Shown: positions 1-64,000, numbered from the stretch's first letter. The stretch is 64,000 nucleotides of DNA from an uncultured Fibrobacteraceae bacterium (GCA_964436825.1 CAYTEO010000001.1:9035-73034); one strand, 5' to 3'. The notes: generated by a model not told the origin, from the letters alone. Program-made: numbers and translations.

Positions 1-528
1 CAGGTAGAGGTCGCGGTAGATCAGCCCCTCGTCGTGCAGCCGCTTGAAGGCGGTGGCCACGGCCCGGCTGCGCGCCGCGTCCATGGTGAACGCCTCGCGC
101 GACCAGTCCAGGGAGCAGCCCAGCCGCCGCAGCTGGCTGGTGATGACGCCGTGGGTGCGGGTCTTCCAGGCCCAGGCCCGCTCGAGGAACTTCTCGCGGC
201 CCATCTCGCGCTTGTCCAGGCCCTCGTCGCGGAGCTGGCGGATGACCACCTGCTCTGTGGCGATCGAGGCGTGGTCGGTGCCGGGCACCCACAGGGTGGG
301 CCGCCCGCGCATCCGCATCCAGCGGACCAGGACGTCCTGGATGGCATCGCTGAGGCAGTGGCCCATGTGCAGCACGCCGGTGACGTTGGGCGGCGGCAGG
401 GTGATGACGAACGGCTCGCCCTCGGCGTCGGGCAACGGGGCGAACAGTCCCTCCCGTTCCCAGCGCTCGTACCAGCGCTGCTCGATGCCCGACGGGTCGT
501 AGGCCGCGGTGTGGCGCAGGTCGTTCAC
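1..528 (-). CDS. valS: Valyl-tRNA synthetase, N-terminal (5') portion; the gene continues beyond the window start.
   Basis: Manual minus-strand translation gives VNDLRHTAAYDPSGIEQRWYERW...PFVITLPPPNVTGVLHMGHCLSDAIQDVLVRWMRMRGRPTLWVPGTDHASIATE...KFLERAWAWK. This carries the class I HIGH motif and aligns well with ValS N-termini. A GTG start near 528 has a GGGAGAG RBS; an alternative in-frame ATG lies near 591. Confidence 0.7.
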   Translation of the reverse strand, partial: MNDLRHTAAYDPSGIEQRWYERWEREGLFAPLPDAEGEPFVITLPPPNVTGVLHMGHCLSDAIQDVLVRWMRMRGRPTLWVPGTDHASIATEQVVIRQLRDEGLDKREMGREKFLERAWAWKTRTHGVITSQLRRLGCSLDWSREAFTMDAARSRAVATAFKRLHDEGLIYRDLYL

Positions 529-716
529 GAAGCAACTCTCCCGGTCTGGATCGGCCGTCTGTGGTGCGAACGCCCATGGTAAGCAGCGCATCCGGGCGGG
601 TCAACGTCGATACGGCCGGCACGACCCGCCCCGCCGGCGAATCGTGCCGTCTGCGCGACGGGCCGGCCCTTCCCGGAGCCGGCCCGATCTGCTATCCTCG
701 ACAGAGGAGGCCGCCC

Positions 717-3242
717 ATGTCCGCACCGCCAGCTTCGCCCGCCGCCGCGGCGCCGCCAGTCACGTCCCGCGACCGCCTCTCCCGCTGGCTGGGACTCTAC
801 CTGCTGGCGCCCCTGCTGCTGCTGCTGGAGATCCCCGTCGCCATCCACATCGCCCAGTCGCCCTACGACGGCCTGGTGATCCACAACCTCATCGTCCAGG
901 AGGTCGTCCCCGGCAGCCCCGCCGACCGCGCGGGGATCGTGCCCGGCGAGCGGTTGCTGGCGGTCGACGACCGGCCCACCCTGACGATGGTCGACTTCTA
1001 CCTGGCCCGCGCCGGCCGCTACGACCTGGCCCCGCGCCACTACCTGCTGCAGCGGGACGGCCGGGTGCGGACGGTCACCGTCGTGCCGGTCCGGCCTCCC
1101 AGCGCGCGCCTGGCCTGGAACTACAGCCTGTCGGTCGTGGGGCTCGCCTTCCTGCTGATGGGCTGGCTGATCCTGGCCCGGCGCAACGACATGGTGGCCC
1201 GCCACTTCTTCGGCCTCTGCATGCTGTTCGCCTTCTTCATGATGGACGTGCCGGACTGGCCGTCGCGGACCTGGCTGACGGCCAAGGAGGTGGCCCGCGA
1301 CGCGGCCGTGCTGTTGCTGCCGGTGATCTTCCTGCGCTTCTGCCTCTACTTCCCCGACCGGGTCCACCTCACCACCGCGGCGCGGCACCGCCACCGGCTG
1401 CTGCTGCTGCCCGCCGCCGTCCTGTTCGCGGGGAGCCTCTACGCGAACTTCGCCCGGCTGGACCCGGCCACTTCCGCCCTGGTGGCACTGCTGCAGCTGG
1501 TGACGGGGATCTACTTCGTCGCCTTCATCGCCGCCGGGCTGGTCGTCTCCGCCCGCAAGCTCCTGCGCCGCAACCGGCCCGTCGAGCGCACGAAGCTGCG
1601 GCTGGTGGGCCTGGGGCTGATCGGCGGGGTCGTGCCGTTCCTGGCGGGGGCCGTCGTCCACAACCTGCTGCCGGGACTGGAGCTGCCGCTGCGGGAATGG
1701 AGCGCCCTGTCGCTGGTCCTGGTGCCGGTGACCTTCGGGGTGGCCATCCTGCGCTACGGGGCCCTGGACCTGGAGTACGTCGTCCGTCACGGGCTGGTCT
1801 ACGCCCTGCTGACCGCGGGCGTGGTCGTGCTGTACCTGGTGCTGGTGGGGGTGCTGGGGCACATCCTCACGGGCTACTTCAAGACATCGAGCTATCCTGT
1901 TGCCCTGGCGGCCGTTGCCATCATCGCCCTGACCTTGAACCCGGCTCGCCGCGCGTTGCACGACTGGGTGGACGGCACCTTCTATCCCTCCCGCCGCGCC
2001 ACCCGCGAGGCCATCGAGACGCTGTCCCACGCGCTCTCCGAGTTGATCGACGACGAGGCGACCCTGACGGCACGCTTGCTGGACGGCCTGTTCGACCTCT
2101 ACCGCCCCGCGTCCCTCCACCTGCTGACCGAACAGGACGATGCCTTCGTCCAGCGGGGTAGCCGCCCCCCCTCGGCACCGCCCGTGCCCGAGCTGCCGCC
2201 GGACAGCACCCTGGCGACGGTCCTCCTGCTGGCCCACCGCCCCATCTACGTGGAGGAGATCGACGGGCTGGCCGTCGACAACGCCACCGACCCCGCCAGC
2301 GCAGCGCTGCTGGCGACGTCCCTCTGCCAGCTCGTCGTACCCCTGATCGCGGGCCAGCGGTTGCGCGGCCTGCTGCTGCTGGGCGGCAAGGAGGGCGGGC
2401 TGCTGTACAGCCAGACCGACATCGCCAACCTGCATCACTTCGGCGTCCAGGCCGCCGCGCTGCTCGAGCTGACCCGGCTCTACCAGGAGCGGCTCTCCCG
2501 CCAGCGGCTGGAGACGGAGCTGTCGGTGGCGCGGCGGATCCAGCAGGGGCTGCTGCCGGCGGCTCCCATCGTCACCGGCGACCTGGAGCTGGCCGGCCGG
2601 ATGGAGCCGAGCCGGGACGTGGGCGGGGACTACTTCGACTACCTGAGGCTGGACCGGGACCGGATCGCCGTGGCCATCGCCGACGTGGCGGGCCACGGCA
2701 TCCCCGCGGCGATGATCATGATGAGCCTGCGGGTGGAGTTCCGCACCGCCGTGGTGGCCGATCCCGACCCGGCCCGCCTCTGCGCCCACCTCAACCGGAT
2801 CGTCTGCGGGATGGGCGAGGCGGGACGGCTGGTCTGCTTCTTCGTCGGGATCCTGGACCGGCGCGACCGGTTGCTGCGGTTCTGCAACGCGGGGATGAAC
2901 CCGCCGCTGCTGCTGCGCCGCGGCGGCGGCTACCTGGACCGTCTGCGCAAGGGCGGCCCGATGCTGGGAATCGACCCGGACCACGGCTACGCCCGCGGCA
3001 GCATCGGCCTGGAGCCGGGAGACCTCTGCCTGCTGCACACCGACGGCCTGGTCGACCAGACCGGACCGGATGGCGAACAGCGGTTCGGACCCGACCGCCT
3101 GGAACGGCTCCTGCGGTCCCTGGCGGACGCCGCTGCCCCGCTGCCTGTCTCCCTGGACAGGATCTTTGCAGCCCTCGAAGAGTTCGGCGGTGATCAGCCG
3201 AGCGACGACCGCACGGCTATCCTGTTGAGAATCAAGCAGTAG
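717..3242 (+). CDS. Membrane-bound PP2C-family (SpoIIE/RsbU-like) serine phosphatase with an N-terminal PDZ-like domain, about 10 TM helices, a GAF-like linker and a C-terminal PP2C domain.
   Basis: ORF 561..3242; the ATG at 717 is preceded by a GAGGAGG RBS. PDZ-like segment: GLVIHNLIVQEVVPGSPADRAGIVPGERLLAVDD. Multiple hydrophobic helices follow. PP2C/SpoIIE motifs: RRIQQGLLP...GGDYFDYL...AIADVAGHGIPAAMIMMSL...LLHTDGLVD. Confidence 0.75.
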   Translation: MSAPPASPAAAAPPVTSRDRLSRWLGLYLLAPLLLLLEIPVAIHIAQSPYDGLVIHNLIVQEVVPGSPADRAGIVPGERLLAVDDRPTLTMVDFYLARAGRYDLAPRHYLLQRDGRVRTVTVVPVRPPSARLAWNYSLSVVGLAFLLMGWLILARRNDMVARHFFGLCMLFAFFMMDVPDWPSRTWLTAKEVARDAAVLLLPVIFLRFCLYFPDRVHLTTAARHRHRLLLLPAAVLFAGSLYANFARLDPATSALVALLQLVTGIYFVAFIAAGLVVSARKLLRRNRPVERTKLRLVGLGLIGGVVPFLAGAVVHNLLPGLELPLREWSALSLVLVPVTFGVAILRYGALDLEYVVRHGLVYALLTAGVVVLYLVLVGVLGHILTGYFKTSSYPVALAAVAIIALTLNPARRALHDWVDGTFYPSRRATREAIETLSHALSELIDDEATLTARLLDGLFDLYRPASLHLLTEQDDAFVQRGSRPPSAPPVPELPPDSTLATVLLLAHRPIYVEEIDGLAVDNATDPASAALLATSLCQLVVPLIAGQRLRGLLLLGGKEGGLLYSQTDIANLHHFGVQAAALLELTRLYQERLSRQRLETELSVARRIQQGLLPAAPIVTGDLELAGRMEPSRDVGGDYFDYLRLDRDRIAVAIADVAGHGIPAAMIMMSLRVEFRTAVVADPDPARLCAHLNRIVCGMGEAGRLVCFFVGILDRRDRLLRFCNAGMNPPLLLRRGGGYLDRLRKGGPMLGIDPDHGYARGSIGLEPGDLCLLHTDGLVDQTGPDGEQRFGPDRLERLLRSLADAAAPLPVSLDRIFAALEEFGGDQPSDDRTAILLRIKQ

Positions 3243-3454
3243 AACGAAACGTCACCCGGCCGGCACCGATTTCGCTAAAGCAACGGTGTCGGCTGTCGAT
3301 GCTGACGGCGGAAGCCCGTCCCGCGGCGGGACCGCGGGACCAACCTTTCACCCGGATGGGAGGACGCTCATGATCCCGATCGACGTGATCATCGGCCTCT
3401 CCATCGTAGACCTTCTATGGTGGTTGAGGAAATGATCAAGACGGACCGCGCGGG

Positions 3455-3504
3455 TCCCTGACCGGTCAACTGTCGTCAGACATCCGGTCAGGGACGCTTC
3501 TTTT
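3455..3504 (+). terminator. Rho-independent terminator-like hairpin (CCCTGACCGG...CCGGTCAGGG) followed by a CTTCTTTT tract.
   Basis: Perfect 10-bp inverted repeat with an 18-19 nt loop, then a T-rich run. It is read as a terminator only on the plus strand and lies 20 nt after a 21-codon small ORF. Confidence 0.45.
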
Positions 3505-3508
3505 CCCG

Positions 3509-3937
3509 TCAGTCCCCCTCCTCGACCCCCTTCTCCCCCTCCTCCAGCGACGCGTAGAGATCCCCCACCGGCTCCTCGTCGACCCAGTCCTCCCGGACCA
3601 GGACCAGGACGGCCGCGTTGGGCACGACCAGGTACGGTCGCCCCTCGAAGGTGATCTCGACGGCCGCCTTGCGCAGGAACAGGACGTAGTCCCCCTCCTG
3701 GGCCTGCAGGGGGATGTAGCGCCCCTCGTTGCCGTGGGGCCACTCGTCGGGATCGTCTGCCGGCTCGGGGATGGGGATCCCCGGTCCGACGGCGGCCACC
3801 CACCCTCCCTGGGCCAGGCGGGTGCTGGTGGCGGTGGCGGGCAGGTAGAGGCCGGTCGACGTCTTCTCCTCCCCCCGCTCGGGACGCACGAGGAGACGGT
3901 CGCCGACGACGATCAGGCGCTTCTTCAACGGTGCCAT
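3509..3937 (-). CDS. Cpn10/GroES-like co-chaperonin with an internal insertion and an acidic C-terminal tail. It is atypically long (142 aa) and has no adjacent groEL.
   Basis: KKRLIVVGDRLLVRPERGEEKTSTGLYLP...VAAVGPG...GDYVLF aligns to the GroES mobile-loop and roof regions. It lies 40 nt downstream of tlpA on the same strand. Confidence 0.55.
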   Translation of the reverse strand: MAPLKKRLIVVGDRLLVRPERGEEKTSTGLYLPATATSTRLAQGGWVAAVGPGIPIPEPADDPDEWPHGNEGRYIPLQAQEGDYVLFLRKAAVEITFEGRPYLVVPNAAVLVLVREDWVDEEPVGDLYASLEEGEKGVEEGD

Positions 3938-3976
3938 GACGTTCGCCTCCTCGTGCTGCCCGGCCGGGTGGCGGGA

Positions 3977-4546
3977 TCAGGAGTTCTTGGCCTTCATGGC
4001 CATCCGGACGTACTCGTCCAGTGGCCTGTAGCCGACGAACTTGCCGGCGATCCGCCCGTCCGGGGTGATGAAGAAGGTGGTCGGGATGCTGCGCACGCCC
4101 CCGAAGGCGTTGGCCACCTCGGCTCCGCCCAGGACGACCTTGAAGGTGAAACCTTGCTGCTCGACGAACGGCTTGACGACCTTCAGCCCCTGCTGGTCGG
4201 TGGCGATGGCCACGACGACGATCCCCTGGTCCGCGTACTCGTCCTGGAGCTCCTGCAGGTGCGGCAGGGCGCGGCGGCACGGCGGGCACCAGGTGGCCCA
4301 GAAATCCAGGACGACCGTCTTGCCGCGGTAGTCGGACAGCTTGACGTGGTTGCCTTCCAGGTCGAGCAGGTCGAAGTCGGGGGCGACCGGCAACTCGGGC
4401 CCGGAGGCGGCGGCGGCGCCCTGCTCGCCGGCGGCGGCCTGCTCCTGGGGAGGGGCCTTCTCGCTGCAGCCGGAGACCAGGACGGTCAGGACGAGGACGG
4501 CGATCAGGGACAGGGTCTTGAACTTCACGTCGTGTTCCTTTCGCAT
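3977..4546 (-). CDS. tlpA: Thiol:disulfide oxidoreductase lipoprotein, TlpA/ResA-like thioredoxin fold.
   Basis: Signal peptide plus lipobox (LVSGCSE). WATWCPPC active site. The ATG overlaps the trxA stop by one base. The real start is the internal MRKEHD; the upstream part of ORF 3977..4927 is a frame artifact. Confidence 0.8.
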   Translation of the reverse strand: MRKEHDVKFKTLSLIAVLVLTVLVSGCSEKAPPQEQAAAGEQGAAAASGPELPVAPDFDLLDLEGNHVKLSDYRGKTVVLDFWATWCPPCRRALPHLQELQDEYADQGIVVVAIATDQQGLKVVKPFVEQQGFTFKVVLGGAEVANAFGGVRSIPTTFFITPDGRIAGKFVGYRPLDEYVRMAMKAKNS

Positions 4547-4872
4547 CACAGCAGCTTGCTCTCGATCTTCTCGACGATCTTGTCCTTGGGCGAGACGCCG
4601 ATCTGGGAGTCCACGACCTGGCCGCCCTTCATGTACAGGACCGTCGGGACGGACATGACCCGGAACTGCATGGCCGCGTTGCGGGCCTTGTCCACGTCCA
4701 CGTGGACGACCTTCAGCCGGCCGGCGTAGTCGTCGGCCAGCTCGGCGACGATGGGCTCGAGGTGCTTGCAGGGCCCGCACCAGGTGGCGCTGAAGTCGAC
4801 CAGGACCGGCAGCTCGCTCTGCAGGACCTCGGCGGCGAAGTTCTCGTCGGTGACGTGGATCACGTTGCTCAT
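4546..4872 (-). CDS. trxA: Thioredoxin.
   Basis: 108 aa with the WCGPCK motif. Typical TrxA length and sequence. Its ATG overlaps the dsbD stop (ATGA). Confidence 0.9.
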   Translation of the reverse strand: MSNVIHVTDENFAAEVLQSELPVLVDFSATWCGPCKHLEPIVAELADDYAGRLKVVHVDVDKARNAAMQFRVMSVPTVLYMKGGQVVDSQIGVSPKDKIVEKIESKLL

Positions 4873-6740
4873 CGTTCCTCCTGAGGCTGGGTCGTCCGGC
4901 CGCCGGTCGCGGCCCGGTCCAGGACACGCTGCAGCACGGGGATCACCTGCTCGGGGGATCGGAATCCCGAGAAGCGTTCCAGCTCGCTGCCGTCGGGAGC
5001 GAAGAAGATGACCGTCGGCATCCCCGCCACGCCGTAGCGGCGCAGCAGGGCGGTGTTGGTCTCCGACCTTTCGGTCATGTCCATTTTAAGCGGGATGAAG
5101 CCGCGGGCAAGTTCCAGCACCCGCTCGTCGCTCCAGGTCTCGTGGTCCAGCTCCTTGCAGGCGGCGCACCACTCGGCCCAGAAGTCCATGACCACCGGCC
5201 TGCCGGTGCGTTCCGCCTCCGCGAAGGCGGCCTCGACGTCGTGCCGCCAGGCGGGTTCCTCCGCGACGGTCGCCTCCGGCCCGGGCCGCCCGCCGGCCGG
5301 CAGCAGTCCCGGCGCCAGCCCCCGCAGTCCGCCCAGCAGCAGCAGGACCACGCCCACCGTCCAGACCAGCATCAGCACCCCCTTGCCCATCCCGGCCCGT
5401 GGCCCGGCGTCGGGGGGCAGGGGGCGCCACGCCCCCCAGGCGCTGGCGCTGAAGGCCAGCAGGACGCCCAGCATCGTCAGCAGCAGCCAGCCGGGCACGT
5501 ACAGGCGCAGGAACCAGAGGGCCAGCCCGTAGAGGACCAGGGCGAAGAAGTGCTTGACCTGTTCCATCCAGGCCCCCGCCCCGGGCAGGGCCGTCAGCAG
5601 GCCGCTGAAGGTCCCCAGGGCGATGAACAGCATCCCCAGGCCCAGGGCGAAGGTGAACAGCAGCCAGAAACCCAGCAGCAGGTTGCCGGTGGTCGCCACC
5701 CAGGTCAGCAGGACGATCAGGACCGGGCCGACGCACGGGGCGGCGATCAGGCCCATGGCCATCCCCATCAGCAGCGGTCCCAGGAAACCGGTGCGGGCGC
5801 CGCCGATCCGGGTGGTCAGCGACGACGGCGGCTGGATGTCGAACAGGCCGGCCATGGACAGTCCCATGGCCCCGATGACCGTCGCGACGATCCCGGCGAA
5901 CAGGGGAGTCTGGGTCGCCTGTCCGAAGGCGCCGCCGGTGGCCGCGGCCACCAGGCCCAGGGTCGAGTAGACGACGGCGATCCCCAGGACGTACCACAGG
6001 GACATGACGAACCCCTTGGCGGGGTTCCCCTTGGCACTGCCGCCGATGAAGCCGACGGTGATCGGGATCATGGGATAGACGCAGGGAGTGAAGCTGGCCA
6101 GGATCCCGCCCAGGAAGACCAGCAGGAAGGCCAGCCAGCTCCCCCGGTCCAGGGCGTCCTCCAGGCGGCCCTGCAGTCCCCGCGGCCGCTCCGGCCGCAC
6201 GTCGGCCGTCGCGTCGGCGGGATCCGCCGCGCCCGTCCGGGCCGACACGGCGGCATCGCCCGCCGGCGCCAGCGCCAGCTCGGCGCTCGTCTGCGCCCAG
6301 GCCGGCGCGTAGCAGAGTCCGGCCTCTCCCTCGCGGCAGAGCTGGTACTGGGCCTCGAGATCCACGCGCAGCGACGTGGCGCCCGCCGGCAGGCGGACCG
6401 GCACGACGGCCATGACGTCGCCCTTGTAGTAGCCGATCTCCTGCTCGACGATCGGCTCGGGGAAGACGGCCTGGCCGAAACCGGCCGGCGGTTCGCTCTG
6501 CCAGCGGAGCTGCTGGAAGGTCGAGGTCAGGTGGGTCCCCGCCGGCACGTGGTAGACGACGCCGAGGCGCCCCTCCCCGCCCGCGGGCAGCGGACCGAGG
6601 GGCCTGATCTCGACGGTGACGGCCGGCACCCCGCCCCCGGCGGGAGGGGTCCTGCCCAGGCCGGGTCCCGCCTGGACGACGACGGCCAGCAGCGTCAGCA
6701 GCAGCACGGGCAAAGCGATCCGGGCGATGCGACGGGACAT
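4869..6740 (-). CDS. dsbD: Thiol:disulfide interchange protein DsbD. It has an N-terminal periplasmic domain, a CcdA-like TM core and a C-terminal thioredoxin domain.
   Basis: TM core with a TPCVYPMIP motif. C-terminal FWAEWCAACKELD thioredoxin motif. The likely start is MSRRIARIALPVLLL (signal-like) with an AAGGAG RBS. Confidence 0.85.
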   Translation of the reverse strand: MSRRIARIALPVLLLTLLAVVVQAGPGLGRTPPAGGGVPAVTVEIRPLGPLPAGGEGRLGVVYHVPAGTHLTSTFQQLRWQSEPPAGFGQAVFPEPIVEQEIGYYKGDVMAVVPVRLPAGATSLRVDLEAQYQLCREGEAGLCYAPAWAQTSAELALAPAGDAAVSARTGAADPADATADVRPERPRGLQGRLEDALDRGSWLAFLLVFLGGILASFTPCVYPMIPITVGFIGGSAKGNPAKGFVMSLWYVLGIAVVYSTLGLVAAATGGAFGQATQTPLFAGIVATVIGAMGLSMAGLFDIQPPSSLTTRIGGARTGFLGPLLMGMAMGLIAAPCVGPVLIVLLTWVATTGNLLLGFWLLFTFALGLGMLFIALGTFSGLLTALPGAGAWMEQVKHFFALVLYGLALWFLRLYVPGWLLLTMLGVLLAFSASAWGAWRPLPPDAGPRAGMGKGVLMLVWTVGVVLLLLGGLRGLAPGLLPAGGRPGPEATVAEEPAWRHDVEAAFAEAERTGRPVVMDFWAEWCAACKELDHETWSDERVLELARGFIPLKMDMTERSETNTALLRRYGVAGMPTVIFFAPDGSELERFSGFRSPEQVIPVLQRVLDRAATGGRTTQPQEER

Positions 6741-6822
6741 GGACGTCTCCTTGGCGTCGGTAGCGATCACGGTACGCTCGGGCATGAGTGGCGCGGGGGC
6801 GCCGCCCGTCACGGGCGGCGCC

Positions 6823-7620
6823 TCACTGGAGGTGCTTCTCCTGCCGGTGATCGACGTCGTAGATCTTCAGGGGCAGGCCGTCGCTCTCGGTCAGAACCTC
6901 GGGCAGCCCGTCCCCGTCGATGTCGACCAGCTCGATGCGGGTGCCGAAGACCTGGTCCTCCCACTTGATGTCGCCGGTCCGGCTGTCGATGACCTGGCCG
7001 GTGTTGAGGACCAGCTCGGGGTTGCGGTCCCCGTCGACGTCGCCGACGGCGATGCGTGTCCCCTGGTATTCGCGCAGGCTGGTCCACTCGCGGTTGAAGG
7101 TCTTGCCGTCCAGGTAGTAGAGGTGGCTGTCGGCGTTGACGATGATCTCCCACTGGGGATCGTCGTCCACGTTGGCCGCGGTCAGGCAGGTGATCTGCGT
7201 GAAATCGTTGGGCAGGGTCTCGTAGCGCAACTTCAGGTCGTGGGCGGACCAGACGTAGATCATCGCCGAGCTCGTCCAGGCGATCAGCTCGTCCTTGCCG
7301 TCCCCGTCCAGGTCGGGAGCGATGACCTCGCGGACGATCCCGTCGAGCTGCTTGCTGGACCAGATCTCCTCGCTGCCGTCGCCGGTCAGGTAGTAGACCC
7401 GCACCAGGCCGAAGCGGTCCCCCAGCGCGATGTAGGGACCGAAGTCGTCCTCGCGGGTGTCGATCGCCACGATGTGGTCCAGCCGATCGGCGGCCCGCAG
7501 GGCGATCCTGTAGGCGTCGTAGGACAGCGGCGTGGGCTCGGCCGCGAGCAGTGGCGCGAACCAGCCCAGCAGCAGGCACAGGCCGAACACGACCTGGCCG
7601 AGATGTCGTTGGCCTCGCAT
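6823..7620 (-). CDS. Secreted FG-GAP/beta-propeller repeat protein.
   Basis: Internal start MRGQRHLG is followed by a signal-like hydrophobic stretch and preceded by GGAGGA. Repeated DxDGDG motifs (DLDGDGKDE, DVDGDRNPE, DIDGDGLPE) are typical of FG-GAP. Confidence 0.6.
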   Translation of the reverse strand: MRGQRHLGQVVFGLCLLLGWFAPLLAAEPTPLSYDAYRIALRAADRLDHIVAIDTREDDFGPYIALGDRFGLVRVYYLTGDGSEEIWSSKQLDGIVREVIAPDLDGDGKDELIAWTSSAMIYVWSAHDLKLRYETLPNDFTQITCLTAANVDDDPQWEIIVNADSHLYYLDGKTFNREWTSLREYQGTRIAVGDVDGDRNPELVLNTGQVIDSRTGDIKWEDQVFGTRIELVDIDGDGLPEVLTESDGLPLKIYDVDHRQEKHLQ

Positions 7621-7762
7621 GATTCCTCCCCGTTGCGTTCCCCGACGGCGCCTGCGGCGCCTCAGTGTCGCCCCGTAGGATAAGCCAGCAACGCCTCCCC
7701 GTCTACCCGCCGCTGCGTCCGGGGTTCCCGGCGGGAATGGGGGCCGGCGCGGTGGCGGGGAG

Positions 7763-8425
7763 TCACCAGGGGACGGGAACACCGGCCAGCAGGTGGACCG
7801 ACCAGCCGGAATAGTCGCGCGGACGGTGGATGTAGCTGCGCCACTGGGCCGAGACCGACAGCAGGACCTTCGGCAGCGGGCGCCACTGGTAGCCGAACTC
7901 GACGCTGGCGGTGAAGAATCGCTCCTCGGCATGACGGGGCGGGACGGTGACGGTCGCGCCGGTGGAGTCGACGCTGGTCCCGCCTCCGACGGGGTAGCTG
8001 GCCAGGGCGATCCCCGCCGCGACACCGGCGAACAGCAGGGGACGGCCGTCGTCCCGGTCCGCGTCGTCGACGAAGCGGCGCAGGCCGCAATCGAGGACGA
8101 CGAGGTTGCGGTGCGGGGCGATATCGCGGTACTCCCCCCGCAGGACGATGCCGCTGTTCCAGTCGTGGCAGGGGGTGAACAGCTCCGAGGCGGCGGCCGG
8201 CGGCAGCAGGACCGCGACGCTGGCTCCCAGGGTCAGCGGGTCCCCGTCGGGGCTGCCGCCGATGGAGGGTCCGGCCAGCAGCCACGGCTCGGGCGTGCGA
8301 TCGGGGCGCGCCAGGGACGAGCGGACGATCCCGTCGCGGGCGACGGCCGTCCCGACCCACAGCAGCAGGCAGCAGGCGGCCAGCAACCGGCCACCGGGCG
8401 CTCGTTTCCGACCAGCGCGGACCAT
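7763..8425 (-). CDS. Hypothetical secreted protein.
   Basis: In-frame start MVRAGRKR with a GGGAGG RBS and a signal-like LLAACCLLLWVGTAVA. Codon usage matches flanking genes. No recognisable domain. Confidence 0.4.
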   Translation of the reverse strand: MVRAGRKRAPGGRLLAACCLLLWVGTAVARDGIVRSSLARPDRTPEPWLLAGPSIGGSPDGDPLTLGASVAVLLPPAAASELFTPCHDWNSGIVLRGEYRDIAPHRNLVVLDCGLRRFVDDADRDDGRPLLFAGVAAGIALASYPVGGGTSVDSTGATVTVPPRHAEERFFTASVEFGYQWRPLPKVLLSVSAQWRSYIHRPRDYSGWSVHLLAGVPVPW

Positions 8426-8548
8426 CGAACCTCCCGCCAGGCGCGTTCCGCCGCACCGCGCGGCGGTCACGGCCGGATCCTGCAACCGCCATGCCACGGT
8501 TGCCCGCCCGGCCGCCGTGGGCTAACGTCCCCGCCCGGAGGAGCGACC

Positions 8549-9178
8549 ATGCACGACCTGCCCACCCCACCCCCCGGCGGCTACCTGACCATCGCCACGC
8601 CCGGCGAGGCGGAGCTGCGCGTCCAGCGCTCCCGCTTCCTGGCCAGCATCGCGGCGGCGACGGACGAGGCGACCGCGCGGGAGCGGATCGCCGACGTCGC
8701 CCGCCGCTACCACGATTGCCGCCACGTCTGCTTCGCCTGGCGGCTGGGGCACGGCGCCGGGCTCCGGGAGGGTCGCAGCGACGCCGGCGAGCCGAGCGGG
8801 ACGGCCGGCGAGCCGATCCTGTCGGTCCTGCGCGGGGCAGGGGTCAGCGACGCCGTGGCCGTGGTGGCCCGCTACTTCGGCGGGATCAAGCTGGGGACGG
8901 GAGGTCTGGGTCGGGCCTACCGGGACGCCGCCGCCGCGGCCCTGGCCGAGGCCGGGCTGCGGGTCGTCGTTCCCGGGCGCGAGCTGGAGCTGACCCTCCC
9001 CTACGGCGACCAGAAGACGGTGCGCCGGCTGCTGGAGCGCCACGGCGGCCGGATCGTCGCCGAGCGCTATGACACCGCCGTCGCCTGGCGGGTCTGGCTG
9101 CCGCTGGCGGCGGCCGAACCCTTCCTGGCCTCCCTGGGCGAGGCGACCGCCGGACGCGCCGACGGGCGGACCGTCTAG
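8549..9178 (+). CDS. yigZ: IMPACT/YigZ family protein (UPF0029).
   Basis: 209 aa. RVQRSRFLA...HVCFAWRLG...ARYFGGIKLGTGGL motifs are characteristic of the YigZ/IMPACT N-domain. Confidence 0.8.
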   Translation: MHDLPTPPPGGYLTIATPGEAELRVQRSRFLASIAAATDEATARERIADVARRYHDCRHVCFAWRLGHGAGLREGRSDAGEPSGTAGEPILSVLRGAGVSDAVAVVARYFGGIKLGTGGLGRAYRDAAAAALAEAGLRVVVPGRELELTLPYGDQKTVRRLLERHGGRIVAERYDTAVAWRVWLPLAAAEPFLASLGEATAGRADGRTV

Positions 9179-9213
9179 GTCCGCCCGCCGTTTCACCGCA
9201 CCCTGGTCGGCCG

Positions 9214-10128
9214 TCAGGCGCTCAGGTCGGTCATGTCCTGGTAGTCGTGCATGTAGCGGAAGGTCTTCGAGTTGCGGATCTTGGCGAAGGCCTCCTCCTT
9301 GATCTGCCGGATGCGCTCGCGGGTCAGCCCCATGACCTGGCCGATCTCCTCGAGGGTCATCTCCTTCTCGCCGCCCAGGCCATAGTACATGCGCAGGACG
9401 CGGGCCTCGCGGGGCTTCAGGTCGCAGAGCATCCGCTCGATGCTCTCGCTGAGGTCCTCCGACAGGACGGCCGCGTCGGGGGCCCGGCTGCGGGTGTCCT
9501 CCAGGAAGTCCAGGTAGGTCGAGTCCTCGTCGTTGCCCACGAAGTCGTCCAGGAAGAAGTTGTCCTGCATCAGCGGCAGGGTGTCCTTCACCTCGTCGAC
9601 GGACAGGCCCAGCTTCTCGGCGATCTCCTCGGGGGTGGGCTTGCGGCGCAGCTTCTGCTGCAGCTCGCTGTTGGCCCGCTTGATCTGGTTGAGGACCCGG
9701 GCCCGGTTCAGCGGCATGCGGACGATCTTGGAGTGGTTGGCCAGGGCCGCCAGGATGGACTGGCGGATCCACCACACCGCGTAGCTGATGAACTTGTAGC
9801 CGCGGGTCTCGTCGAAGCGCTGGGCGGCCTTGAGCAGACCGAGGTTCCCCTCGTTGATCAGGTCCTCCAGGGGCACGCCGTAGTGGGCGTACTCCTTGGC
9901 GATGGAGACGACGAACCGCAGGTTCGAGTTGACGAGCTTGTGCAGCGCGGCCTCGTCGTTGCGGCGGATGCCGCGGGCCAGCTCGCACTCCTGTTCGCGG
10001 GTCAGCAGGGGAAAGGCCTTCACTTCCTGGAAGTACAGGTCCAGGTTCGACATCAGGCGGGCGCTCTCCCGTCGCTGGCGCGTCGGAGCCCTGCGCTCCC
10101 GGGTCGGCTTGCCAGTCTTGATGGCCAT
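9214..10128 (-). CDS. RNA polymerase sigma-70 family factor (RpoD/RpoS-like, regions 1.2-4).
   Basis: LDLYFQEVKAFPLLTREQE (region 1.2), FISYAVWWIRQSI (region 2.4), the region 3 linker and the region 4 HTH TLEEIGQVMGLTRERIRQIKEEA. Start at MAIKTGKP. Confidence 0.85.
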   Translation of the reverse strand: MAIKTGKPTRERRAPTRQRRESARLMSNLDLYFQEVKAFPLLTREQECELARGIRRNDEAALHKLVNSNLRFVVSIAKEYAHYGVPLEDLINEGNLGLLKAAQRFDETRGYKFISYAVWWIRQSILAALANHSKIVRMPLNRARVLNQIKRANSELQQKLRRKPTPEEIAEKLGLSVDEVKDTLPLMQDNFFLDDFVGNDEDSTYLDFLEDTRSRAPDAAVLSEDLSESIERMLCDLKPREARVLRMYYGLGGEKEMTLEEIGQVMGLTRERIRQIKEEAFAKIRNSKTFRYMHDYQDMTDLSA

Positions 10129-10392
10129 GCTCGTGTCCTCTTCGTGTTGCGGGGGTTTCGGACCGTTCCACCGGCTCTTCCGTCTGCGTTCCCTCACTCT
10201 TTACAAGAGGCATACCAGAATGAACGTGAGATAAAAAACCTGAAGCTGTCTTGATCTAACCCGTTACATTCATTCAAGATGCCGTGAGCGCCGACGAGTC
10301 CGTGAGGTTGCCGGAGAAGTGGCCGGCCGGCCGTGTTTCGACATTTTGTCAAGGCCGGCCGGGCGACCCCGTACATCGTGTCAACGGGACCT

Positions 10393-11790
10393 TCATCTCG
10401 TGATGCGGACCGTCCAGGTCACGGGGACGGTCCCCCCGGCGGGGACCGCAGCGGTGAACCTGGCCGTCCCGGCGGAAGGCTGTTCCCACTCCAGGTTGCT
10501 GGCAAGGATGCGCCATTCGCGGGCGTCGATGGCGACGTCCAGCTCGATGCGCGCCGTCTGCCCGGAACGGTTCCGCAGCTCCACCCGCCACTGCCGCTCG
10601 ACGGTCTTCTCTCCCCGGGGCCGCACGCCCAGCTCCGTCGCCTCGGCGACGAGGTCGAAGGCACGGCCCGTCCGCAGGGAGATCTTCTCGCCGACCGGCG
10701 TGTGGCCGATGCGGTCCTCCCCCAGCAACAGCCGGCCGCCGGCGTCCGTCCGGCCGTAGACCCGGACGACCCCGGCGGGCAGGGGCTGGCCCAGGCCGTT
10801 GCGCTCGGTGAGACGCAGCTCGTAGTTCACCATCACCGGCAGGTTCTGCGTCCCGCCGACGGGCCGGCTCCCGCCCCTGAGGAGGAGGCGTGCCCGGTAC
10901 CGCTTGGTGACGTCAACTCCCGCCGCCCGGAGCAGCGCCACCTGCTTGCTGCTGTTGTCGGGCAGGTCCGTCCGCCACGGGATGGTGTAGAGGTGGTAGT
11001 CGCCGGCCGTGGATTCCTGGACGAAGGAGGCGACATCCGGCGCCATGGCGGCTTCCACGCCGCGAACGAGCCGGCGGGGTTGCGGCGCCCGGTGGATCTC
11101 ACCCGCCAGGAGCATGATCTGCGCCCCGGCGTAGCTGGCGCCGCTGCGGTTCTCCAGGGTCACCCATCCCTGCAGGTCGGCCTCCTTCTCCGACGGCGCC
11201 AGCTGCAGGACGTAGTCGGCCGACCAGGAGAGGCCGCCGGTCAGGTAGGAGACGTCCAGGGACCGCTTCCCGGCCCGGTCGGCCGACAGGTCCCAGACGA
11301 GCGTGGGGCGGACCCGCAGGTCCGCCGGCAGCTCCGGCAGGGCCAGCCGGCCCGGCACATCGAAGACGATCTCACCGTCGATGCGGTAGACCGGGCCGCC
11401 GGCGAGCCCGACGAGCGTGCCGCGGATCCGCCGACCGTCCTCCTGGATCCAGGACAGCTCCTGGCCGACGTACTTCTCCAGGATCCTGTCGCGCGACAGG
11501 AGGTCGAACTCGTAATGCTGTTCCCTGACGACGAGGGGCAGACCGTCGGCGACCTCGACGATGAGGGTCCGGGGATCGATCCGGCCGGGGACGTCCAGGA
11601 ACTCCAGGACGCTCTCCCCCGCCGGCACCTCGACGGAGCGGGCCTCCTGGACCAGCCCCAGGTCCTGGTTCGTGACGGTGATCCGCAGATCACCGCGCTC
11701 CGCCGCGGTGCTGCGCAGGTTGCCGGCGGCCAGGGACGGAACGGCGAGCGCCAGCAGGATGGCCGTGTGGAGCAGTGATCGTTGCCGCAT
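10393..11790 (-). CDS. DUF4139/DUF4140 domain protein (MuiA-like), secreted.
   Basis: Start MRQRSLLHTAILLALAVPSLAA (signal) with a GGAGGG RBS. The architecture and length are typical of the DUF4139 family. Confidence 0.6.
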   Translation of the reverse strand: MRQRSLLHTAILLALAVPSLAAGNLRSTAAERGDLRITVTNQDLGLVQEARSVEVPAGESVLEFLDVPGRIDPRTLIVEVADGLPLVVREQHYEFDLLSRDRILEKYVGQELSWIQEDGRRIRGTLVGLAGGPVYRIDGEIVFDVPGRLALPELPADLRVRPTLVWDLSADRAGKRSLDVSYLTGGLSWSADYVLQLAPSEKEADLQGWVTLENRSGASYAGAQIMLLAGEIHRAPQPRRLVRGVEAAMAPDVASFVQESTAGDYHLYTIPWRTDLPDNSSKQVALLRAAGVDVTKRYRARLLLRGGSRPVGGTQNLPVMVNYELRLTERNGLGQPLPAGVVRVYGRTDAGGRLLLGEDRIGHTPVGEKISLRTGRAFDLVAEATELGVRPRGEKTVERQWRVELRNRSGQTARIELDVAIDAREWRILASNLEWEQPSAGTARFTAAVPAGGTVPVTWTVRITR

Positions 11791-11898
11791 GGTTCTCCCT
11801 CCTCGCGAAAGCGGACCCGGATCGGAACTCAAGGAACATCCCGGATTGCCGACGGTTCCCTAGCCGGCCGCCGCGACCGCCGGCAGGAGGTGTTCCCC

Positions 11899-12279
11899 TT
11901 GCATCCGACCGTGCTGATCGTCGACGACACCGAGCTGCTGCGCTTCCTGATGCGGGAGCTGCTGGACGAGCTTCCCCTGGGGCTGGTCGCCGGGGCCGGG
12001 ACGCCCGAGGAGGCGATCCGTCTGGCGCAGACCCTCGGTCCGGAGCTGATCGTCGTCGACTGGACGGGCCCGGTGGCGGCCGGTGAGCTGCTGGCCGTCC
12101 TGCGGCGGATCACCCCGGTGGCGAGGCTGGCGGCCGCGGTCCTGCACGCCGACGAGCGCAGCGCCGCGGCGGCCCGCCGGGCCGGCGCCGAGATCGTCCT
12201 CTGGAAGCCCTATTCCCGGGCAGAGACGCTGGCCGTCCTGGCGGAGGCACTCACCCCCCGGTCCCCCGCAGTCTGCTGA
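11899..12279 (+). CDS. Stand-alone response regulator receiver (CheY-like) domain protein.
   Basis: VLIVDDTELLRFLMRELL...LIVVDWTGP...LWKPYS receiver motifs. A TTG start is preceded by AGGAGG at a spacing of 8 nt. Confidence 0.55.
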   Translation: MHPTVLIVDDTELLRFLMRELLDELPLGLVAGAGTPEEAIRLAQTLGPELIVVDWTGPVAAGELLAVLRRITPVARLAAAVLHADERSAAAARRAGAEIVLWKPYSRAETLAVLAEALTPRSPAVC

Positions 12280-12342
12280 TCCCGACCCGCCCGCGACGAG
12301 AGCAAGGGACCCAGGCCGGAAGGGCCATCGGCGATCGGCCGA

Positions 12343-13131
12343 TCAGTCCAGCAGGAACAGGGCCACGATCCCCAGCGGGAAACAGTAGAGGGCGAAGCGC
12401 CAGAAGTGGCGCTGGACGACCAGCAGGGCCGTCAGGCGCAACGCCACCATCCCCACCAGGAAGGCCGCCAGGGCTGCGGCGACCAGGGCCACCGGCGTCG
12501 CCTGCGTCGCGGCGGCACCACCCTCGGCCAGTTCCAGGACCAGCGCCCCCAGGATGGCCGGCACCGAGAGCAGGAAACTGAACCTCGCCGCCTCCTCCCT
12601 CGCCAGCCCCAGCCAGAGGGAGGCGGCGATCGTCGCGCCCGAGCGGCTGATCCCCGGCACGATGGCGACCGCTTGCGCGGTACCGATCAGCAGCGCCTGC
12701 CCGGGGTGCGGCGCCACCGGGTGCCACGGCCCGGGCAGGCCGTGCTTCCCCCCCGCGCTGAAACGTGTCGACAGCAGGACCAGCCCGGTCAGCAGCAGGG
12801 CGAACGCCGCCAGGCGCGGGGCACCGAACAGCCGGTGGACGGTGTCGGAGAGGAAGACCCCCACCAGCCCGGCGGGAACGGTCCCCAGCGCCAGGGCCAC
12901 GAGGTACTGGACGGCGGGGGCATCGAACCGGAGCAGCCGCCGGATCTCGTGGCGGTAGACGGCCAGGACGGCCCCGAGGGTGCCCACGTGGAGGACGACG
13001 TCGACGAGCATGTCGCCCTGATAGACATCGAGCCAGCGCTGGAGCAGGACCAGGTGACCGGAACTGCTGACGGGCAGGAACTCGGTCAATCCCTGGACGA
13101 CGGCCAGGAGCAACAGATCGAACAGGACCAA
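12343..13131 (-). CDS. uppP: Undecaprenyl-diphosphatase (BacA/UppP).
   Basis: 262 aa with 8 TM helices. Conserved GLTEFLPVSSSGHL and PGISRSGATI motifs. Confidence 0.85.
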   Translation of the reverse strand: MVLFDLLLLAVVQGLTEFLPVSSSGHLVLLQRWLDVYQGDMLVDVVLHVGTLGAVLAVYRHEIRRLLRFDAPAVQYLVALALGTVPAGLVGVFLSDTVHRLFGAPRLAAFALLLTGLVLLSTRFSAGGKHGLPGPWHPVAPHPGQALLIGTAQAVAIVPGISRSGATIAASLWLGLAREEAARFSFLLSVPAILGALVLELAEGGAAATQATPVALVAAALAAFLVGMVALRLTALLVVQRHFWRFALYCFPLGIVALFLLD

Positions 13132-13158
13132 GGTACACCTCTGGGTCGGGAGCCGTTG

Positions 13159-14007
13159 TCAATCGCCCCGCTGACGGGCCAGCCGGTAATGGACCCGCGC
13201 CTCGCGCGGCATCAGCAGTGCGTCGTAAGTCAGCGCCAGCTGGTAGTGCAGGCGACTGTCGTCGGGAAACGAGTCCAGGGCTCGCTGGAGCGCCTGCAGG
13301 GCCTCCTCGTAGCGGGTCAGCTTGTGAAGGCACACCCCCATGTGGAAGTGCGCCCGGGCGAGCCGCTCGTCGAGCCCCAGGGCGCGGCGGAAACGCTCCA
13401 CCGCCCTGGCGTAGAGCCCCTTGCGCATCAGCGTCAGGGCGGCGTAGTAGACGGGCAGGGCCGCATGGGGATCCAGCTCGCCGCTGTGCTCGAAACAGGC
13501 GAGCGCCGCGTCCAGTTCCTCTTCCGCCAGGTGGACCAGGCCGAGGCTGTGGTACCCCTCGGCGTCGGGGCGGGCGGCGATGGCGGCCTCGAAGCAGCGG
13601 ATCGCCTCGCGTGTCCGACCGTCCTCGGCGTAGAGCGCTCCCAGGTTGTGGAGCGCCTCGACGTTCCGCTGGTCGATCAACAGCGCCTTCTGGTACATCT
13701 GCATCGCCTCGTCGCGACGCCCCAGGGCGTCCAGGACGGTCCCCAGGTTCGTCCAGGCGCGCGTGTCGTCCCCGTCGAGGGCGAGCGTGCTGCGGAACCA
13801 TTGCCTGGCACCGTCCAGATCGCCCAGCTTGCGCAGGACACACCCCAGCCGGTAGTGGTACTCCGGTTCCGTGTCGCGCAGGCCGATGGCCCGCAGGTAC
13901 GCCGCGCGGGCGCCCTCCAGGTCGCCGCCGCGCTCGAGGGCGAACCCCTGTTCGTAGAGTTCGCCTGCCGTCGGCCCCACGTTGTCCGTCCTGATGTCGC
14001 CGTCCAT
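13159..14007 (-). CDS. TPR repeat protein.
   Basis: Multiple 34-aa TPR units (..A...Y..AL..DP..A.A...LG..). Start assignment is uncertain; the ORF extends to 14124. Confidence 0.55.
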   Translation of the reverse strand: MDGDIRTDNVGPTAGELYEQGFALERGGDLEGARAAYLRAIGLRDTEPEYHYRLGCVLRKLGDLDGARQWFRSTLALDGDDTRAWTNLGTVLDALGRRDEAMQMYQKALLIDQRNVEALHNLGALYAEDGRTREAIRCFEAAIAARPDAEGYHSLGLVHLAEEELDAALACFEHSGELDPHAALPVYYAALTLMRKGLYARAVERFRRALGLDERLARAHFHMGVCLHKLTRYEEALQALQRALDSFPDDSRLHYQLALTYDALLMPREARVHYRLARQRGD

Positions 14008-14147
14008 GGGGCGCAGAGTAAAACCTGCGTCTTCACCGGTCAATTCAATGTCGACCAGACCGCTCAAGCCCCCGCGCCCGGGGCCGATGAAGACACAAAG
14101 AGCAGCAACGACCCACTGGACCACGCCACCACGGGGGGACGACGAAG

Positions 14148-14600
14148 ATGCCAGCGACGCACACCAACACCGACCGCATCCTCAGGGAGATGTTCGCCCG
14201 GCTGTTGAACCTGGAGGTCCGGCCCGACGTGACCGAGAAGCTGCTGCCGGTCATCGACGGCGTCATCGCCCGGATCCGCGACGACCTGGACCTGGACACC
14301 GTCCAGGGGCAGAACATGCTGCGGGCGGTCATGTGCTCGATGGTCGCCCACGGCTGGGGCCTGGGGATGCACCCGTTCAACAACCCCTCCGAGACCCTCG
14401 ACGGCAAGACCCTGGAGGTCCGCGTCAGCAAGGACATCCTGATGCCGCTGAACGACCTGCGCTCGCTGCGCTACGTCAAGAAGGATGCCCAGGGACGCGT
14501 GAAGAAGGCCCTGTTCGAGCCCGACCAGAACGCCCGCATCCGGCAGCACATCGAGTCGATCCTCGCCGACGTCGGCAAGCGGTGGGAAGAGGACGATTGA
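14148..14600 (+). CDS. Hypothetical protein (150 aa). Clean high-GC codon usage and no recognisable domain.
   Basis: Complete ORF with strong GC3 bias and no low-complexity R/G/P artifact signature. Convergent with the zinc-ribbon gene. Confidence 0.5.
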   Translation: MPATHTNTDRILREMFARLLNLEVRPDVTEKLLPVIDGVIARIRDDLDLDTVQGQNMLRAVMCSMVAHGWGLGMHPFNNPSETLDGKTLEVRVSKDILMPLNDLRSLRYVKKDAQGRVKKALFEPDQNARIRQHIESILADVGKRWEEDD

Positions 14601-14618
14601 CCGGCCACCCCGCAGCGT

Positions 14619-14646
14619 GACGCCGCACCCGGGCGGGTGCGGCGTC
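14619..14646. terminator. Perfect 12-bp GC-rich inverted repeat (GACGCCGCACCC-GGGC-GGGTGCGGCGTC) between convergent genes. Candidate bidirectional terminator.
   Basis: Seen directly in the sequence. Lies between the end of 14148..14600(+) and the end of 14689..15156(-). No U-tract. Confidence 0.35.
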
Positions 14647-14688
14647 GCGGTGTCCGGCGGCAGGGGCCCGGCGGGTCCGGTCCCCTGC

Positions 14689-15156
14689 TCACCGCTCGGG
14701 AAGAACGATCCCCAGGCAGCGGGACACCGCCTGCCGGAACAGCGGCGCCGGATCCTCCACCTCGTCGCCGACCCGCGGCAGCCAGTGGCGCCAGGCAGCC
14801 GCCAGCTCGTCTGCCAGCAGGATCCAGCCGTCGACGCGCCGCCGGGCCCGCTCCACCACCTCCGGGTGATAGACGACGATGTCGTCCAGCAGGGCGTCGG
14901 CCAGCCGCAGCGGCCAGTCCTGCCGCCCGGTCGCCTCCGTCACCGGGGTGCCGGACGCCTCCGGCGCGGTCGTCCCCCTCACGGAGCGGACCGCCGCCGG
15001 CACGTCGAACGGCAGGCCGCAGCCGGGACAGCGCACCCGCAGCCGACGCCGGGGCGCGATGCCGTCGGGAAGGCGGTAGACGGCGTGGCAGTGGGGACAG
15101 ATCAGTTCCAATTCGGTCACCTCGCGGCGGGGAGCGTCCTCTCTCCCCTTCCCCAT
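14689..15156 (-). CDS. MJ0042-type zinc-ribbon domain protein.
   Basis: N-terminal CPHC...CPGC zinc-ribbon pair (ICPHCHAVYRLP...VRCPGCGLPF). Start at MGKGRED. Confidence 0.5.
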   Translation of the reverse strand: MGKGREDAPRREVTELELICPHCHAVYRLPDGIAPRRRLRVRCPGCGLPFDVPAAVRSVRGTTAPEASGTPVTEATGRQDWPLRLADALLDDIVVYHPEVVERARRRVDGWILLADELAAAWRHWLPRVGDEVEDPAPLFRQAVSRCLGIVLPER

Positions 15157-15220
15157 CGACCCCCGCGGCGCCGACTTGACCCTCGACCCGCACGATCCGC
15201 GGCAGACCGACGGCGCGGGG

Positions 15221-17305
15221 TCAACCCACCCCGCCGGTGACGAGCCAGCGTGCCGCCGTCTCGTCCAGTCCCTGCCGCAGGACGGCGTGGGCGGGGTCGA
15301 GCAGCTGCTCGTCGGCGGCCAGGATCCGCTGCACGTCCGCGGCGGCCGCCTGCACGAGATCGGCGTCCCGCAGGGGATTGGCGAACCGGAAGCCCGGGGC
15401 CCCGTGCTGGCGGACGCCGTGCAGATCCCCCGGTCCGCGCAGACGCAGGTCCTCCTCGGCCAGTCGGAAACCGTCGTGGGTCCGCGCGAACATGGCCAGG
15501 CGCTGCCCGCTCTGGGCGGCCACCTCCTGGTCGACGACGAGCAGGCAGACGGCCTGCCGCTCCCCCCGACCGACCCTGCCCCGCAGCTGGTGGAGCTGGG
15601 CCAGGCCGAACCGTTCGGGGTTGTGGATGACGATGACCGTGGCACCCGGCACGTCGATCCCCACCTCGACGACCGTCGTCGCCACCAGCAGACGCAGTTC
15701 CCCCGCCGCGAAGTCGGTCATGATCCGCTGTTTCTCCGCGGCCGGCAACCGGCCGTGGAGCAGGCCGATCCGCTGGCCCCGCAGCGGTCCCTCCCGCAGG
15801 CGCGCGAACTCCGCCTCGGCGGCGCGCAGGTCCTGGCTCTCGGTCTCCTCGATGACCGGGACGACGACGAAGGCCTGCCGCCCCCGCTCCAGCTGCTGCG
15901 CCAGGTAGCGGTCGACCTCCCCGAGGCGGTGCTCCGGGACGATACGGGTCGTCACCGGGCGGCGGCCCGCCGGCAGCTCGTCGATGAGCGAGAGAGCCAG
16001 GTCCCCGTAGAGGGTCATGGCCAGGCTGCGCGGGATCGGCGTGGCGCTCATCACCAGCAAGTGGGGCGGGACCGGCTGCGCGCCCGCCTGGACGGCGCGC
16101 GTCCGCTGGCGGACACCGAAGCGGTGCTGCTCGTCGACGACGGCCAGGCCGAGGGAGCGGAAGGCGACGTCGTCCTGCAGGACGGCATGCGTGCCCACCA
16201 GCAGGTCGATCTCCCCGCCGGCCAGATCGGCCAGCAGCCGGCGGCGATCGGCGGCGGGGGTCCCTCCGGTCAGGGTCTCGACGCGGACCCCGACCGCCTC
16301 GCAGAGCCGCCGCGCCGTCTCCCCGTGCTGCCGGGCCAGGACCTCGGTGGGCGCCATCAGCAGCGCCTGGTGTCCCTGCTCGATGACGAACAGAGCGGCG
16401 ATCAGGGCCACCAGCGTCTTGCCGCAGCCCACGTCCCCCTGCAGGAGCCGGTGCATGGCCCGGCCGCTGCGCATGTCGTGGAGGATCTCTGCCAGGACGC
16501 GACGCTGGGCACCGGTCAGGGCGAACGGCAGCGCCGCGACGAAGCGCGTCGTCAGGTCGCCCGGCGGCCCGAGCCGCAGGCCGGCCCCCCGCTGCCGCTC
16601 CCGCCGGCGCAGCGCCAGCAGGAGCCGCAGCTGGAAGAGTTCCTCGTAGACCAGCCGCCGCCGCGCCGCCGCGTAGGCCTCGACCGAGTCGGGGAAGTGG
16701 AGCTGGCGCAGGGCCTCGCCGCGGGGCAGCAGCCCCCTGGCGTCGCGCAGCGCCGCGGGCAGGGTCTCCGTCAGCGCGGGGGCGAGCTGTTCGAGGGTGG
16801 CGTGGACGAGCCGGCGCAGCCAGTGCTGGCCGATCCCCGCGGTCAGGGGGTAGATGGGCACGAGCCGGCCGCTGTGGAGCGTCTCCGCCTCCCTGTCCAG
16901 GATCTCCAGGTCGGGATGGACGACCTGCAGGCGTCCCTGCCAGCGCTGACAGCGGCCGCTGACCAGGACACGCGTCCCGCTGCGAAGCTGCTTCAGGATC
17001 CAGGTGCTCCGGAACCAGACGCAGAACAGGACGCCCGTCCCGTCGCCCACGCTGACGGTCTGGATCGTCCGCCGGCCCGCCGTCCGGCGCTCCCCCGCCG
17101 TCAGGACCGTCCCCTGGACGGTGACGTCGGCGCCGGGGACCAGCCCGCCGATCGGCACGACGCGGCTGCGGTCCAGGTATCCCCGCGGCGCGTGCAGGAG
17201 CAGGTCGCCGGCGGTGGCGATCCCGAGGCGGGCCAGCGCCCTGGCCCGGACGGGACCGACCCCCTTGAGAAACTGGACCGGGGTCTCCCACGTCAGCGGC
17301 GGCAC
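15221..17305 (-). CDS. recG: ATP-dependent DNA helicase RecG.
   Basis: 694 aa. Wedge domain, then the SF2 helicase Walker A GDVGCGKT, DEQHRFG (DEAH-like) and the C-terminal HQLRGRVGRG motif. Confidence 0.9.
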   Translation of the reverse strand: MPPLTWETPVQFLKGVGPVRARALARLGIATAGDLLLHAPRGYLDRSRVVPIGGLVPGADVTVQGTVLTAGERRTAGRRTIQTVSVGDGTGVLFCVWFRSTWILKQLRSGTRVLVSGRCQRWQGRLQVVHPDLEILDREAETLHSGRLVPIYPLTAGIGQHWLRRLVHATLEQLAPALTETLPAALRDARGLLPRGEALRQLHFPDSVEAYAAARRRLVYEELFQLRLLLALRRRERQRGAGLRLGPPGDLTTRFVAALPFALTGAQRRVLAEILHDMRSGRAMHRLLQGDVGCGKTLVALIAALFVIEQGHQALLMAPTEVLARQHGETARRLCEAVGVRVETLTGGTPAADRRRLLADLAGGEIDLLVGTHAVLQDDVAFRSLGLAVVDEQHRFGVRQRTRAVQAGAQPVPPHLLVMSATPIPRSLAMTLYGDLALSLIDELPAGRRPVTTRIVPEHRLGEVDRYLAQQLERGRQAFVVVPVIEETESQDLRAAEAEFARLREGPLRGQRIGLLHGRLPAAEKQRIMTDFAAGELRLLVATTVVEVGIDVPGATVIVIHNPERFGLAQLHQLRGRVGRGERQAVCLLVVDQEVAAQSGQRLAMFARTHDGFRLAEEDLRLRGPGDLHGVRQHGAPGFRFANPLRDADLVQAAAADVQRILAADEQLLDPAHAVLRQGLDETAARWLVTGGVG

Positions 17306-17331
17306 CGGTTTCCTCCCCAGGTGAAAAGGAC

Positions 17332-17360
17332 TTGCCGGGTGGCGGGGCTCATGTTAGATT
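17332..17360 (+). promoter_or_regulatory. Candidate sigma-70 promoter for rpmB (TTGCCG-17 nt-TAGATT).
   Basis: -35-like and -10-like hexamers with a 17-nt spacer, about 40 nt upstream of the rpmB ATG, in the divergent recG/rpmB region. Confidence 0.3.
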
Positions 17361-17399
17361 CCTCGATCTGTGAATGCAATCCCGGGAGGACGCGACGCC

Positions 17400-17591
17400 A
17401 TGAGCAGGAAATGCACGATCTGCGGCAAGGGGCCCCAGTACGGCAACAGGGTCAGCCATGCCCACAACCTGACCCGACACCGCTGGCTGCCCAACCTGCA
17501 GAAGATCAAGTTCGAGCTGGACGGCAAGGTGCAGCGGGGCTACGTGTGCACCCGTTGTCTGCGGACCGGCCACGTCCGCAAGGTCGTCTGA
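17400..17591 (+). CDS. rpmB: 50S ribosomal protein L28.
   Basis: [34 protein letters not shown] matches the L28 family. GGGAGGA RBS. Confidence 0.85.
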
Positions 17592-17594
17592 GCC

Positions 17595-19022
17595 TCACCG
17601 CACGCGCTTGAACAGGTGATACAGCCCTCCCGACCTGACGGGAGGGCTGACCTGTCTGGGCGCGAGGGTGACGATGACCTTGCGCAGGTCCGCCACCATG
17701 TCACGCGGATCGACCCAGCCGATGTCCCCTCCCCTGGCGGCCGTCGGTCCCACGCTGTAGCGCGTGGCCAGCAGGGCGAAGTCCCGGCCCCGCGAGAGTT
17801 CATCCAGGACGGTCGCCAGCGTCGTCGAGTCGGGTGTGACGATGTGCTGCAGCTCGACCTTGCCCTCGGCCAGGGCGCGCCGCTCCTCCTCGAGGCGGGC
17901 GGTGACCTGCTGCCGCCAGTTCTCCACCTCGTCGCGATCCACGTCGGGCCTCAGCTGCAAGGTATCCAGCAGGCTGACCAGACGGTGATCGTCGCCCATC
18001 TTCTCCAGGACCCGTCCCTTCAACACCCAGGCGCCGGTCAGGTTGCTGTCGAGCGCCGTGGCCCGGTCCAGCTGGACCAGCGCCTCGCGGAGACGTCCCT
18101 GTCCGTCCAGGTGGGCAGCATAGTTGAGCCTGCCCAGCGGATCCGCGGGTTCCAGGGCGAGGTATTCGGCGAACTCCCGCTCGGCCTCGTCGAACGCGCC
18201 CCGCAGTTCCAGGACGTTGGCCAGGTTGAAGCGGACGCGGCCGAGCGAGGGGTCCTTCTGCCGGGCCCGTCGCAGGACCGTGACGGCCTCGTCCAGGCGG
18301 TTGGCGGCGAACAGGGCCTCGCCCAGGGTCGACAGTGAGGCGGCGCTCGAGTCGGCGGCCACGGCCAGGCGACCGGCCTCGACGGCATAGGCGGTGTCCC
18401 CGGCGATGATCGCCAGCTCGCCGGCGGTCCGGTAGTCCTCGGCCGCCGGTTCGCTGCCCGCCAGGGCGTCGCGCCAGTGGTCGAGGGCCTCCCGCCACAG
18501 CCCCCGGCGACGGGCCAGCAGCGACAGGGTCCGGTGGACCCAGGGTCGGCCGCCGGTGACACGGGCGAGCTGGGTCAACAGGCCGTAGGCCGCCTGGTCG
18601 TCCGCGGTCTCCAGCTTGCTGTGCGCCAGGGCCTCCAGGGTGGGGGCATGGGAGGCATCCAGGCCCAGGGCCGTGTTCCATTCGCGCTCGGCCGCCTGCC
18701 GGTCACCGGAGGCCAGCAGTGCCCTCCCGTACCAGTAGTGTGCCGCCACGGAATCGGGTGCAGCGGCGACCGCCTCGTCCCCCCAGCGGACCGCCGCGCC
18801 GGCGCGTTCCTGCCGCAGGGCCATGGCGCAGAGTGCCAGCAGCGGTTGCAGGGTGCGCTCCTGGGCGACGCAGCGGACCAGCAGCGATTCGGCGGCGGCG
18901 AACTGCTGCCGGCGGAACAGCTCCATCCCCCGGTCGCACGGCGAGGACTGCTGTGCCCGCAGCGGGGCGGCGGCGAGCAGGAGCAGCACCAGCAATGGAA
19001 CGGGGCGGCGAGGACCTATCAT
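17595..19022 (-). CDS. Secreted TPR-repeat protein with a C-terminal PpiC/parvulin-type peptidyl-prolyl isomerase domain (SurA/PrsA-like).
   Basis: Start MIGPRRPVPLLVLLLLAAAPLRAQQ (signal). TPR units in the middle. C-terminal parvulin motifs ...GGDIGWVDPRDM...GGLYHLFKRV. Confidence 0.7.
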   Translation of the reverse strand: MIGPRRPVPLLVLLLLAAAPLRAQQSSPCDRGMELFRRQQFAAAESLLVRCVAQERTLQPLLALCAMALRQERAGAAVRWGDEAVAAAPDSVAAHYWYGRALLASGDRQAAEREWNTALGLDASHAPTLEALAHSKLETADDQAAYGLLTQLARVTGGRPWVHRTLSLLARRRGLWREALDHWRDALAGSEPAAEDYRTAGELAIIAGDTAYAVEAGRLAVAADSSAASLSTLGEALFAANRLDEAVTVLRRARQKDPSLGRVRFNLANVLELRGAFDEAEREFAEYLALEPADPLGRLNYAAHLDGQGRLREALVQLDRATALDSNLTGAWVLKGRVLEKMGDDHRLVSLLDTLQLRPDVDRDEVENWRQQVTARLEEERRALAEGKVELQHIVTPDSTTLATVLDELSRGRDFALLATRYSVGPTAARGGDIGWVDPRDMVADLRKVIVTLAPRQVSPPVRSGGLYHLFKRVR

Positions 19023-19051
19023 GGTGACAGCTCCCGTCGGGACGTGACGTC

Positions 19052-20704
19052 TCAACCGATCCAGCGACGGACCGGATCGAGCCAGAAAGCAGGGTCCAGC
19101 CAGGTCCAACGCAGATCCTCGGGGTGGAGTTCCCGGTGACGGTGCAGCAGGGCCGCGGCGCGGGCGGTCCTCTCCTGCTGGTGGAGCAGGAACAGCTGGT
19201 GGACGACCAACGCGGGCGGACTCGCCCCGGGCAGCGGCTCGGTCCCGGGATCGTCCAGCCGGAGCTGGACCTCGCCGAGCAGGAGGGCCAGGGCGGCCGT
19301 GGGCGGCCCCTCGTCGAGCAGGGAGCGCAGGATCTGGAGCGAGATCAGCGGCATCTCCTGCAGGTGGGCCCGGGCCTCCAGGAACCGCCAGGCAGGACGG
19401 GCGGCCAGATCGTCGGGGATCCCCTCCGGCAGGGATTCCCCGCGGGCGAAGGCCAGGTGCGCCGACAGGAGGGCATGTTCGAGGTAGGCGGCAGGCACGC
19501 CGTCCTCCTGCAGGGGCCACTGGAGCAGCAGCTGTTCCACCTGGTCGACGCGGCCGCGCTCCAGCAGCAGACAGGCCGCCTGCCACCGGTAGTCGGCCTC
19601 GTCGCGCCAGCGGGCCGCCAGCTCCAGCAGGCGGTCGGCGGCCTCGCCCATGCGGCCCTGGAGGTGGGCGACCGCCGCCCTGAGCTGCTCCGCGCGCGGG
19701 AACGACCCGGAGAGATCGCCCCAGGACTCCAGCCTGCCGAGGACACGGTCCAGGTTGCCGGTCAACAGGTCGAGCACACCGCCCAGATAGGCACAGAACA
19801 GCTCCTCGGCCGGATGGCCGACGACCGGATCGGTCAGCTGGGGCTGGCCGGCGATGACCTCGGCCGCCTCCCGGAAGCGCTGCTGGTCGGCCAGGACCAG
19901 CGCCTTGAGATGGGCGGCCGTCCGGTAGCGGGGCCGGAGCTGGAGAGCGCGATCCACCTGGTGGAGGGCCTCCCGGTTCCGGTGTGTCTGGAAGAGGGCG
20001 GCAGCCAGCTTGACCCGGTAATCGGGATACGTGGGGTGCCGGCGGCAGAGGTCGGCCAGGGCGGTGATCCCCTCTTCCCAGCGCCCCTGCTCGCAGAGCC
20101 GGATGGCCGCCGCCAGTTCTGCTTCGTTGCCGGAGGCGGCGATGGCCTCGGCGAGGCGCTCCTCGAGATCGTCCGGCAGGTTCTCCGGGGTGAACGGTGC
20201 CGCCTGCTGGTAATAGCGGACGAGGGCGTGATCGACCCTCTGTCCCGAGTCGACCAGGGCGTTGAGGCTGGCGCTGGCCGCCTCGGGTCGATCGAGGTGG
20301 ACGAAGGCGACGGCCTCCAGCAGGCGCGCCAGGATGTAGTCGGCGTTGAAGCGCAGCGCGTTCTGGGCCGCGGCGAGGGCCTCGGCCCACTGGTTCGCCA
20401 CCCCCAGCGCGTGACCGTACCAGAACTGGATGTCCGGCAGGGTGGGCCAGCGACCGGCCGCCTCGCCCAGCAGGTTCGTGGCCGTGGCGATGTCGCCCAG
20501 GGACAGTCGCCGCCGGCCCTCCTGGACGAGGGCCTGCCTCAGGTAGAAGGCGGCCAGCGAGGGCCCGTGACCCTCCTCGCCCCGCTGTTCCACCTCGCGC
20601 AGGATGGTGATGGCACGGGCGAAATCGCCCTTCTCGAAGGCCGCGACGGCCTGGCTGAAGGACCGCCCACCTCCCCTGCCGAAGATGCGCCCCAGCAGTG
20701 ACAT
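19052..20704 (-). CDS. Cytoplasmic TPR-repeat protein, translationally coupled to ftsZ.
   Basis: 550 aa and helical/TPR-rich with no signal peptide. The start ATG overlaps the ftsZ TGA by 1 nt (TGATG). Confidence 0.65.
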   Translation of the reverse strand: MSLLGRIFGRGGGRSFSQAVAAFEKGDFARAITILREVEQRGEEGHGPSLAAFYLRQALVQEGRRRLSLGDIATATNLLGEAAGRWPTLPDIQFWYGHALGVANQWAEALAAAQNALRFNADYILARLLEAVAFVHLDRPEAASASLNALVDSGQRVDHALVRYYQQAAPFTPENLPDDLEERLAEAIAASGNEAELAAAIRLCEQGRWEEGITALADLCRRHPTYPDYRVKLAAALFQTHRNREALHQVDRALQLRPRYRTAAHLKALVLADQQRFREAAEVIAGQPQLTDPVVGHPAEELFCAYLGGVLDLLTGNLDRVLGRLESWGDLSGSFPRAEQLRAAVAHLQGRMGEAADRLLELAARWRDEADYRWQAACLLLERGRVDQVEQLLLQWPLQEDGVPAAYLEHALLSAHLAFARGESLPEGIPDDLAARPAWRFLEARAHLQEMPLISLQILRSLLDEGPPTAALALLLGEVQLRLDDPGTEPLPGASPPALVVHQLFLLHQQERTARAAALLHRHRELHPEDLRWTWLDPAFWLDPVRRWIG

Positions 20705-22056
20705 CAGTCCCGGTACTTGCGGGTGTAGGCCGGCCGGGTCAGGTCCGGATCCTCGGGTCGCGACCAGAGGGACCGACCGTGGTTGACCGGTCTGCCCGGG
20801 GAGCGGTTGGCCGGCGGGACGAGCGGGGAAGGGGCCGCCGGACCGGGAACGGGATCGTCGGCCTCGGGCCAGTCGTTGACGACTGCCCGCCGTGGCTCGG
20901 GGCGGAGGTGGGTGTCAGGGTCGGGCACGACGCTGACCAGGGGTTCGACCAGCGCGGCGGGAGTCTCGTCCACGCGGGCCGGTGCCTCCGTGACGACAGG
21001 TTCCTCGACCGGGACGGTCCCGGAGGGAACGGCACGTCCCAGCACATCGGCACCGCCTGCCGCCGCGGCCAGGGCCTGCCGCGGCTGGCGGGACCGGTCG
21101 GTCTCGGGGAAGCCGGTGGCGATGACGCTGACCTGCAGGGTGTCCCCCAGCTCGGGATCGGTGCCGTAGCCGAAGATGATGTGCGCCTGGTCCCCGGCCG
21201 CCTCCTGGACGAGGGTCATCACCGTGTTGGCCTCCTGCAGGGCCACGTCGCCGCTGGACAGGTTGACCAGCACCCCCCTGGCCCCGCGGATCTCGACGTC
21301 CTCCAGCAGGGGCGAGTGGAGCGCCTGCCGCGCCGCCTCCTCGGCCCGGTTCTCGCCGGTCGCCTTGCCGGTGCCCATCAGGGCGACGCCCATGCCCGCC
21401 ATGATGGAGCGGACGTCGGCGAAGTCCAGGTTCACCTGGTGGGGCTTCATGATGATGTCGTGGATGCTGCGGGTCGCCTCGTAGAGGACGTTGTCGGCGA
21501 TGCGGAACGCCTCGCTCATGGAGGTCGAGGGCGGCACCACGTCCAGCAGCCGCTGGTTGGGGATGACGATCAGGGTGTCCACCGCCTCGCGCAGCTCGTC
21601 GAGTCCCGCCTCCGCCTGGCGCATCCGCACGCGTCCCTCCCAGTGGAACGGCTTGGTGACGATGCCGACGGTCAGCGCCCCGCTCTCGCGCGCGGTCCGG
21701 GCCACGACGGGTGCCGCGCCGGTCCCGGTCCCCCCGCCCATGCCGGCGGTGACGAAGACCATGTCGCTGCCGACGAGGATCTCCCGCAGGGCATCGAGAT
21801 CCTCCTCGACGGCCTGGCGCCCCACCTCGGGGTTGCCTCCGGAGCCGAGCCCACGCGTGGCCTCGCTGCCGATCTGGAGCGTCTGGTCGGCCAGGGAGCC
21901 GTGGAGGGCCTGCAGGTCGGTGTTGACGGCGATGAACTCCACACCGACCAGACCGGCCTCGATCATGCGATTGACGGCATTGCCCCCGGCGCCACCGACA
22001 CCGACGACGCGGATCCGGGCCAGGGACTGGTCTGGTTCGACGAGCTGGAACATCAT
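20704..22056 (-). CDS. ftsZ: Cell division GTPase FtsZ.
   Basis: GGGTGTG tubulin signature (GMGGGTGTGAAPVVA), NTDLQAL, and a C-terminal conserved peptide. AAGGAGGAGAGG RBS. Confidence 0.95.
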   Translation of the reverse strand: MMFQLVEPDQSLARIRVVGVGGAGGNAVNRMIEAGLVGVEFIAVNTDLQALHGSLADQTLQIGSEATRGLGSGGNPEVGRQAVEEDLDALREILVGSDMVFVTAGMGGGTGTGAAPVVARTARESGALTVGIVTKPFHWEGRVRMRQAEAGLDELREAVDTLIVIPNQRLLDVVPPSTSMSEAFRIADNVLYEATRSIHDIIMKPHQVNLDFADVRSIMAGMGVALMGTGKATGENRAEEAARQALHSPLLEDVEIRGARGVLVNLSSGDVALQEANTVMTLVQEAAGDQAHIIFGYGTDPELGDTLQVSVIATGFPETDRSRQPRQALAAAAGGADVLGRAVPSGTVPVEEPVVTEAPARVDETPAALVEPLVSVVPDPDTHLRPEPRRAVVNDWPEADDPVPGPAAPSPLVPPANRSPGRPVNHGRSLWSRPEDPDLTRPAYTRKYRD

Positions 22057-22187
22057 GACGCCCCTCTCCTCCTTGATCGGGAACGGTCATTCGATGCAGC
22101 AGGATCTCCTGTCATGGTTATTAGCATACCATCAGCCGCCGGCCAACCGCTTTTTTCCGTGCGGGAGGAAAAAAAGGCGCCTCGCGG

Positions 22188-23408
22188 TCAGCCCCGGAAG
22201 AACCGCCGCAACTTGCCGAGCATCCCCTTCCCGTCCGCCGCGTCCGGCTCGGACGGCTGGTCCGCCGTCCCGCCGCCCAGGACGGTCAGGGCCGCCCCGA
22301 CGGCCGTCGCCCAGCCGGGCCCGGGCAGCGCCTCGGGATTGACGACCCGCAGCGGATCGAGACGGCGCCGGCAACGGACCCCGAGCACCTCCTCGCAGAG
22401 CTGTTCCGTTCCGGCACAGAGGCTGCCGCGACCGGTGACGACGACCCCCTCCCCCAGGCCCCCGGCCTCCAGGGCATCCCCCATCCCCTCGCGGACAAGC
22501 CCCAGGATCTCCTCCAGCCGCGGCTCCAGGATGGCGGCCACCAGACCCGGCGTCTCCTCGGGGTCCTCCTCCTCGAACAGGATCTCGGGATCGACGTCCT
22601 CCCCGGCGAGGGAGCGCAGGACGACTCCTCGGGTGCGCTTGATCCGCTCGGCCTCGTCCAGGCCGATCCGCAGCCCGTGCGCCAGGTCGTGGGTCAGGTG
22701 GTCCCCACCCCAGGGAACGCTGCCGCATCCCTGGAGCCGACCGTGGCGCACGACGATCCACGCTGTCCGCTCGCCGCCCACGTCGATCAGCGCCACGCCG
22801 GCCTCCCGCTCCGCGGGGGTGAGCAGGGCGTCGGCAGTGGCCAGGATGTCGATGGCCCAGCCGGCCGGCTGGAACCCCGCCTTGTCGATGGTGTGCTCGA
22901 GGTTGTGCTGGACACTGCGCGAGCCGGTCACCAGCAGGGCGTCGACCTCGAGCCGGTGCCCCGGACGGCCCACCGGCTCCAGGACGCCGCCGATCCCGTC
23001 GACCGTGTAGTGGACGGGATGGACGCCGAGGATGGCATGGTCGAAGGGAATGGCCAGGGAGCGTGCCTTCTCCAGGACGGCCTCCACGTCGTCCGGCGCG
23101 ATCTCCTCGCGGTGGGGAGGCACCTGGTGCTGGCTGCGGACCGCGATCGTCCGCAGGTGTCCGCCCCCCAGGGTGTAGCAGAAGCCGGAGATGTCGACCT
23201 CGGCCGCCTGCTCCGCCAGGCGGACCGCCTTGGCCAGGGCCCGGCTCCCGGCCGGGACGTCGACGAAGTCCCCGTCCCGGTACCCCGCGGCGGGTGCCTC
23301 GCCGGCCCCCACGACACGGAGCTCCCCACCGGGCAACGAGCGGGACACCAGCACGCGGAACATGCTGCTACCCAGGTCCACCGAGACGATCAGCATCTCC
23401 TGTTCCAT
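22188..23408 (-). CDS. ftsA: Cell division protein FtsA (actin-like ATPase).
   Basis: 406 aa. VDLGSSMFRV N-terminal phosphate-1 motif and VALIDVGGERT phosphate-2 motif. Located immediately upstream of ftsZ. Confidence 0.9.
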   Translation of the reverse strand: MEQEMLIVSVDLGSSMFRVLVSRSLPGGELRVVGAGEAPAAGYRDGDFVDVPAGSRALAKAVRLAEQAAEVDISGFCYTLGGGHLRTIAVRSQHQVPPHREEIAPDDVEAVLEKARSLAIPFDHAILGVHPVHYTVDGIGGVLEPVGRPGHRLEVDALLVTGSRSVQHNLEHTIDKAGFQPAGWAIDILATADALLTPAEREAGVALIDVGGERTAWIVVRHGRLQGCGSVPWGGDHLTHDLAHGLRIGLDEAERIKRTRGVVLRSLAGEDVDPEILFEEEDPEETPGLVAAILEPRLEEILGLVREGMGDALEAGGLGEGVVVTGRGSLCAGTEQLCEEVLGVRCRRRLDPLRVVNPEALPGPGWATAVGAALTVLGGGTADQPSEPDAADGKGMLGKLRRFFRG

Positions 23409-23429
23409 CGTCAGCTCTCCGTTCGCGAC

Positions 23430-24164
23430 TCAGTCCAGGGGACGCCTGGTGATCTGCCGCGAGAAGCGCAGATCGACCCGTCCCCCCGGATCCAGCTGTC
23501 CGGCGACTGCGAGATAGCGCTGCAGCCGCTGCCTGAACCCACTCCCGCCGAGGACCAGTTCCCGCCGCGCCTGCCCGCCGAGGATCAGCGCGTAGCCGTC
23601 CGGTCCGCAGCGGACGAAGTCCACCGGGGCGACGGTCTCCAGACCGGTCTCCGCCACCGCCGTGCACAGCTCCACCAGCTCCCGCCGCCGCTCCGGGGAC
23701 GGTTCCTCCCCCCGGGGCGACAACAGCAACGGCAGGTCGGGGACCGGCACCGCCGCCGGCAGTTCGGCCACGCCGCCGTCGTCGAGCAGCACCCGGGGAC
23801 GCTCCCCGTCGTCCGGTTCCCCCAGCAGGAGCAGGGGACGGTGCTCGATCAGCAGCACGGACAGGGTCCGGGGCGGCCGCCGCCGGACCTCGGCCCGCTC
23901 GACCCAGGGCAACCGCTGCAGCTCGCGGGCCAGCTCCCCCGTCCGCAGCGACCAGAGGTTCCGCCCCAGCCACTCTCGCAGCACGGCCTCCAGCGTGTCC
24001 CGGTCCGTGTAGCGATAGCGACCCGTCGTCACCGTCGCCACGGCGAAGCGGGACGAGGTCGTCAGCCAGCGGACCGCGCCCGCGGCCGACATCAGCACCA
24101 GGCCGGCCACCCCGATCAGCAACCAGCGGCGCGGGGAACGGCGGCGGCGGCGACGGCGGGCCAT
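23430..24164 (-). CDS. ftsQ: Cell division protein FtsQ (POTRA domain).
   Basis: Arg-rich N-terminus, a single TM (WLLIGVAGLVLMSAAGAV), then a POTRA/FtsQ periplasmic domain. Start at MARRRRRR (within ±3 nt). Upstream ORF sequence is a frame artifact. Confidence 0.75.
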   Translation of the reverse strand: MARRRRRRRSPRRWLLIGVAGLVLMSAAGAVRWLTTSSRFAVATVTTGRYRYTDRDTLEAVLREWLGRNLWSLRTGELARELQRLPWVERAEVRRRPPRTLSVLLIEHRPLLLLGEPDDGERPRVLLDDGGVAELPAAVPVPDLPLLLSPRGEEPSPERRRELVELCTAVAETGLETVAPVDFVRCGPDGYALILGGQARRELVLGGSGFRQRLQRYLAVAGQLDPGGRVDLRFSRQITRRPLD

Positions 24165-24187
24165 GTCGAGGGACCGGCCCCGGCCTC

Positions 24188-25558
24188 TCACCACGGCGCT
24201 CCCTCCAGACGGGCCGCGATCCGGCCCACCAGCCGGCCGATGTCCCCCGCCCCGAGGGTCAGCAGCAGGTCCCCGGGGGCCACGCCGTCCGCCAGCCAGT
24301 CCGGCACCGCGTCCGGCCCCTGCAGCAGGTCCACCGCCACGCCGTCCTTCGCCGCCAGGGCCGCGGCGATCAGGCCGCTGTCGACCCCCTCGACCGGCTC
24401 CTCGCCGGCCGCGTAGACGGGCAGCAGGGCGACCCGGTCGGCCAGGGCGAGGGCGTCGGCGAACTCCCTGTGGAAGCGGGCGGTCCGGCTGTAGCGATGG
24501 GGCTGGAAGAGGACGACGACGCGCCGCCCCTCCTGGCGGGCCACCGACAGGGTCGCCGCGATCTCCGTCGGGTGGTGGGCATAGTCGTCCACGAGCAGGA
24601 CGCCGCCGTGCTCGCCGTGGCGCTGGTAGCGCCGCTGGACCCCGGGGAAGGAGGCCAGGGCCGGGGCGCTCGTCTGGAAGGGGATCCCCAGCTCCAGCCC
24701 GACGGCGACGGCAGCCAGGCCGTTGACCAGGTTGTGCCTTCCCGCCAGGGAGAGATGGAGCTCCCCCAGCGGCTCCCCGTGCCACGTCACCCTCGCGCCT
24801 CCCCCGGGCAGGGGATCGGCGCGCAGCTCCGCCTCGGGAGAGAGCCCGTAGGTGACGATCCGCCGCTCCAGCTGCGGCACCAGGGCCCGCAGCTCCGGGT
24901 CGTCGGCGCACAGGATGCAGGCGCCGTAGAACGGGACCCTTCCCAGGAATGTCCGGAACGCCGCGCGCAGGCTCTCCAGGTCGGGGTAGTGGTCCACGTG
25001 CTCGTGGTCGAGGTTCGTCACGACGGCCAGGGTCGGCACCAGGTGCAGGAACGACCCGTCGCTCTCGTCGGCCTCGGCCACCAGGTAGTCGCCGGCGCCG
25101 AGGATGGCGTTCGTCCCCTCGGCCAGCAGCCGCCCCCCCACCAGGACGGTCGGGTCCAGCCCGGCGGCGCCGAGCACGGCCGCCACCAGGGAGGTCGTCG
25201 TCGTCTTGCCGTGCGAGCCGGCGACGGCGATCCCCTCCTTCAGGCGCATCAGCTCGGCCAGCATCTCGGCGCGGCGGATGACCGGGATCCCCTGGCGCCG
25301 GGCGGCGGCGATCTCCGGGTTGGCCGCCGTGACGGCCGAGGAGTAGACGACGACGTCGGCACCCGTGACCTGCTGTTCCCGATGCCCCACGTGGACGGTG
25401 GCCCCGAGACGACGCAGCCGTTCCGTCGCCTCGGACTCGCGCAGGTCGCTGCCGCTGACCTTGAAGCCGAGGTTCAGCAGCAGCTCGGCGATCCCGCTCA
25501 TGCCGATCCCGCCGATGGCCACCAGGTGGATGTGTCGGGTGTTGCGGAACAAGGTCAC
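24188..25558 (-). CDS. murC: UDP-N-acetylmuramate--L-alanine ligase.
   Basis: HLVAIGGIGMSGIAE and GSHGKTTTTS Mur ligase motifs. 456 aa. Confidence 0.9.
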   Translation of the reverse strand: MTLFRNTRHIHLVAIGGIGMSGIAELLLNLGFKVSGSDLRESEATERLRRLGATVHVGHREQQVTGADVVVYSSAVTAANPEIAAARRQGIPVIRRAEMLAELMRLKEGIAVAGSHGKTTTTSLVAAVLGAAGLDPTVLVGGRLLAEGTNAILGAGDYLVAEADESDGSFLHLVPTLAVVTNLDHEHVDHYPDLESLRAAFRTFLGRVPFYGACILCADDPELRALVPQLERRIVTYGLSPEAELRADPLPGGGARVTWHGEPLGELHLSLAGRHNLVNGLAAVAVGLELGIPFQTSAPALASFPGVQRRYQRHGEHGGVLLVDDYAHHPTEIAATLSVARQEGRRVVVLFQPHRYSRTARFHREFADALALADRVALLPVYAAGEEPVEGVDSGLIAAALAAKDGVAVDLLQGPDAVPDWLADGVAPGDLLLTLGAGDIGRLVGRIAARLEGAPW

Positions 25559-26706
25559 TCCCCTCGATCGTTCCCCGCTTCCCGGGGAAGCAGGTGCAGC
25601 AGGTCAGCGGCGATGGCGTCGGCCGCGTCGCCATGGTGGAGGCCGGCGGCGGCGGCGGCCATCCCGTCCAGTCGCGACGGATCGGCGCGCAGTCCGGCGA
25701 CGATCTCGACCAAGCGCCTGCCGTCACAGGCGGCGTCGTCGATGACGACGGCGGCCCCGGCCGCGGCGACGGCCTCGGCGTTGCGGCGCTGGTGGTCGTC
25801 CACGGCGTGCGGGAACGGGACGAGCACCGCCGGCAGTCCCGCCGCCGCCAGCTCCGCCAGGGTCATCGCGCCGGCACGGCAGACGACCAGGTCGGCCCAC
25901 GCGTAGGCGGCCGGCATGTCGTAGAGATACGGGACGACCTCGACGTTCGCCGCCCCCGCCGCCCGGCAGGCGTCCGCCACCTCCGCCGCGGCGGCGGGGC
26001 CCGTCTGCGCCCTGACCACCAGTGTCCGGTCACCGGCCCAGCTCTCCGCGGCGGCGGCGACGGCGCGGTTGAGGGTCCGCGCGCCGCGGCTGCCGCCGAA
26101 GACCAGCAGGTGGAACCGGCCGTCCCCGCGGGCGGGCCTGTCGCGGCCGCGCAGGGCCAGGACCTCCGCGCGGACGGGGTTGCCGCTGACGACGGTCCGG
26201 CCGGCCGGGAAGTAGCGCGCCGCGGCGGCGAAACCGACGTGGATCCGCCGCGCCCAGCGGGCCAGCAACCGGTTCGTCGCGCCCGGGATCGCGTTCTGCT
26301 CCTGCAGGACGATCGGGACCCCGCGCGCCCGGGCGGCCAGCAGGACGGGCAGGGTGACGAACCCGCCGGTCCCCAGCACCAGGTCGGGCCGCCGTCGTCC
26401 CAGCTCGCGCCAGGCGGTCCAGGTCCCCCGCAGCAGCCGCCACAGGAAACGCAGCCTGCCCGCCGGCCCCTTGCCCCTGAATCCCGCCGCGGGGACGGGG
26501 ACGAACGGCACGCCGGCGCGTGGGACGAGCTGCGCCTCCAGGCCGTCGGGGGTCCCCATGTAGACGAGCCGCAGTCCGGGCCGGCGGTGCGCGAGGGCGG
26601 CGGCCACGGCCAGGGCCGGGTAGATGTGCCCGCCCGTCCCGCCACCGGACAGCACGATCGCCGCCTCGCTCCCGCCGCCGCGGTCCGCTGTCGCAGGCTC
26701 CGCCAT
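25555..26706 (-). CDS. murG: UDP-GlcNAc:undecaprenyl-PP-MurNAc-pentapeptide GlcNAc transferase (lipid II synthase).
   Basis: GGGTGGHIYPALAVA N-terminal motif. GT28 architecture. 4-nt overlap with murC. Confidence 0.9.
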   Translation of the reverse strand: MAEPATADRGGGSEAAIVLSGGGTGGHIYPALAVAAALAHRRPGLRLVYMGTPDGLEAQLVPRAGVPFVPVPAAGFRGKGPAGRLRFLWRLLRGTWTAWRELGRRRPDLVLGTGGFVTLPVLLAARARGVPIVLQEQNAIPGATNRLLARWARRIHVGFAAAARYFPAGRTVVSGNPVRAEVLALRGRDRPARGDGRFHLLVFGGSRGARTLNRAVAAAAESWAGDRTLVVRAQTGPAAAAEVADACRAAGAANVEVVPYLYDMPAAYAWADLVVCRAGAMTLAELAAAGLPAVLVPFPHAVDDHQRRNAEAVAAAGAAVVIDDAACDGRRLVEIVAGLRADPSRLDGMAAAAAGLHHGDAADAIAADLLHLLPREAGNDRGE

Positions 26707-26714
26707 CGGTCACC

Positions 26715-27872
26715 TCACTGTCGCCGGTTGACCCTCTGCCGCAGGGCGCGATCGCTGCGGTTGGCCCTGCCGACGCAGAGCAGCAACCCCACGGCGGCGA
26801 GGTTCGTCACCAGGGCGGAGCCGCCGTAGCTCAGCAGCGGCAACGGGACGCCGAGCACCGGCAGCAGGGCGGTGACCATCCCGATGTTCAGCAGGGCGTA
26901 GAGGACCAGCAGCGTCGTCGTCCCCGCCGCCAGCAGCATGCCGAAGCGGCTGCCGGCCTCCCCGGCGATCTTATAACCCCGCCAGGCGACCACGACAAAG
27001 GAGAAAACGATCAGCAGGGTCCCGGCCAGGCCCATCTCCTCGCCGGCGACGGCAAAGACGTAGTCGGTCTGGCTCTCGGGCAGGAACGCCAGGCGCTGCC
27101 GGCTGCCGCCGATGCCCCTGCCGGTCACCCCGCCCGCGCCGAGGCTGATCAGTCCCTGCCGCACCTGGTACTCCTCGGTGACGCAGCGCACCCCCTGCCA
27201 CCAGACGTCGAGCCGGTGGTGGATCTTGCCGCTGAACCGGTAACCGAGGACCCCGCCCAGGACGACCACGGCCGCCGCCGGCAGCAGCCAGCGCGTCGGC
27301 ATCCCCGACAGCCAGAGCAGCAGGACGGTCAGCAGCAGCAGGACCAGCGCGTTGCTGAAGTTGGGCTGCAGGACGAGGATGACGATTCCCCCCAGGGGCA
27401 CCAGGACCACCGGCAGCCACCGTTCGCGCCGCCGCCGCAGGCGGTCGAACCCGCCGCTGCACCGCTCGGCCAGGAACAGGACCAGGGTCACCTTCAGCAG
27501 CTCGACGGGCTGGACGGGGAAGAAAGGCAGCCTCAGCCAGCGGGCATGACTGGCATGGTCGCCGACCCACGCCGTGTGGCGCAGCAGGATCGTCAGCGAC
27601 AGCAGCAGCAGCGAGATCCCCAGCAGCCCCCAGATGATCTCGCGCCGGCGGATCCTCTCGAGGTCGCGTCCGGCCAGCCAGAACATGATGATGATCCCCA
27701 TGGCCAGGCGGACGGCGTGCCGGACGAGGTAGTCGGTGCTGTGCCGTCCCTGGAAGGAGCCGGCGCTGTAGACGACGATCAGGCCCAGGGCCGACAGCAC
27801 CAGGACCGCGGCCAGCAGCAGGCCGTCGTGGGACGTCATCCCGGCCAGCAGCGTCCGGGCCCTGCGGGTCAT
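26715..27872 (-). CDS. ftsW: Peptidoglycan glycosyltransferase/lipid II flippase FtsW (SEDS family).
   Basis: 10-TM SEDS protein. TDYVFAVAGEEMG and SYGGSALV motifs. 4-nt overlap with murD. Confidence 0.9.
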   Translation of the reverse strand: MTRRARTLLAGMTSHDGLLLAAVLVLSALGLIVVYSAGSFQGRHSTDYLVRHAVRLAMGIIIMFWLAGRDLERIRRREIIWGLLGISLLLLSLTILLRHTAWVGDHASHARWLRLPFFPVQPVELLKVTLVLFLAERCSGGFDRLRRRRERWLPVVLVPLGGIVILVLQPNFSNALVLLLLTVLLLWLSGMPTRWLLPAAAVVVLGGVLGYRFSGKIHHRLDVWWQGVRCVTEEYQVRQGLISLGAGGVTGRGIGGSRQRLAFLPESQTDYVFAVAGEEMGLAGTLLIVFSFVVVAWRGYKIAGEAGSRFGMLLAAGTTTLLVLYALLNIGMVTALLPVLGVPLPLLSYGGSALVTNLAAVGLLLCVGRANRSDRALRQRVNRRQ

Positions 27873-29242
27873 GGCGTCCCCTCCTCCCCGCCCGGCGGCA
27901 ACCGGCGGACCGCCGCCTGGAAGGCCTCGCCGCGCTGCCGGTAGTCGCGGAACATGTCGAAGCTGGCGCAGGCCGGGCTGAGCAGGACGGTCCCGCCCGG
28001 CCGGGCCAGCGTCGCGGCCAGGGAGACGGCGGCTGCCATGTCGTCGGCCCGGTGCAGCGGCACCGTCCCGGCCAGGGCGGCGCCGATCCGGTCGGACTCC
28101 TCCCCCAGCAGGACCACGTGCTCGACCGGCCCCATCGCCCCCCGCAGCGGAGTGTAGTCCTCCCCCTTGCCGCTGCCTCCGAGGATGAGCACGACCCCGC
28201 CGTCGTAGCCGGCCAGACCGGCGCAGACGGCGTGGACGTTCGTCGCCTTGGAGTCGTCGACATAGGTGACCCCTCCGACGCGGGCGACGACCTGCTGGCG
28301 ATGGGACAGGGGGGCGAAGGAGCGCAGACCGTCGGCCAGGGTCCCGGCCGGCAACCGCCAGGGCGTCACCGCGGCGACCGCGGCGCAGCAGTTCGCCAGC
28401 GCCGGGGCGCCGGTCACCTGCAGATCAGCCGCCGCGACGATCGGTTCCTCCCCCGCGGCGGTGCGGCGCCTGATCTCACCGCCGGCCAGGTAGACGTCGG
28501 CCCCGTCGGCGGGATCGCCGAACAGCAGGCGGCGCGGCGCCGGCCAGCCGCGGGCCGGGCAGTCGGTGGCCGTCACCAGCAGGCCGCCCGGCGGCAGCGC
28601 CTCGGCCAGCCGCCGCTTGGCCGCGTGGTAGGCCGCCAGGTCCGGGTAGCGGTCCAGGTGGTCTGGGGCCAGGTTCAGGACGACCCCGACGCGCGGGGCG
28701 AAGGTGGCGATGCTCTCGAGCTGGAAGCTGCTGACCTCGACGACGGCCACCGCGCCTGGAGCCAGCCGGTCGGCGACGTCGCTGAAGGGGCGGCCGACGT
28801 TGCCGACGGCCACCGCCTCCCGGCCGGCGGACCGCAGCAGGGCGGCGATCAGCTCGGTCGTCGTCGTCTTGCCGTTGGTCCCGGTGACGGCGACCAGGTC
28901 CGCCGCGCAGCGGCGGGCCGCCAGTTCCACCTCCCCGACGACGGGCGTCTCCCGCCCCAGGACCGCCAGGGCCGGGTGCGTCAGGGGGACCCCCGGACTG
29001 ACGACGATCCCGTCCAGCGGCGGCAGGTCCGCCCACCAGCGCGGACCGGTGTGCAGCGATGCGAAGACCCGCCGGGCGACGTCGGTCAGGCCGTGGCGAC
29101 GCCAGCGGGCGTGCAGCTCGTCCCCCGTGGCGTCGTCGCCGCCCAGGACCTCCGCCCCGTGGCGGGCGAGCAGGTCCGCCGCCGCGCAGCCGCTGCGCGC
29201 CAGTCCCACCACCAGCCACCGCGTGTCTCGCCAGTCGCTCAT
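27869..29242 (-). CDS. murD: UDP-N-acetylmuramoylalanine--D-glutamate ligase.
   Basis: GLARSG N-terminal motif, GTNGKTTTT P-loop, DSKATN. Confidence 0.9.
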   Translation of the reverse strand: MSDWRDTRWLVVGLARSGCAAADLLARHGAEVLGGDDATGDELHARWRRHGLTDVARRVFASLHTGPRWWADLPPLDGIVVSPGVPLTHPALAVLGRETPVVGEVELAARRCAADLVAVTGTNGKTTTTELIAALLRSAGREAVAVGNVGRPFSDVADRLAPGAVAVVEVSSFQLESIATFAPRVGVVLNLAPDHLDRYPDLAAYHAAKRRLAEALPPGGLLVTATDCPARGWPAPRRLLFGDPADGADVYLAGGEIRRRTAAGEEPIVAAADLQVTGAPALANCCAAVAAVTPWRLPAGTLADGLRSFAPLSHRQQVVARVGGVTYVDDSKATNVHAVCAGLAGYDGGVVLILGGSGKGEDYTPLRGAMGPVEHVVLLGEESDRIGAALAGTVPLHRADDMAAAVSLAATLARPGGTVLLSPACASFDMFRDYRQRGEAFQAAVRRLPPGGEEGTP

Positions 29243-29249
29243 CCCGTCC

Positions 29250-30335
29250 TCATTGCAGCTTCAGGGTACTCATGCTCAGCAGCAGCAGCAGGATCCCGAT
29301 GATCCAGAACCGGACCACGACCTGGGTCTCCTTCCAGCCGAGCAGCTCGAAGTGATGGTGCAGCGGCGCCATCCGGAAGATCCGCTTGCCGCCCCGCCAG
29401 CGGTAGCTGGCCACCTGCAGCATGACGCTGACGGCCTCCAGGACGAACATCCCCCCCATGACGACCAGCAGCAGTTCCCGCTTGACGAGGATGGCCACCG
29501 TGCCCAGGGCGCCGCCCAGGGCCAGGCTGCCGGTGTCCCCCATGAAGATCTGGGCCGGGTGGGCGTTGAACCAGAGGAACCCGAGGGCCGCCCCGACGAC
29601 GGCCGCGCAGTAGATGGCCACCTCACCGCTGCCGGGCAGGTAGAGGATGTGCAGGTAGCGGGCGAAGACGGCGTTGCCGGTCAGGTAGGACAGCGCGGCG
29701 TAGCCCAGGAAGACGAAGGCCGACAGGCCGATCGCCAGCCCGTCCAGCCCGTCGGTCAGGTTGACGGCGTTGCTGGTCCCGGTGACGACGAGCACGACCA
29801 GGGGGAAGTAGAGCCAGCCCAGATCGATGAAGGTGTCCTTCAGGAACGGCACGGCCAGGTCGTGGAGGTGGGGATGCCCGATGGAACGGTCGAGCATCAC
29901 GTAAAGGACGATGCTGAACGTGATCTGCCCCAACAACTTGACGCGACCGATCATTCCCTTGGGGCGGCGCTTGATCACCTTCAGGTAGTCGTCGACGAAC
30001 CCGATCCCCCCCATCCAGACCGTGGCCAGCAGGCAGAGCTGGATGTAGCGGTTCGTCAGGTCCGCCCACAGCAGGGTCGGCAGGACGATGGCCGTCAGGA
30101 CCAGCACCCCGCCCATGGTCGGCGTACCGGCCTTGGCCCGGTGGTGGGCCGGCCCGTCGCTGCGGATCGTCTCGCCGATCTGCAGCCGGCGCAGACGCTC
30201 GATGAGCCAGCCGCCGAAGATGAAGCTGATCAGCAGGGCGGTGATCGTCGCGTAGGCCGCGCGGAAGGTGATGTACTGGAAGACGTTCAGGGCCGACCAG
30301 TGGGTATGGAGGGGGTAGAGCAGGTGGTAGAACAT
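29250..30335 (-). CDS. mraY: Phospho-N-acetylmuramoyl-pentapeptide transferase.
   Basis: 361 aa. NAVNLTDGLDGLA and MGDTGSLALGG motifs. AAGGAGAGG RBS. The upstream part of ORF 29250..31034 is an artifact. Confidence 0.95.
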   Translation of the reverse strand: MFYHLLYPLHTHWSALNVFQYITFRAAYATITALLISFIFGGWLIERLRRLQIGETIRSDGPAHHRAKAGTPTMGGVLVLTAIVLPTLLWADLTNRYIQLCLLATVWMGGIGFVDDYLKVIKRRPKGMIGRVKLLGQITFSIVLYVMLDRSIGHPHLHDLAVPFLKDTFIDLGWLYFPLVVLVVTGTSNAVNLTDGLDGLAIGLSAFVFLGYAALSYLTGNAVFARYLHILYLPGSGEVAIYCAAVVGAALGFLWFNAHPAQIFMGDTGSLALGGALGTVAILVKRELLLVVMGGMFVLEAVSVMLQVASYRWRGGKRIFRMAPLHHHFELLGWKETQVVVRFWIIGILLLLLSMSTLKLQ

Positions 30336-30345
30336 GTCCTCTCCT

Positions 30346-31800
30346 TCAGTGGCCCTCGACGGTCCCCAGGCCCGCCACCAGCCGGTCGACGATCCGTTCG
30401 GTGGCGGCGGAACGGGAGCCCTTGACCAGGACGCGGTCGCCGCGCTCCAGCCTCTCCAGCAGCCAGGCCGCGGCGGCGGCGTGGTCGGGCACGACCGCGG
30501 CCTCGCCGCCGCCCACGTCACGGAATCCCTCGGCCAGCGGGGCGGCCTCGCCGACGGCCACCAGCCGATCGACTCCCAGCTCCCGCAGGCGCCGGCCCGT
30601 CTGGACGTGGAGCTCCCGGCTGCGCTCCCCCAGCTCGGCCATGACGCCCAGGACGACCCAGCTCCGACCGCCGGGAAGTTGCAACAGGGAGCGGGCCGCG
30701 GCCAGGATACTCTGCGGATTGGCGTTGTAGCTGTCGTCCAGCAGGGTGATGCCCCCCGCCCGGAGCAGGCGGCTGCGGTGCGCCGAGGGTACGAACCCGT
30801 CCAGGGCGGCGGCGACGTCCGACGGCTCGCCGGCCAGCGCCCGGACGGCCAGCAGGGCCGCCGCCAGGTTGGCCCCGTTGTGGGGACCGGGGAGCGGCAC
30901 GGGGTAGCGCCGACCATCCAGCAGGAGATCCCCCCGCCGTCCCCCGTCGGCGGGCGACCAGTCCCAGCGGTGATCCCCCGCCGTCCGGCCGAACGACACG
31001 ATCCGGCAACGGGCCCGCTCGCGCCACGCGGCAAAGCCCGGACTGTCGGCGTTGAGGACGGCAGTCCCGTCGGGAGGCAACGCGTCCAGCAGCTCGCCCT
31101 TGGCGGCGATGATCTCGGCCTGCGATCCGAATCCCTCGAGATGCGCCGGCGCGACGTTGGTGATCACCCCGACCTGGGGGGTAGCCAGGGCCGCCAGGCG
31201 CGCGATCTCCCCGGCTCGGGAGGCGCCCATCTCCACCACCGCGGTGCGGTGGTCGCGCCGGAGAGCCAGCAGCGTCAGCGGCAGGCCGAGATCGTTGTTC
31301 CGGTTGCCGGGCGTGGCCAGGACCGCGCCCCGGGGGCGCAGCAGGGCCGCGGCCAGGTCCTTGGTCGTCGTCTTCCCGTTGGTGCCGGTGATCGCCAGCA
31401 GGGGGACGGGACAACGCCGGCGCCAGCCGGCGGCCAGGCGCTGCAGGGCGGCCACGCCGTCGCTCGCCACGAGGATCGGCCCCCCGCTCGACGGTGCCGC
31501 GCGGAGCGCCGCGTCCAGGGGCTCGCCGGGGGGCGCCAGGACCGCCGCCGCGCCGGCCGCCAGGGCCGCACCCAGATACCGTCGGCCGTCGGTCCGTTCT
31601 CCCGGCAGGGCCACGAAGAGCTGCCCCGCGGCGACGGCGCGGCTGTCCAGCGTCGCGCCGAGGAAGGCGGCCCCTGGGGGCAGCTCGTCGGCGGTCCCCC
31701 GCCGCCAGCCGTCGCTGTCGGGCAGCAGGAGATCGGCCAGCAGCCCGGCCTCGGCCAGCGCGGCGACCGCCTCCCGCAGCGGAAACCCGGCCTCAGCCAC
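30346..31800 (-). CDS. murF: UDP-MurNAc-tripeptide--D-Ala-D-Ala ligase.
   Basis: GTNGKTTTK, NADSPG and DDSYNANP motifs. 484 aa. Confidence 0.9.
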   Translation of the reverse strand: MAEAGFPLREAVAALAEAGLLADLLLPDSDGWRRGTADELPPGAAFLGATLDSRAVAAGQLFVALPGERTDGRRYLGAALAAGAAAVLAPPGEPLDAALRAAPSSGGPILVASDGVAALQRLAAGWRRRCPVPLLAITGTNGKTTTKDLAAALLRPRGAVLATPGNRNNDLGLPLTLLALRRDHRTAVVEMGASRAGEIARLAALATPQVGVITNVAPAHLEGFGSQAEIIAAKGELLDALPPDGTAVLNADSPGFAAWRERARCRIVSFGRTAGDHRWDWSPADGGRRGDLLLDGRRYPVPLPGPHNGANLAAALLAVRALAGEPSDVAAALDGFVPSAHRSRLLRAGGITLLDDSYNANPQSILAAARSLLQLPGGRSWVVLGVMAELGERSRELHVQTGRRLRELGVDRLVAVGEAAPLAEGFRDVGGGEAAVVPDHAAAAAWLLERLERGDRVLVKGSRSAATERIVDRLVAGLGTVEGH

Positions 31801-33307
31801 GGTCCACCTCCTCGATCCAGGCGCGGACGATCTCCCTGTCGTCCAGATGCCGCCTGACGTCGCCCACGATCTGGTAGTCCTCGTGCCCCTTGCCGGCGAT
31901 GACGACGGTGTCGCCTGCGGCGGCCCCCGCCAGGGCCTCGCGGATGGCGCGGGTGCGGTCGACGACGATCCGGCAGTCCCGACCGTCGACGCGGGACACC
32001 CCCCGGTAGCCCGCCGCGATCTGGTCGCAGATGTCCTCGGGCCGCTCGTGCCGGGGGTTGTCGGAGGTGATCCACGTCACGTCGGCCAGCCTGGCCGCGA
32101 CCGCACCCATCTGGGGCCGCTTGCCGCGATCGCGGTCCCCCCCACAGCCGAAGACGACGTGGAGACGGCCGGCGGTCAGTTCGCGGCAGGAGACCAGGAC
32201 CGCCTCCAGGGCGGCGGGGGTATGGGCGTAGTCGACGACGGCGACCGCGCCGCCGGGCAGCTGCAGGCTCTCCATCCTGCCCGGCACCTGGGGCGCGGAC
32301 GCCAGCGTCCCTGTCACCTGCTCCGGGGGGAATCCCAGGGCCAGTCCGGTCGCCGCCGCCGCCAGCAGGTTCGACACGTTGAACCGGCCCACCAGCCGCG
32401 AGGCCAGCGTCAGCCGGCGCCCGCGCCACTCGAGCACCAGGTTGCTGCCGGTCGGCGACAGCCCGGCCTCGAGCAGTCGCAGGTCGACCGGACCGGCCGC
32501 GTCCGCTGTCCCGTAGCGGACGGTCGCGATCCCCTCCGGTGCGATGCCGGCGAACGCCGGGTCGTCGGCGTTGACCACGAGGACGCCGTCCCCCTTGTCG
32601 CGCCGCGGACCGGCCAGCAGCTCGACGATGCCGAGCTTGGCCCGGCGGTACCGGTCCATGTCACCGTGGTAGTCCAGGTGGTCGCGGCTGAGATTCGTCA
32701 GGACCGCCGCGTCGAGGGCCAGGTCCGCCACGCGCCCCTGGTCCAGGGCGTGCGAGGAGACCTCCAGGGCAACGCCGCGGCAGCCGGCGTCGCGCATCTC
32801 GCCCAGCAGCCCGAAGAGGTCCGGGCCCGAGGGCGTCGTCAGGGGCGCCGGCACGATCCGCCGGCCCGTCTCGTAGCGGATCGTTCCCACCAGCCCGCAC
32901 GGTCCGGCCGTCGCCGCCAGGAGGTGCCGCAGCAGGAAGGCCGTCGTCGTCTTGCCGTTGGTCCCGGTGACGCCGACGGCGGTCATCCCGGCGTCGGGCC
33001 GGCCGGCCAGCTCGCGGGCCAGCCTCGCCCCCCAGGGCCGGGTGTCCGCGACCCGCAACAGGGGCAGGTCGTCGGGAACGCCGTCGGGCAGCGTCGCCTC
33101 CTCGGCCACGACGGCCGCCGCACAGCCTGCCGCCACGGCGTCGGGCAGGAAGCGGTGCCCGTCGACGCCGCTTCCCCGCACCGCCACGAACAGCGCCCCC
33201 GGCCGCACGGCCCGGGAATCGACGACGACGCCGGTGACGGCGACGTCGCCGGCGACCTGGGCGGACAACTCGGGGAAGGGACGACAGAGATCGCGCAGCG
33301 TCATCAT
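31793..33307 (-). CDS. murE: UDP-MurNAc-L-Ala-D-Glu--2,6-diaminopimelate ligase.
   Basis: GVTGTNGKTTTA, DYAHTP and the DNPRHE motif. Start MMTLRDL. 4-nt overlap with ftsI. Confidence 0.9.
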   Translation of the reverse strand: MMTLRDLCRPFPELSAQVAGDVAVTGVVVDSRAVRPGALFVAVRGSGVDGHRFLPDAVAAGCAAAVVAEEATLPDGVPDDLPLLRVADTRPWGARLARELAGRPDAGMTAVGVTGTNGKTTTAFLLRHLLAATAGPCGLVGTIRYETGRRIVPAPLTTPSGPDLFGLLGEMRDAGCRGVALEVSSHALDQGRVADLALDAAVLTNLSRDHLDYHGDMDRYRRAKLGIVELLAGPRRDKGDGVLVVNADDPAFAGIAPEGIATVRYGTADAAGPVDLRLLEAGLSPTGSNLVLEWRGRRLTLASRLVGRFNVSNLLAAAATGLALGFPPEQVTGTLASAPQVPGRMESLQLPGGAVAVVDYAHTPAALEAVLVSCRELTAGRLHVVFGCGGDRDRGKRPQMGAVAARLADVTWITSDNPRHERPEDICDQIAAGYRGVSRVDGRDCRIVVDRTRAIREALAGAAAGDTVVIAGKGHEDYQIVGDVRRHLDDREIVRAWIEEVDRG

Positions 33308-35460
33308 GGCAGCTCCATGGTCACGACGATCGGCCCGTCCGGCAACGGTGCCCCCGGCGCCGGTCGCTGGGAGACGACGTACCCCACGCCCTTGCAGCGG
33401 ACGGTCACGCCGAGGGCCGCGGCGCGGCGGCGGACCTCGCGGTTCGAGAGGCCGCGCCAGTCCGGGCAGGGTGCCCCCCGGGGCGGCTCTGCCGCGGCGA
33501 CGGCCAGTTCGACGACCGTCCCCGGCGTGCAGAGCGTTCCGGGCGTCGGCCGCTCGCCCACGACCAGGCCCCCGCTTCCGCTCGCCCGGACCAGCAGGCC
33601 CGCCCTGGCGAGCAGCTCGCCGGCGGTGGCCACGTCGGTGTACAGGACGTCGGGCACCCGCAGCCGTCCGGGCGCGGGCGGTGTCAGGACGGCCGCCGGC
33701 GCGACGACGTCCCGCAGCCAGTCGGTCGACCGGCCGATCTCCTCCACGATCCGGGCGAACAGGGGCGCCGCGCTGGCGGAGGCATAGTGGTGCACGCGGT
33801 CGGGTTCGTCCAGGACCGTCAGGACGACCAGCCGGGGGCGGTCCGCCGGGACGAACCCCAGGAACGAGGCGACGTACTTCCCGGGCATGTACCCCCGGCC
33901 GTCCTCGCGCGCCTTCTGGGCCGTCCCCGTCTTGCCCGCCGTCGTCGTCCACGGGACGGCGGCGGCCTTGCCGGTCCCCTCGCCCACGACCCGCCGCATC
34001 GCCTCGCGCAGCAGCGCGGCCGTCCGCTCGCTCATGACACGCCCGCGAACCAGGGGGCCGTGGCCATCGGTCCGGCCGTCGACTGCCGCCACCAGGCGAG
34101 GCACGAGCAGCCGGCCGCCGTTGGCCACGGCGGCGGCCGCGGTCGCCAGCTGCACGGGGGTGGCGGAGAGCTCCTGCCCTATGGCCAGGGTCGATTGGCT
34201 GCGACCCGACCAGCGGGAGGGTTCCCGCAGCAGCCCCCGCGTCGCTCCGGGGTAGGCCAGCCCGACCTCCCGGCCGAAGCCGAGCGCGGTCAGCGTGCGG
34301 TAGAACTCGACGCGCGAGAGGTTCAGGACTGCCTTGGCGAAGTAGACGTTGCTGGAGTGGGCGAAGGCCTCCAGCAGGGACATGCGCCCGAACTCGTGGC
34401 CGTCGGCGTTGCCGATCCGGTAGCCCCCGAATCGCGTGTCGGCGCAGTCGATGACCGTGGCGGTGTCGATGGCGGCGTGTTCGAGCAGGGCGGCCGTCGT
34501 GAAGACCTTGAAGATGGAGCCCGGCTCGTAGGCGCCGGTGAAGTTGAAGTTGTTCCACAGGCCCGGATCGGCGGGGGCACGCTCCCGGTCGTGGACCACG
34601 GGCGTGTCCGCCGCCGCCAGGATCTCGCCGGTCCACGGCTCCATGATCAGGACGCTCCCGCCGGCGGCGCCGGTCTCGGCGACCGACGCCTCCAGGCAGG
34701 TCTCCGCGATCCTCTGCAGGTCGATATCGATGGTCAGCGTGACGTCGTGGCCGTCGACCGGGGGCACCAGGACACGGTAGCCGGCGCTGTGCCCACGGCC
34801 CGTCTCCCACTCCAGGGCCGTCCCGGGCCGCCCCCCCAGCAGGTCGTCCAGGCCCAGCTCCAGTGCCGTCGCCAAGCACTCCCCGCTAGGATCGCGGCGG
34901 TAGGTCCCGATCAGCGACAGGCCGGTCCCGTCGTACGGATAGGTCCGGGTCTCGAGCCTCTCGAGGGTGACCCCCGGGGTCCGACGCAACCGGTCCAGGA
35001 CGTCCCGGTGCAGGACGGCCCGCCTGACGACGACGAGGTGGGTCCCGCCCGCTTCCCGGATCCGCCTGGCCAGCGGTCCCGCCGGAACGCCGAGTGCGTC
35101 CGCGATCCTCCCGGCCGTCAGGTCGGGGTCGTCGACGCGGCTGCTGGCGACACCGACCCGCCAGTGGCTGGTGGAGACGGCCAGCGTCCTGCCGCGGCGG
35201 TCCCGCAGCTCGCCCCGCCGCGGCGGGATGGCGATCCGGCGTTCCCACTGGTTCTTGGCAACCGCGAGGTAGTGTTCGTGCCGCACGACCTGGACCTGGA
35301 CCAGGCGCGCCGCGTACAGCAGACCGGCGAGCAGGACACCCACCTGCAGGGCAAGCAGGCGCCCGCCGACGCCGCGGCCTCTTCTCAAGGCCGGCTCTCC
35401 TGGGCGGCAACCGGCGTGACCCCGCGGCCCGACCCGACGGCCGCCAGCAGGCGATGCCAC
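33304..35460 (-). CDS. ftsI: Peptidoglycan D,D-transpeptidase FtsI (class B PBP) with two C-terminal PASTA domains.
   Basis: N-terminal TM, dimerisation domain, transpeptidase motifs SIFK (SxxK), SSN, KTGTA. Two PASTA-like repeats at the C-terminus. The exact start is uncertain and may be internal to the ORF. Confidence 0.85.
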   Translation of the reverse strand: MASPAGGRRVGPRGHAGCRPGEPALRRGRGVGGRLLALQVGVLLAGLLYAARLVQVQVVRHEHYLAVAKNQWERRIAIPPRRGELRDRRGRTLAVSTSHWRVGVASSRVDDPDLTAGRIADALGVPAGPLARRIREAGGTHLVVVRRAVLHRDVLDRLRRTPGVTLERLETRTYPYDGTGLSLIGTYRRDPSGECLATALELGLDDLLGGRPGTALEWETGRGHSAGYRVLVPPVDGHDVTLTIDIDLQRIAETCLEASVAETGAAGGSVLIMEPWTGEILAAADTPVVHDRERAPADPGLWNNFNFTGAYEPGSIFKVFTTAALLEHAAIDTATVIDCADTRFGGYRIGNADGHEFGRMSLLEAFAHSSNVYFAKAVLNLSRVEFYRTLTALGFGREVGLAYPGATRGLLREPSRWSGRSQSTLAIGQELSATPVQLATAAAAVANGGRLLVPRLVAAVDGRTDGHGPLVRGRVMSERTAALLREAMRRVVGEGTGKAAAVPWTTTAGKTGTAQKAREDGRGYMPGKYVASFLGFVPADRPRLVVLTVLDEPDRVHHYASASAAPLFARIVEEIGRSTDWLRDVVAPAAVLTPPAPGRLRVPDVLYTDVATAGELLARAGLLVRASGSGGLVVGERPTPGTLCTPGTVVELAVAAAEPPRGAPCPDWRGLSNREVRRRAAALGVTVRCKGVGYVVSQRPAPGAPLPDGPIVVTMELP

Positions 35461-35852
35461 AGCGGCAGCCGCCGCGGCGCCGGCTGCATGGCCACGACGA
35501 CCGGCGGCAGCGGCCCGTCGGCCGGCACCATTCCCAGTTCCCGGCGCGCACGGGCCACGATCGTCTCGCGATCGGTCAGGCGATGCCAGCTCAACTCGAG
35601 TTCACCGACCCGGGTCACCAGGTAGTCCCGGTCCCCGCTGAGGGAAGCGATGGCCCGCCGCCGCGAGACGATCCCGTTCGCCAGCCCCACCTGCAACAGC
35701 AGCAGGGCGATGGTCACCAGCCCGACGGCCACCTTCACCCCCGACCGCGCCAGCCACCAGTGCCGTTCACAGGCCATGCTGCCCGCACAGGCCCGGCTCC
35801 ACGACCGGCGGTGGGCGCCCCGACGGATCAGACGATGACGGATGACGTTCAT
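35385..35852 (-). CDS. ftsL: Cell division protein FtsL-like (small bitopic protein).
   Basis: Start MNVIRHRL with a GGAGAGG RBS. One TM (VAVGLVTIALLLLQVGL) followed by a coiled-coil-like segment. Position between rsmH and ftsI is conserved in dcw clusters. Confidence 0.55.
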   Translation of the reverse strand: MNVIRHRLIRRGAHRRSWSRACAGSMACERHWWLARSGVKVAVGLVTIALLLLQVGLANGIVSRRRAIASLSGDRDYLVTRVGELELSWHRLTDRETIVARARRELGMVPADGPLPPVVVAMQPAPRRLPLWHRLLAAVGSGRGVTPVAAQESRP

Positions 35853-36772
35853 GGCAACCTCTCCCCTGCCCGCAACCTGGCACTGCGGGCGCGTGGATTG
35901 ACGGCGAGTTCCTCCTGCCCCGGCCGCACGGGCCGGCGGGTCAGGACACGCATCGTCCGCCGGTGGCCGCAGCGACAGACCGGCACCGCGGGCGGACAGA
36001 GACAGTCGCGGCCCTCCTGGGCCAGCCAGCGCTTGACGATGCGATCCTCCAGCGAGTGGTAGGCGATGACGACGATCCTGCCCCCGGGCGCCAGCAGGCC
36101 GGGGACCGCCGCCAGGGCCTCGCTCAGGGCTGCCAGCTCCTCGTTGACGGCGATGCGCAGCGCCTGGAAGACCCTGCTGAGAGCGGCGTTCCGTTCCTCC
36201 CGGCGTCCGACGACGGCGGCGACCGCCGCGGCAAGCTGGGAGGTGGTCTCGACGGGCGATTCCCGGCGGCGGGCCGCGATGGCCCTGGCGATGGCGCGGG
36301 CCCGCCGTTCCTCGCCGTAGCGCCGGATCAGGTCGGCCAGCTCCCGCTCCGACAGTTCCCTGATCAGCGCGGAGGCCGGCCTGCCGCGCTGCGGGTCGAA
36401 ACGGAGATCCAGGGGCGCCTCGGCGCGGTAGCTGAAGCCGTAGGCGGGATCGTCCAGCTGGGGCGAGCTGACCCCCAGGTCGAGCAGGATCCCGTCCAGG
36501 CGGTCCCAGCCAGCCGCCGCGACAGCCCCTGCCATCTCCCGGAACGATCCCTGCCGGCAGCGGAGCAGCGGCTGCCCTGCCGCCTCCTCGCGACATGCGT
36601 CCACGGCGCGTGGATCCAGGTCCAGGGCCAGGACCTCGGCGCCGGCCTCCAGCAGCGCGGCGGCGTGCCCGCCACGACCGTAGGTTCCGTCCAGGTAGCG
36701 CCTGCCCGGCGCGGGCCGCAGCCAGTGGAGGGTCTCGGCGAGTAGCACGGGAATGTGCCGCCCCGCACTCAT
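35849..36772 (-). CDS. rsmH: 16S rRNA (cytosine1402-N4)-methyltransferase RsmH (MraW).
   Basis: HIPVLL, DGTYGRGGH, DLGVSSPQLD and AYHSLEDR motifs. The ATG overlaps the stop of the upstream STAS gene (ATGA). Confidence 0.9.
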   Translation of the reverse strand: MSAGRHIPVLLAETLHWLRPAPGRRYLDGTYGRGGHAAALLEAGAEVLALDLDPRAVDACREEAAGQPLLRCRQGSFREMAGAVAAAGWDRLDGILLDLGVSSPQLDDPAYGFSYRAEAPLDLRFDPQRGRPASALIRELSERELADLIRRYGEERRARAIARAIAARRRESPVETTSQLAAAVAAVVGRREERNAALSRVFQALRIAVNEELAALSEALAAVPGLLAPGGRIVVIAYHSLEDRIVKRWLAQEGRDCLCPPAVPVCRCGHRRTMRVLTRRPVRPGQEELAVNPRARSARLRAGERLP

Positions 36773-37143
36773 CCTCGCGTCCGCAGCCGCTGGCCCGGGC
36801 GGCGTCCCCCCGTCGGCTCGGCGCCGGCCCCCAGCAGCAGGATCGTGCGCAGGTAGCTGCTCCAGCGCGACAGCAGGAGCCGATGGCCGTAGGGGGCCAG
36901 GTCCCGTCGCCATGCCAGCAGGTCGGCCACGGCGCGGTAGTCGACGTGGATCAGGCGGGCGCCGTCCAAGACGATCCGGCGACCCCGCTGCCAGAGCAGG
37001 GCGTCGACACGCCGGCGGACGGCCGCCAGGGTCCGGCGATCGAGGATCCCCGAGAGAGCGACCCGGACCGTCCCCTCGCGGGCGGCGATCTCACAGGTGA
37101 GACCCCCCTCGACCACGCGCAGGTCCGGCTGTTTCCGGGTCAT
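36769..37143 (-). CDS. STAS-domain protein (anti-sigma-factor-antagonist-like) inserted between mraZ and rsmH.
   Basis: About 124-132 aa. VRVALSGILDRRTLAAVRRRVDALLWQRGRRIVLDGARLIHVDYRAVADLLAWRRDL fits the STAS/SpoIIAA fold pattern. In-frame, compact, and 4-nt coupled to rsmH. Confidence 0.5.
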   Translation of the reverse strand: MTRKQPDLRVVEGGLTCEIAAREGTVRVALSGILDRRTLAAVRRRVDALLWQRGRRIVLDGARLIHVDYRAVADLLAWRRDLAPYGHRLLLSRWSSYLRTILLLGAGAEPTGGRRPGQRLRTRG

Positions 37144-37243
37144 CTCTCTCGGCGCCATGGGCTCCATCCCATCTGCGATGCGACATCCGTGTCCGCAGGG
37201 GCTCCATCCCTGGCGTTCGTCGCTCCCTCATCCACCTGGACGC

Positions 37244-37705
37244 TCAGAAGACGTCGTCCAGGAAGGCCTCGTCCTCGGGGTCCTCCGTGACGGCGATGCT
37301 CTCGGGGAACCGCTCCGGGGCCCAGAGTTCCATGTAACGTCCCATCCCCACGACCAGGACCCGCCGCGTGATCCCGACCTTCTCCAGCAGTTCCACCGGC
37401 ACGGAGACCCTCCCCTGCCCGTCGGGCACGAGGCGGTAGCTGTGGGCGCTGAACCGGCGCAGGCGCGCACGGCCCTCCCGGCCCTTTCCGCGGGCCTGGA
37501 GTTCCGCGATGACCCGCTCCCACTCCTGCAGGGGGAAGACCGTCAGGGCACCGTCCAGTCCGGGGGTGACGTAGTAGAGCTCCTCGTCCCCGCCCTCGCG
37601 GCGGAAACGGAACGGCAGACTGAGGCGTCCCTTGGCGTCGACGGCCCGTTCGTACGACCCCGTGAACGTCGGTGGAGTGCCGCTGTCGAGCCTCGCCACG
37701 TTCAT
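37244..37705 (-). CDS. mraZ: Transcriptional regulator MraZ.
   Basis: Two tandem MraZ/SpoVT-AbrB-like halves, each with DxxGR (VDAKGRLSLP, VPDGQGRVSVP). Confidence 0.85.
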   Translation of the reverse strand: MNVARLDSGTPPTFTGSYERAVDAKGRLSLPFRFRREGGDEELYYVTPGLDGALTVFPLQEWERVIAELQARGKGREGRARLRRFSAHSYRLVPDGQGRVSVPVELLEKVGITRRVLVVGMGRYMELWAPERFPESIAVTEDPEDEAFLDDVF

Positions 37706-37721
37706 CGTCCCTGGAACTCAC

Positions 37722-37790
37722 TTTCACCACAAATCACCATAAATCACCACTCGATGCCGCGACAATACACCGCTCCCCCATGGGTGTCAA
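37722..37790 (-). promoter_or_regulatory. dcw promoter (TTGACA-17 nt-TATTGT) followed by three direct GGTGA repeats at 10-bp phasing (MraZ-box-like operator).
   Basis: Minus-strand sequence: TTGACAcccatgggggagcggtgTATTGTcgcggcatcgagtGGTGAtttatGGTGAtttgtGGTGAaagtgag, followed by the mraZ ATG. Confidence 0.45.
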
Positions 37791-37888
37791 CCCCCGAAAG
37801 CGATTTTTTTCGGGAGGGGGCAGACCACTGGCCATCAGCGTCAACCGATGGTCTTACAATGCGTTACGAGATCCGCAGGAAGTCGGGA

Positions 37889-39187
37889 TCAGCCGCGGGG
37901 GCGGCGGAGTGCTGCCGGCAGGAGGATCCCCGACCAGGGGAGCCCGCTGGCATGACGGAACCGGACCAGCATGACGGCGGCGCCGACGGAATAGGCGATC
38001 GTCGAGGCCCAGGCGGCACCGACCGCCCCGTGGGAGGGGATGAGGCAGAGGCCGGCGGCCAGGTTGACGGCCAGGGTCGCCAGGCTGGCCTGGGTGTTCC
38101 AGCCCGGACGGCCGCGGCCGATGAAATCGGCCGCCAGGACCGATCCCGCCGCGAAGACGACGATCCCCGGCAACAGGGCCCGCAGGGCGACCCCGGCACC
38201 GGCGTAGTCGGGGCCGAACAGGCGCGGGACGACCGCCGGCGCCAGCAGGAACAGGGGAACCGCCGCCAGTCCGGTCGCCCCCACGGCCAGGCGGACCGCG
38301 GCGGCCGATCGCTCGTCGCGGTCGCTCTCCGTCCCGGCCGCCGAGTAGACCAGCAGGGGCTGCAGGGCCCCCGGCAGCAACCAGAGCAATTCCCCCACGA
38401 GGACGGCCACCGAGTAGACTCCCACCACACCGGCCGGGTGGAAGGCGGCGACCACCGCCAGGTCGATGCGCAGGTGGAGCAGGGAGACGACCGCCGAGAG
38501 CTGTCCGAACCGGCCCGACCGCCAGAGGCGAACGATCACCTCGCGCAGGGCCGGCCGGTCCGGCTCCCCCGCCCCCTCGCCACCCTCCCGCAGGGCACGG
38601 GTGCCGAGAACGCTCAGGGCGACCGCGGCCGCCAGCTGGCTGCCGGCGAGGGCGACCAGGACGGCCCCCAGGGAGAGCCTTCCGGCCGCCAGCAGACCAC
38701 CCGCCAGCAGCAACCAGAACAGGGCCCGCAGGGCGCCCACCAGGGGCGGCTGGAAGATCCTGCCCGCGGCCGTCAGGTCGTAGGTGAAGACATCGCTGGC
38801 GATCAGGGCCGCCAGCAGCAGGACGGTCGGCAGGACGACGGTCCAGGTCCCGAGCTCGGCCAGCGGCCCGGCCAGGGCGGGCCAGGCCGGCAGCAGGAAC
38901 CGGCAGGCGGGCAGGGCGAGCACCATCACGCCGGCGATCCAGGCGATCTGGGCGGACAGGATGCTTCGCGCCGGCAGCGTTCCGCGACGCAACAGGGGCA
39001 CGGCGGCCAGCCCGAGCCCCCCGTTCAGCAGCGCCGCACCGGCGGTGGCCGCCAGGACGAGCAGGCTGTAGTGCCCCTGCCCCGCCGGACCCAGTGCCTT
39101 CGCCACGAGCCACCCGGCCACCGCCGCGGCCCCGGCCTGGACGAGCCTGGCGGCAAGGATCACCCCGCCCTGGCGGGCGAGCCTCAC
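37889..39187 (-). CDS. wzx: Polysaccharide/O-antigen flippase (Wzx, MOP superfamily).
   Basis: About 12-14 TM helices with a Wzx-like length. The likely GTG start overlaps the upstream FemAB-like stop (GTGA). Confidence 0.65.
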   Translation of the reverse strand: MRLARQGGVILAARLVQAGAAAVAGWLVAKALGPAGQGHYSLLVLAATAGAALLNGGLGLAAVPLLRRGTLPARSILSAQIAWIAGVMVLALPACRFLLPAWPALAGPLAELGTWTVVLPTVLLLAALIASDVFTYDLTAAGRIFQPPLVGALRALFWLLLAGGLLAAGRLSLGAVLVALAGSQLAAAVALSVLGTRALREGGEGAGEPDRPALREVIVRLWRSGRFGQLSAVVSLLHLRIDLAVVAAFHPAGVVGVYSVAVLVGELLWLLPGALQPLLVYSAAGTESDRDERSAAAVRLAVGATGLAAVPLFLLAPAVVPRLFGPDYAGAGVALRALLPGIVVFAAGSVLAADFIGRGRPGWNTQASLATLAVNLAAGLCLIPSHGAVGAAWASTIAYSVGAAVMLVRFRHASGLPWSGILLPAALRRPRG

Positions 39188-40212
39188 CGGCCTCTCCCCC
39201 GCCAGGCACGCGACCAGCGCACCGGGAACCATTCGCGGCGCCAGAGGCCGCGCATCACCTCCTGCGCCCCGAGCAACCGCTTGAAGTTGGCCACACCCCG
39301 CTGGCCGCCGTGGCCGCCCAGGTCGAGCCAGCGCGCCCCGCGGGCGCAGGCCTCCTGCAGGTCGCCCCAGACCAGGAGTGTCGCGGGAAACAGCTCCTCG
39401 CGTCCGGGCAGGGTGGCACCCAGCCAGGCCGTCACCGTCTCCCCCTCGTGCAGCAGGAGGTGACCGCCCAGGAACTCGTCACCGTGCCGGACGACCGTGC
39501 AGAAGACACGGCCGCCGGCGGCTGCCAGCAGGTCGGCCAGCAGCGCCAGCGGCGGTGGCGTGATCCCCCAGCGCCGGGCCGAGAGGGCGTAGACCGCCAG
39601 GAACGGTTCCGCCACGGCGGGATCGGTGGTCGTCTCCAGGCGGCAGCCCCGTCGCAGGGAACGGTTCCGCTCGTTGCGGCGGTTCTTGCGCAGCTGTTCC
39701 CGCTCGACGGCCTCCAGGCCGGGAGCCAGGTCGAAGACGGCGGCCGGGACCGTCTCGCGGCGCCAGCCCTCCGCCCGGAGATGGCCGGCCAGCGCACCGT
39801 CCCACGGCGGCGGCAGGGAGAGGGAGGCGCTCACCCTGCGGACACCCCTGCCCACCAGCCGGGCCCAGCCCACCGCGCAGGCGGCCACGACCTCTTCGCG
39901 CCGCCGCGCCGGGAGTCCCGCCACGAGCAGCGGCGCTCCGGAGAGGCCCTCGTGCTGCCCCTGGACGACCTCCAGGGGGCCCCGGCGGCGGACGATCCCG
40001 ATCATCCCGGCCAGGGGACGCTCCCCCTCGCTGACCAGCAGCCAGAGGGGACGCCGCCGCGGCAGGTGCCGGCAGAGGGTCGTCGCCCAGACGGGATCGG
40101 CATACAGGGACGGGTGCTCGGCGTCGGCGAGCAGGCGCTCCCACGCCCGCGGCGGGGAAGGCCCCTCGACCAGCGTCACCGACAGTTCCCCCAGCTCCAG
40201 GCGGTCGGGCAT
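39184..40212 (-). CDS. FemAB-like / GNAT-fold acyltransferase (BioF2/CelD-like).
   Basis: 342 aa. Fold-level resemblance to FemAB/GNAT acyltransferases of exopolysaccharide loci. GAGGGGGA RBS. Functional call is tentative. Confidence 0.45.
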   Translation of the reverse strand: MPDRLELGELSVTLVEGPSPPRAWERLLADAEHPSLYADPVWATTLCRHLPRRRPLWLLVSEGERPLAGMIGIVRRRGPLEVVQGQHEGLSGAPLLVAGLPARRREEVVAACAVGWARLVGRGVRRVSASLSLPPPWDGALAGHLRAEGWRRETVPAAVFDLAPGLEAVEREQLRKNRRNERNRSLRRGCRLETTTDPAVAEPFLAVYALSARRWGITPPPLALLADLLAAAGGRVFCTVVRHGDEFLGGHLLLHEGETVTAWLGATLPGREELFPATLLVWGDLQEACARGARWLDLGGHGGQRGVANFKRLLGAQEVMRGLWRREWFPVRWSRAWRGRGR

Positions 40213-40224
40213 GGTGCGTCCCCC

Positions 40225-42630
40225 TCAGCGGACCAGGGAGACCTGGCGGACGACCACGGCGCCTTCCCGGGCGATCCTGACCAGGTAGACCCCCGGCGCG
40301 GCCGGATCCCCGGCCAGGTTCCGGCCGTCCCAGAACGGCTCGTCGTTGGCCACGTGGTCGTTGCGGTAGACGACCTGCCCCTCCAGGTCGTAGATCACGA
40401 CGGCGACACCGCCGGTGATCGCGAGGGATCCCCACTGGACCGGCGCGACGACCCCTCCCACCCGCAGACCGGCATGTCGGCCGGGCCGGAAGGGATTGGG
40501 GTAGAGACGGACCGACGCCAGTGCCGAGCCTTCCTCCATGGCGGCGGTAACGGTCACCAGGACGGCGCCGTTCTCCCCGCTGACCAGGATCCGGCTGCCG
40601 TCGGGGGAGACGGCCGTCTCCCGGAACTTGCCCGGCGGCAGGCCGGCGATGATCGTCGGCGAGTAGAGCACGCCGAGGCCGGCGCGGAAGTAGTCGCCGA
40701 CCGACGTGTAGGGAACGATCGTCGTCGTCTCGCTCCCCTCGTCGACCCGCTCGATCCCCAGGTCGTGGCAGATCCAGGCGCTGCCGGTCCCGTCGACACA
40801 GACGTCCGACACCCCTTCCTGCATCAGGCCGGGCATGGCCGGATCCCGCTTGGCGTGGTACTCGCCCAGCATCTCGATCCCCACGCTGCCGGCGCCGAAG
40901 GAGAGGACACGGAAGTGGGCCAGTCCCGACCCGCCCGCCGCCCAGACGGTCCCGTCGTCGGCGACGGCCAGGGCCCGCGTGCCCGCGAAGCTGTAGAACG
41001 AGCCGGCCGGTGCCGCGTCCAGCCGCGCCCACTGGTCGTCCCCCGTCTCCAGCCAGGTGAGATCGTCCTCCGCGCCGCCGGCCAGGCCGTTGGGGTCCCA
41101 GAAGGCCACGCCCACGTTCTCGACGGCGAAGGCGATCCGGTCGGGCCGCACGACGACGGCGTCACGCACCGTCCCCCCGCCCAGGCCCGCGGCGTCGGTG
41201 GGCAGGTGGAGCCAGGCGCCGGGATCGTGGCCGCGGTCGGGATCGACCAGGACGTGGACCCCGCTGACGTCGCTGCACATCAGGACCGGCCCCGCCGGAT
41301 GGACCTGCAGGGCGACGATCCGATCATCCGGCAGGCCGGAGTTGGTGCGATCCAGGTGGACGAAGCGATCCGACCGGGGATCGAAGTGGATGACACCGCC
41401 GCTCTGGAACTGGCAGAACCAGACGTCCCCGTCGGGGCCGGCCGCGACCGAGAGGATCGGGCCGTCGTCGTCGAACAGGCCGGCGGAGTCGTTGTCCGCG
41501 CTGGCCAGGCGGGTCACCTGCTGCCAGGTATCGCCGTCGCCCCAGGCGATCCCCTCGGCCTGGCGCCCCCCCAGCCAGAGGGTCCCGTCGGAACCGACGG
41601 CCGCACCGTCGCTGTTGACGAAGAAGGGATCGTCGGTCAGGTACTGTGACCACTGGTCCCCGCTGCGACCGGCCACCCACGCGCGCGCCGCGTGCATGTT
41701 GTCGTCGGTGACGGGGGTGGTCCCCCCGACCCAGAGACGGCTGCCGGAGACCAGGGCGTGGGCGCCGTCGCGGGGCAGCGTGACCGGCTGCCAGGCCGCA
41801 CCGTCCCAGCGCCACAGGAGGAGGTCGGCGGCGCCGGCGGCGGCCAGGCACCAGAGGGTGTCGTCCTGGACGGCAAGGGCCGCCGCGGCCCGCCCCAGTG
41901 CCCCCACCGGGACCCAGTCGGCGTCGTCGGGAGCGCGCCGGTAGACGCCGGTGTCGGCGGCCGCCCAGACGGTGTCGGCCACGGCCAGCAGGTCACCGAC
42001 GTTGGTCCCGGCCAGCGACCCGCTCCAGTCCGTCAGCAGGTTGTCGCGCAGCAGGGAGACGCCGGCGTCGGTGCCGATGACCAGGTCGTCCCCGCGCAGG
42101 GCCAGGGCGGTGATCACGTCGCTGACCAGCCCCGGATCCTCGGTGGTGGTGTAGGTCCCGCCCGGCAGGCCGTTGCTGACGAGACCGAACCCGGCCCCGT
42201 CGGTCCCGTACCAGACGCGCTCCGTCTCACCGCGCACGGTCCCGGTGACGGCCGTCACGGCCAGGTCGGCGATGTTCGTCACCTGGCGGAAGACGGGACC
42301 GTCGGCGGCGAGCGTCACCCTGGTCAGGCCGCCGTCGCGTGTCGCCACCCAGAGGTTCGCCCCCGTCCAGGCCAGGTCCGCGATCCGCTGCCCCGACAGC
42401 CCGTCCCCCGTCGTCCAGCGCCGGACCGGGGCGAGATCGCCTGTCGCCAGGACGACGATCCCGCCGTCGGCGAGGCCGCCGTACAGCTCGCCCGAGACCT
42501 CGACCAGCGCGACGCAATCGCGGGCCCCGGGCAGGACGCGGAGGTCCACCGCGCCACGGGCCGGCAGCTGGAGCAGAAAGACCAGGGCGATCGCCAGGCC
42601 CAGCGGCGGGGCGATGCAGCGTCTTCTCAT
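40225..42630 (-). CDS. Secreted beta-propeller (two-component-regulator-propeller / Y_Y_Y-like) protein with a T9SS-type C-terminal sorting domain.
   Basis: Signal peptide MRRRCIAPPLGLAIALVFLLQLPARG. Many W/G-rich blade repeats. The C-terminal about 80 aa (LYPNPFRPG...VVIYDLEGQVV...GVYLVRI) match the Por/T9SS CTD pattern. ATGA overlap with the upstream GT2. Confidence 0.65.
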   Translation of the reverse strand: MRRRCIAPPLGLAIALVFLLQLPARGAVDLRVLPGARDCVALVEVSGELYGGLADGGIVVLATGDLAPVRRWTTGDGLSGQRIADLAWTGANLWVATRDGGLTRVTLAADGPVFRQVTNIADLAVTAVTGTVRGETERVWYGTDGAGFGLVSNGLPGGTYTTTEDPGLVSDVITALALRGDDLVIGTDAGVSLLRDNLLTDWSGSLAGTNVGDLLAVADTVWAAADTGVYRRAPDDADWVPVGALGRAAAALAVQDDTLWCLAAAGAADLLLWRWDGAAWQPVTLPRDGAHALVSGSRLWVGGTTPVTDDNMHAARAWVAGRSGDQWSQYLTDDPFFVNSDGAAVGSDGTLWLGGRQAEGIAWGDGDTWQQVTRLASADNDSAGLFDDDGPILSVAAGPDGDVWFCQFQSGGVIHFDPRSDRFVHLDRTNSGLPDDRIVALQVHPAGPVLMCSDVSGVHVLVDPDRGHDPGAWLHLPTDAAGLGGGTVRDAVVVRPDRIAFAVENVGVAFWDPNGLAGGAEDDLTWLETGDDQWARLDAAPAGSFYSFAGTRALAVADDGTVWAAGGSGLAHFRVLSFGAGSVGIEMLGEYHAKRDPAMPGLMQEGVSDVCVDGTGSAWICHDLGIERVDEGSETTTIVPYTSVGDYFRAGLGVLYSPTIIAGLPPGKFRETAVSPDGSRILVSGENGAVLVTVTAAMEEGSALASVRLYPNPFRPGRHAGLRVGGVVAPVQWGSLAITGGVAVVIYDLEGQVVYRNDHVANDEPFWDGRNLAGDPAAPGVYLVRIAREGAVVVRQVSLVR

Positions 42631-44648
42631 GGGGCTCTCCTGTTCTCAGGGGCAGTCGGGTTGATGCTAACGCGACCGCCGGGCGTCGTCCAGAGCCGGC
42701 GCCAGCGCTCGCCGCGCGTGGTGCCGGCCCAGGGACCGGTCAGACCGGGGCGACCGGGGGTGAGGCACCAGCTCTCCCCCGCCGCGACCGGTTCCTCCCC
42801 TGCCGACAGGGGCATGTCGCTCCAGAGGGAGAGCGCCCCCCGACGCAGCGCCGCCAGCAGGACGGGCTGCCGCCAGAGGGATCGCGGCCGGCCGTCGGCA
42901 TCCACGTGGACCGCCACCTGGCTTCCCTGGCCGGTCAGCGGCAGCACGACGACACGATCGTCGCGCGACCGACGGTTCACCAGCCGGCCCAGCATGCCGG
43001 CCGGCCAGAGCAGGACCCCCGCCGACAGGTCCGCCAGCCGCCTGCCGAGACCGGCCAGGGGATGTCCCTCGCCGGGGTCCAGGACCAGGCTCGGGAGCGG
43101 ACCGAAGGCCTCCCCCCTCCCGCCGGCGACGGCCAGGGAGGCGGCAGGGACCTGCCAGCGCAGGCGGACCCGGCGCCGACGCAGTTCCCGCAGCAGGCGC
43201 AGCTCGTCCGGATCGCCCGCCGGCCAGGCGAAGAAGACGACCTGCCCGATGCGGTAACGATCGACGACGGTCCCCATCTCCGCGCGCACTCCCAGCTGCG
43301 GCAGGGAGACCTTGCCGGCGACGATCCGGTCGTCGCCGAGATAACCCACCAGGTCCAGGCCCAGGCGGCGGGGATCCCCGACGGCGGCCAGCCAGTCGGT
43401 GAGCCCTGCCGGGGGATCGACCAGGAGGGTCCGTTCCAGGGAGAGGTGTCCCTTCGTCATGCGGCGACGCAACCGTTCCCAGAGCGTGCCGCCGAGACCG
43501 AGGGACAGCACCAGCAGGGGGAAGAACAACAGCAGGACGGCCCGGCTGTAGACGACCTGGTGGCTCAGATAGGTGCTGGCCAGCAGCAGCAGCGCGACCG
43601 TCCCCGCCTGCTGCAGGTCCTCCCGCCAGCCGGGGCGCCAGCGGCCGGTGCGCCGCCGGTAGCGGCCCCGCAGGACGAAGGTGACCGTCGCCAGCAGCGC
43701 GGCGTAGAGCTGCAGGCCGTGGTACTCCGACCACGGGAACAGCGGCTCCGCGAACAGCGGCTGCAGCAGGCGGCGCACCAGGTAGGCCCCCCCGAAGGCC
43801 AGGTTGACGGCCGCCATGTCCAAGAGCCAGGCCAGCAGGGTCCCCAGGGGGCCGGACCAGCGCTTCAGGGCGTAGACCAGCAGTCCCCATTTCTCGTAGA
43901 AGGAGATGAGGCTGGCCAGGTGGAGCCAGAAGCCGCGCCGGGTGATCCCGCCTGCGCTGGCGCGCCGGTGCCTGTGGACGAACCGGGCCACCGGCGTGTA
44001 ACGCACCTCGTAGCCGGCCTGCCACATCCGGTAGCACCAGTCCACGTCCTCGAAGTAGAGGAAGAAGCGCTCGTCCATGGGACCGACCCGCCGCAGCGCC
44101 TCGCGGCGCACCAGCAGGCAGCCGCCCAGGACCCAGTCGACGGGCCGGGCCGACAGGTGGTCGAAGTCCCGCATCAGGTGCAGTTGCACCGCCCTGGCCC
44201 GCGGGAAGAGCCTTCCGAGGATGGTCCGGCGCAGGACCAGCGTGGTGAAGGTATAGAAACGGCGGCACGACTCCTGGATCGAGCCGTCGGGGTTGAGCAG
44301 CTGGGGACCGATGATCCCCGCCCGGGGATGGGCGTCGGCGTCGGCCAGCAGGGCGTCGATCGCACCGGGCAGGACGACGATGTCGGGATTGAGGATCAGC
44401 GTGTAGTCGGCCTCGCAGAGGGCGAGCCCCGCGTTGACGCCGGCCGCGTAGCCCACGTTGCGGCTCTGGAAGAGCCAGTCGACGCCGGGGAACCGTTCCC
44501 GGACCGCCGGCAGGCCAGGGTCGTCGGAGGCGTTGTCGACGACGATGATGCGGTACTCGCAGGCGGGCGGGTTCTCCTGCAGCGACCCGAGGCAGCGGGC
44601 CAGATCGTCGCTCGTGTTGTAGTGGACGATGACGATCGAGAGCTTCAC
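42627..44648 (-). CDS. GT2-family glycosyltransferase fused to a polytopic membrane/Rossmann-like C-terminal region.
   Basis: N-terminal SIVIVHYNTSDDL...VVDNASDD...DVDWCYRMWQAGY GT2 motifs (DxD). Four or more TM helices and a C-terminal region with a weak PGLTGPW resemblance to sugar-phosphotransferases. GTG start. Confidence 0.65.
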   Translation of the reverse strand: MKLSIVIVHYNTSDDLARCLGSLQENPPACEYRIIVVDNASDDPGLPAVRERFPGVDWLFQSRNVGYAAGVNAGLALCEADYTLILNPDIVVLPGAIDALLADADAHPRAGIIGPQLLNPDGSIQESCRRFYTFTTLVLRRTILGRLFPRARAVQLHLMRDFDHLSARPVDWVLGGCLLVRREALRRVGPMDERFFLYFEDVDWCYRMWQAGYEVRYTPVARFVHRHRRASAGGITRRGFWLHLASLISFYEKWGLLVYALKRWSGPLGTLLAWLLDMAAVNLAFGGAYLVRRLLQPLFAEPLFPWSEYHGLQLYAALLATVTFVLRGRYRRRTGRWRPGWREDLQQAGTVALLLLASTYLSHQVVYSRAVLLLFFPLLVLSLGLGGTLWERLRRRMTKGHLSLERTLLVDPPAGLTDWLAAVGDPRRLGLDLVGYLGDDRIVAGKVSLPQLGVRAEMGTVVDRYRIGQVVFFAWPAGDPDELRLLRELRRRRVRLRWQVPAASLAVAGGRGEAFGPLPSLVLDPGEGHPLAGLGRRLADLSAGVLLWPAGMLGRLVNRRSRDDRVVVLPLTGQGSQVAVHVDADGRPRSLWRQPVLLAALRRGALSLWSDMPLSAGEEPVAAGESWCLTPGRPGLTGPWAGTTRGERWRRLWTTPGGRVSINPTAPENRRAP

Positions 44649-44658
44649 TCCGCCTCCC

Positions 44659-45366
44659 CTAGGGGATGCGCCGCAGGCGCAATGACCAGACGACCCACAT
44701 GGCCTCCAGGATGATCCGCTTGGACATCTTGGAGACGCCCACCTGCCGGTCGACGAACAGGATGGGAATCTCCTTGATCCGGAATCCCCGCTTCCAGCAG
44801 TGATAGTTCATCTCGATCTGGAAGGAGTAGCCGTCGCTGCGGATCCGGTCCAGGGGCAGCGCCTCCAGGACGTGGCGCCGGAAACACTTGAAACCGCCGG
44901 TGCTGTCCTTGATCGGCATCCCGGTGACCAAGCGGGCGTAGATGTTGGCCCCGACGCTCAGCACGAGCCGGCGCAGCGGCCAGTTGACGACCGTCACGCC
45001 GTTGAGGTAGCGGCTCCCCAGGACGACGTCGTAGTCCCGGATCTCCCGCAGGAAGGTGTCGATCGCGCGGGGGTCGTGGCTGAAGTCGGCGTCCATCTCG
45101 AAGATGGCCTCGGCGTCGGTCTCGCGCAGGGCCCACTGGAAGCCGGCGATGTAGGCTGCTCCCAGGCCCGCCTTCACCGGCCGCAGCAGCAGGTGGACGC
45201 GTTTTCCGTATTCCGACAGCGCGCGGACGACGTCCGCGGTGCCGTCGGGCGAGCTGTCGTCGACGACCAGGACCTGGAGCCGGGGGTCCCGCTCCAGGAC
45301 GGCGGGAACGATCCGGCCGATGTTCTCTGCTTCGTTGTAGGTGGGGATGACGACCAGGCTCTTCAC
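44659..45366 (-). CDS. Polyprenol-monophosphate sugar synthase (Dpm1/Ppm1-like GT2).
   Basis: VVIPTYNEAENI...VVDDSSPDGT...EMDADFSHDP...GFKCFRR is the canonical Dpm1-family motif set. The GTG start overlaps the upstream YfhO-like stop (GTGA). AGGAGGA RBS. Confidence 0.8.
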   Translation of the reverse strand: MKSLVVIPTYNEAENIGRIVPAVLERDPRLQVLVVDDSSPDGTADVVRALSEYGKRVHLLLRPVKAGLGAAYIAGFQWALRETDAEAIFEMDADFSHDPRAIDTFLREIRDYDVVLGSRYLNGVTVVNWPLRRLVLSVGANIYARLVTGMPIKDSTGGFKCFRRHVLEALPLDRIRSDGYSFQIEMNYHCWKRGFRIKEIPILFVDRQVGVSKMSKRIILEAMWVVWSLRLRRIP

Positions 45367-47840
45367 GGTCGGTCTTCCTCCTGGGCGTGCGGGGTCCGTG
45401 TCGGGGCGGGAACGCCGAGCACCAGCCAGAGCAGCACCAGCAGCAGGGCCGCACCGCCGACCGGCAGGGCCTTGTGCAAGGCGGGATCGCGGTACACGAA
45501 ACGGACCTCGTGCTCCCCCGCCGGCAGCGCCACGGCCCGCAGCAGGCGGTCGGCCCGCAGCAGGGCCGCCGGCGTGCCGTCGACGGTGACCCGCCAGCCG
45601 GGCAGCCAGAGGTCGGCCAGCACCAGGATCGCCGGGACATCGGCCCGGGTGCGCAGCGTCACCCGGTCCAGGTCGTCCTCCACGTAGGTGACCGGGGGCA
45701 GGACCGTGTCGACCGGTGTCGGTGCCGGGTCGGGGACCGCTTCCAGGCGGACGGTGTCCCGCCACCTGAGCCGACCCGCGGCGATCCCGTCCAGCAGGGA
45801 GGACAGGGGAGCCTCGGTCCGCTGCCAGCGGGTGACCAGGCGGGCCCGCGGCAACGCATCCCTGATCCGGTAGGCGACCAGGCCGTCGCCGACGACCGGG
45901 TCGGGGTCCACCGCCGCCCCCAGTTCCGCCAGGACGGGGAAGGCGTTCTCGGGCAGCGGCCCGTCGGTGACGAGGAGGGAGGCCCCCAGCCAGGAAGCCA
46001 GCCGCCCGGACGGCCGGCGCTGGTCGAAGAGACGCCGACGGACCTCCTCGGCGGCCGCGGGCTTGGCCGGATGGTACCCCCCCAGGGAGCGGACGCCGGC
46101 GAGCATCCCCTCGTTGGTGCTCGACGCACCGCCCAGGGGCCAGATCCGCTCGTGGCCCGCCTGCCCGGCAATCCGCTGCCAGACCGGATCGACACCCGGC
46201 CTGGTCGCCGCCGGCCGGGGTGCCAGGACCGCGGGGGCCGGCACGAGCCGCCCGCCGCCCTGGGTGGTCCGGGCCACGGCGTGGAGGCTTCGCTCGGGAT
46301 GGACGATCCGGCGGTCGACCGTCGCCAGGTCGACGACGACGAGCAGGACGACGGCCCAGGGCGCCAGCTCCCGCCAGCGACCGCCGCGCGGCAGCAGGAA
46401 CCGCCACCAGGCGCCGAGGGCGACGAGGATCAGGCCGATCCGCAGCAGGTCCGCGCGGTGGAGACGCCAGGCCAGTTCCAGCAGGGAACCGGCCGGCGCC
46501 GGCTTGCCGCCGTCACGGGCCAGGGCCGTCAGGTGGGCCGCGTAGCCGTCACGCGCCAGGCCCAGTCCACCCGCGGCCAGCAGGACGCCGACGAGCAGCA
46601 GGCCCATCCCGCTCCAGGCCCGCTGCCGCGCTCCCAGTTCCCGCCACCGGTCCAGGCCGACCGCGGCCAGGACGGCCACGGCGAAGCCGGTGAGCGTCAG
46701 GATCATCGACGGGACCCGGAACTTGTTGAAGTAGGGCAGGAAGCGGTAGCAGAGGTCGTACAGCGGCGGGAAGAAGTTGCCGCAGGCGATCAGCAGGCTG
46801 ACGAAGGCGGTTACCGCCAGGGTCGTCGTCACCCAGTCCCGCCTCCGCCAGAGCCCCAGCAGCGCCAGCCCCACGGCGACCAGGCCCAGGTAGTTGGGGT
46901 AGTCGGTGAACGGCATCCTTCCCTGGTAGGTCGCCTTGCCGAACCCGGCCGCCGACGGGAGCAGCAGGGTGTCCCATTCCCGTGGCGACAGGCTCCAGCC
47001 CGTGGCGTACTCGTACGCCGCCCCTCCCCCTTCGGCCGCCCCCCGCACCGACCAGCCGGCGTACTCGTGGACGGGCCACAGGAGGATCGCGCCGATCCCG
47101 CCGGCCAGCGCCAGGCTCGCCAGCAGCAGGAAGCTCGCACGCCGGAAGTCGGGCCAGCGCGCGGCGCCACTCCCGCGCCAGACGGCGATCAGCCGGCCCA
47201 GCCAGAGCAGGCCGACCAGCAGACCCGTGTAGTAGATGATCTGGATGTGGCCGCGCAGGACCTCCAGGCCGAACACCAGCGCCAACAGCGGCGCCGTCCG
47301 CCGTCCCCGGCCCTCGAGCAGCCCGAGGGTCAGTCCCGCGACCCACGGCAGGTACATGGCCGTCGCCAGCTTGGAACCGTGGCCGAAGGCGGCCCAGGCC
47401 GTCACCTTGGGGAACATCAGCCAGAGGGCGGCCCCCAGCAGCCGGCTCGCCGTCGACAGCCGCCACCGTCCCAGCAGCCAGTACATGCCCAGGCCACCGA
47501 ACAGCAGGTGTGCCAGCAGCCAGGTCAGGGGCGGGAAGCCCAGATGATCCTGCAGGAAGGTCAGCACCTCGCCGGGCGGATAGACGAACCGGGTGTAGGT
47601 GAGCGAGCCGAACGTCGGCATCCCCAGGAAGAGATACGGGTTCCAGAGAGGATAGTGTCTCTGCGCCAGGGCGGCGTTGCCGACCAGGGTGAACCCCAGC
47701 GCGTTGTTGCTGTCCGCGGAGCCGAAGACGGCCCCGCGCAGCAGCGGTTCCGGGTAGACGATCGCGAGCAGGACGAGCACCCCGGCCACCCCGGGGAGCC
47801 AGCGGACAAGCGCGGGATGTTCTCTCAGCGGGGATCGCAC
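45363..47840 (-). CDS. Large polytopic membrane protein, YfhO-like GT-C fold glycosyltransferase (825 aa).
   Basis: About 13 predicted TM helices in the N-terminal 450 aa, followed by a large extracytoplasmic C-domain. Size and architecture fit the YfhO/GT-C family. Family assignment is tentative. Confidence 0.5.
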   Translation of the reverse strand: MRSPLREHPALVRWLPGVAGVLVLLAIVYPEPLLRGAVFGSADSNNALGFTLVGNAALAQRHYPLWNPYLFLGMPTFGSLTYTRFVYPPGEVLTFLQDHLGFPPLTWLLAHLLFGGLGMYWLLGRWRLSTASRLLGAALWLMFPKVTAWAAFGHGSKLATAMYLPWVAGLTLGLLEGRGRRTAPLLALVFGLEVLRGHIQIIYYTGLLVGLLWLGRLIAVWRGSGAARWPDFRRASFLLLASLALAGGIGAILLWPVHEYAGWSVRGAAEGGGAAYEYATGWSLSPREWDTLLLPSAAGFGKATYQGRMPFTDYPNYLGLVAVGLALLGLWRRRDWVTTTLAVTAFVSLLIACGNFFPPLYDLCYRFLPYFNKFRVPSMILTLTGFAVAVLAAVGLDRWRELGARQRAWSGMGLLLVGVLLAAGGLGLARDGYAAHLTALARDGGKPAPAGSLLELAWRLHRADLLRIGLILVALGAWWRFLLPRGGRWRELAPWAVVLLVVVDLATVDRRIVHPERSLHAVARTTQGGGRLVPAPAVLAPRPAATRPGVDPVWQRIAGQAGHERIWPLGGASSTNEGMLAGVRSLGGYHPAKPAAAEEVRRRLFDQRRPSGRLASWLGASLLVTDGPLPENAFPVLAELGAAVDPDPVVGDGLVAYRIRDALPRARLVTRWQRTEAPLSSLLDGIAAGRLRWRDTVRLEAVPDPAPTPVDTVLPPVTYVEDDLDRVTLRTRADVPAILVLADLWLPGWRVTVDGTPAALLRADRLLRAVALPAGEHEVRFVYRDPALHKALPVGGAALLLVLLWLVLGVPAPTRTPHAQEEDRP

Positions 47841-47916
47841 GGTCCCTCCCGGTCCTCGCCCCCGGGACGACCGTCCGGGGAACTTCCAGTGTAACCGACG
47901 GTTGCCTCGGCGTCCA

Positions 47917-48849
47917 TCACTCTCGCGCGCCTCGGCGGCCAGGATAGGGGCGTCCGGTCAGCTCGTCCAGGGCTCCCTGGACCAGGGCCAGCGCCGCGGC
48001 CGGACTCCCGTGCCAGAGCCACCAGGCGACGTGGCCGGCATGGTAGGCGAGCTGGGCCGGCCAGAGGGTCGCGCGCGCCAGGCCGTGCCAGTGCCGGCGG
48101 AGCAGGCGGATGTGGCTGCGGGAACGCAGGTAGAGCCGCTCCGGGGAGTCGCCGCCCAGCGACTGGCTCACCTTGTGCAGGACCAGGGCTGCCGGCACGT
48201 GGAGGATGCGCCCCCCCGCCTCCCGGATCCGCAGGCAGTAGTCTGAATCCTCACCGTAGAGCCGGAACTCCTCGTCCAGGTCCCCGACCTCCTCGACGGC
48301 ACGCCGGGACAGCAGCAGGGCGCAGCCGGTGCCGTACTCGATGTAACGCGAGGTCAGGGGGCGACCGCCCGCCTCCTGCCGGATCCCGGCGTGCCGGACC
48401 CAGCCGGACCAGCGGCCGACGATCCCCCCGTCGTACCAGATCCGGGCCGGATCGTCGGCGTAGCAGATACGCGGCGTGGCGGCCCAGACCGCGGGGTCGG
48501 CCGCCGCGGTCCGGACCAGGCGCTGCAGGCTGCCGCCGGGGACGATGGTGTCGTTGTTCAGCAGCAGGACCCAGTCGGGGCAACCGTCGCGGCGCAGCCG
48601 GCGCAGGGCCAGGTTGTTCCCCCCCGCCCACCGCAGGTTCTCCGGCGCGGCGAGGATCTCCACGTCGGGATAGCGGTGACGGACGAAGTCGACCGAACCG
48701 TCGGTCGAGGCGTTGTCCACCAGCAGGATCCGCAGGTCGCGGTAGCCGCCGGCCAGCAGGGAACCGAGACAGTCGTCCAGCAGGTGTCGTCCGTTCCAGT
48801 TGACGACGACGACCGTCAGCGTGGGCCACGTGGAGAACTCAGTCGGCAT
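47917..48849 (-). CDS. GT2-family glycosyltransferase (rhamnosyl/glycosyl transferase-like).
   Basis: LTVVVVNWNGRHLL...LVDNASTDGS...YGEDSDYCLR DxD/ED motifs. Confidence 0.75.
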   Translation of the reverse strand: MPTEFSTWPTLTVVVVNWNGRHLLDDCLGSLLAGGYRDLRILLVDNASTDGSVDFVRHRYPDVEILAAPENLRWAGGNNLALRRLRRDGCPDWVLLLNNDTIVPGGSLQRLVRTAAADPAVWAATPRICYADDPARIWYDGGIVGRWSGWVRHAGIRQEAGGRPLTSRYIEYGTGCALLLSRRAVEEVGDLDEEFRLYGEDSDYCLRIREAGGRILHVPAALVLHKVSQSLGGDSPERLYLRSRSHIRLLRRHWHGLARATLWPAQLAYHAGHVAWWLWHGSPAAALALVQGALDELTGRPYPGRRGARE

Positions 48850-49813
48850 CGCCGGTCCGGTCCGCGGGGGCGATGATCTCCCGCACCATGTACTCGCTCT
48901 CGGGGTGTCGTCCCGCCACGACGAGCTCGGCCAGCAGGCCGAGGCTGATGAACTGGACGGCCATCAGCACGAGGGTCACCCCCAGCAGCATCAGCGGGCG
49001 GATCCGCAGCCCGTGGCCGGTCAGCCACCAGCCGAGGAACCAGGCCATGATCCCGCCGCCGACCGCCAGCAGGGCCACGCCGATGCGGCCGAACAGGTGC
49101 AGGGGCGAGGTGCCGCGGGAGGTCAGGAAGAGCATGGTCAGCAGATCCAGGAACCCGTTGAGGAAGCGGGCCAGACCGTACTTCGTCGTCCCGTACTTGC
49201 GGGGGTGGTGGCGGACGGGCAGCTCGGTGACGCGGAAACCGCCCCGGTGGACCAGGGCGGGGATGAACCTGTGCAGTTCCCCGTAGAGGCGGACGGCGGC
49301 CAGTGCCTCGCGGCGGTAGGCCTTCAGGCCGCAGTTGAAGTCGTGGAGCCGCAGGCCGACGGCCCGGCTGGTCACCAGGTTGAACAGGCGCGAGGTCTGG
49401 TTCTTGACGAAGCCGTCCTTGCGATCCTGCTTCCAGCCGGAGACCAGGTCGTACCCCTCCTCCAGCTTGGCCAGCAGCCGCGGGATCTCGGCCGGGTCGT
49501 CCTGCAGGTCGGCGTCCATGGTCACGACGTAGCGTCCCTGCGCGCGCTGGAAGCCGGCCGACAGGGCCGCCGCCTTGCCGAAATTCCGGGAGAAGCGGAT
49601 CCCCCGCACGGCCGGGTACCGGTCGGCGAGGCTGCGCAGGACCGCGGGCGTGTCGTCGCGGCTGCCGTCGTCGATGATCCAGACCTCGTGGTTCAACCCC
49701 AGCGGAGCGACCGCCGCCTCGATCCTCTCGACGAGTTCGGGCAGGGATTCCGCCTCGTTGTAGGCCGGGATGACGATCGACAGATCGCACCCGGCTGATC
49801 GCTCACGCCCCAT
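48839..49813 (-). CDS. Polyprenyl-phosphate glycosyltransferase (ArnC/GtrB-like GT2) with two C-terminal TM helices.
   Basis: LSIVIPAYNEAESL...IIDDGSRDDT...MDADLQDDP plus a C-terminal TM pair, as in ArnC/GtrB. Start at MGRERSAG. The upstream part of the ORF is an artifact. Confidence 0.75.
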   Translation of the reverse strand: MGRERSAGCDLSIVIPAYNEAESLPELVERIEAAVAPLGLNHEVWIIDDGSRDDTPAVLRSLADRYPAVRGIRFSRNFGKAAALSAGFQRAQGRYVVTMDADLQDDPAEIPRLLAKLEEGYDLVSGWKQDRKDGFVKNQTSRLFNLVTSRAVGLRLHDFNCGLKAYRREALAAVRLYGELHRFIPALVHRGGFRVTELPVRHHPRKYGTTKYGLARFLNGFLDLLTMLFLTSRGTSPLHLFGRIGVALLAVGGGIMAWFLGWWLTGHGLRIRPLMLLGVTLVLMAVQFISLGLLAELVVAGRHPESEYMVREIIAPADRTGDAD

Positions 49814-50846
49814 GACTGCGCTGTCTCCTCTGGACGGCCCACCGAACCTCCTCCCGCAGCCCGTCGCGGAAGGGGGTCGTGGCCCTGTACCCCAGTTCGG
49901 CTGCGATGCGGGAGGGGTCGGCCCAGGTATCGTGGACGTCGCCCTTCTCCCGCTCGCGGTACTCGATCCGCACCGTGACCTCCGGGGCCGAAACGGCCAG
50001 CAGGTCCTGCAGGATCTCCAGCGCCTCGGCCAGGGAGATCCGCGCCCCGCCGCCGACGTTGTAGACGGCCCAGCGGCGCGGTGTGGCCACGGCCAGCAGG
50101 TTGGCCCGCACGGCGTCGGCCACGAAGGTGAAGTCGCGCGTCTGGCTCCCGTCGCCGTAGACGATCCACGGCCGCCCGTCCAGGGCCGCGTCGATGAACT
50201 TGCGGAACGCCATGTCCGGCCGTTGCCGCGGCCCGTAGACGGTGAAGTAGCGCAGGCTCGTCGTCGGCACGCCGAAGTTCCCGCTGTACAGGACACAGAG
50301 ATGCTCCGCCGCCAGCTTGGTCACCCCGTAGGGCGAGAACGGCTGCGGCAGGGCGGTCTCGGCCACGGGCAGGTCCTCGCGGTCGCCGTAGACGGAGCTG
50401 GAGCTGGAGTAGACGAACCGCTCCAGGGTCGCGGCGACCTCGGGATGGCGGCACGCCTCCAGCAGGTGCTGGGTCGCCAGCACGTTCCGGTCGGTGTATT
50501 CCCGGAAGTGCCCTCCCCAGCTGGCCCGCACGCCGGCCTGGGCGGCCAGGTGGAAGACGAAGCGCCGGCCCCGCAGCAGCTCGACGGCGTCGAGATCCAG
50601 CAGGTCGCGCTCCAGGAAGGTGAAGCCGTCGCGCCCGGCCAGGGCCGCCAGGTTCTCCCGCTTCAGTCCCGGATCGTAGTAGTCGGTCAGGCAGTCGACT
50701 CCGGTGACCTGGCAGCCGCGATCGAGGAGGGCCTCGGCCAGGTGGCTGCCGATGAAGCCGGCACAACCGGTCACGACGACCGGCGTCCCCGGTGCCAGGA
50801 GCTCGGCCAGCCGCTGCTGCACCGCCGAACGCGCGTCATCGTTCAT
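49803..50846 (-). CDS. NAD-dependent sugar-nucleotide epimerase/dehydratase (SDR family).
   Basis: VVVTGCAGFIGSHL Rossmann motif and a YxxxK catalytic pair (YGVTK). 347 aa. Confidence 0.8.
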   Translation of the reverse strand: MNDDARSAVQQRLAELLAPGTPVVVTGCAGFIGSHLAEALLDRGCQVTGVDCLTDYYDPGLKRENLAALAGRDGFTFLERDLLDLDAVELLRGRRFVFHLAAQAGVRASWGGHFREYTDRNVLATQHLLEACRHPEVAATLERFVYSSSSSVYGDREDLPVAETALPQPFSPYGVTKLAAEHLCVLYSGNFGVPTTSLRYFTVYGPRQRPDMAFRKFIDAALDGRPWIVYGDGSQTRDFTFVADAVRANLLAVATPRRWAVYNVGGGARISLAEALEILQDLLAVSAPEVTVRIEYREREKGDVHDTWADPSRIAAELGYRATTPFRDGLREEVRWAVQRRQRSHGA

Positions 50847-53559
50847 GCTGCCCGTTCCCTCCCGTGGTCCCCGGGTCGGAGCCGCCGTCGCCCTGCTCCC
50901 GCTCCATCTCGGCGAGGGCCCGTTCCATGGCGGGGTCCTCCTGCCCGAAACGCTCCCGCCACGCCTCCGCGATGGCGCGACACCCCTGCAGATCGGCACG
51001 GTAGCGGGCCAGCTTGAACAGCATCCGGTACGGGAGCGGATCTCCGGGGTCCGCCGCCCGGCGGCGCTGCAGCCAAGCCTCGGCCAGGGAGTCGGCGCCC
51101 GCCGTGTAGAGGGTCTCGACGACCTGGCCGACGGTCCGTTCCTCGTCCAGCTGCGGGATCCGCCCGTGGATGGCGTCGAGATGGGCCAGGGCGGCAGCCG
51201 GCCGGTGGCGCTCGATCAGCAGCAGGGGATAGATGTCGGCGACCATGGGGAAGGTCGGGTCGAAGCTGCGGGCCATCTCGAAGGCCGCCTCGGCCTTGCC
51301 CAGGACGTGCTGGTAGAGGGAGTCGTCCTCGACGGGGATGGTCCGGGCCTGCTGCAGCATGGCGTAGCCGGCGCGGATCATGCCGGCCGGGTAGTTGCCC
51401 ATGAGGTTGCTGGTCGTCGTGTCGAAGAAGACGTCCCGGCGGCGCTCGCCGTCGTCGGTGTAGAGGCCCTCGAACTCCCAGGTGCGACCCTCGCCGGCGA
51501 GCTGGGCGGGATCGCCCGCCAGCAGCGGCGCGGGATCCAGGCTGTTGAGCTCGGCGAAGCGGCGGCGACGGCGGTCGCTGTCCCCGGTCAGGACCGCCCG
51601 GTAGTCGTAGACGCCGTACGCGTTGGCCAGCAGGCGCTCGGGATCGACGGTAGGGTTGCCGTCCTGCGACGCCCTGCCGGTGAAGCGGTAGGCCAGTCCC
51701 TCCATCCGCAGCATCCCGTAGTAGCGCTTCATGTTCTCCTGCGGGATCGTCACGGCGAAGTAGACCGGTCGCCGCCCGGCGTTCTGCAGGATGTTGTGGA
51801 CCACGTAGTCCTTGACCATCAGGTACTCGCGCCTGCCGGTCTCGGGGTCCTCGTAGATGACCGGCCGCAGTTCCTCCAGCTCGCGGTCGCTGTAGGAGAT
51901 CTTCACGGTGGGCGGGTAGCGCTTGAGCTGCTTGTTGTACCAGGCCAGGTTGACCAGGCTCAGGTTGACGATGGAGACGTCCTTGCGGAAGCCCTCCACC
52001 TGCTGGAGGTACCAGACCGGGAAGGTGTCGTTGTCGCCGTTGGTGAACAGGATGGCGTCGTGGTCCAGGCCGGCCAGCATGTTCCAGGCGTACTCCCGCG
52101 GCGCCCAGTTCAGGTGGCGGTCGTGCTCGAACCACTTGGTGTGGCCGGGCACGAGCAGCGGCAGCGCGGCGACCAGCACCAGGGCGCCGGCGACGACCTT
52201 GACGACCGGGCCGATGCGCACCGCCGCGGCCCCGCTCCGCGCGACCGCATCGCGACCCTTCTCCAGCAGGGGACCGGCCAGGTACCGCAGCAGGGCGGCG
52301 GCGCCGATCCCGATGAAGACGGCGAAGTAGAGGAAGCCGGCGAAGAAGAAGTAGTCGCGGTCACGGACCTCGTGGTCGGTGAAGTTCAGGTAGACGTTCA
52401 GGATGTCGGCGTTGATCAGGTAGTTGACCAGGATCAGCCACGCCAGAGGCCGGGCGCGCAGCAGGGCGTGGACGGCCCCCAGCAGTCCCAGGAAGACCGG
52501 CACCAGGAAGTTCAGCCAGCGGGCACCGCCGCCCAGGCGCGGGTCCAGGAAGGTGAACTGCTGGACGAGGTAGTGGTAGTAGTAGCCGATCTGCCAGAGG
52601 AAGTCGGCCTTGCGCTGGAAGGGGTTCATGGGCGGATACTGCTCCCGCCGCAGGACCTCCATGAGGGTGGCGAAGTTGTCCGGCTGCGACTGGTTGATGG
52701 CCGGGTCCAGCCCGGCGCGGATCAGCAGGTAGATGTGGACCGACAGGCCGAGCAGGAACAGCCCGCCCCCGATCAGGACCAGCGGCTTGCCGCCGTGGGC
52801 CCGCACCAGGGCCCAGGCCGCCAGGGCGACCACGGCTCCGACGAGGACGAAGTCGTCCTTGATCATGGTCGAGACCATGAACAGGCCGAGCACGGCGCCC
52901 AGGCCGAGCAGGTCGAGGACCTCGATCCGGCGCTCCCTGGCCAGCAGGACCAGGACGAAGATCCCGGGGAAGACGAGCAGCGTTCCCAGGTGGAACCCGA
53001 CGCCGAGGCCCAGCAGGTAGATCATCAGCAGCAGCAGCCGGTTGCTCGCCTCCCGGCGGCGCACGTCGTACCACTTCAGGGCCAGCCAGGTCAGGAAGGT
53101 GATCATGAACGCCGCCAGGCCGTAGACCTCGGCCTCGATGGCGTTGTTCCAGAAGGTGTGGCTGAAGGTCAGCATCAGGGCGCCGACCAGCCCCCCGGCA
53201 TGGGGCAGCCACCCCGCGTCGGGATCGGCCCGGCGGGCCAGCCGGACGATGACCAGGTAGGTGAACATGACCGCCAGGGCGCTGAAGAACCCGGACATGG
53301 CGTTGACGGCCCTGGCCGTGCTGCCCAGCACCGGTGCCAGCAGCAGGTCGAAGCAGCGGCCCACCAGGACGTACAGGGGCGTGCCGGGCTGGTGGGGGAT
53401 CCCCAGGATGTGGCTGGTGGTGATGAACTCGCCGCAGTCCCAGAAACTGAGCGTCGGCGCCATCGTCAGCAGGTAGACGATCCAGGCGAGCAGGAAGACG
53501 CCGCCGGCCAGCCGGGGCGTCCACCGATCCTGTCGAGTCGTCGTGGGCATGCTCTTCAT
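50836..53559 (-). CDS. DUF2723-family (TMEM260-like) GT-C membrane glycosyltransferase with a C-terminal TPR-like soluble domain.
   Basis: N-terminal PTLSFWDCGEFITTSHILGIPHQPGTPLYVLVGR signature of DUF2723. About 11 TM helices. A C-terminal 300 aa helical domain. 907 aa. Confidence 0.6.
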   Translation of the reverse strand: MKSMPTTTRQDRWTPRLAGGVFLLAWIVYLLTMAPTLSFWDCGEFITTSHILGIPHQPGTPLYVLVGRCFDLLLAPVLGSTARAVNAMSGFFSALAVMFTYLVIVRLARRADPDAGWLPHAGGLVGALMLTFSHTFWNNAIEAEVYGLAAFMITFLTWLALKWYDVRRREASNRLLLLMIYLLGLGVGFHLGTLLVFPGIFVLVLLARERRIEVLDLLGLGAVLGLFMVSTMIKDDFVLVGAVVALAAWALVRAHGGKPLVLIGGGLFLLGLSVHIYLLIRAGLDPAINQSQPDNFATLMEVLRREQYPPMNPFQRKADFLWQIGYYYHYLVQQFTFLDPRLGGGARWLNFLVPVFLGLLGAVHALLRARPLAWLILVNYLINADILNVYLNFTDHEVRDRDYFFFAGFLYFAVFIGIGAAALLRYLAGPLLEKGRDAVARSGAAAVRIGPVVKVVAGALVLVAALPLLVPGHTKWFEHDRHLNWAPREYAWNMLAGLDHDAILFTNGDNDTFPVWYLQQVEGFRKDVSIVNLSLVNLAWYNKQLKRYPPTVKISYSDRELEELRPVIYEDPETGRREYLMVKDYVVHNILQNAGRRPVYFAVTIPQENMKRYYGMLRMEGLAYRFTGRASQDGNPTVDPERLLANAYGVYDYRAVLTGDSDRRRRRFAELNSLDPAPLLAGDPAQLAGEGRTWEFEGLYTDDGERRRDVFFDTTTSNLMGNYPAGMIRAGYAMLQQARTIPVEDDSLYQHVLGKAEAAFEMARSFDPTFPMVADIYPLLLIERHRPAAALAHLDAIHGRIPQLDEERTVGQVVETLYTAGADSLAEAWLQRRRAADPGDPLPYRMLFKLARYRADLQGCRAIAEAWRERFGQEDPAMERALAEMEREQGDGGSDPGTTGGNGQHER

Positions 53560-53638
53560 CCTCGTCGTTCCGGTTGCCGTACAGCCATGGCCGCGGCGAA
53601 CCTAGCACATGGTGAGCAGGAGCAACAAGAACGGGTCG

Positions 53639-54625
53639 TCATCGGTTCCCGTCCCGCCCGGTCCGGGCGGTTTGCACCTCCCCCAGCAGGAACAGGACGC
53701 CACCGGCCAGGCTGACGATGAGCTGGATGGCGAAGGCCACCAGCTCGATGGCCACCGCGGAGCCGCCGTCGGCCACGATCCCCGCGGCGACGAACAGGTC
53801 GGCAGCCGCCGTCTCCCGCAAACCGATCCCGTTGATGCTCACCGGCAGGGTGATCAGGATCCCCAGCACCGGCACCAGGGCCAGCAGCAGCAGGGCGCGC
53901 TGCCCGTCCAGATCGAATCCCAGCGCCCGGGCCGCCAGCAGGTGGGTCGCGACCCGCAGCAGCTGCACCAGCAGCGCGAACAGGAACAGGGCGGCCAGCC
54001 GTCCCCAGCGGCGGCCGTGGACCCGCAGGGCGTCGTCGATCCGGACGAACCGGTCCCGCCATCCCGGCCACGGCAGCATCCGGACGAGCCGCCCGACCGG
54101 GCCCGACAGGGCCGGGGTCAGCAGCAGGGGCAGCAGCAGCAGGATCCCGCCCAGGACCACCGCGAGCGGCATGACCGGCAGGGCGGCCGCGCCGCTGCGG
54201 GCCCCCCAGGCGACGGCGATCAGCCCCAGCATGGCCAGCGCCCCCAGTCCCAGCAGCCGGTCGACCAGGGTCGCCCCGAAGACGACCGCCGTGCGGCCCT
54301 CGCGCCGTCCCAGGTCCAGGACCTTGACGGCGTCGCCGCCCACGTTGGCCGGCAGGAAGTTGTTGAAGAAGAGGCCCACCAGGTAGAGGCGCCACAGCGC
54401 GGCGCGGGGAGCGTGGATCCCGGCCCCTGCCAGCAGCCAGGTCCACTGCTGGGCGCCGCCCAGGACGGAGACGGCGAAGACGCCGACGGCCGCCAGCAGC
54501 CAGCCCGCCTGGAGGCGGCCGGACAGCTCGGCGAAGGTCGCCGCCAGGTCGTACCGCCGCAGCAGCAGCGCGACCAGCAGCGCGCTGACCCCCGCGCGCA
54601 GCAACCAGCTCCCGCGAAAGTTCAT
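53639..54625 (-). CDS. UPF0104 / lysylphosphatidylglycerol-synthase-TM-like 'flippase-like' membrane protein.
   Basis: Start MNFRGSWLL. Eight TM helices and the FFNNFLPANVGGD motif characteristic of the family. ATGA overlap with the upstream GT4. Confidence 0.55.
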   Translation of the reverse strand: MNFRGSWLLRAGVSALLVALLLRRYDLAATFAELSGRLQAGWLLAAVGVFAVSVLGGAQQWTWLLAGAGIHAPRAALWRLYLVGLFFNNFLPANVGGDAVKVLDLGRREGRTAVVFGATLVDRLLGLGALAMLGLIAVAWGARSGAAALPVMPLAVVLGGILLLLPLLLTPALSGPVGRLVRMLPWPGWRDRFVRIDDALRVHGRRWGRLAALFLFALLVQLLRVATHLLAARALGFDLDGQRALLLLALVPVLGILITLPVSINGIGLRETAAADLFVAAGIVADGGSAVAIELVAFAIQLIVSLAGGVLFLLGEVQTARTGRDGNR

Positions 54626-55752
54626 CCGCCAACCTCCCACTCGCCGGCCACGACCTGGTCGAACAGCGCCAGCGACTCCCGCGCGCAGCGCTCCCAGCTG
54701 AAGCGCTCGGACCACCGGCGCGCCTGCCCGCTCATCCTTCGCCACCGGTCGCTGTCGCGCAGCAGCGCCAGGGCGGCCCCGGCCATCGCCTCCGGGTCTC
54801 CGTAGGGTACCAGCATGCCGGTCTCCCCGTCGCGGACCGAGTCGCGCAGGCCGGGACTGTCGGCGGCCACGGTCGGCAGGCCGCAGCAGGCCGCCTCGAT
54901 GACGGTCAATCCCCACCCCTCCTTGGGACTGGGGTTGAGGAACAGCCTGGCGCGGTGGAGGATTCCCACCAGCTCCTCCCACGGGAGATGGCCGGGGAAG
55001 ACGACCGCGTCCTGCAGGCCGAGCTTCCGGACGAGCTTTTCCAGGCGGGGGCGGTCGGGGCCGCGGCCCATGACCAGCAGCCGCGCGCCGGGTATCTCGC
55101 GCCGGACGAGCGCGAAGGCCCGGATCGCCACATCGACGCTCTTGTAGCGCCGCAGCCGGCTCCAGGAGACCAGCAGCGGCGGCTCGTCCCGGGGCGGCGG
55201 ATCGGCCAGGCGGAAGCGGTCGTGATCCATGCCGCAGTAGACGGTCCGGATCCGCTCGGGCGGCAGGCCGCGCCGGATCAGGTCGCCCCGGGTCGAGGGG
55301 CTGATCACCTCGAAGGCCACCTTGCGGTAGACGGCCGGGATGAGCTGTTCGGCCGCCCAGACGTAGGTCCCCACCACCGGGTTGGTCTCCCGGTAGACGG
55401 TCGTGCCGAACAGGTGGGGAACGACCGCCAGCACAGGCACCCCCGCCGCGTAGAGGGGGGTGTAGAACGGGATCTTGTTGATGTCCTCGAGCAGCAGGTC
55501 GTAGCGCCGCTCCCGCAGCAGGCGCCGCACCACGCCGGGCAGGACCAGGTTGGCGACGGCCCAGTGGCCGCGGCGGTGGATCCGGATCCCGTCGATCTCG
55601 TCGCGGGCCGGCGCCCCCGCGTAGGCCGAGACGACCAGGTCCACCTCGTGGCCCGCCGCCACGGCCCCCTTGAGGATCTCGTGCAGGTGGAGCTCGGCGC
55701 CGCCGCCCAGCGGATCGCCGATGTCGCGCCAGTTGACCGCCAGGATCCGCAC
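54622..55752 (-). CDS. GT4-family (GT-B) glycosyltransferase.
   Basis: N-terminal GGAE motif and C-terminal EGWGLTVIEAACCGLPTVAADSPGLRDSV (E-x7-E) motif. Confidence 0.8.
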   Translation of the reverse strand: MRILAVNWRDIGDPLGGGAELHLHEILKGAVAAGHEVDLVVSAYAGAPARDEIDGIRIHRRGHWAVANLVLPGVVRRLLRERRYDLLLEDINKIPFYTPLYAAGVPVLAVVPHLFGTTVYRETNPVVGTYVWAAEQLIPAVYRKVAFEVISPSTRGDLIRRGLPPERIRTVYCGMDHDRFRLADPPPRDEPPLLVSWSRLRRYKSVDVAIRAFALVRREIPGARLLVMGRGPDRPRLEKLVRKLGLQDAVVFPGHLPWEELVGILHRARLFLNPSPKEGWGLTVIEAACCGLPTVAADSPGLRDSVRDGETGMLVPYGDPEAMAGAALALLRDSDRWRRMSGQARRWSERFSWERCARESLALFDQVVAGEWEVGG

Positions 55753-55756
55753 GCTG

Positions 55757-56542
55757 TCACTTCCGTTCCGGTTTGCGCACGATCACACCGATCGTCATCG
55801 TCGTGTACAGGGCCCAGCGCCGCTCGCGCCAGCGCTCCCGCAGCCGCGCCAGCAGGCGGCCCAGCGGCGGGACGGGATCGGGATACATGGGCAGCCGCAC
55901 CCCCAGCCTGGTCAGCAGGACCTTGCGCAGGGCCCGGTACCAGAGCCCGGGCACCATCCAGTCGCCGTAGGTGCGGACGACCTCGCCGCCGGCCTGGCGG
56001 CAGACCCTCTCCAGTCGACCCGGCGTGAACTGGGTCTCCCAGCCGGCGAACCAGCGTCCCGCGGCGATCAGCGCCTTCTTGCCCACCGTGTAGTAGTGGA
56101 AGGTCTGCGGCACGTCGACCAGCAGGTAGCCCCCCGGCTTGAGCACGCGCAGGTCCTCCCGCAGCAGCGGCAGCGGGTCGCGGAAGTGCTCCAGCAGCCC
56201 CTGGTGGAAGACGATGTCGAAGGTGTCGTCGGGGAACGGCTTGTGCAACGCGTCGCCCCCGACCGGGGCCACCGCCACACCCGCCGCGTCCGCGGCCTGC
56301 AGCGTCAGGGACAGGGAACCGGGGACGTAGTCGAGGGTCGCCACCCGCGCACCGGCGCTGGCCAGGGCGACGGCGTCACGGCCGCTGCCGGCCCCCACCT
56401 CCAGGACCCGCCGGCCGGCGGGATCGCCCAGGGCGAACAGCTCCCTGACGATCCGCCCGTCGTTGCCGTAGACGTCGTCCAGGTTCAGGGCGTCGGCCTG
56501 CTCCCAGAACCGCTGCCAGTGCTCCCGGGTGGCCCGTTTCAC
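55757..56542 (-). CDS. Class I SAM-dependent methyltransferase.
   Basis: VLEVGAGSGRDAVALA motif I and LKPGGYLLV post-II motif. Confidence 0.75.
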   Translation of the reverse strand: MKRATREHWQRFWEQADALNLDDVYGNDGRIVRELFALGDPAGRRVLEVGAGSGRDAVALASAGARVATLDYVPGSLSLTLQAADAAGVAVAPVGGDALHKPFPDDTFDIVFHQGLLEHFRDPLPLLREDLRVLKPGGYLLVDVPQTFHYYTVGKKALIAAGRWFAGWETQFTPGRLERVCRQAGGEVVRTYGDWMVPGLWYRALRKVLLTRLGVRLPMYPDPVPPLGRLLARLRERWRERRWALYTTMTIGVIVRKPERK

Positions 56543-57009
56543 GAGGTGCCCCCGTCGGTATCGGACTCCTCCGGCTCCGCGGCCGCGGCAGGTGCCGCGC
56601 CCTGCGACGTCGCCTCGCGGGCGACCCGGTCCAGGAGCCCGTTGACGAAGCCGACCGCCTCGTCGCTGCAGTAGAGACGGGCCAGCTCGCAGGCCTCGTT
56701 GATGACGACCGCCGGCGGCACGTCGGGACGGTAGGTCAGCTCCGCCAGGGCGAGACGGAGGATGGCCCTCTCGACGACACCGACCCGGGACGGGTCCCAG
56801 TGCTCCAGCAGGCTGTCGAGCCGCCGGTCCAGCTCCTCGCGGTGGCGGTCGATGAGATCGGCCAGCGGACGGACGAACTCGGCCGTCTCGGGCGCCGAGC
56901 CGCGCCGCTCGAGCTGGTCGTCGACACAGTCCTGCAGCGGGTTGCCGCTCAGAGCGGCGGCGTAGAGGGCCTGGACGAGCAGCTCCCGCCCCTTGCGGCG
57001 TCTACCCAA
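56539..57009 (-). CDS. nusB: Transcription antitermination factor NusB.
   Basis: RELLVQALYAAAL...DRVGVVERAILRLALAEL NusB fold. Located downstream of ribH as in many genomes. Confidence 0.8.
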   Translation of the reverse strand: MGRRRKGRELLVQALYAAALSGNPLQDCVDDQLERRGSAPETAEFVRPLADLIDRHREELDRRLDSLLEHWDPSRVGVVERAILRLALAELTYRPDVPPAVVINEACELARLYCSDEAVGFVNGLLDRVAREATSQGAAPAAAAEPEESDTDGGTS

Positions 57010-57487
57010 GGTCTTCTCCCGCGTCGATGCTGCGCCAGAGGTCGATCATCTCCAGGGCGGCCAGGGCGGCGTCGAAGCCCTTGTTGCCGGCCTTGGTCCC
57101 GGCGCGCTCGATGGCCTGGTCCAGGGTCTCGGCGGTGATGATCCCGAACGTGACCGGCACCTCGCTCTCCAGGGCCACCTGGGCCACGCCCTTGGTGACC
57201 TCGGCCGCGATGAGCTGGAAGTGGGGCGTGTCCCCCTGGATGAGACAGCCCAGGCAGACGACCGCGGCGTAGCGGCCGCTGCGGGCCAGCCGGCGGGCGG
57301 CCTGGGGGATCTCGAAGCTGCCCGGCACCCAGGCCACGTCGATGTCGTCGGCGGCGACGCCGTGGCGCTCCAGGCAGTCGCGGGCGCCGGCCAGCAGCTC
57401 GCGCGTGATGAACTCGTTGAACCGGCTGCCGACCAGCGCGATGCGCCGGCCGCCGGCGTCGAAGCGTCCCGAGAAGGTCCTACCCAT
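57002..57487 (-). CDS. ribH: 6,7-dimethyl-8-ribityllumazine synthase.
   Basis: [14 protein letters not shown]...[11 protein letters not shown]...GDTPHF motifs. Start at MGRTFSG. Confidence 0.85.
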
Positions 57488-58748
57488 CGGCTTCTCCTCC
57501 GTTGCGGCCCCCGGCCGGGGCGGTCTCACCGTCGAGATGCTCCAGCAGGTGACCCATCTTCTGCTTCTTCGTCACCAGGTAGCGGTAGTTGCGCACGTTG
57601 GGCCGGACCTCCAGGGGGACGCGGCCCACCAGTTCCAGCCCGTAGCCGGCCAGGCCGACCAGTTTGCGCGGATTGTTCGTCATCAGCAAGAGGCGACGCA
57701 CGCCGAGGTCGCGCAGGATCTGGGCGCCGATCCCGTACTCGCGCAGGTCGTCCCCGAAGCCGAGGCGGTGGTTGGCCTCGACGGTGTCGTACCCCTCGTC
57801 CTGCAGCTGGTAGGCCTTGAGCTTGTTGATCAGGCCGATCCCGCGCCCCTCCTGCCGCATGTAGAGCAGGACCCCCTTGCCCTCCCGCTCGATGGTCCCC
57901 AGGGCGGCCTCCAGCTGCTCGCCGCAGTCGCAGCGCAGGGAGTGGAACAGGTCGCCGGTCATGCACTCGGAGTGGACCCGCACCAGCGTCGGCTCCTCAG
58001 GGGTGATCGTCCCCTTGACCAGGGCCACGTGCTGGGCGTCGTCCACGGTGGTCGTGTAGGCGACCATGGTGAACTCGCCGAAGCGCGTGGGCAGGGCGAC
58101 CTCCACCTCGCGGCGGACGAGCTTCTCGTGGGCGCGCCGGTAGGCGATCAGGTCGGAGATGCTGACCAGCCGCAGACCGAAGGTATCGGCGATCTGGCGC
58201 AGGCGCGGCAGGCGCGCCATGGACCCGTCCTCGTCCATGATCTCGCAGAGCAGGCCGGTGGGCTGCAGGCCGGCCAGGCGGCAGAGATCCACGGCCGCCT
58301 CGGTGTGGCCGGCACGCTTGAGCACCCCGCCGGGACGGGCCTCCAGGGGAAAGACGTGCCCCGGCCGGACCAGGTCCTCGGGGCGGGTCTGCGGGTCGGC
58401 GAACAGGGCCACCGTGCGGGCCCGGTCCTGGGCGGAGATGCCGGTCGTCACGCCGTCGGCGGCGTCGACCGAGACGGTGAAGTGGGTCCGCAGCCGCGCC
58501 TCGTTGCGGGCGACCATGGGCGGCAGGTCCAGCTCGCGCGCCCGCTCCGGGGTGACGGCCACGCAGATCAGGCCGCGGCCGTGCTTGCTGATGAAGTTGA
58601 TGGCCTCGGGGGTGACGGTTTCCGACGGGAGGATGAAGTCGCCCTCGTTCTCCCGGTCGGCATCGTCCACGACGATGATCATCTCCCCGCGGCGCAGGGC
58701 CGCCAGGGCCTCGTCGATGGAATCCAGCCGGACCTCGCGCTCGCTCAT
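57480..58748 (-). CDS. ribBA: Bifunctional 3,4-dihydroxy-2-butanone-4-phosphate synthase / GTP cyclohydrolase II.
   Basis: DRENEGD (RibB) and the CxC...C zinc site plus [10 protein letters not shown] (RibA). Confidence 0.9.
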
Positions 58749-58783
58749 CGTCCTGTCCTTTCCCGCGCCGTGCGCGGTGGATC

Positions 58784-59452
58784 TCAGCGCCGTCCCCCGC
58801 CCCAGCCGCGGAAGAGGATGCCGTCGATGGTCAGCGGTCCGCCGGGTCGGCCGCCGGGATCTCCACCGGCGCCGTCGCGGCGGGTCAGCAGGTCGGTCTC
58901 GATGTTCACGGCCTCGCCCGGCCGCAGCGTCCCCAGCTTGGTGGCGCGCTGCGTCTCGGGGATGACCGCCACCGTGAAGCGGTCCGGACCCGGCAGCTCG
59001 GCCACGGTCAGGCTGACCCCGTCCACGGCCACCGACCCCTGTGGCACCAGTCGCCGCGCCAGCTCCCGCGGCAGGCGGAACGTGAGCCGCAGGGCGTCGC
59101 CCTCCCGGCGCCTGGTGACCAGCCTGGCCGTTCCTTCCACGTGGCCGCTGACGATATGGCCGCCCAGGGGGTCGCCGGCACGCACGGCCGGCTCCAGGTG
59201 GACCCGCCGTCCGACGCGCCAGCTGCCCAGGGTCGTCAGGCGGCGGGTCTGGGCGACGGCCTCCACGACGACCTGGTCGCCGCGCCGGTCGGTGACCGTC
59301 AGGCAGATGCCGTCCACGGCCAGGCTGTCGCCCACGGCCAGCTCGCCGGCCACCGCGGGCGCGGCGATGGCCAGGGCGGTCACGCCGCGACGGCGGCGTA
59401 CCTGGCGGAGCGTGCCGATCTCGCGCACCAGGCCGGTGAACATCACGTCCCT
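58784..59452 (-). CDS. ribE: Riboflavin synthase alpha chain.
   Basis: [10 protein letters not shown] start. Duplicated lumazine-binding halves ([13 protein letters not shown] / [12 protein letters not shown]). AGGAGG RBS. Confidence 0.85.
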
Positions 59453-60564
59453 CCTTCCGGGGCCCGGGTCAGCGCGTCGCGCGCGGCGGCGAAGGAGCGG
59501 CGGTCCCAGACCTGGCACCCGTCGGCGCCGAAGCGGACGGTCCGGGTCAGGTGGAACCGCTCTTGCGGGGCCGCGAACGCCGGCCAGCCGGGCCCGTCGC
59601 CCAGGACCACCGGCGCGGTGAACCGCAGCCAGCGGTCCACGCAGCCGGCGGCGAGCCAAGCGGCGGCCAGGCGCGGACCGGCCTCCAGCAGGATGGTATG
59701 CCAGCCGCGGTCGGCGGCCCGCCGCAGAAGGTCGCGCGGGTCGACGCCGTCCGAGGCGGTGGCGCAGGGAACGACCTCGGCGCTCGCGGACAGTGAGTCG
59801 TCGGTCAGGGGCGCGAAGACGACGTGCCGGTCCTCGCGCCAGCCCGCGACCCGGCTCGTGGCACCGGTGACCACGGCCGGCAACGGGTCCTCGGCCGGAC
59901 AGTCGTCGGCGTCGGCGGCCAGGCGACCGTCCAGGCGCGGCCGGTCGCGACGGGCCGTCTCGCCCCCCACCAGCACCAGGTCGTGCCACCGCCGTAGCCT
60001 GTGCACCTCGCGGCGGGCCGGCTCGCCGGTCAGGTAGAACGGCGCGCCGTCAGGGCCCGCGGCGGGGGCGAAACGCTCGTCCAGGCTGGTGGCGGTCTTC
60101 AGGGTGACGAACGGACGGGCGAACCCGTCGGTGGCGGCAAACGGCCAGATCAGCTCCAGGCAGCCGCGGGCCAGCACGCCCACGGTCACGTCGATCCCGC
60201 GATTGCGCAGCAGTTCCAGGCCGCCCCCGGGGACGTGCGGGTTGGGGTCGCGCACGCCGACGACCACGCGCGCCACGCCGCAGTCCGCCACCAGCGGGGC
60301 GCAGGGCGGGGTCCGGCCCTGGTGGTTGCACGGCTCGAGGGTGACGTAGAGGGTGGCGCCGCGGGCGCGCTCGCCGGCCTCCTGCAGGGCCAGCCGCTCG
60401 GCGTGGGGCGTACCTGGACCGTGGTGGACGCCGCGGCCGACGATCTCCCCGTCGCGCACCACGACCGCGCCGACGGGCGGGTTGGGCCACGTGCGACACG
60501 GCACCGCCTGGGCCAGGCGGTGGGCGATGGCCATGAAATGGGTATCGCTGCGTCCGTGGGCCAT
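59443..60564 (-). CDS. ribD: Bifunctional diaminohydroxyphosphoribosylaminopyrimidine deaminase / 5-amino-6-(5-phosphoribosylamino)uracil reductase.
   Basis: HAERLAL...[14 protein letters not shown] deaminase zinc motif plus a C-terminal reductase domain. Start MAHGRSD with an AAGGA RBS. Confidence 0.85.
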
Positions 60565-60654
60565 CCCGGTGTCCGTCCTTAGGCGGGGCGCAGGGGACGG
60601 CAGGCGCAGCCGCGGGACACGACGGTCCCGCCGCGGGTGCGGCGTCGCGGGCGC

Positions 60655-60780
60655 CCAACTCCTCCCGTCCAGACTCTCACTGTCGGCCCCGGGATTCCAC
60701 CGGGTCTGCCGGGCCGCCAGGGCCAGGCTCGCGGGCTGTGACCGCCGGTGGGGACTTCCACCCCGCCCCGAAGTTGAGCT
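60655..60780 (-). ncRNA. FMN riboswitch (RFN element) in the ribD leader.
   Basis: Minus-strand sequence cuucGGGGCGGGGUGGAAGUCCCCACCGGCGGUcacAGCCCGCGAGC...GGCAGACCCGGUGGAAUCCCGGGGCCGACAGUGAGAGUCUGGACGGGAGGAG matches the conserved RFN core blocks. A GC-rich hairpin follows, then the ribD RBS. Confidence 0.75.
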
Positions 60781-60860
60781 TGTCGTCACGCCGCCCCGTC
60801 GAGGGCGGCGATTCCAACCTAGCGGCCCCGTCCGGTACTGTCAAGGCGACCGTCGGCCGG

Positions 60861-61910
60861 TCAGGAGGCCCCCTCGTCGCCCGTCTCCCTGTCGAACAGC
60901 GCCGCCGCGAACTCCTCCGGATCGAACTCGGCCAGATCGTCCGCCTGCTCGCCGACCCCGACGTACCGGACCGGCAGGCCCAGGGTCTCGGCGATGGCGA
61001 CGACGATCCCGCCGCGGGCCGTCCCGTCCAGCTTGGTCAGGATCAGGCCGTCGACCGGGACGGTCCGGGTGAAGACAGCGGCCTGCTGCAGGCCGTTCTG
61101 GCCGGTGTTGGCGTCGACCACCAGCAGGGTCTCCGGGTTGCGGCCGGTGCGGCGGCGGATGACCCGGGCCATCTTGCCCAGCTCCTCCATGAGGTTGGTC
61201 TTGGTGTGCAGCCGGCCGGCCGTGTCGACGATGACGATGTCGTGCCCCCGGGCGGCAGCGGCCGAGAGAGCGTCGTGGACCACCGCTGCGGGATCGGCGC
61301 CCTGTCCCTGCTGGACGCAGTCCACCCCGACCCGGTCGGCCCAGATGCGCAGCTGCTCGACGGCCGCGGCGCGGAAGGTGTCGGCGGCGGCCAGCAGGAC
61401 GCGGTGCCCCTCCTGCGTGAAGCGGTGGGCCAGCTTGGCGATGCTGGTCGTCTTGCCGGTCCCGTTGACCCCGACCACGAACAGGACCCGCGGGGCGGTA
61501 TCCGGGTCCGGCGCGTCAGCCGGCGGCGCCTGCTCCGCGGCCTCCTTCTTCCCCTTGCGGCCCCTTTTCTTCTTCTTGCCGCCGCCGTCGAGCAGCTGGT
61601 CCCAGTCGCGGGTCTCCACGCCGCGGGGCTTCGCCTCGCGCAGGGTGCGCACGATGTCGCTGCGGATGACCTCGAGGACCGAGTCGAGGGTCGCCTCCCC
61701 CCCCTCCTCCTTCAGGCGCTTCTCGATGGAGCGGGTGATCCGGGTGCTGGCCGCCACGCCCAGGTCGGCCTGGATCAGCAGTTCCTCGATCTGGTCCAGG
61801 GTCTCCGGCGACAGCTTCACCCGGCCGCCGAAGATGCTGCCGAGGCGTCCCAGCAGCCCGCGCCTGGTCTTGCCGATCCCCTGCTTCAGTCGCGAGAGAG
61901 CGTTCCACAT
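60861..61910 (-). CDS. ftsY: Signal recognition particle receptor FtsY.
   Basis: Lys-rich linker, then an NG domain with GVNGTGKTT, DTAGR and TKLDGTARGG motifs. Confidence 0.9.
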   Translation of the reverse strand: MWNALSRLKQGIGKTRRGLLGRLGSIFGGRVKLSPETLDQIEELLIQADLGVAASTRITRSIEKRLKEEGGEATLDSVLEVIRSDIVRTLREAKPRGVETRDWDQLLDGGGKKKKRGRKGKKEAAEQAPPADAPDPDTAPRVLFVVGVNGTGKTTSIAKLAHRFTQEGHRVLLAAADTFRAAAVEQLRIWADRVGVDCVQQGQGADPAAVVHDALSAAAARGHDIVIVDTAGRLHTKTNLMEELGKMARVIRRRTGRNPETLLVVDANTGQNGLQQAAVFTRTVPVDGLILTKLDGTARGGIVVAIAETLGLPVRYVGVGEQADDLAEFDPEEFAAALFDRETGDEGAS

Positions 61911-61911
61911 G

Positions 61912-64000
61912 TCACTCCGCCTCCATGGCCCGGGCCGGGGGTTCGTCCTGCGGTGCGGCAGGCGGCGGCGCCCCGTCGTCGGGGGCAGTGTCCGCGGCCG
62001 CCGCGGACTCCTCGTCCGGGGCGTCGTCCTCCTCGCCGACGAAGGTCAGCCGGGGCGGCTCCTCGTCCGCCGGGTCGGCGGCCGGCGCGGCGACGACGGC
62101 CTGCTCCGAGACCTGGGCGTCGATCTGGCGGCGGCGCCGGGCGATGGCATCGCCCAGCTCGGCGTCGCTGTGGGAGGCGGCCACGTCCTCGAAGCGGACC
62201 GAGACCAGGGAGCTGACCCCCTCCTCCATCATCGTCACGCCGTAGAGGTGGTTGGCCTTCTCCATCGTCAGCTTGTTGTGGGTCACCACCAGGAACTGGG
62301 TGTTGCGCGAGAACTCCTGCAGCATGTGGACGAAGCGGCGCACGTTGCTGTCGTCCAGGGGGGCGTCCGCCTCGTCCAGCAGGCAGAACGGCGACGGCTT
62401 GATCAGGTAGACGGCGAACAGCAGCGACAGGGCCGTCAGGCACCGCTCGCCGCCGGACAGCAGCCGGATGTGGTCCACCCGCTTGCCGCGGGGCTGGGCC
62501 ACGACGCTGATGTTGCCCTCCAGCGGGTCGCCCTCGGCTTCGAGGATCAGGTCGGCCCGTCCCCCCTCGAAGAGGGTCTGGAAGACGGCGATGTAGTTGC
62601 GCCGGACCTCCTCGAAGGTCTGGGTGAACAGCTGGCGGGCCGTGCGGTTGATCTTGCCGATCGTCGACACCAGGTCGTCGCGGGCCTTCTCCACGTCGGC
62701 CAGCTGGGAGCGGAGGAAGTCCAGCCGCTCCTTCTTCTGCTCGTACTCCTCCACGGCCAGGTGGTTGACCGCTCCCAGGGAGCCGAGCTTGCGCCGGGCG
62801 TCGGCCAGCAGCTCCTCCGCCTGGGAGACCTGGAAGACGTCGCCGTCGAACTGGAGCTGGGGCGGCAGGGAGTCGCGGTCGAAGGAGCGGATCAGCTCCC
62901 GGAAACGCCCCTTGTACTGCTCCTCGATCCTCTCCACGAGGTTGGCCCGGCGGACCTCCAGGGTCGCCAGCTCGGTCTCGCGCGCGTGGATCTGCTCGCG
63001 GACCTCCGCGCGCTTGTTCTCGATCTCGCGGACCCGGTCGTGCCAGGCGGCGGTCTCGGTGTGCAGGGCCGTGATGGCCTCGGCGCTGGCCTGGACCAGC
63101 AGGCGACGCCGCTCCCTCTCCTCCAGGCCGGTGGCCAGGTCCCGGCGGCGCTGCTCCAGCTCCTGCTCCATGGACGCCAGCTCCTCGCGGATCAGGACGG
63201 CCTCCTGCTTGAGCCGACCCTCCGAGGCCTCCATCTCGGCCAGCGACTCCTGGCGGTGCTGCAGGGCCGTGGCCAGCTCGCGCTTCTCCCCCAGCAGGCG
63301 GGAATGCTCCAGGCGCATGCTGGCCACCTCGGCTCGCGCGGCGTCCCGTTCCTGCTCCCCCTCGACGACCTGCCGGCGCAGCTCGTCCAGCCGGACGCTG
63401 CTGTCGCTCCGCTGGCGCGTGGTCGCGTCCAGCTCGTCGCGCAGCCGCGCTTGCTGCGCGGTCAGCTCCTCCAGGGAGGCGGCCAGCTGCTCGCTGTCCC
63501 GCTGGATGGTCTCCAGGCGCTCCTGGAGCGCCTGCAGCCGGCTCTCGTGCTCGGCCGCCTCCACGTGGAGACGGTTCAGGTCGGCGTCGAGGGTCTCGAG
63601 GGTGCGGCGCCCCTCGCGGACGGCGGCCGCGAGCTCCTGCTCCCGGGCGAGGATCCCCTCCAGGTCCGCCTCCAGCGCGGCGATCTCCCCGTCGAGGTTG
63701 GCCAGCTCCGTCGCCGCGGCCTCCAGCTTCTCGTCCCGGCCGATGAGGCTGACCTCCTCGCTGCGCCCGCGGCCGCCCCGGATCAGGCCGTCGCCGGTCA
63801 CCAGCAGGCCGTCGCGGGAGACGCAGACGACCTCGGGCGCCGCCTTCGCCGCGGCCCGCCGGCAGGCAGCGTCGTCCGCGAACAGGAAGGTCCTGGCCAG
63901 CAGGCGGTGGAGGTGGGCCGGCAGGTCCTCCGGCGTTGCGACGACGTCGAGGGCGCACACGCCGCCCGGGGAGGGAACCGATCCCGGCGCCGCGACGGCG
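61912..64000 (-). CDS. smc: Chromosome partition protein Smc, C-terminal about 690 aa. The gene continues beyond the window end.
   Basis: Long coiled-coil, then LSGGERCLTALSLLFAV (ABC signature), the Walker B LLDEADAPLDD and the D-loop. The frame stays open to 64000. Confidence 0.85.
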   Translation of the reverse strand, partial: AVAAPGSVPSPGGVCALDVVATPEDLPAHLHRLLARTFLFADDAACRRAAAKAAPEVVCVSRDGLLVTGDGLIRGGRGRSEEVSLIGRDEKLEAAATELANLDGEIAALEADLEGILAREQELAAAVREGRRTLETLDADLNRLHVEAAEHESRLQALQERLETIQRDSEQLAASLEELTAQQARLRDELDATTRQRSDSSVRLDELRRQVVEGEQERDAARAEVASMRLEHSRLLGEKRELATALQHRQESLAEMEASEGRLKQEAVLIREELASMEQELEQRRRDLATGLEERERRRLLVQASAEAITALHTETAAWHDRVREIENKRAEVREQIHARETELATLEVRRANLVERIEEQYKGRFRELIRSFDRDSLPPQLQFDGDVFQVSQAEELLADARRKLGSLGAVNHLAVEEYEQKKERLDFLRSQLADVEKARDDLVSTIGKINRTARQLFTQTFEEVRRNYIAVFQTLFEGGRADLILEAEGDPLEGNISVVAQPRGKRVDHIRLLSGGERCLTALSLLFAVYLIKPSPFCLLDEADAPLDDSNVRRFVHMLQEFSRNTQFLVVTHNKLTMEKANHLYGVTMMEEGVSSLVSVRFEDVAASHSDAELGDAIARRRRQIDAQVSEQAVVAAPAADPADEEPPRLTFVGEEDDAPDEESAAAADTAPDDGAPPPAAPQDEPPARAMEAE

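Follow-up and report, generated by a model that had tools for sequence, protein, structure and literature searches.

Modules in which a lipid-sugar synthase works with a GT-C glycosyltransferase are known in Firmicutes, actinobacteria, enterobacteria and eukaryotes. In the CsbB-GtcA-YfhO system, which glycosylates teichoic and lipoteichoic acids in Bacillus, Staphylococcus and Listeria, a cytoplasmic GT2 enzyme loads C55-P with a sugar that the GT-C enzyme YfhO transfers outside the cell, and the genes share one operon (PMC5836110, PMC8035078). In the YfhO of B. subtilis, a loop of 389 aa is described as separating the last two transmembrane (TM) helices (PMC5836110). In mycobacteria, the TM-less synthase Ppm1 is encoded in one operon with a membrane partner, Ppm2, to which it binds, and its product feeds GT-C enzymes (PMC3485146). 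YfhO has also been surveyed in Bacteroidota, where a search with the Pfam profile over 10,805 genomes found the family to be largely conserved in the phylum (preprint, bioRxiv 10.64898/2026.07.27.740950).

Here we describe a pair of genes in a 64,000-nucleotide stretch of DNA (the window) from an uncultured Fibrobacteraceae bacterium (GCA_964436825.1 CAYTEO010000001.1:9035-73034). The pair encodes an 825-aa membrane protein and a 235-aa TM-less enzyme, which an earlier sequence-only reading had described as a YfhO-like GT-C protein and a Dpm1-like synthase.

The gene pair and its surroundings

The 825-aa and 235-aa ORFs are genuine genes and not chance ORFs. This is because third-position GC is 0.91 in the open frame of the large ORF (45363-47957; window GC 72%), the same two genes are present in an independent gene call (a JGI contig with identical proteins), and homologues of the two proteins number in the hundreds. 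The reported overlap of the small gene's GTG with the TGA of the large gene is present in the sequence (Table 1). A longer upstream start for the small gene was ruled out, as both the independent gene call and the N-termini of homologues favor the GTG at 45366.

Table 1. Features of the gene pair and its cluster in the window (positions counted from the first nucleotide of the window).
Feature	Position	Strand	Remarks
Conserved gene array, 14-gene glycosylation cluster	37889..56542	-	mraZ directly after
TMEM260-like (DUF2723) GT-C membrane protein, the locus's other GT-C	50836..53550	-	PF11028 E 5.9e-51; conserved in cluster
ArnC/GtrB-like polyprenyl-phosphate glycosyltransferase, 324 aa, the locus's other lipid-sugar synthase	48839..49813	-	C-terminal TM segments within aa 238-299
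825-aa YfhO-superfamily GT-C glycosyltransferase, FCB/Bacteroidota-type clade	45363..47840	-	GTG start at the 47840 end
TM domain of 825-aa protein	47840-46296	-	aa 1-515; AF2 model
Asp43 codon, candidate catalytic residue of 825-aa protein	47712..47714	-	first periplasmic loop
Periplasmic soluble domain of 825-aa protein, ~270 aa	46295-45486	-	aa 516-785; AF2 model
C-terminal (14th) TM helix of 825-aa protein	45485-45417	-	aa 786-808; AF2 model
GGAGGA, putative Shine-Dalgarno-like hexamer	45376..45381	-	inside the end of the 825-aa gene, 9 nt upstream of the 235-aa gene's GTG
GTGA stop/start overlap of the 825-aa and 235-aa genes	45363..45366	-	GTG 45366-45364, TGA 45365-45363
235-aa polyprenyl-phosphate glycosyltransferase of the Dpm1/Ppm1 type, TM-less and probably a polyprenol monophosphomannose synthase	44659..45366	-	

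The YfhO-like and Ppm1-like genes are conserved, tightly coupled neighbors. They were adjacent, with a gap of no more than 64 nt, in 64 of the 74 related loci that had room downstream, and the pair was kept even where identity of the GT-C protein was as low as 30%. In every pair-bearing locus (66/66), the site that corresponds to the small protein's first residue lay at most 64 nt past the upstream stop, and in 25 of these 66 all candidate small-gene starts overlapped that stop. Ten Marinimicrobia-type loci had no Ppm1-like gene near the YfhO-like gene within flanks of 2.2-10 kb, and four of them had an ArnC-like gene ~8 kb upstream of it. Bacteroides and Parabacteroides did not have the Ppm1-like gene beside yfhO. 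We also observed that a TagF-like gene adjoins the YfhO-like homologue in Marinimicrobia-type loci.

The pair is part of a larger array, whose conservation was assessed from gene calls and Pfam at six homologous places, tblastn of all 14 cluster proteins against 85 loci, and NCBIfam. The array runs from a methyltransferase through a GT4, a flippase-like protein (LPG_synthase_TM), the TMEM260-like protein, a NAD epimerase/dehydratase, the ArnC-like GT2 and a further GT2 to the YfhO-like and Ppm1-like genes; these are followed by a GT2 fused to a WbaP-N-like membrane domain, an 801-aa secreted protein with a T9SS-type C-terminus, a FemAB-like acetyltransferase and a MOP flippase. The locus had been said to contain a second lipid-sugar module, and an ArnC-like GT2 and a TMEM260-like GT-C are indeed present, their genes forming a separate overlapping trio with that of the epimerase. 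The ArnC-like protein matched the NCBIfam models ArnC (E 1e-60) and PgfS (E 7.5e-42), in both cases under the equivalog cut-off. The cluster encodes the LPG_synthase_TM-type flippase-like protein and the MOP protein and no GtrA-type flippase, there being no GtrA Pfam match among its proteins. The Bacteroidota O-glycosylation motif D(S/T)(A/I/L/V/M/T) occurs three times in the 801-aa protein; as this is not above its occurrence in other cluster proteins, a role for that protein as a preferred O-glycosylation target is unsupported. Its identification as PorZ was rejected, the match being limited to the C-terminal sorting-domain region and the propeller repeat being sub-threshold.

The synthase and the GT-C protein

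The Dpm1/Ppm1-like identity of the 235-aa protein was upheld. All four of the motifs quoted for it are present (PTYNE, aa 8-12; DDSSPDGT, 36-43; DADFSHDP, 92-99; GFKCFRR, 158-164), and it matches PF00535, the GT2 catalytic domain, at E 5.9e-29 over aa 5-169. Its best PDB sequence match by phmmer was the Pyrococcus Dol-P-Man synthase (DPMS) 5mlz (E 2.7e-26, aa 1-227), which was also the top Foldseek match (TM 0.80) of its AF2 model, a GT-A fold with a pLDDT of 80.6; as ArnC and GtrB came next, all of the top 13 fold matches were polyprenyl-phosphate glycosyltransferases. When 13 functional DPMS residues (PMC5526996), comprising donor, metal, acceptor-phosphate and A-loop residues and including the DXD motif, were mapped onto the phmmer alignment, 11 were identical: E12, D39->D37, D89->D92, D91->D94, H94->H97, R117->R119, R131->R133, S135->S137, F177->F182, R202->R207 and K208->K213. 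The two changes were Q93->S96 and K178->Q183. The acceptor-phosphate trio R119/R133/S137 was invariant in a 32-sequence alignment of small-protein homologues.

No TM or other hydrophobic segment was found in the 235-aa protein. Helices were modeled at both interface-helix positions (aa 131-148 and 216-231), the second at a pLDDT of ~45-55, with amphipathicity judged by eye only. Over its full length, the protein is 46-51% identical to proteins of Actinomycetota and Bacteroidota that PGAP names polyprenol monophosphomannose synthases, and its close homologues are named polyprenol monophosphomannose synthase or dolichol-phosphate mannosyltransferase in their source records. It passed none of the NCBIfam equivalog cut-offs for PpgS, AglJ, ArnC and PgfS and, by these scores, is outside those specific families. 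The 235-aa protein is probably a loader of mannose onto a membrane lipid carrier.

For the 825-aa protein, the AF2 model was of high quality (pLDDT 89.6, pTM 0.91), and a Foldseek search of it against PDB confirmed the proposed GT-C fold: the 19 best matches were GT-C enzymes without exception, led by AftD (E 1.3e-8) and ArnT (E 1e-5), then STT3, EmbA/B and PglB. The earlier description of about 13 TM helices in the first 450 aa, followed by a soluble domain, was right as to the 13 helices and the soluble domain, but in the model the membrane domain reaches ~aa 515 and a further TM helix follows the soluble domain. When topology was read from the model helices together with the positive-inside rule, the predicted cytoplasmic loops held none of the family alignment's 68 invariant columns. 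Eight were within TM helices or at their periplasmic ends, and the others were in the soluble domain or in periplasmic loops. Asp43, between TM1 (aa 9-28) and TM2 (aa 106-124) of the model, was invariant in 63/63 family members and was aligned by hhalign with an Asp of the Bernardetia and Bacteroides YfhO proteins; an alignment with D47, which is invariant in canonical YfhO, was of low confidence. By analogy with GT-C enzymology, Asp43 may be the catalytic residue. A phmmer search of the protein against PDB gave no match and the family profile gave a chance-level match only, so no member of the family has a solved structure.

The YfhO-like identity was upheld in part. In a PF09586 search, the 825-aa protein scored 22.5 bits, below the threshold of 28.5, over only 43 aa at its C-terminal end (aa 747-789), and NCBIfam gave no match. 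Some orthologues passed Pfam YfhO (30.7-36 bits), again at the C-terminus only, while canonical Bacillus YfhO matches it over the full length with 682 bits; in ten more distant family representatives, the match was C-terminal only or absent and in none full-length. As the Pfam model fell below threshold, homology was shown by profile-profile comparison instead, which identified the protein as a remote member of the YfhO superfamily. Against a 42-sequence alignment of canonical Firmicutes YfhO, hhalign gave 96.7% (E 3.6e-10); the 527 aligned columns were collinear and ran from TM6 to the C-terminus, with the first 200 residues aligning only in a permissive run. The values were 99.9% (E 6.9e-34, 711 columns, nearly full length) for Bacteroides finegoldii YfhO and 99.7% (E 5.9e-27, 733 columns) for that of Bernardetia.

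By these profiles, the 825-aa protein is far closer to the Bacteroidota YfhO clade than to the Firmicutes enzymes. The suggested analogy to teichoic-acid glycosylation finds no support at the locus, and the scan of cluster genes turned up none for teichoic-acid synthesis. Nor is a YfhO protein in a diderm unusual, as the sequence-only reading had held, since the family is widespread in Bacteroidota, with PGAP-annotated members in Bacteroides, Parabacteroides and Bernardetia. The clade of the 825-aa protein occurs in no fewer than 590 species genomes, and at E <= 0.001 its family profile reached about 58,000 representative proteins. A tblastn search of plasmids with the 825-aa protein returned nothing; P0238, a distant relative that is more YfhO-like than the 825-aa protein, served as a bridge.

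A proposed glycosylation module

We lean towards the view that the pair constitutes a co-translated extracytoplasmic glycosylation module. In this scheme, the 235-aa enzyme would act at the cytoplasmic face of the inner membrane, moving a hexose from a nucleotide sugar to polyprenyl phosphate; the sugar would most probably be mannose and the donor GDP-mannose. The lipid-linked sugar would then be flipped across the membrane, for which the LPG_synthase_TM-type and MOP-family proteins of the same operon are candidates, and the 825-aa GT-C enzyme, through a periplasm-facing active site with Asp43, would pass it to a periplasmic acceptor, either the glycan of the surrounding cluster or a secreted protein. 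That the synthase has no membrane anchor and that the genes overlap suggests that it docks on the just-made GT-C protein, with which it may thus interact physically. Adjacency alone does not prove that the two are partners, because the genes of the locus are all tightly packed and include those of another synthase, the ArnC-like one, and of another GT-C, the TMEM260-like one; we infer their partnership over the locus's other GT2 and GT-C enzymes.

A different pairing is possible but doubtful. The polyprenyl-P-mannose of the small enzyme might be used by the TMEM260-like GT-C, which Pfam names “Protein O-mannosyl-transferase TMEM260-like” (PF11028) and whose animal relatives are reported O-mannosyltransferases. 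The YfhO-like protein would then use the ArnC-like product, or it would act as an O-oligosaccharyltransferase with a diphosphate-linked oligosaccharide as its donor. Marinimicrobia-type loci with full flanks hold YfhO-like and ArnC-like genes together, with no Ppm1-like or TMEM260-like gene within 10 kb, and in Bacteroides and Parabacteroides the YfhO and Ppm1-like genes are not adjacent, as expected if the enzymes were cross-paired. Moreover, Bacteroidota YfhO, a full-length homologue of the 825-aa protein, was put forward from in silico work as the missing O-oligosaccharyltransferase, but this role is a prediction only, and the best remote match in the same preprint was a Dol-P-Man-dependent mannosyltransferase (bioRxiv 10.64898/2026.07.27.740950). 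Further against a cross-pairing, the YfhO-like and Ppm1-like genes overlap or abut in 66/66 loci, the TMEM260-like, epimerase and ArnC-like genes form an overlapping trio of their own, and the best fold matches of the 825-aa protein, AftD and ArnT, use monophosphate-linked sugars and rank ahead of STT3 and PglB.

That the module is as proposed but carries a sugar other than mannose (glucose, GlcNAc, GalNAc or another) is, in our estimation, unlikely. Sequence by itself does not give away sugar specificity. The fold of the 235-aa protein and most of its functional residues are common to ArnC and GtrB, two of the archaeal enzyme's sugar- or metal-contacting residues are changed, and the highest NCBIfam score was for GalNAc-loading PpgS, though far under the cut-off (70.5 vs 370 bits). 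Its full-length identity to the Ppm1-type group is, however, much above that to any other characterized group, and the guanine-contacting Asp (D37) and the mannose O2/O3 contacts (D92 and H97) are kept. It is highly improbable that the 825-aa protein is a structural or transport protein with a leftover GT-C-like fold, its overlap with the GT2 gene being mere operon packing. Neither Pfam nor NCBIfam has a functional model for its membrane domain, but its invariant polar residues, including the first-loop Asp, cluster in periplasmic loops as in active GT-C enzymes, it is homologous to YfhO, whose loss abolishes glycosylation of both LTA and WTA (PMC5836110), and its cluster consists almost wholly of glycosylation genes.

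As a lipid-sugar synthase and GT-C module, the pair is of an ordinary, well-known kind, here in an uncultured lineage, and adds no new principle. Its value is the context that it provides for a very large uncharacterized clade, one that includes Bacteroidota YfhO, the proposed missing O-glycosylation enzyme (bioRxiv 10.64898/2026.07.27.740950). Coupling to a Ppm1-type synthase, in a cluster fixed beside cell-division genes, hints at the donor substrate of that clade, and the locus points to an envelope glycoconjugate pathway that is conserved and probably housekeeping. A broader hypothesis, which we consider improbable, is that the FCB-type YfhO clade, including the essential Bacteroidota YfhO, is the missing enzyme of the superphylum's general protein O-glycosylation and joins glycans to Ser/Thr as a protein O-mannosyltransferase-like enzyme with a monophosphate-linked hexose donor and with secreted and T9SS-cargo proteins as targets. 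Were this true, coupling to a polyprenyl-P-mannose synthase in the Krumholzibacteriota-related lineage would indicate such a donor, the enzyme would not be an en-bloc oligosaccharyltransferase, and the targets may include the 801-aa protein, encoded two genes downstream of the pair's small gene.

Comparison with described systems

The present pair shares with CsbB-GtcA-YfhO the logic of a GT2 enzyme and a YfhO-type GT-C and, in the latter, a last TM helix preceded by a large extracytoplasmic domain. It differs in that the GT2 is of the TM-less Dpm1/Ppm1 type, whereas the CsbB/GtrB type has two TM helices, in that there is no GtrA-family flippase, and in that the host is probably a diderm. The best structural match of the 825-aa protein, mycobacterial AftD (6w98), is likewise a GT-C enzyme with a large extracytoplasmic domain, but it is much larger, with TM-scores of just 0.27-0.43 and 14% identity, and neither phmmer nor the family profile against PDB detected sequence-level similarity to it.

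The 235-aa protein is without the four C-terminal TM helices of the archaeal Dol-P-Man synthase, as is human DPM1. Its lipid is presumably of the undecaprenyl type, as opposed to the dolichyl lipid of eukaryotic DPM1 and of the Pyrococcus furiosus enzyme (5mlz). It is 46-48% identical to actinobacterial Ppm1-type proteins and, like M. smegmatis ppm1 after ppm2, is encoded directly behind a membrane protein (PMC3485146). The product of Ppm1 is used by GT-C enzymes (PMC3485146). Pmt, MptA/B and PimE are PPM-dependent GT-C mannosyltransferases. Whereas Ppm2 is an Lnt-like acyltransferase, the membrane protein encoded upstream in the present pair is a GT-C in its own right, of the YfhO superfamily and not of the PMT or Mpt families.

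The Bacteroidota YfhO proteins, predicted in silico to be general O-oligosaccharyltransferases (bioRxiv 10.64898/2026.07.27.740950), have only about 24% identity to the 825-aa protein and, unlike it, no adjoining Ppm1-like gene. As in the 825-aa protein, Pfam YfhO covers only their C-terminal 75-100 residues, and the hosts are diderms of the FCB group. The YfhO of Bacteroides finegoldii (WP_022275429.1), encoded beside ahcY/sahH, resembles the 825-aa protein in size, architecture and loop motifs, including the first-loop Asp.

The gene pair and its neighborhood

Almost all genes in the window, which has a GC content of 72%, are on the minus strand. They include two open reading frames, for proteins of 825 and 235 amino acids, that the sequence-only reading had correctly delimited together with their GTGA overlap. 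The 825-aa frame has a third-position GC of 0.91, and the small gene's GTG has a GGAGGA motif 9 nt upstream. A JGI metagenome contig (3300023503, Ga0256915_100142) encodes identical proteins, and its gene calls give the same two genes. The gene pair is real.

Features of the window and of related loci (window positions unless a protein or locus is named)
Feature	Position	Strand	Details
825-aa ORF (YfhO-like)	47840 to 45363	-	GTG start
235-aa ORF (Ppm1-like)	45366 to 44659	-	GTG start
GTGA overlap	45366-45363	-	small-gene GTG over large-gene TGA
13 TM helices	825-aa protein, to ~aa 515		AF2 model
Mixed alpha/beta domain	825-aa protein, aa 516-785		AF2 model
Last TM helix	825-aa protein, aa 786-808		AF2 model
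ArnC-like GT2	48839-49813	-
TMEM260-like GT-C	50836-53550	-
Glycosylation array	37244-56542	-	13 genes
801-aa protein	40225-42630	-	two genes downstream of the pair
673-aa protein	42627-44648	-
STAS-domain protein	36769-37227	-	between mraZ and rsmH
CapD/PglF-like dehydratase	L003, 16003-17487		between 801-aa and FemAB-like genes
CapD/PglF-like dehydratase	L004, 15867-17345		between 801-aa and FemAB-like genes
Marinimicrobia-type cluster	L081, 6244-13508

Existing gene calls for six homologous places gave the same gene order. A tblastn comparison of the 14 window proteins with 85 loci found the array in MAGs labelled Krumholzibacteriia/Krumholzibacteriota, Eisenbacteria, "Fibrobacteraceae", "Gemmatimonas", or plain "bacterium". 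Its order is methyltransferase, GT4, flippase-like, TMEM260-like, epimerase, ArnC-like GT2, GT2, YfhO-like, Ppm1-like, GT2 with a membrane domain, 801-aa protein, (CapD-like, in some loci), FemAB-like, MOP flippase and mraZ. The proposal that the two genes are conserved neighbors was borne out: the Ppm1-like gene is directly 3' of the YfhO-like gene in 64 of the 74 loci with room downstream, a count that includes manual corrections for contig ends and a single split match. The 10 exceptions are exclusively Marinimicrobia/Fidelibacterota-type loci, with GT-C identities of 27-32%. Wherever the pair occurs (66 loci), the start of the small gene is no more than 64 nt past the upstream stop, and in 25 of these loci every candidate start overlaps that stop. 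Of the two proteins, the synthase is by far the better conserved, with identities of 59-83% versus 31-57% for the GT-C. Bacteroides and Parabacteroides have both genes in non-adjacent positions.

Other features of these loci were also observed. The whole array has a fixed place immediately upstream of mraZ and the cell-division/cell-wall genes, a linkage kept in most of the related loci that extend far enough to show it (e.g., L002, L007, L008, L011, L027 and L032). The STAS-domain gene, inserted where this division/cell-wall cluster begins, is unusual there. The conserved 801-aa protein has a signal peptide, Trp-rich repeats like propeller blades (Reg_prop, sub-threshold, E 0.017) and a C-terminal match to the PorZ C-terminal region (E 6e-8), with T9SS sorting domains below threshold; it could be cargo of the T9SS or, alternatively, a PorZ-like glycan-handling protein linked to the cluster. 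In the 673-aa protein an N-terminal GT2 is fused to a WbaP/WcaJ-type N-terminal membrane/CoA_binding_3-like region; a phosphoglycosyl-transferase catalytic domain was not detected in it, and the cluster genes showed no obvious priming transferase. The window is without the extra dehydratase gene (Polysacc_synt_2) of L003 and L004. Cluster-bearing MAGs (L006-L085) are variously labelled Krumholzibacteriia, 'Fibrobacteraceae', 'Gemmatimonas sp.' or 'Gemmatimonadales', and L070, which is related but lacks the pair, has the label 'archaeon'; some of the labels among L006-L085 are probably wrong.

In low-GC Marinimicrobia-type genomes (L081, L057 and L084), genes for a sulfotransferase, a TagF-like CDP-glycerol glycerophosphotransferase (PF04464, E 2.6e-67) and a Wzx-type flippase precede the YfhO-like gene, and a histidine kinase gene is located 3' of it. 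That a presumed diderm has a teichoic-acid-type polymerase beside a YfhO relative may merit separate attention.

The 235-aa synthase

The four motifs quoted for a Dpm1-like identity (PTYNE, DDSSPDGT, DADFSHDP and GFKCFRR) were all found in the small protein, which is a GT2 by Pfam (E 5.9e-29) and has no hydrophobic segment. It scored under every NCBIfam equivalog cut-off (top, PpgS, 70.5 bits vs 370). The closest solved structure by sequence is the Pyrococcus furiosus Dol-P-Man synthase (E 2.7e-26, aa 1-227). This enzyme was also nearest in a fold search with the AF2 model (pLDDT 80.6; TM 0.80) and, as ArnC and GtrB rank after it, matches 1-13 were all polyprenyl-phosphate glycosyltransferases. 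When functional residues of the archaeal enzyme (PMC5526996) were transferred by sequence alignment, 11 were the same: E12, D37 (guanine-binding), D92 and D94 (DAD motif), H97, the acceptor-phosphate trio R119, R133 and S137, F182, and R207 and K213 of the A-loop. Two were substituted, Q93 to S96 and K178 to Q183. Close homologues are named polyprenol monophosphomannose synthase or dolichol-phosphate mannosyltransferase, and the small protein has 46-48% full-length identity to actinobacterial and ~50% to Bacteroidota proteins so named. Based on these family and fold matches, the residue mapping and the named homologues, the Dpm1/Ppm1-like assignment is well supported, and the sugar loaded is most likely mannose.

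The 825-aa GT-C protein and the YfhO superfamily

Pfam YfhO (PF09586) matched the large protein only at aa 747-789, below cut-off (22.5 bits vs 28.5). NCBIfam gave no match, nor did the PDB by sequence or family profile. The AF2 model, built from 63 homologues, is confident (pLDDT 89.6, pTM 0.91), and its top Foldseek matches in the PDB were all GT-C enzymes (AftD, E 1.3e-8; ArnT; STT3; EmbA/B; PglB), in agreement with the GT-C fold proposed earlier. In our reading of topology from the modelled helices and the positive-inside rule, the Arg-rich loops are all cytoplasmic. None of the 68 invariant columns of the family falls in a predicted cytoplasmic loop; they sit in periplasmic loops, the soluble domain or, for eight, inside TM helices or at their periplasmic ends. 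This distribution would be expected of an enzyme whose active site faces the periplasm.

Because Pfam YfhO also matched only the C-terminus of orthologues and more distant relatives, bona fide YfhO references were brought in: a plasmid-borne gene of Bacillus thuringiensis from a GT2-GtrA-YfhO operon (PF09586 full length, 682 bits), and proteins of Bernardetia and Bacteroides finegoldii that PGAP names YfhO family. By hhalign, the large-protein family aligned with 42 Firmicutes YfhO proteins over 527 collinear columns from TM6 to the C-terminus (96.7%, E 3.6e-10), with Bernardetia YfhO over 733 columns (99.7%, E 5.9e-27) and with B. finegoldii YfhO over 711 columns (99.9%, E 6.9e-34). The B. 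finegoldii protein itself aligned with Firmicutes YfhO over 125 C-terminal columns only (97.4%, E 1.1e-11). A permissive alignment with Firmicutes YfhO reached the N-terminus, placing, at low confidence, invariant D43 on invariant D47 of canonical YfhO. By these profile comparisons, the large protein belongs to a YfhO-superfamily clade of Bacteroidota/FCB type and is only distantly related to the teichoic-acid enzymes; the YfhO relationship thus stood through hhalign rather than through the Pfam model. The superfamily is very large (57,960 representative proteins found by the family profile at E <= 0.001), with relatives of the large protein in at least 590 species genomes.

Pairing of synthases with GT-C enzymes and relation to known systems

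The locus has two lipid-sugar synthases and two GT-Cs, consistent with the second lipid-linked-sugar module that had been noticed. On the simplest reading, the small protein would feed the co-translated large protein. The pairing may instead be crossed between the two synthases and two GT-Cs. The Pfam label for the TMEM260-like family is O-mannosyltransferase-like and, in four Marinimicrobia-type loci with full flanks, the YfhO-like gene has an ArnC-like gene ~8 kb upstream and neither a Ppm1-like nor a TMEM260-like gene within 10 kb; crossed pairing therefore stays a candidate. For the simplest reading, in which the synthase would supply its overlapping partner, mycobacteria offer a precedent: TM-less Ppm1 shares an operon with the membrane protein Ppm2 and binds it, and the Ppm1 product is consumed by GT-C enzymes (PMC3485146).

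In Firmicutes, CsbB/GtcA/YfhO systems glycosylate LTA or WTA (PMC5836110, PMC8035078), and the sequence-only reading considered a YfhO-type enzyme unusual in a diderm. That claim is unsupported, since YfhO is, according to a preprint of July 2026, largely conserved in the Bacteroidota (bioRxiv 10.64898/2026.07.27.740950). The same preprint gives YfhO as predicted to be essential in many Bacteroidales, and itself predicts in silico that it is the missing O-oligosaccharyltransferase. The first sugar of Bacteroidota O-glycans is a hexose, with O-linked mannose or another hexose suggested (PMC10897501). Overall, this kind of system is already known, and the earlier reading was right in outline and wrong on why the pair stands out; the coupling of the two genes adds a modest amount of new context to the question of the Bacteroidota O-glycosylation enzyme.
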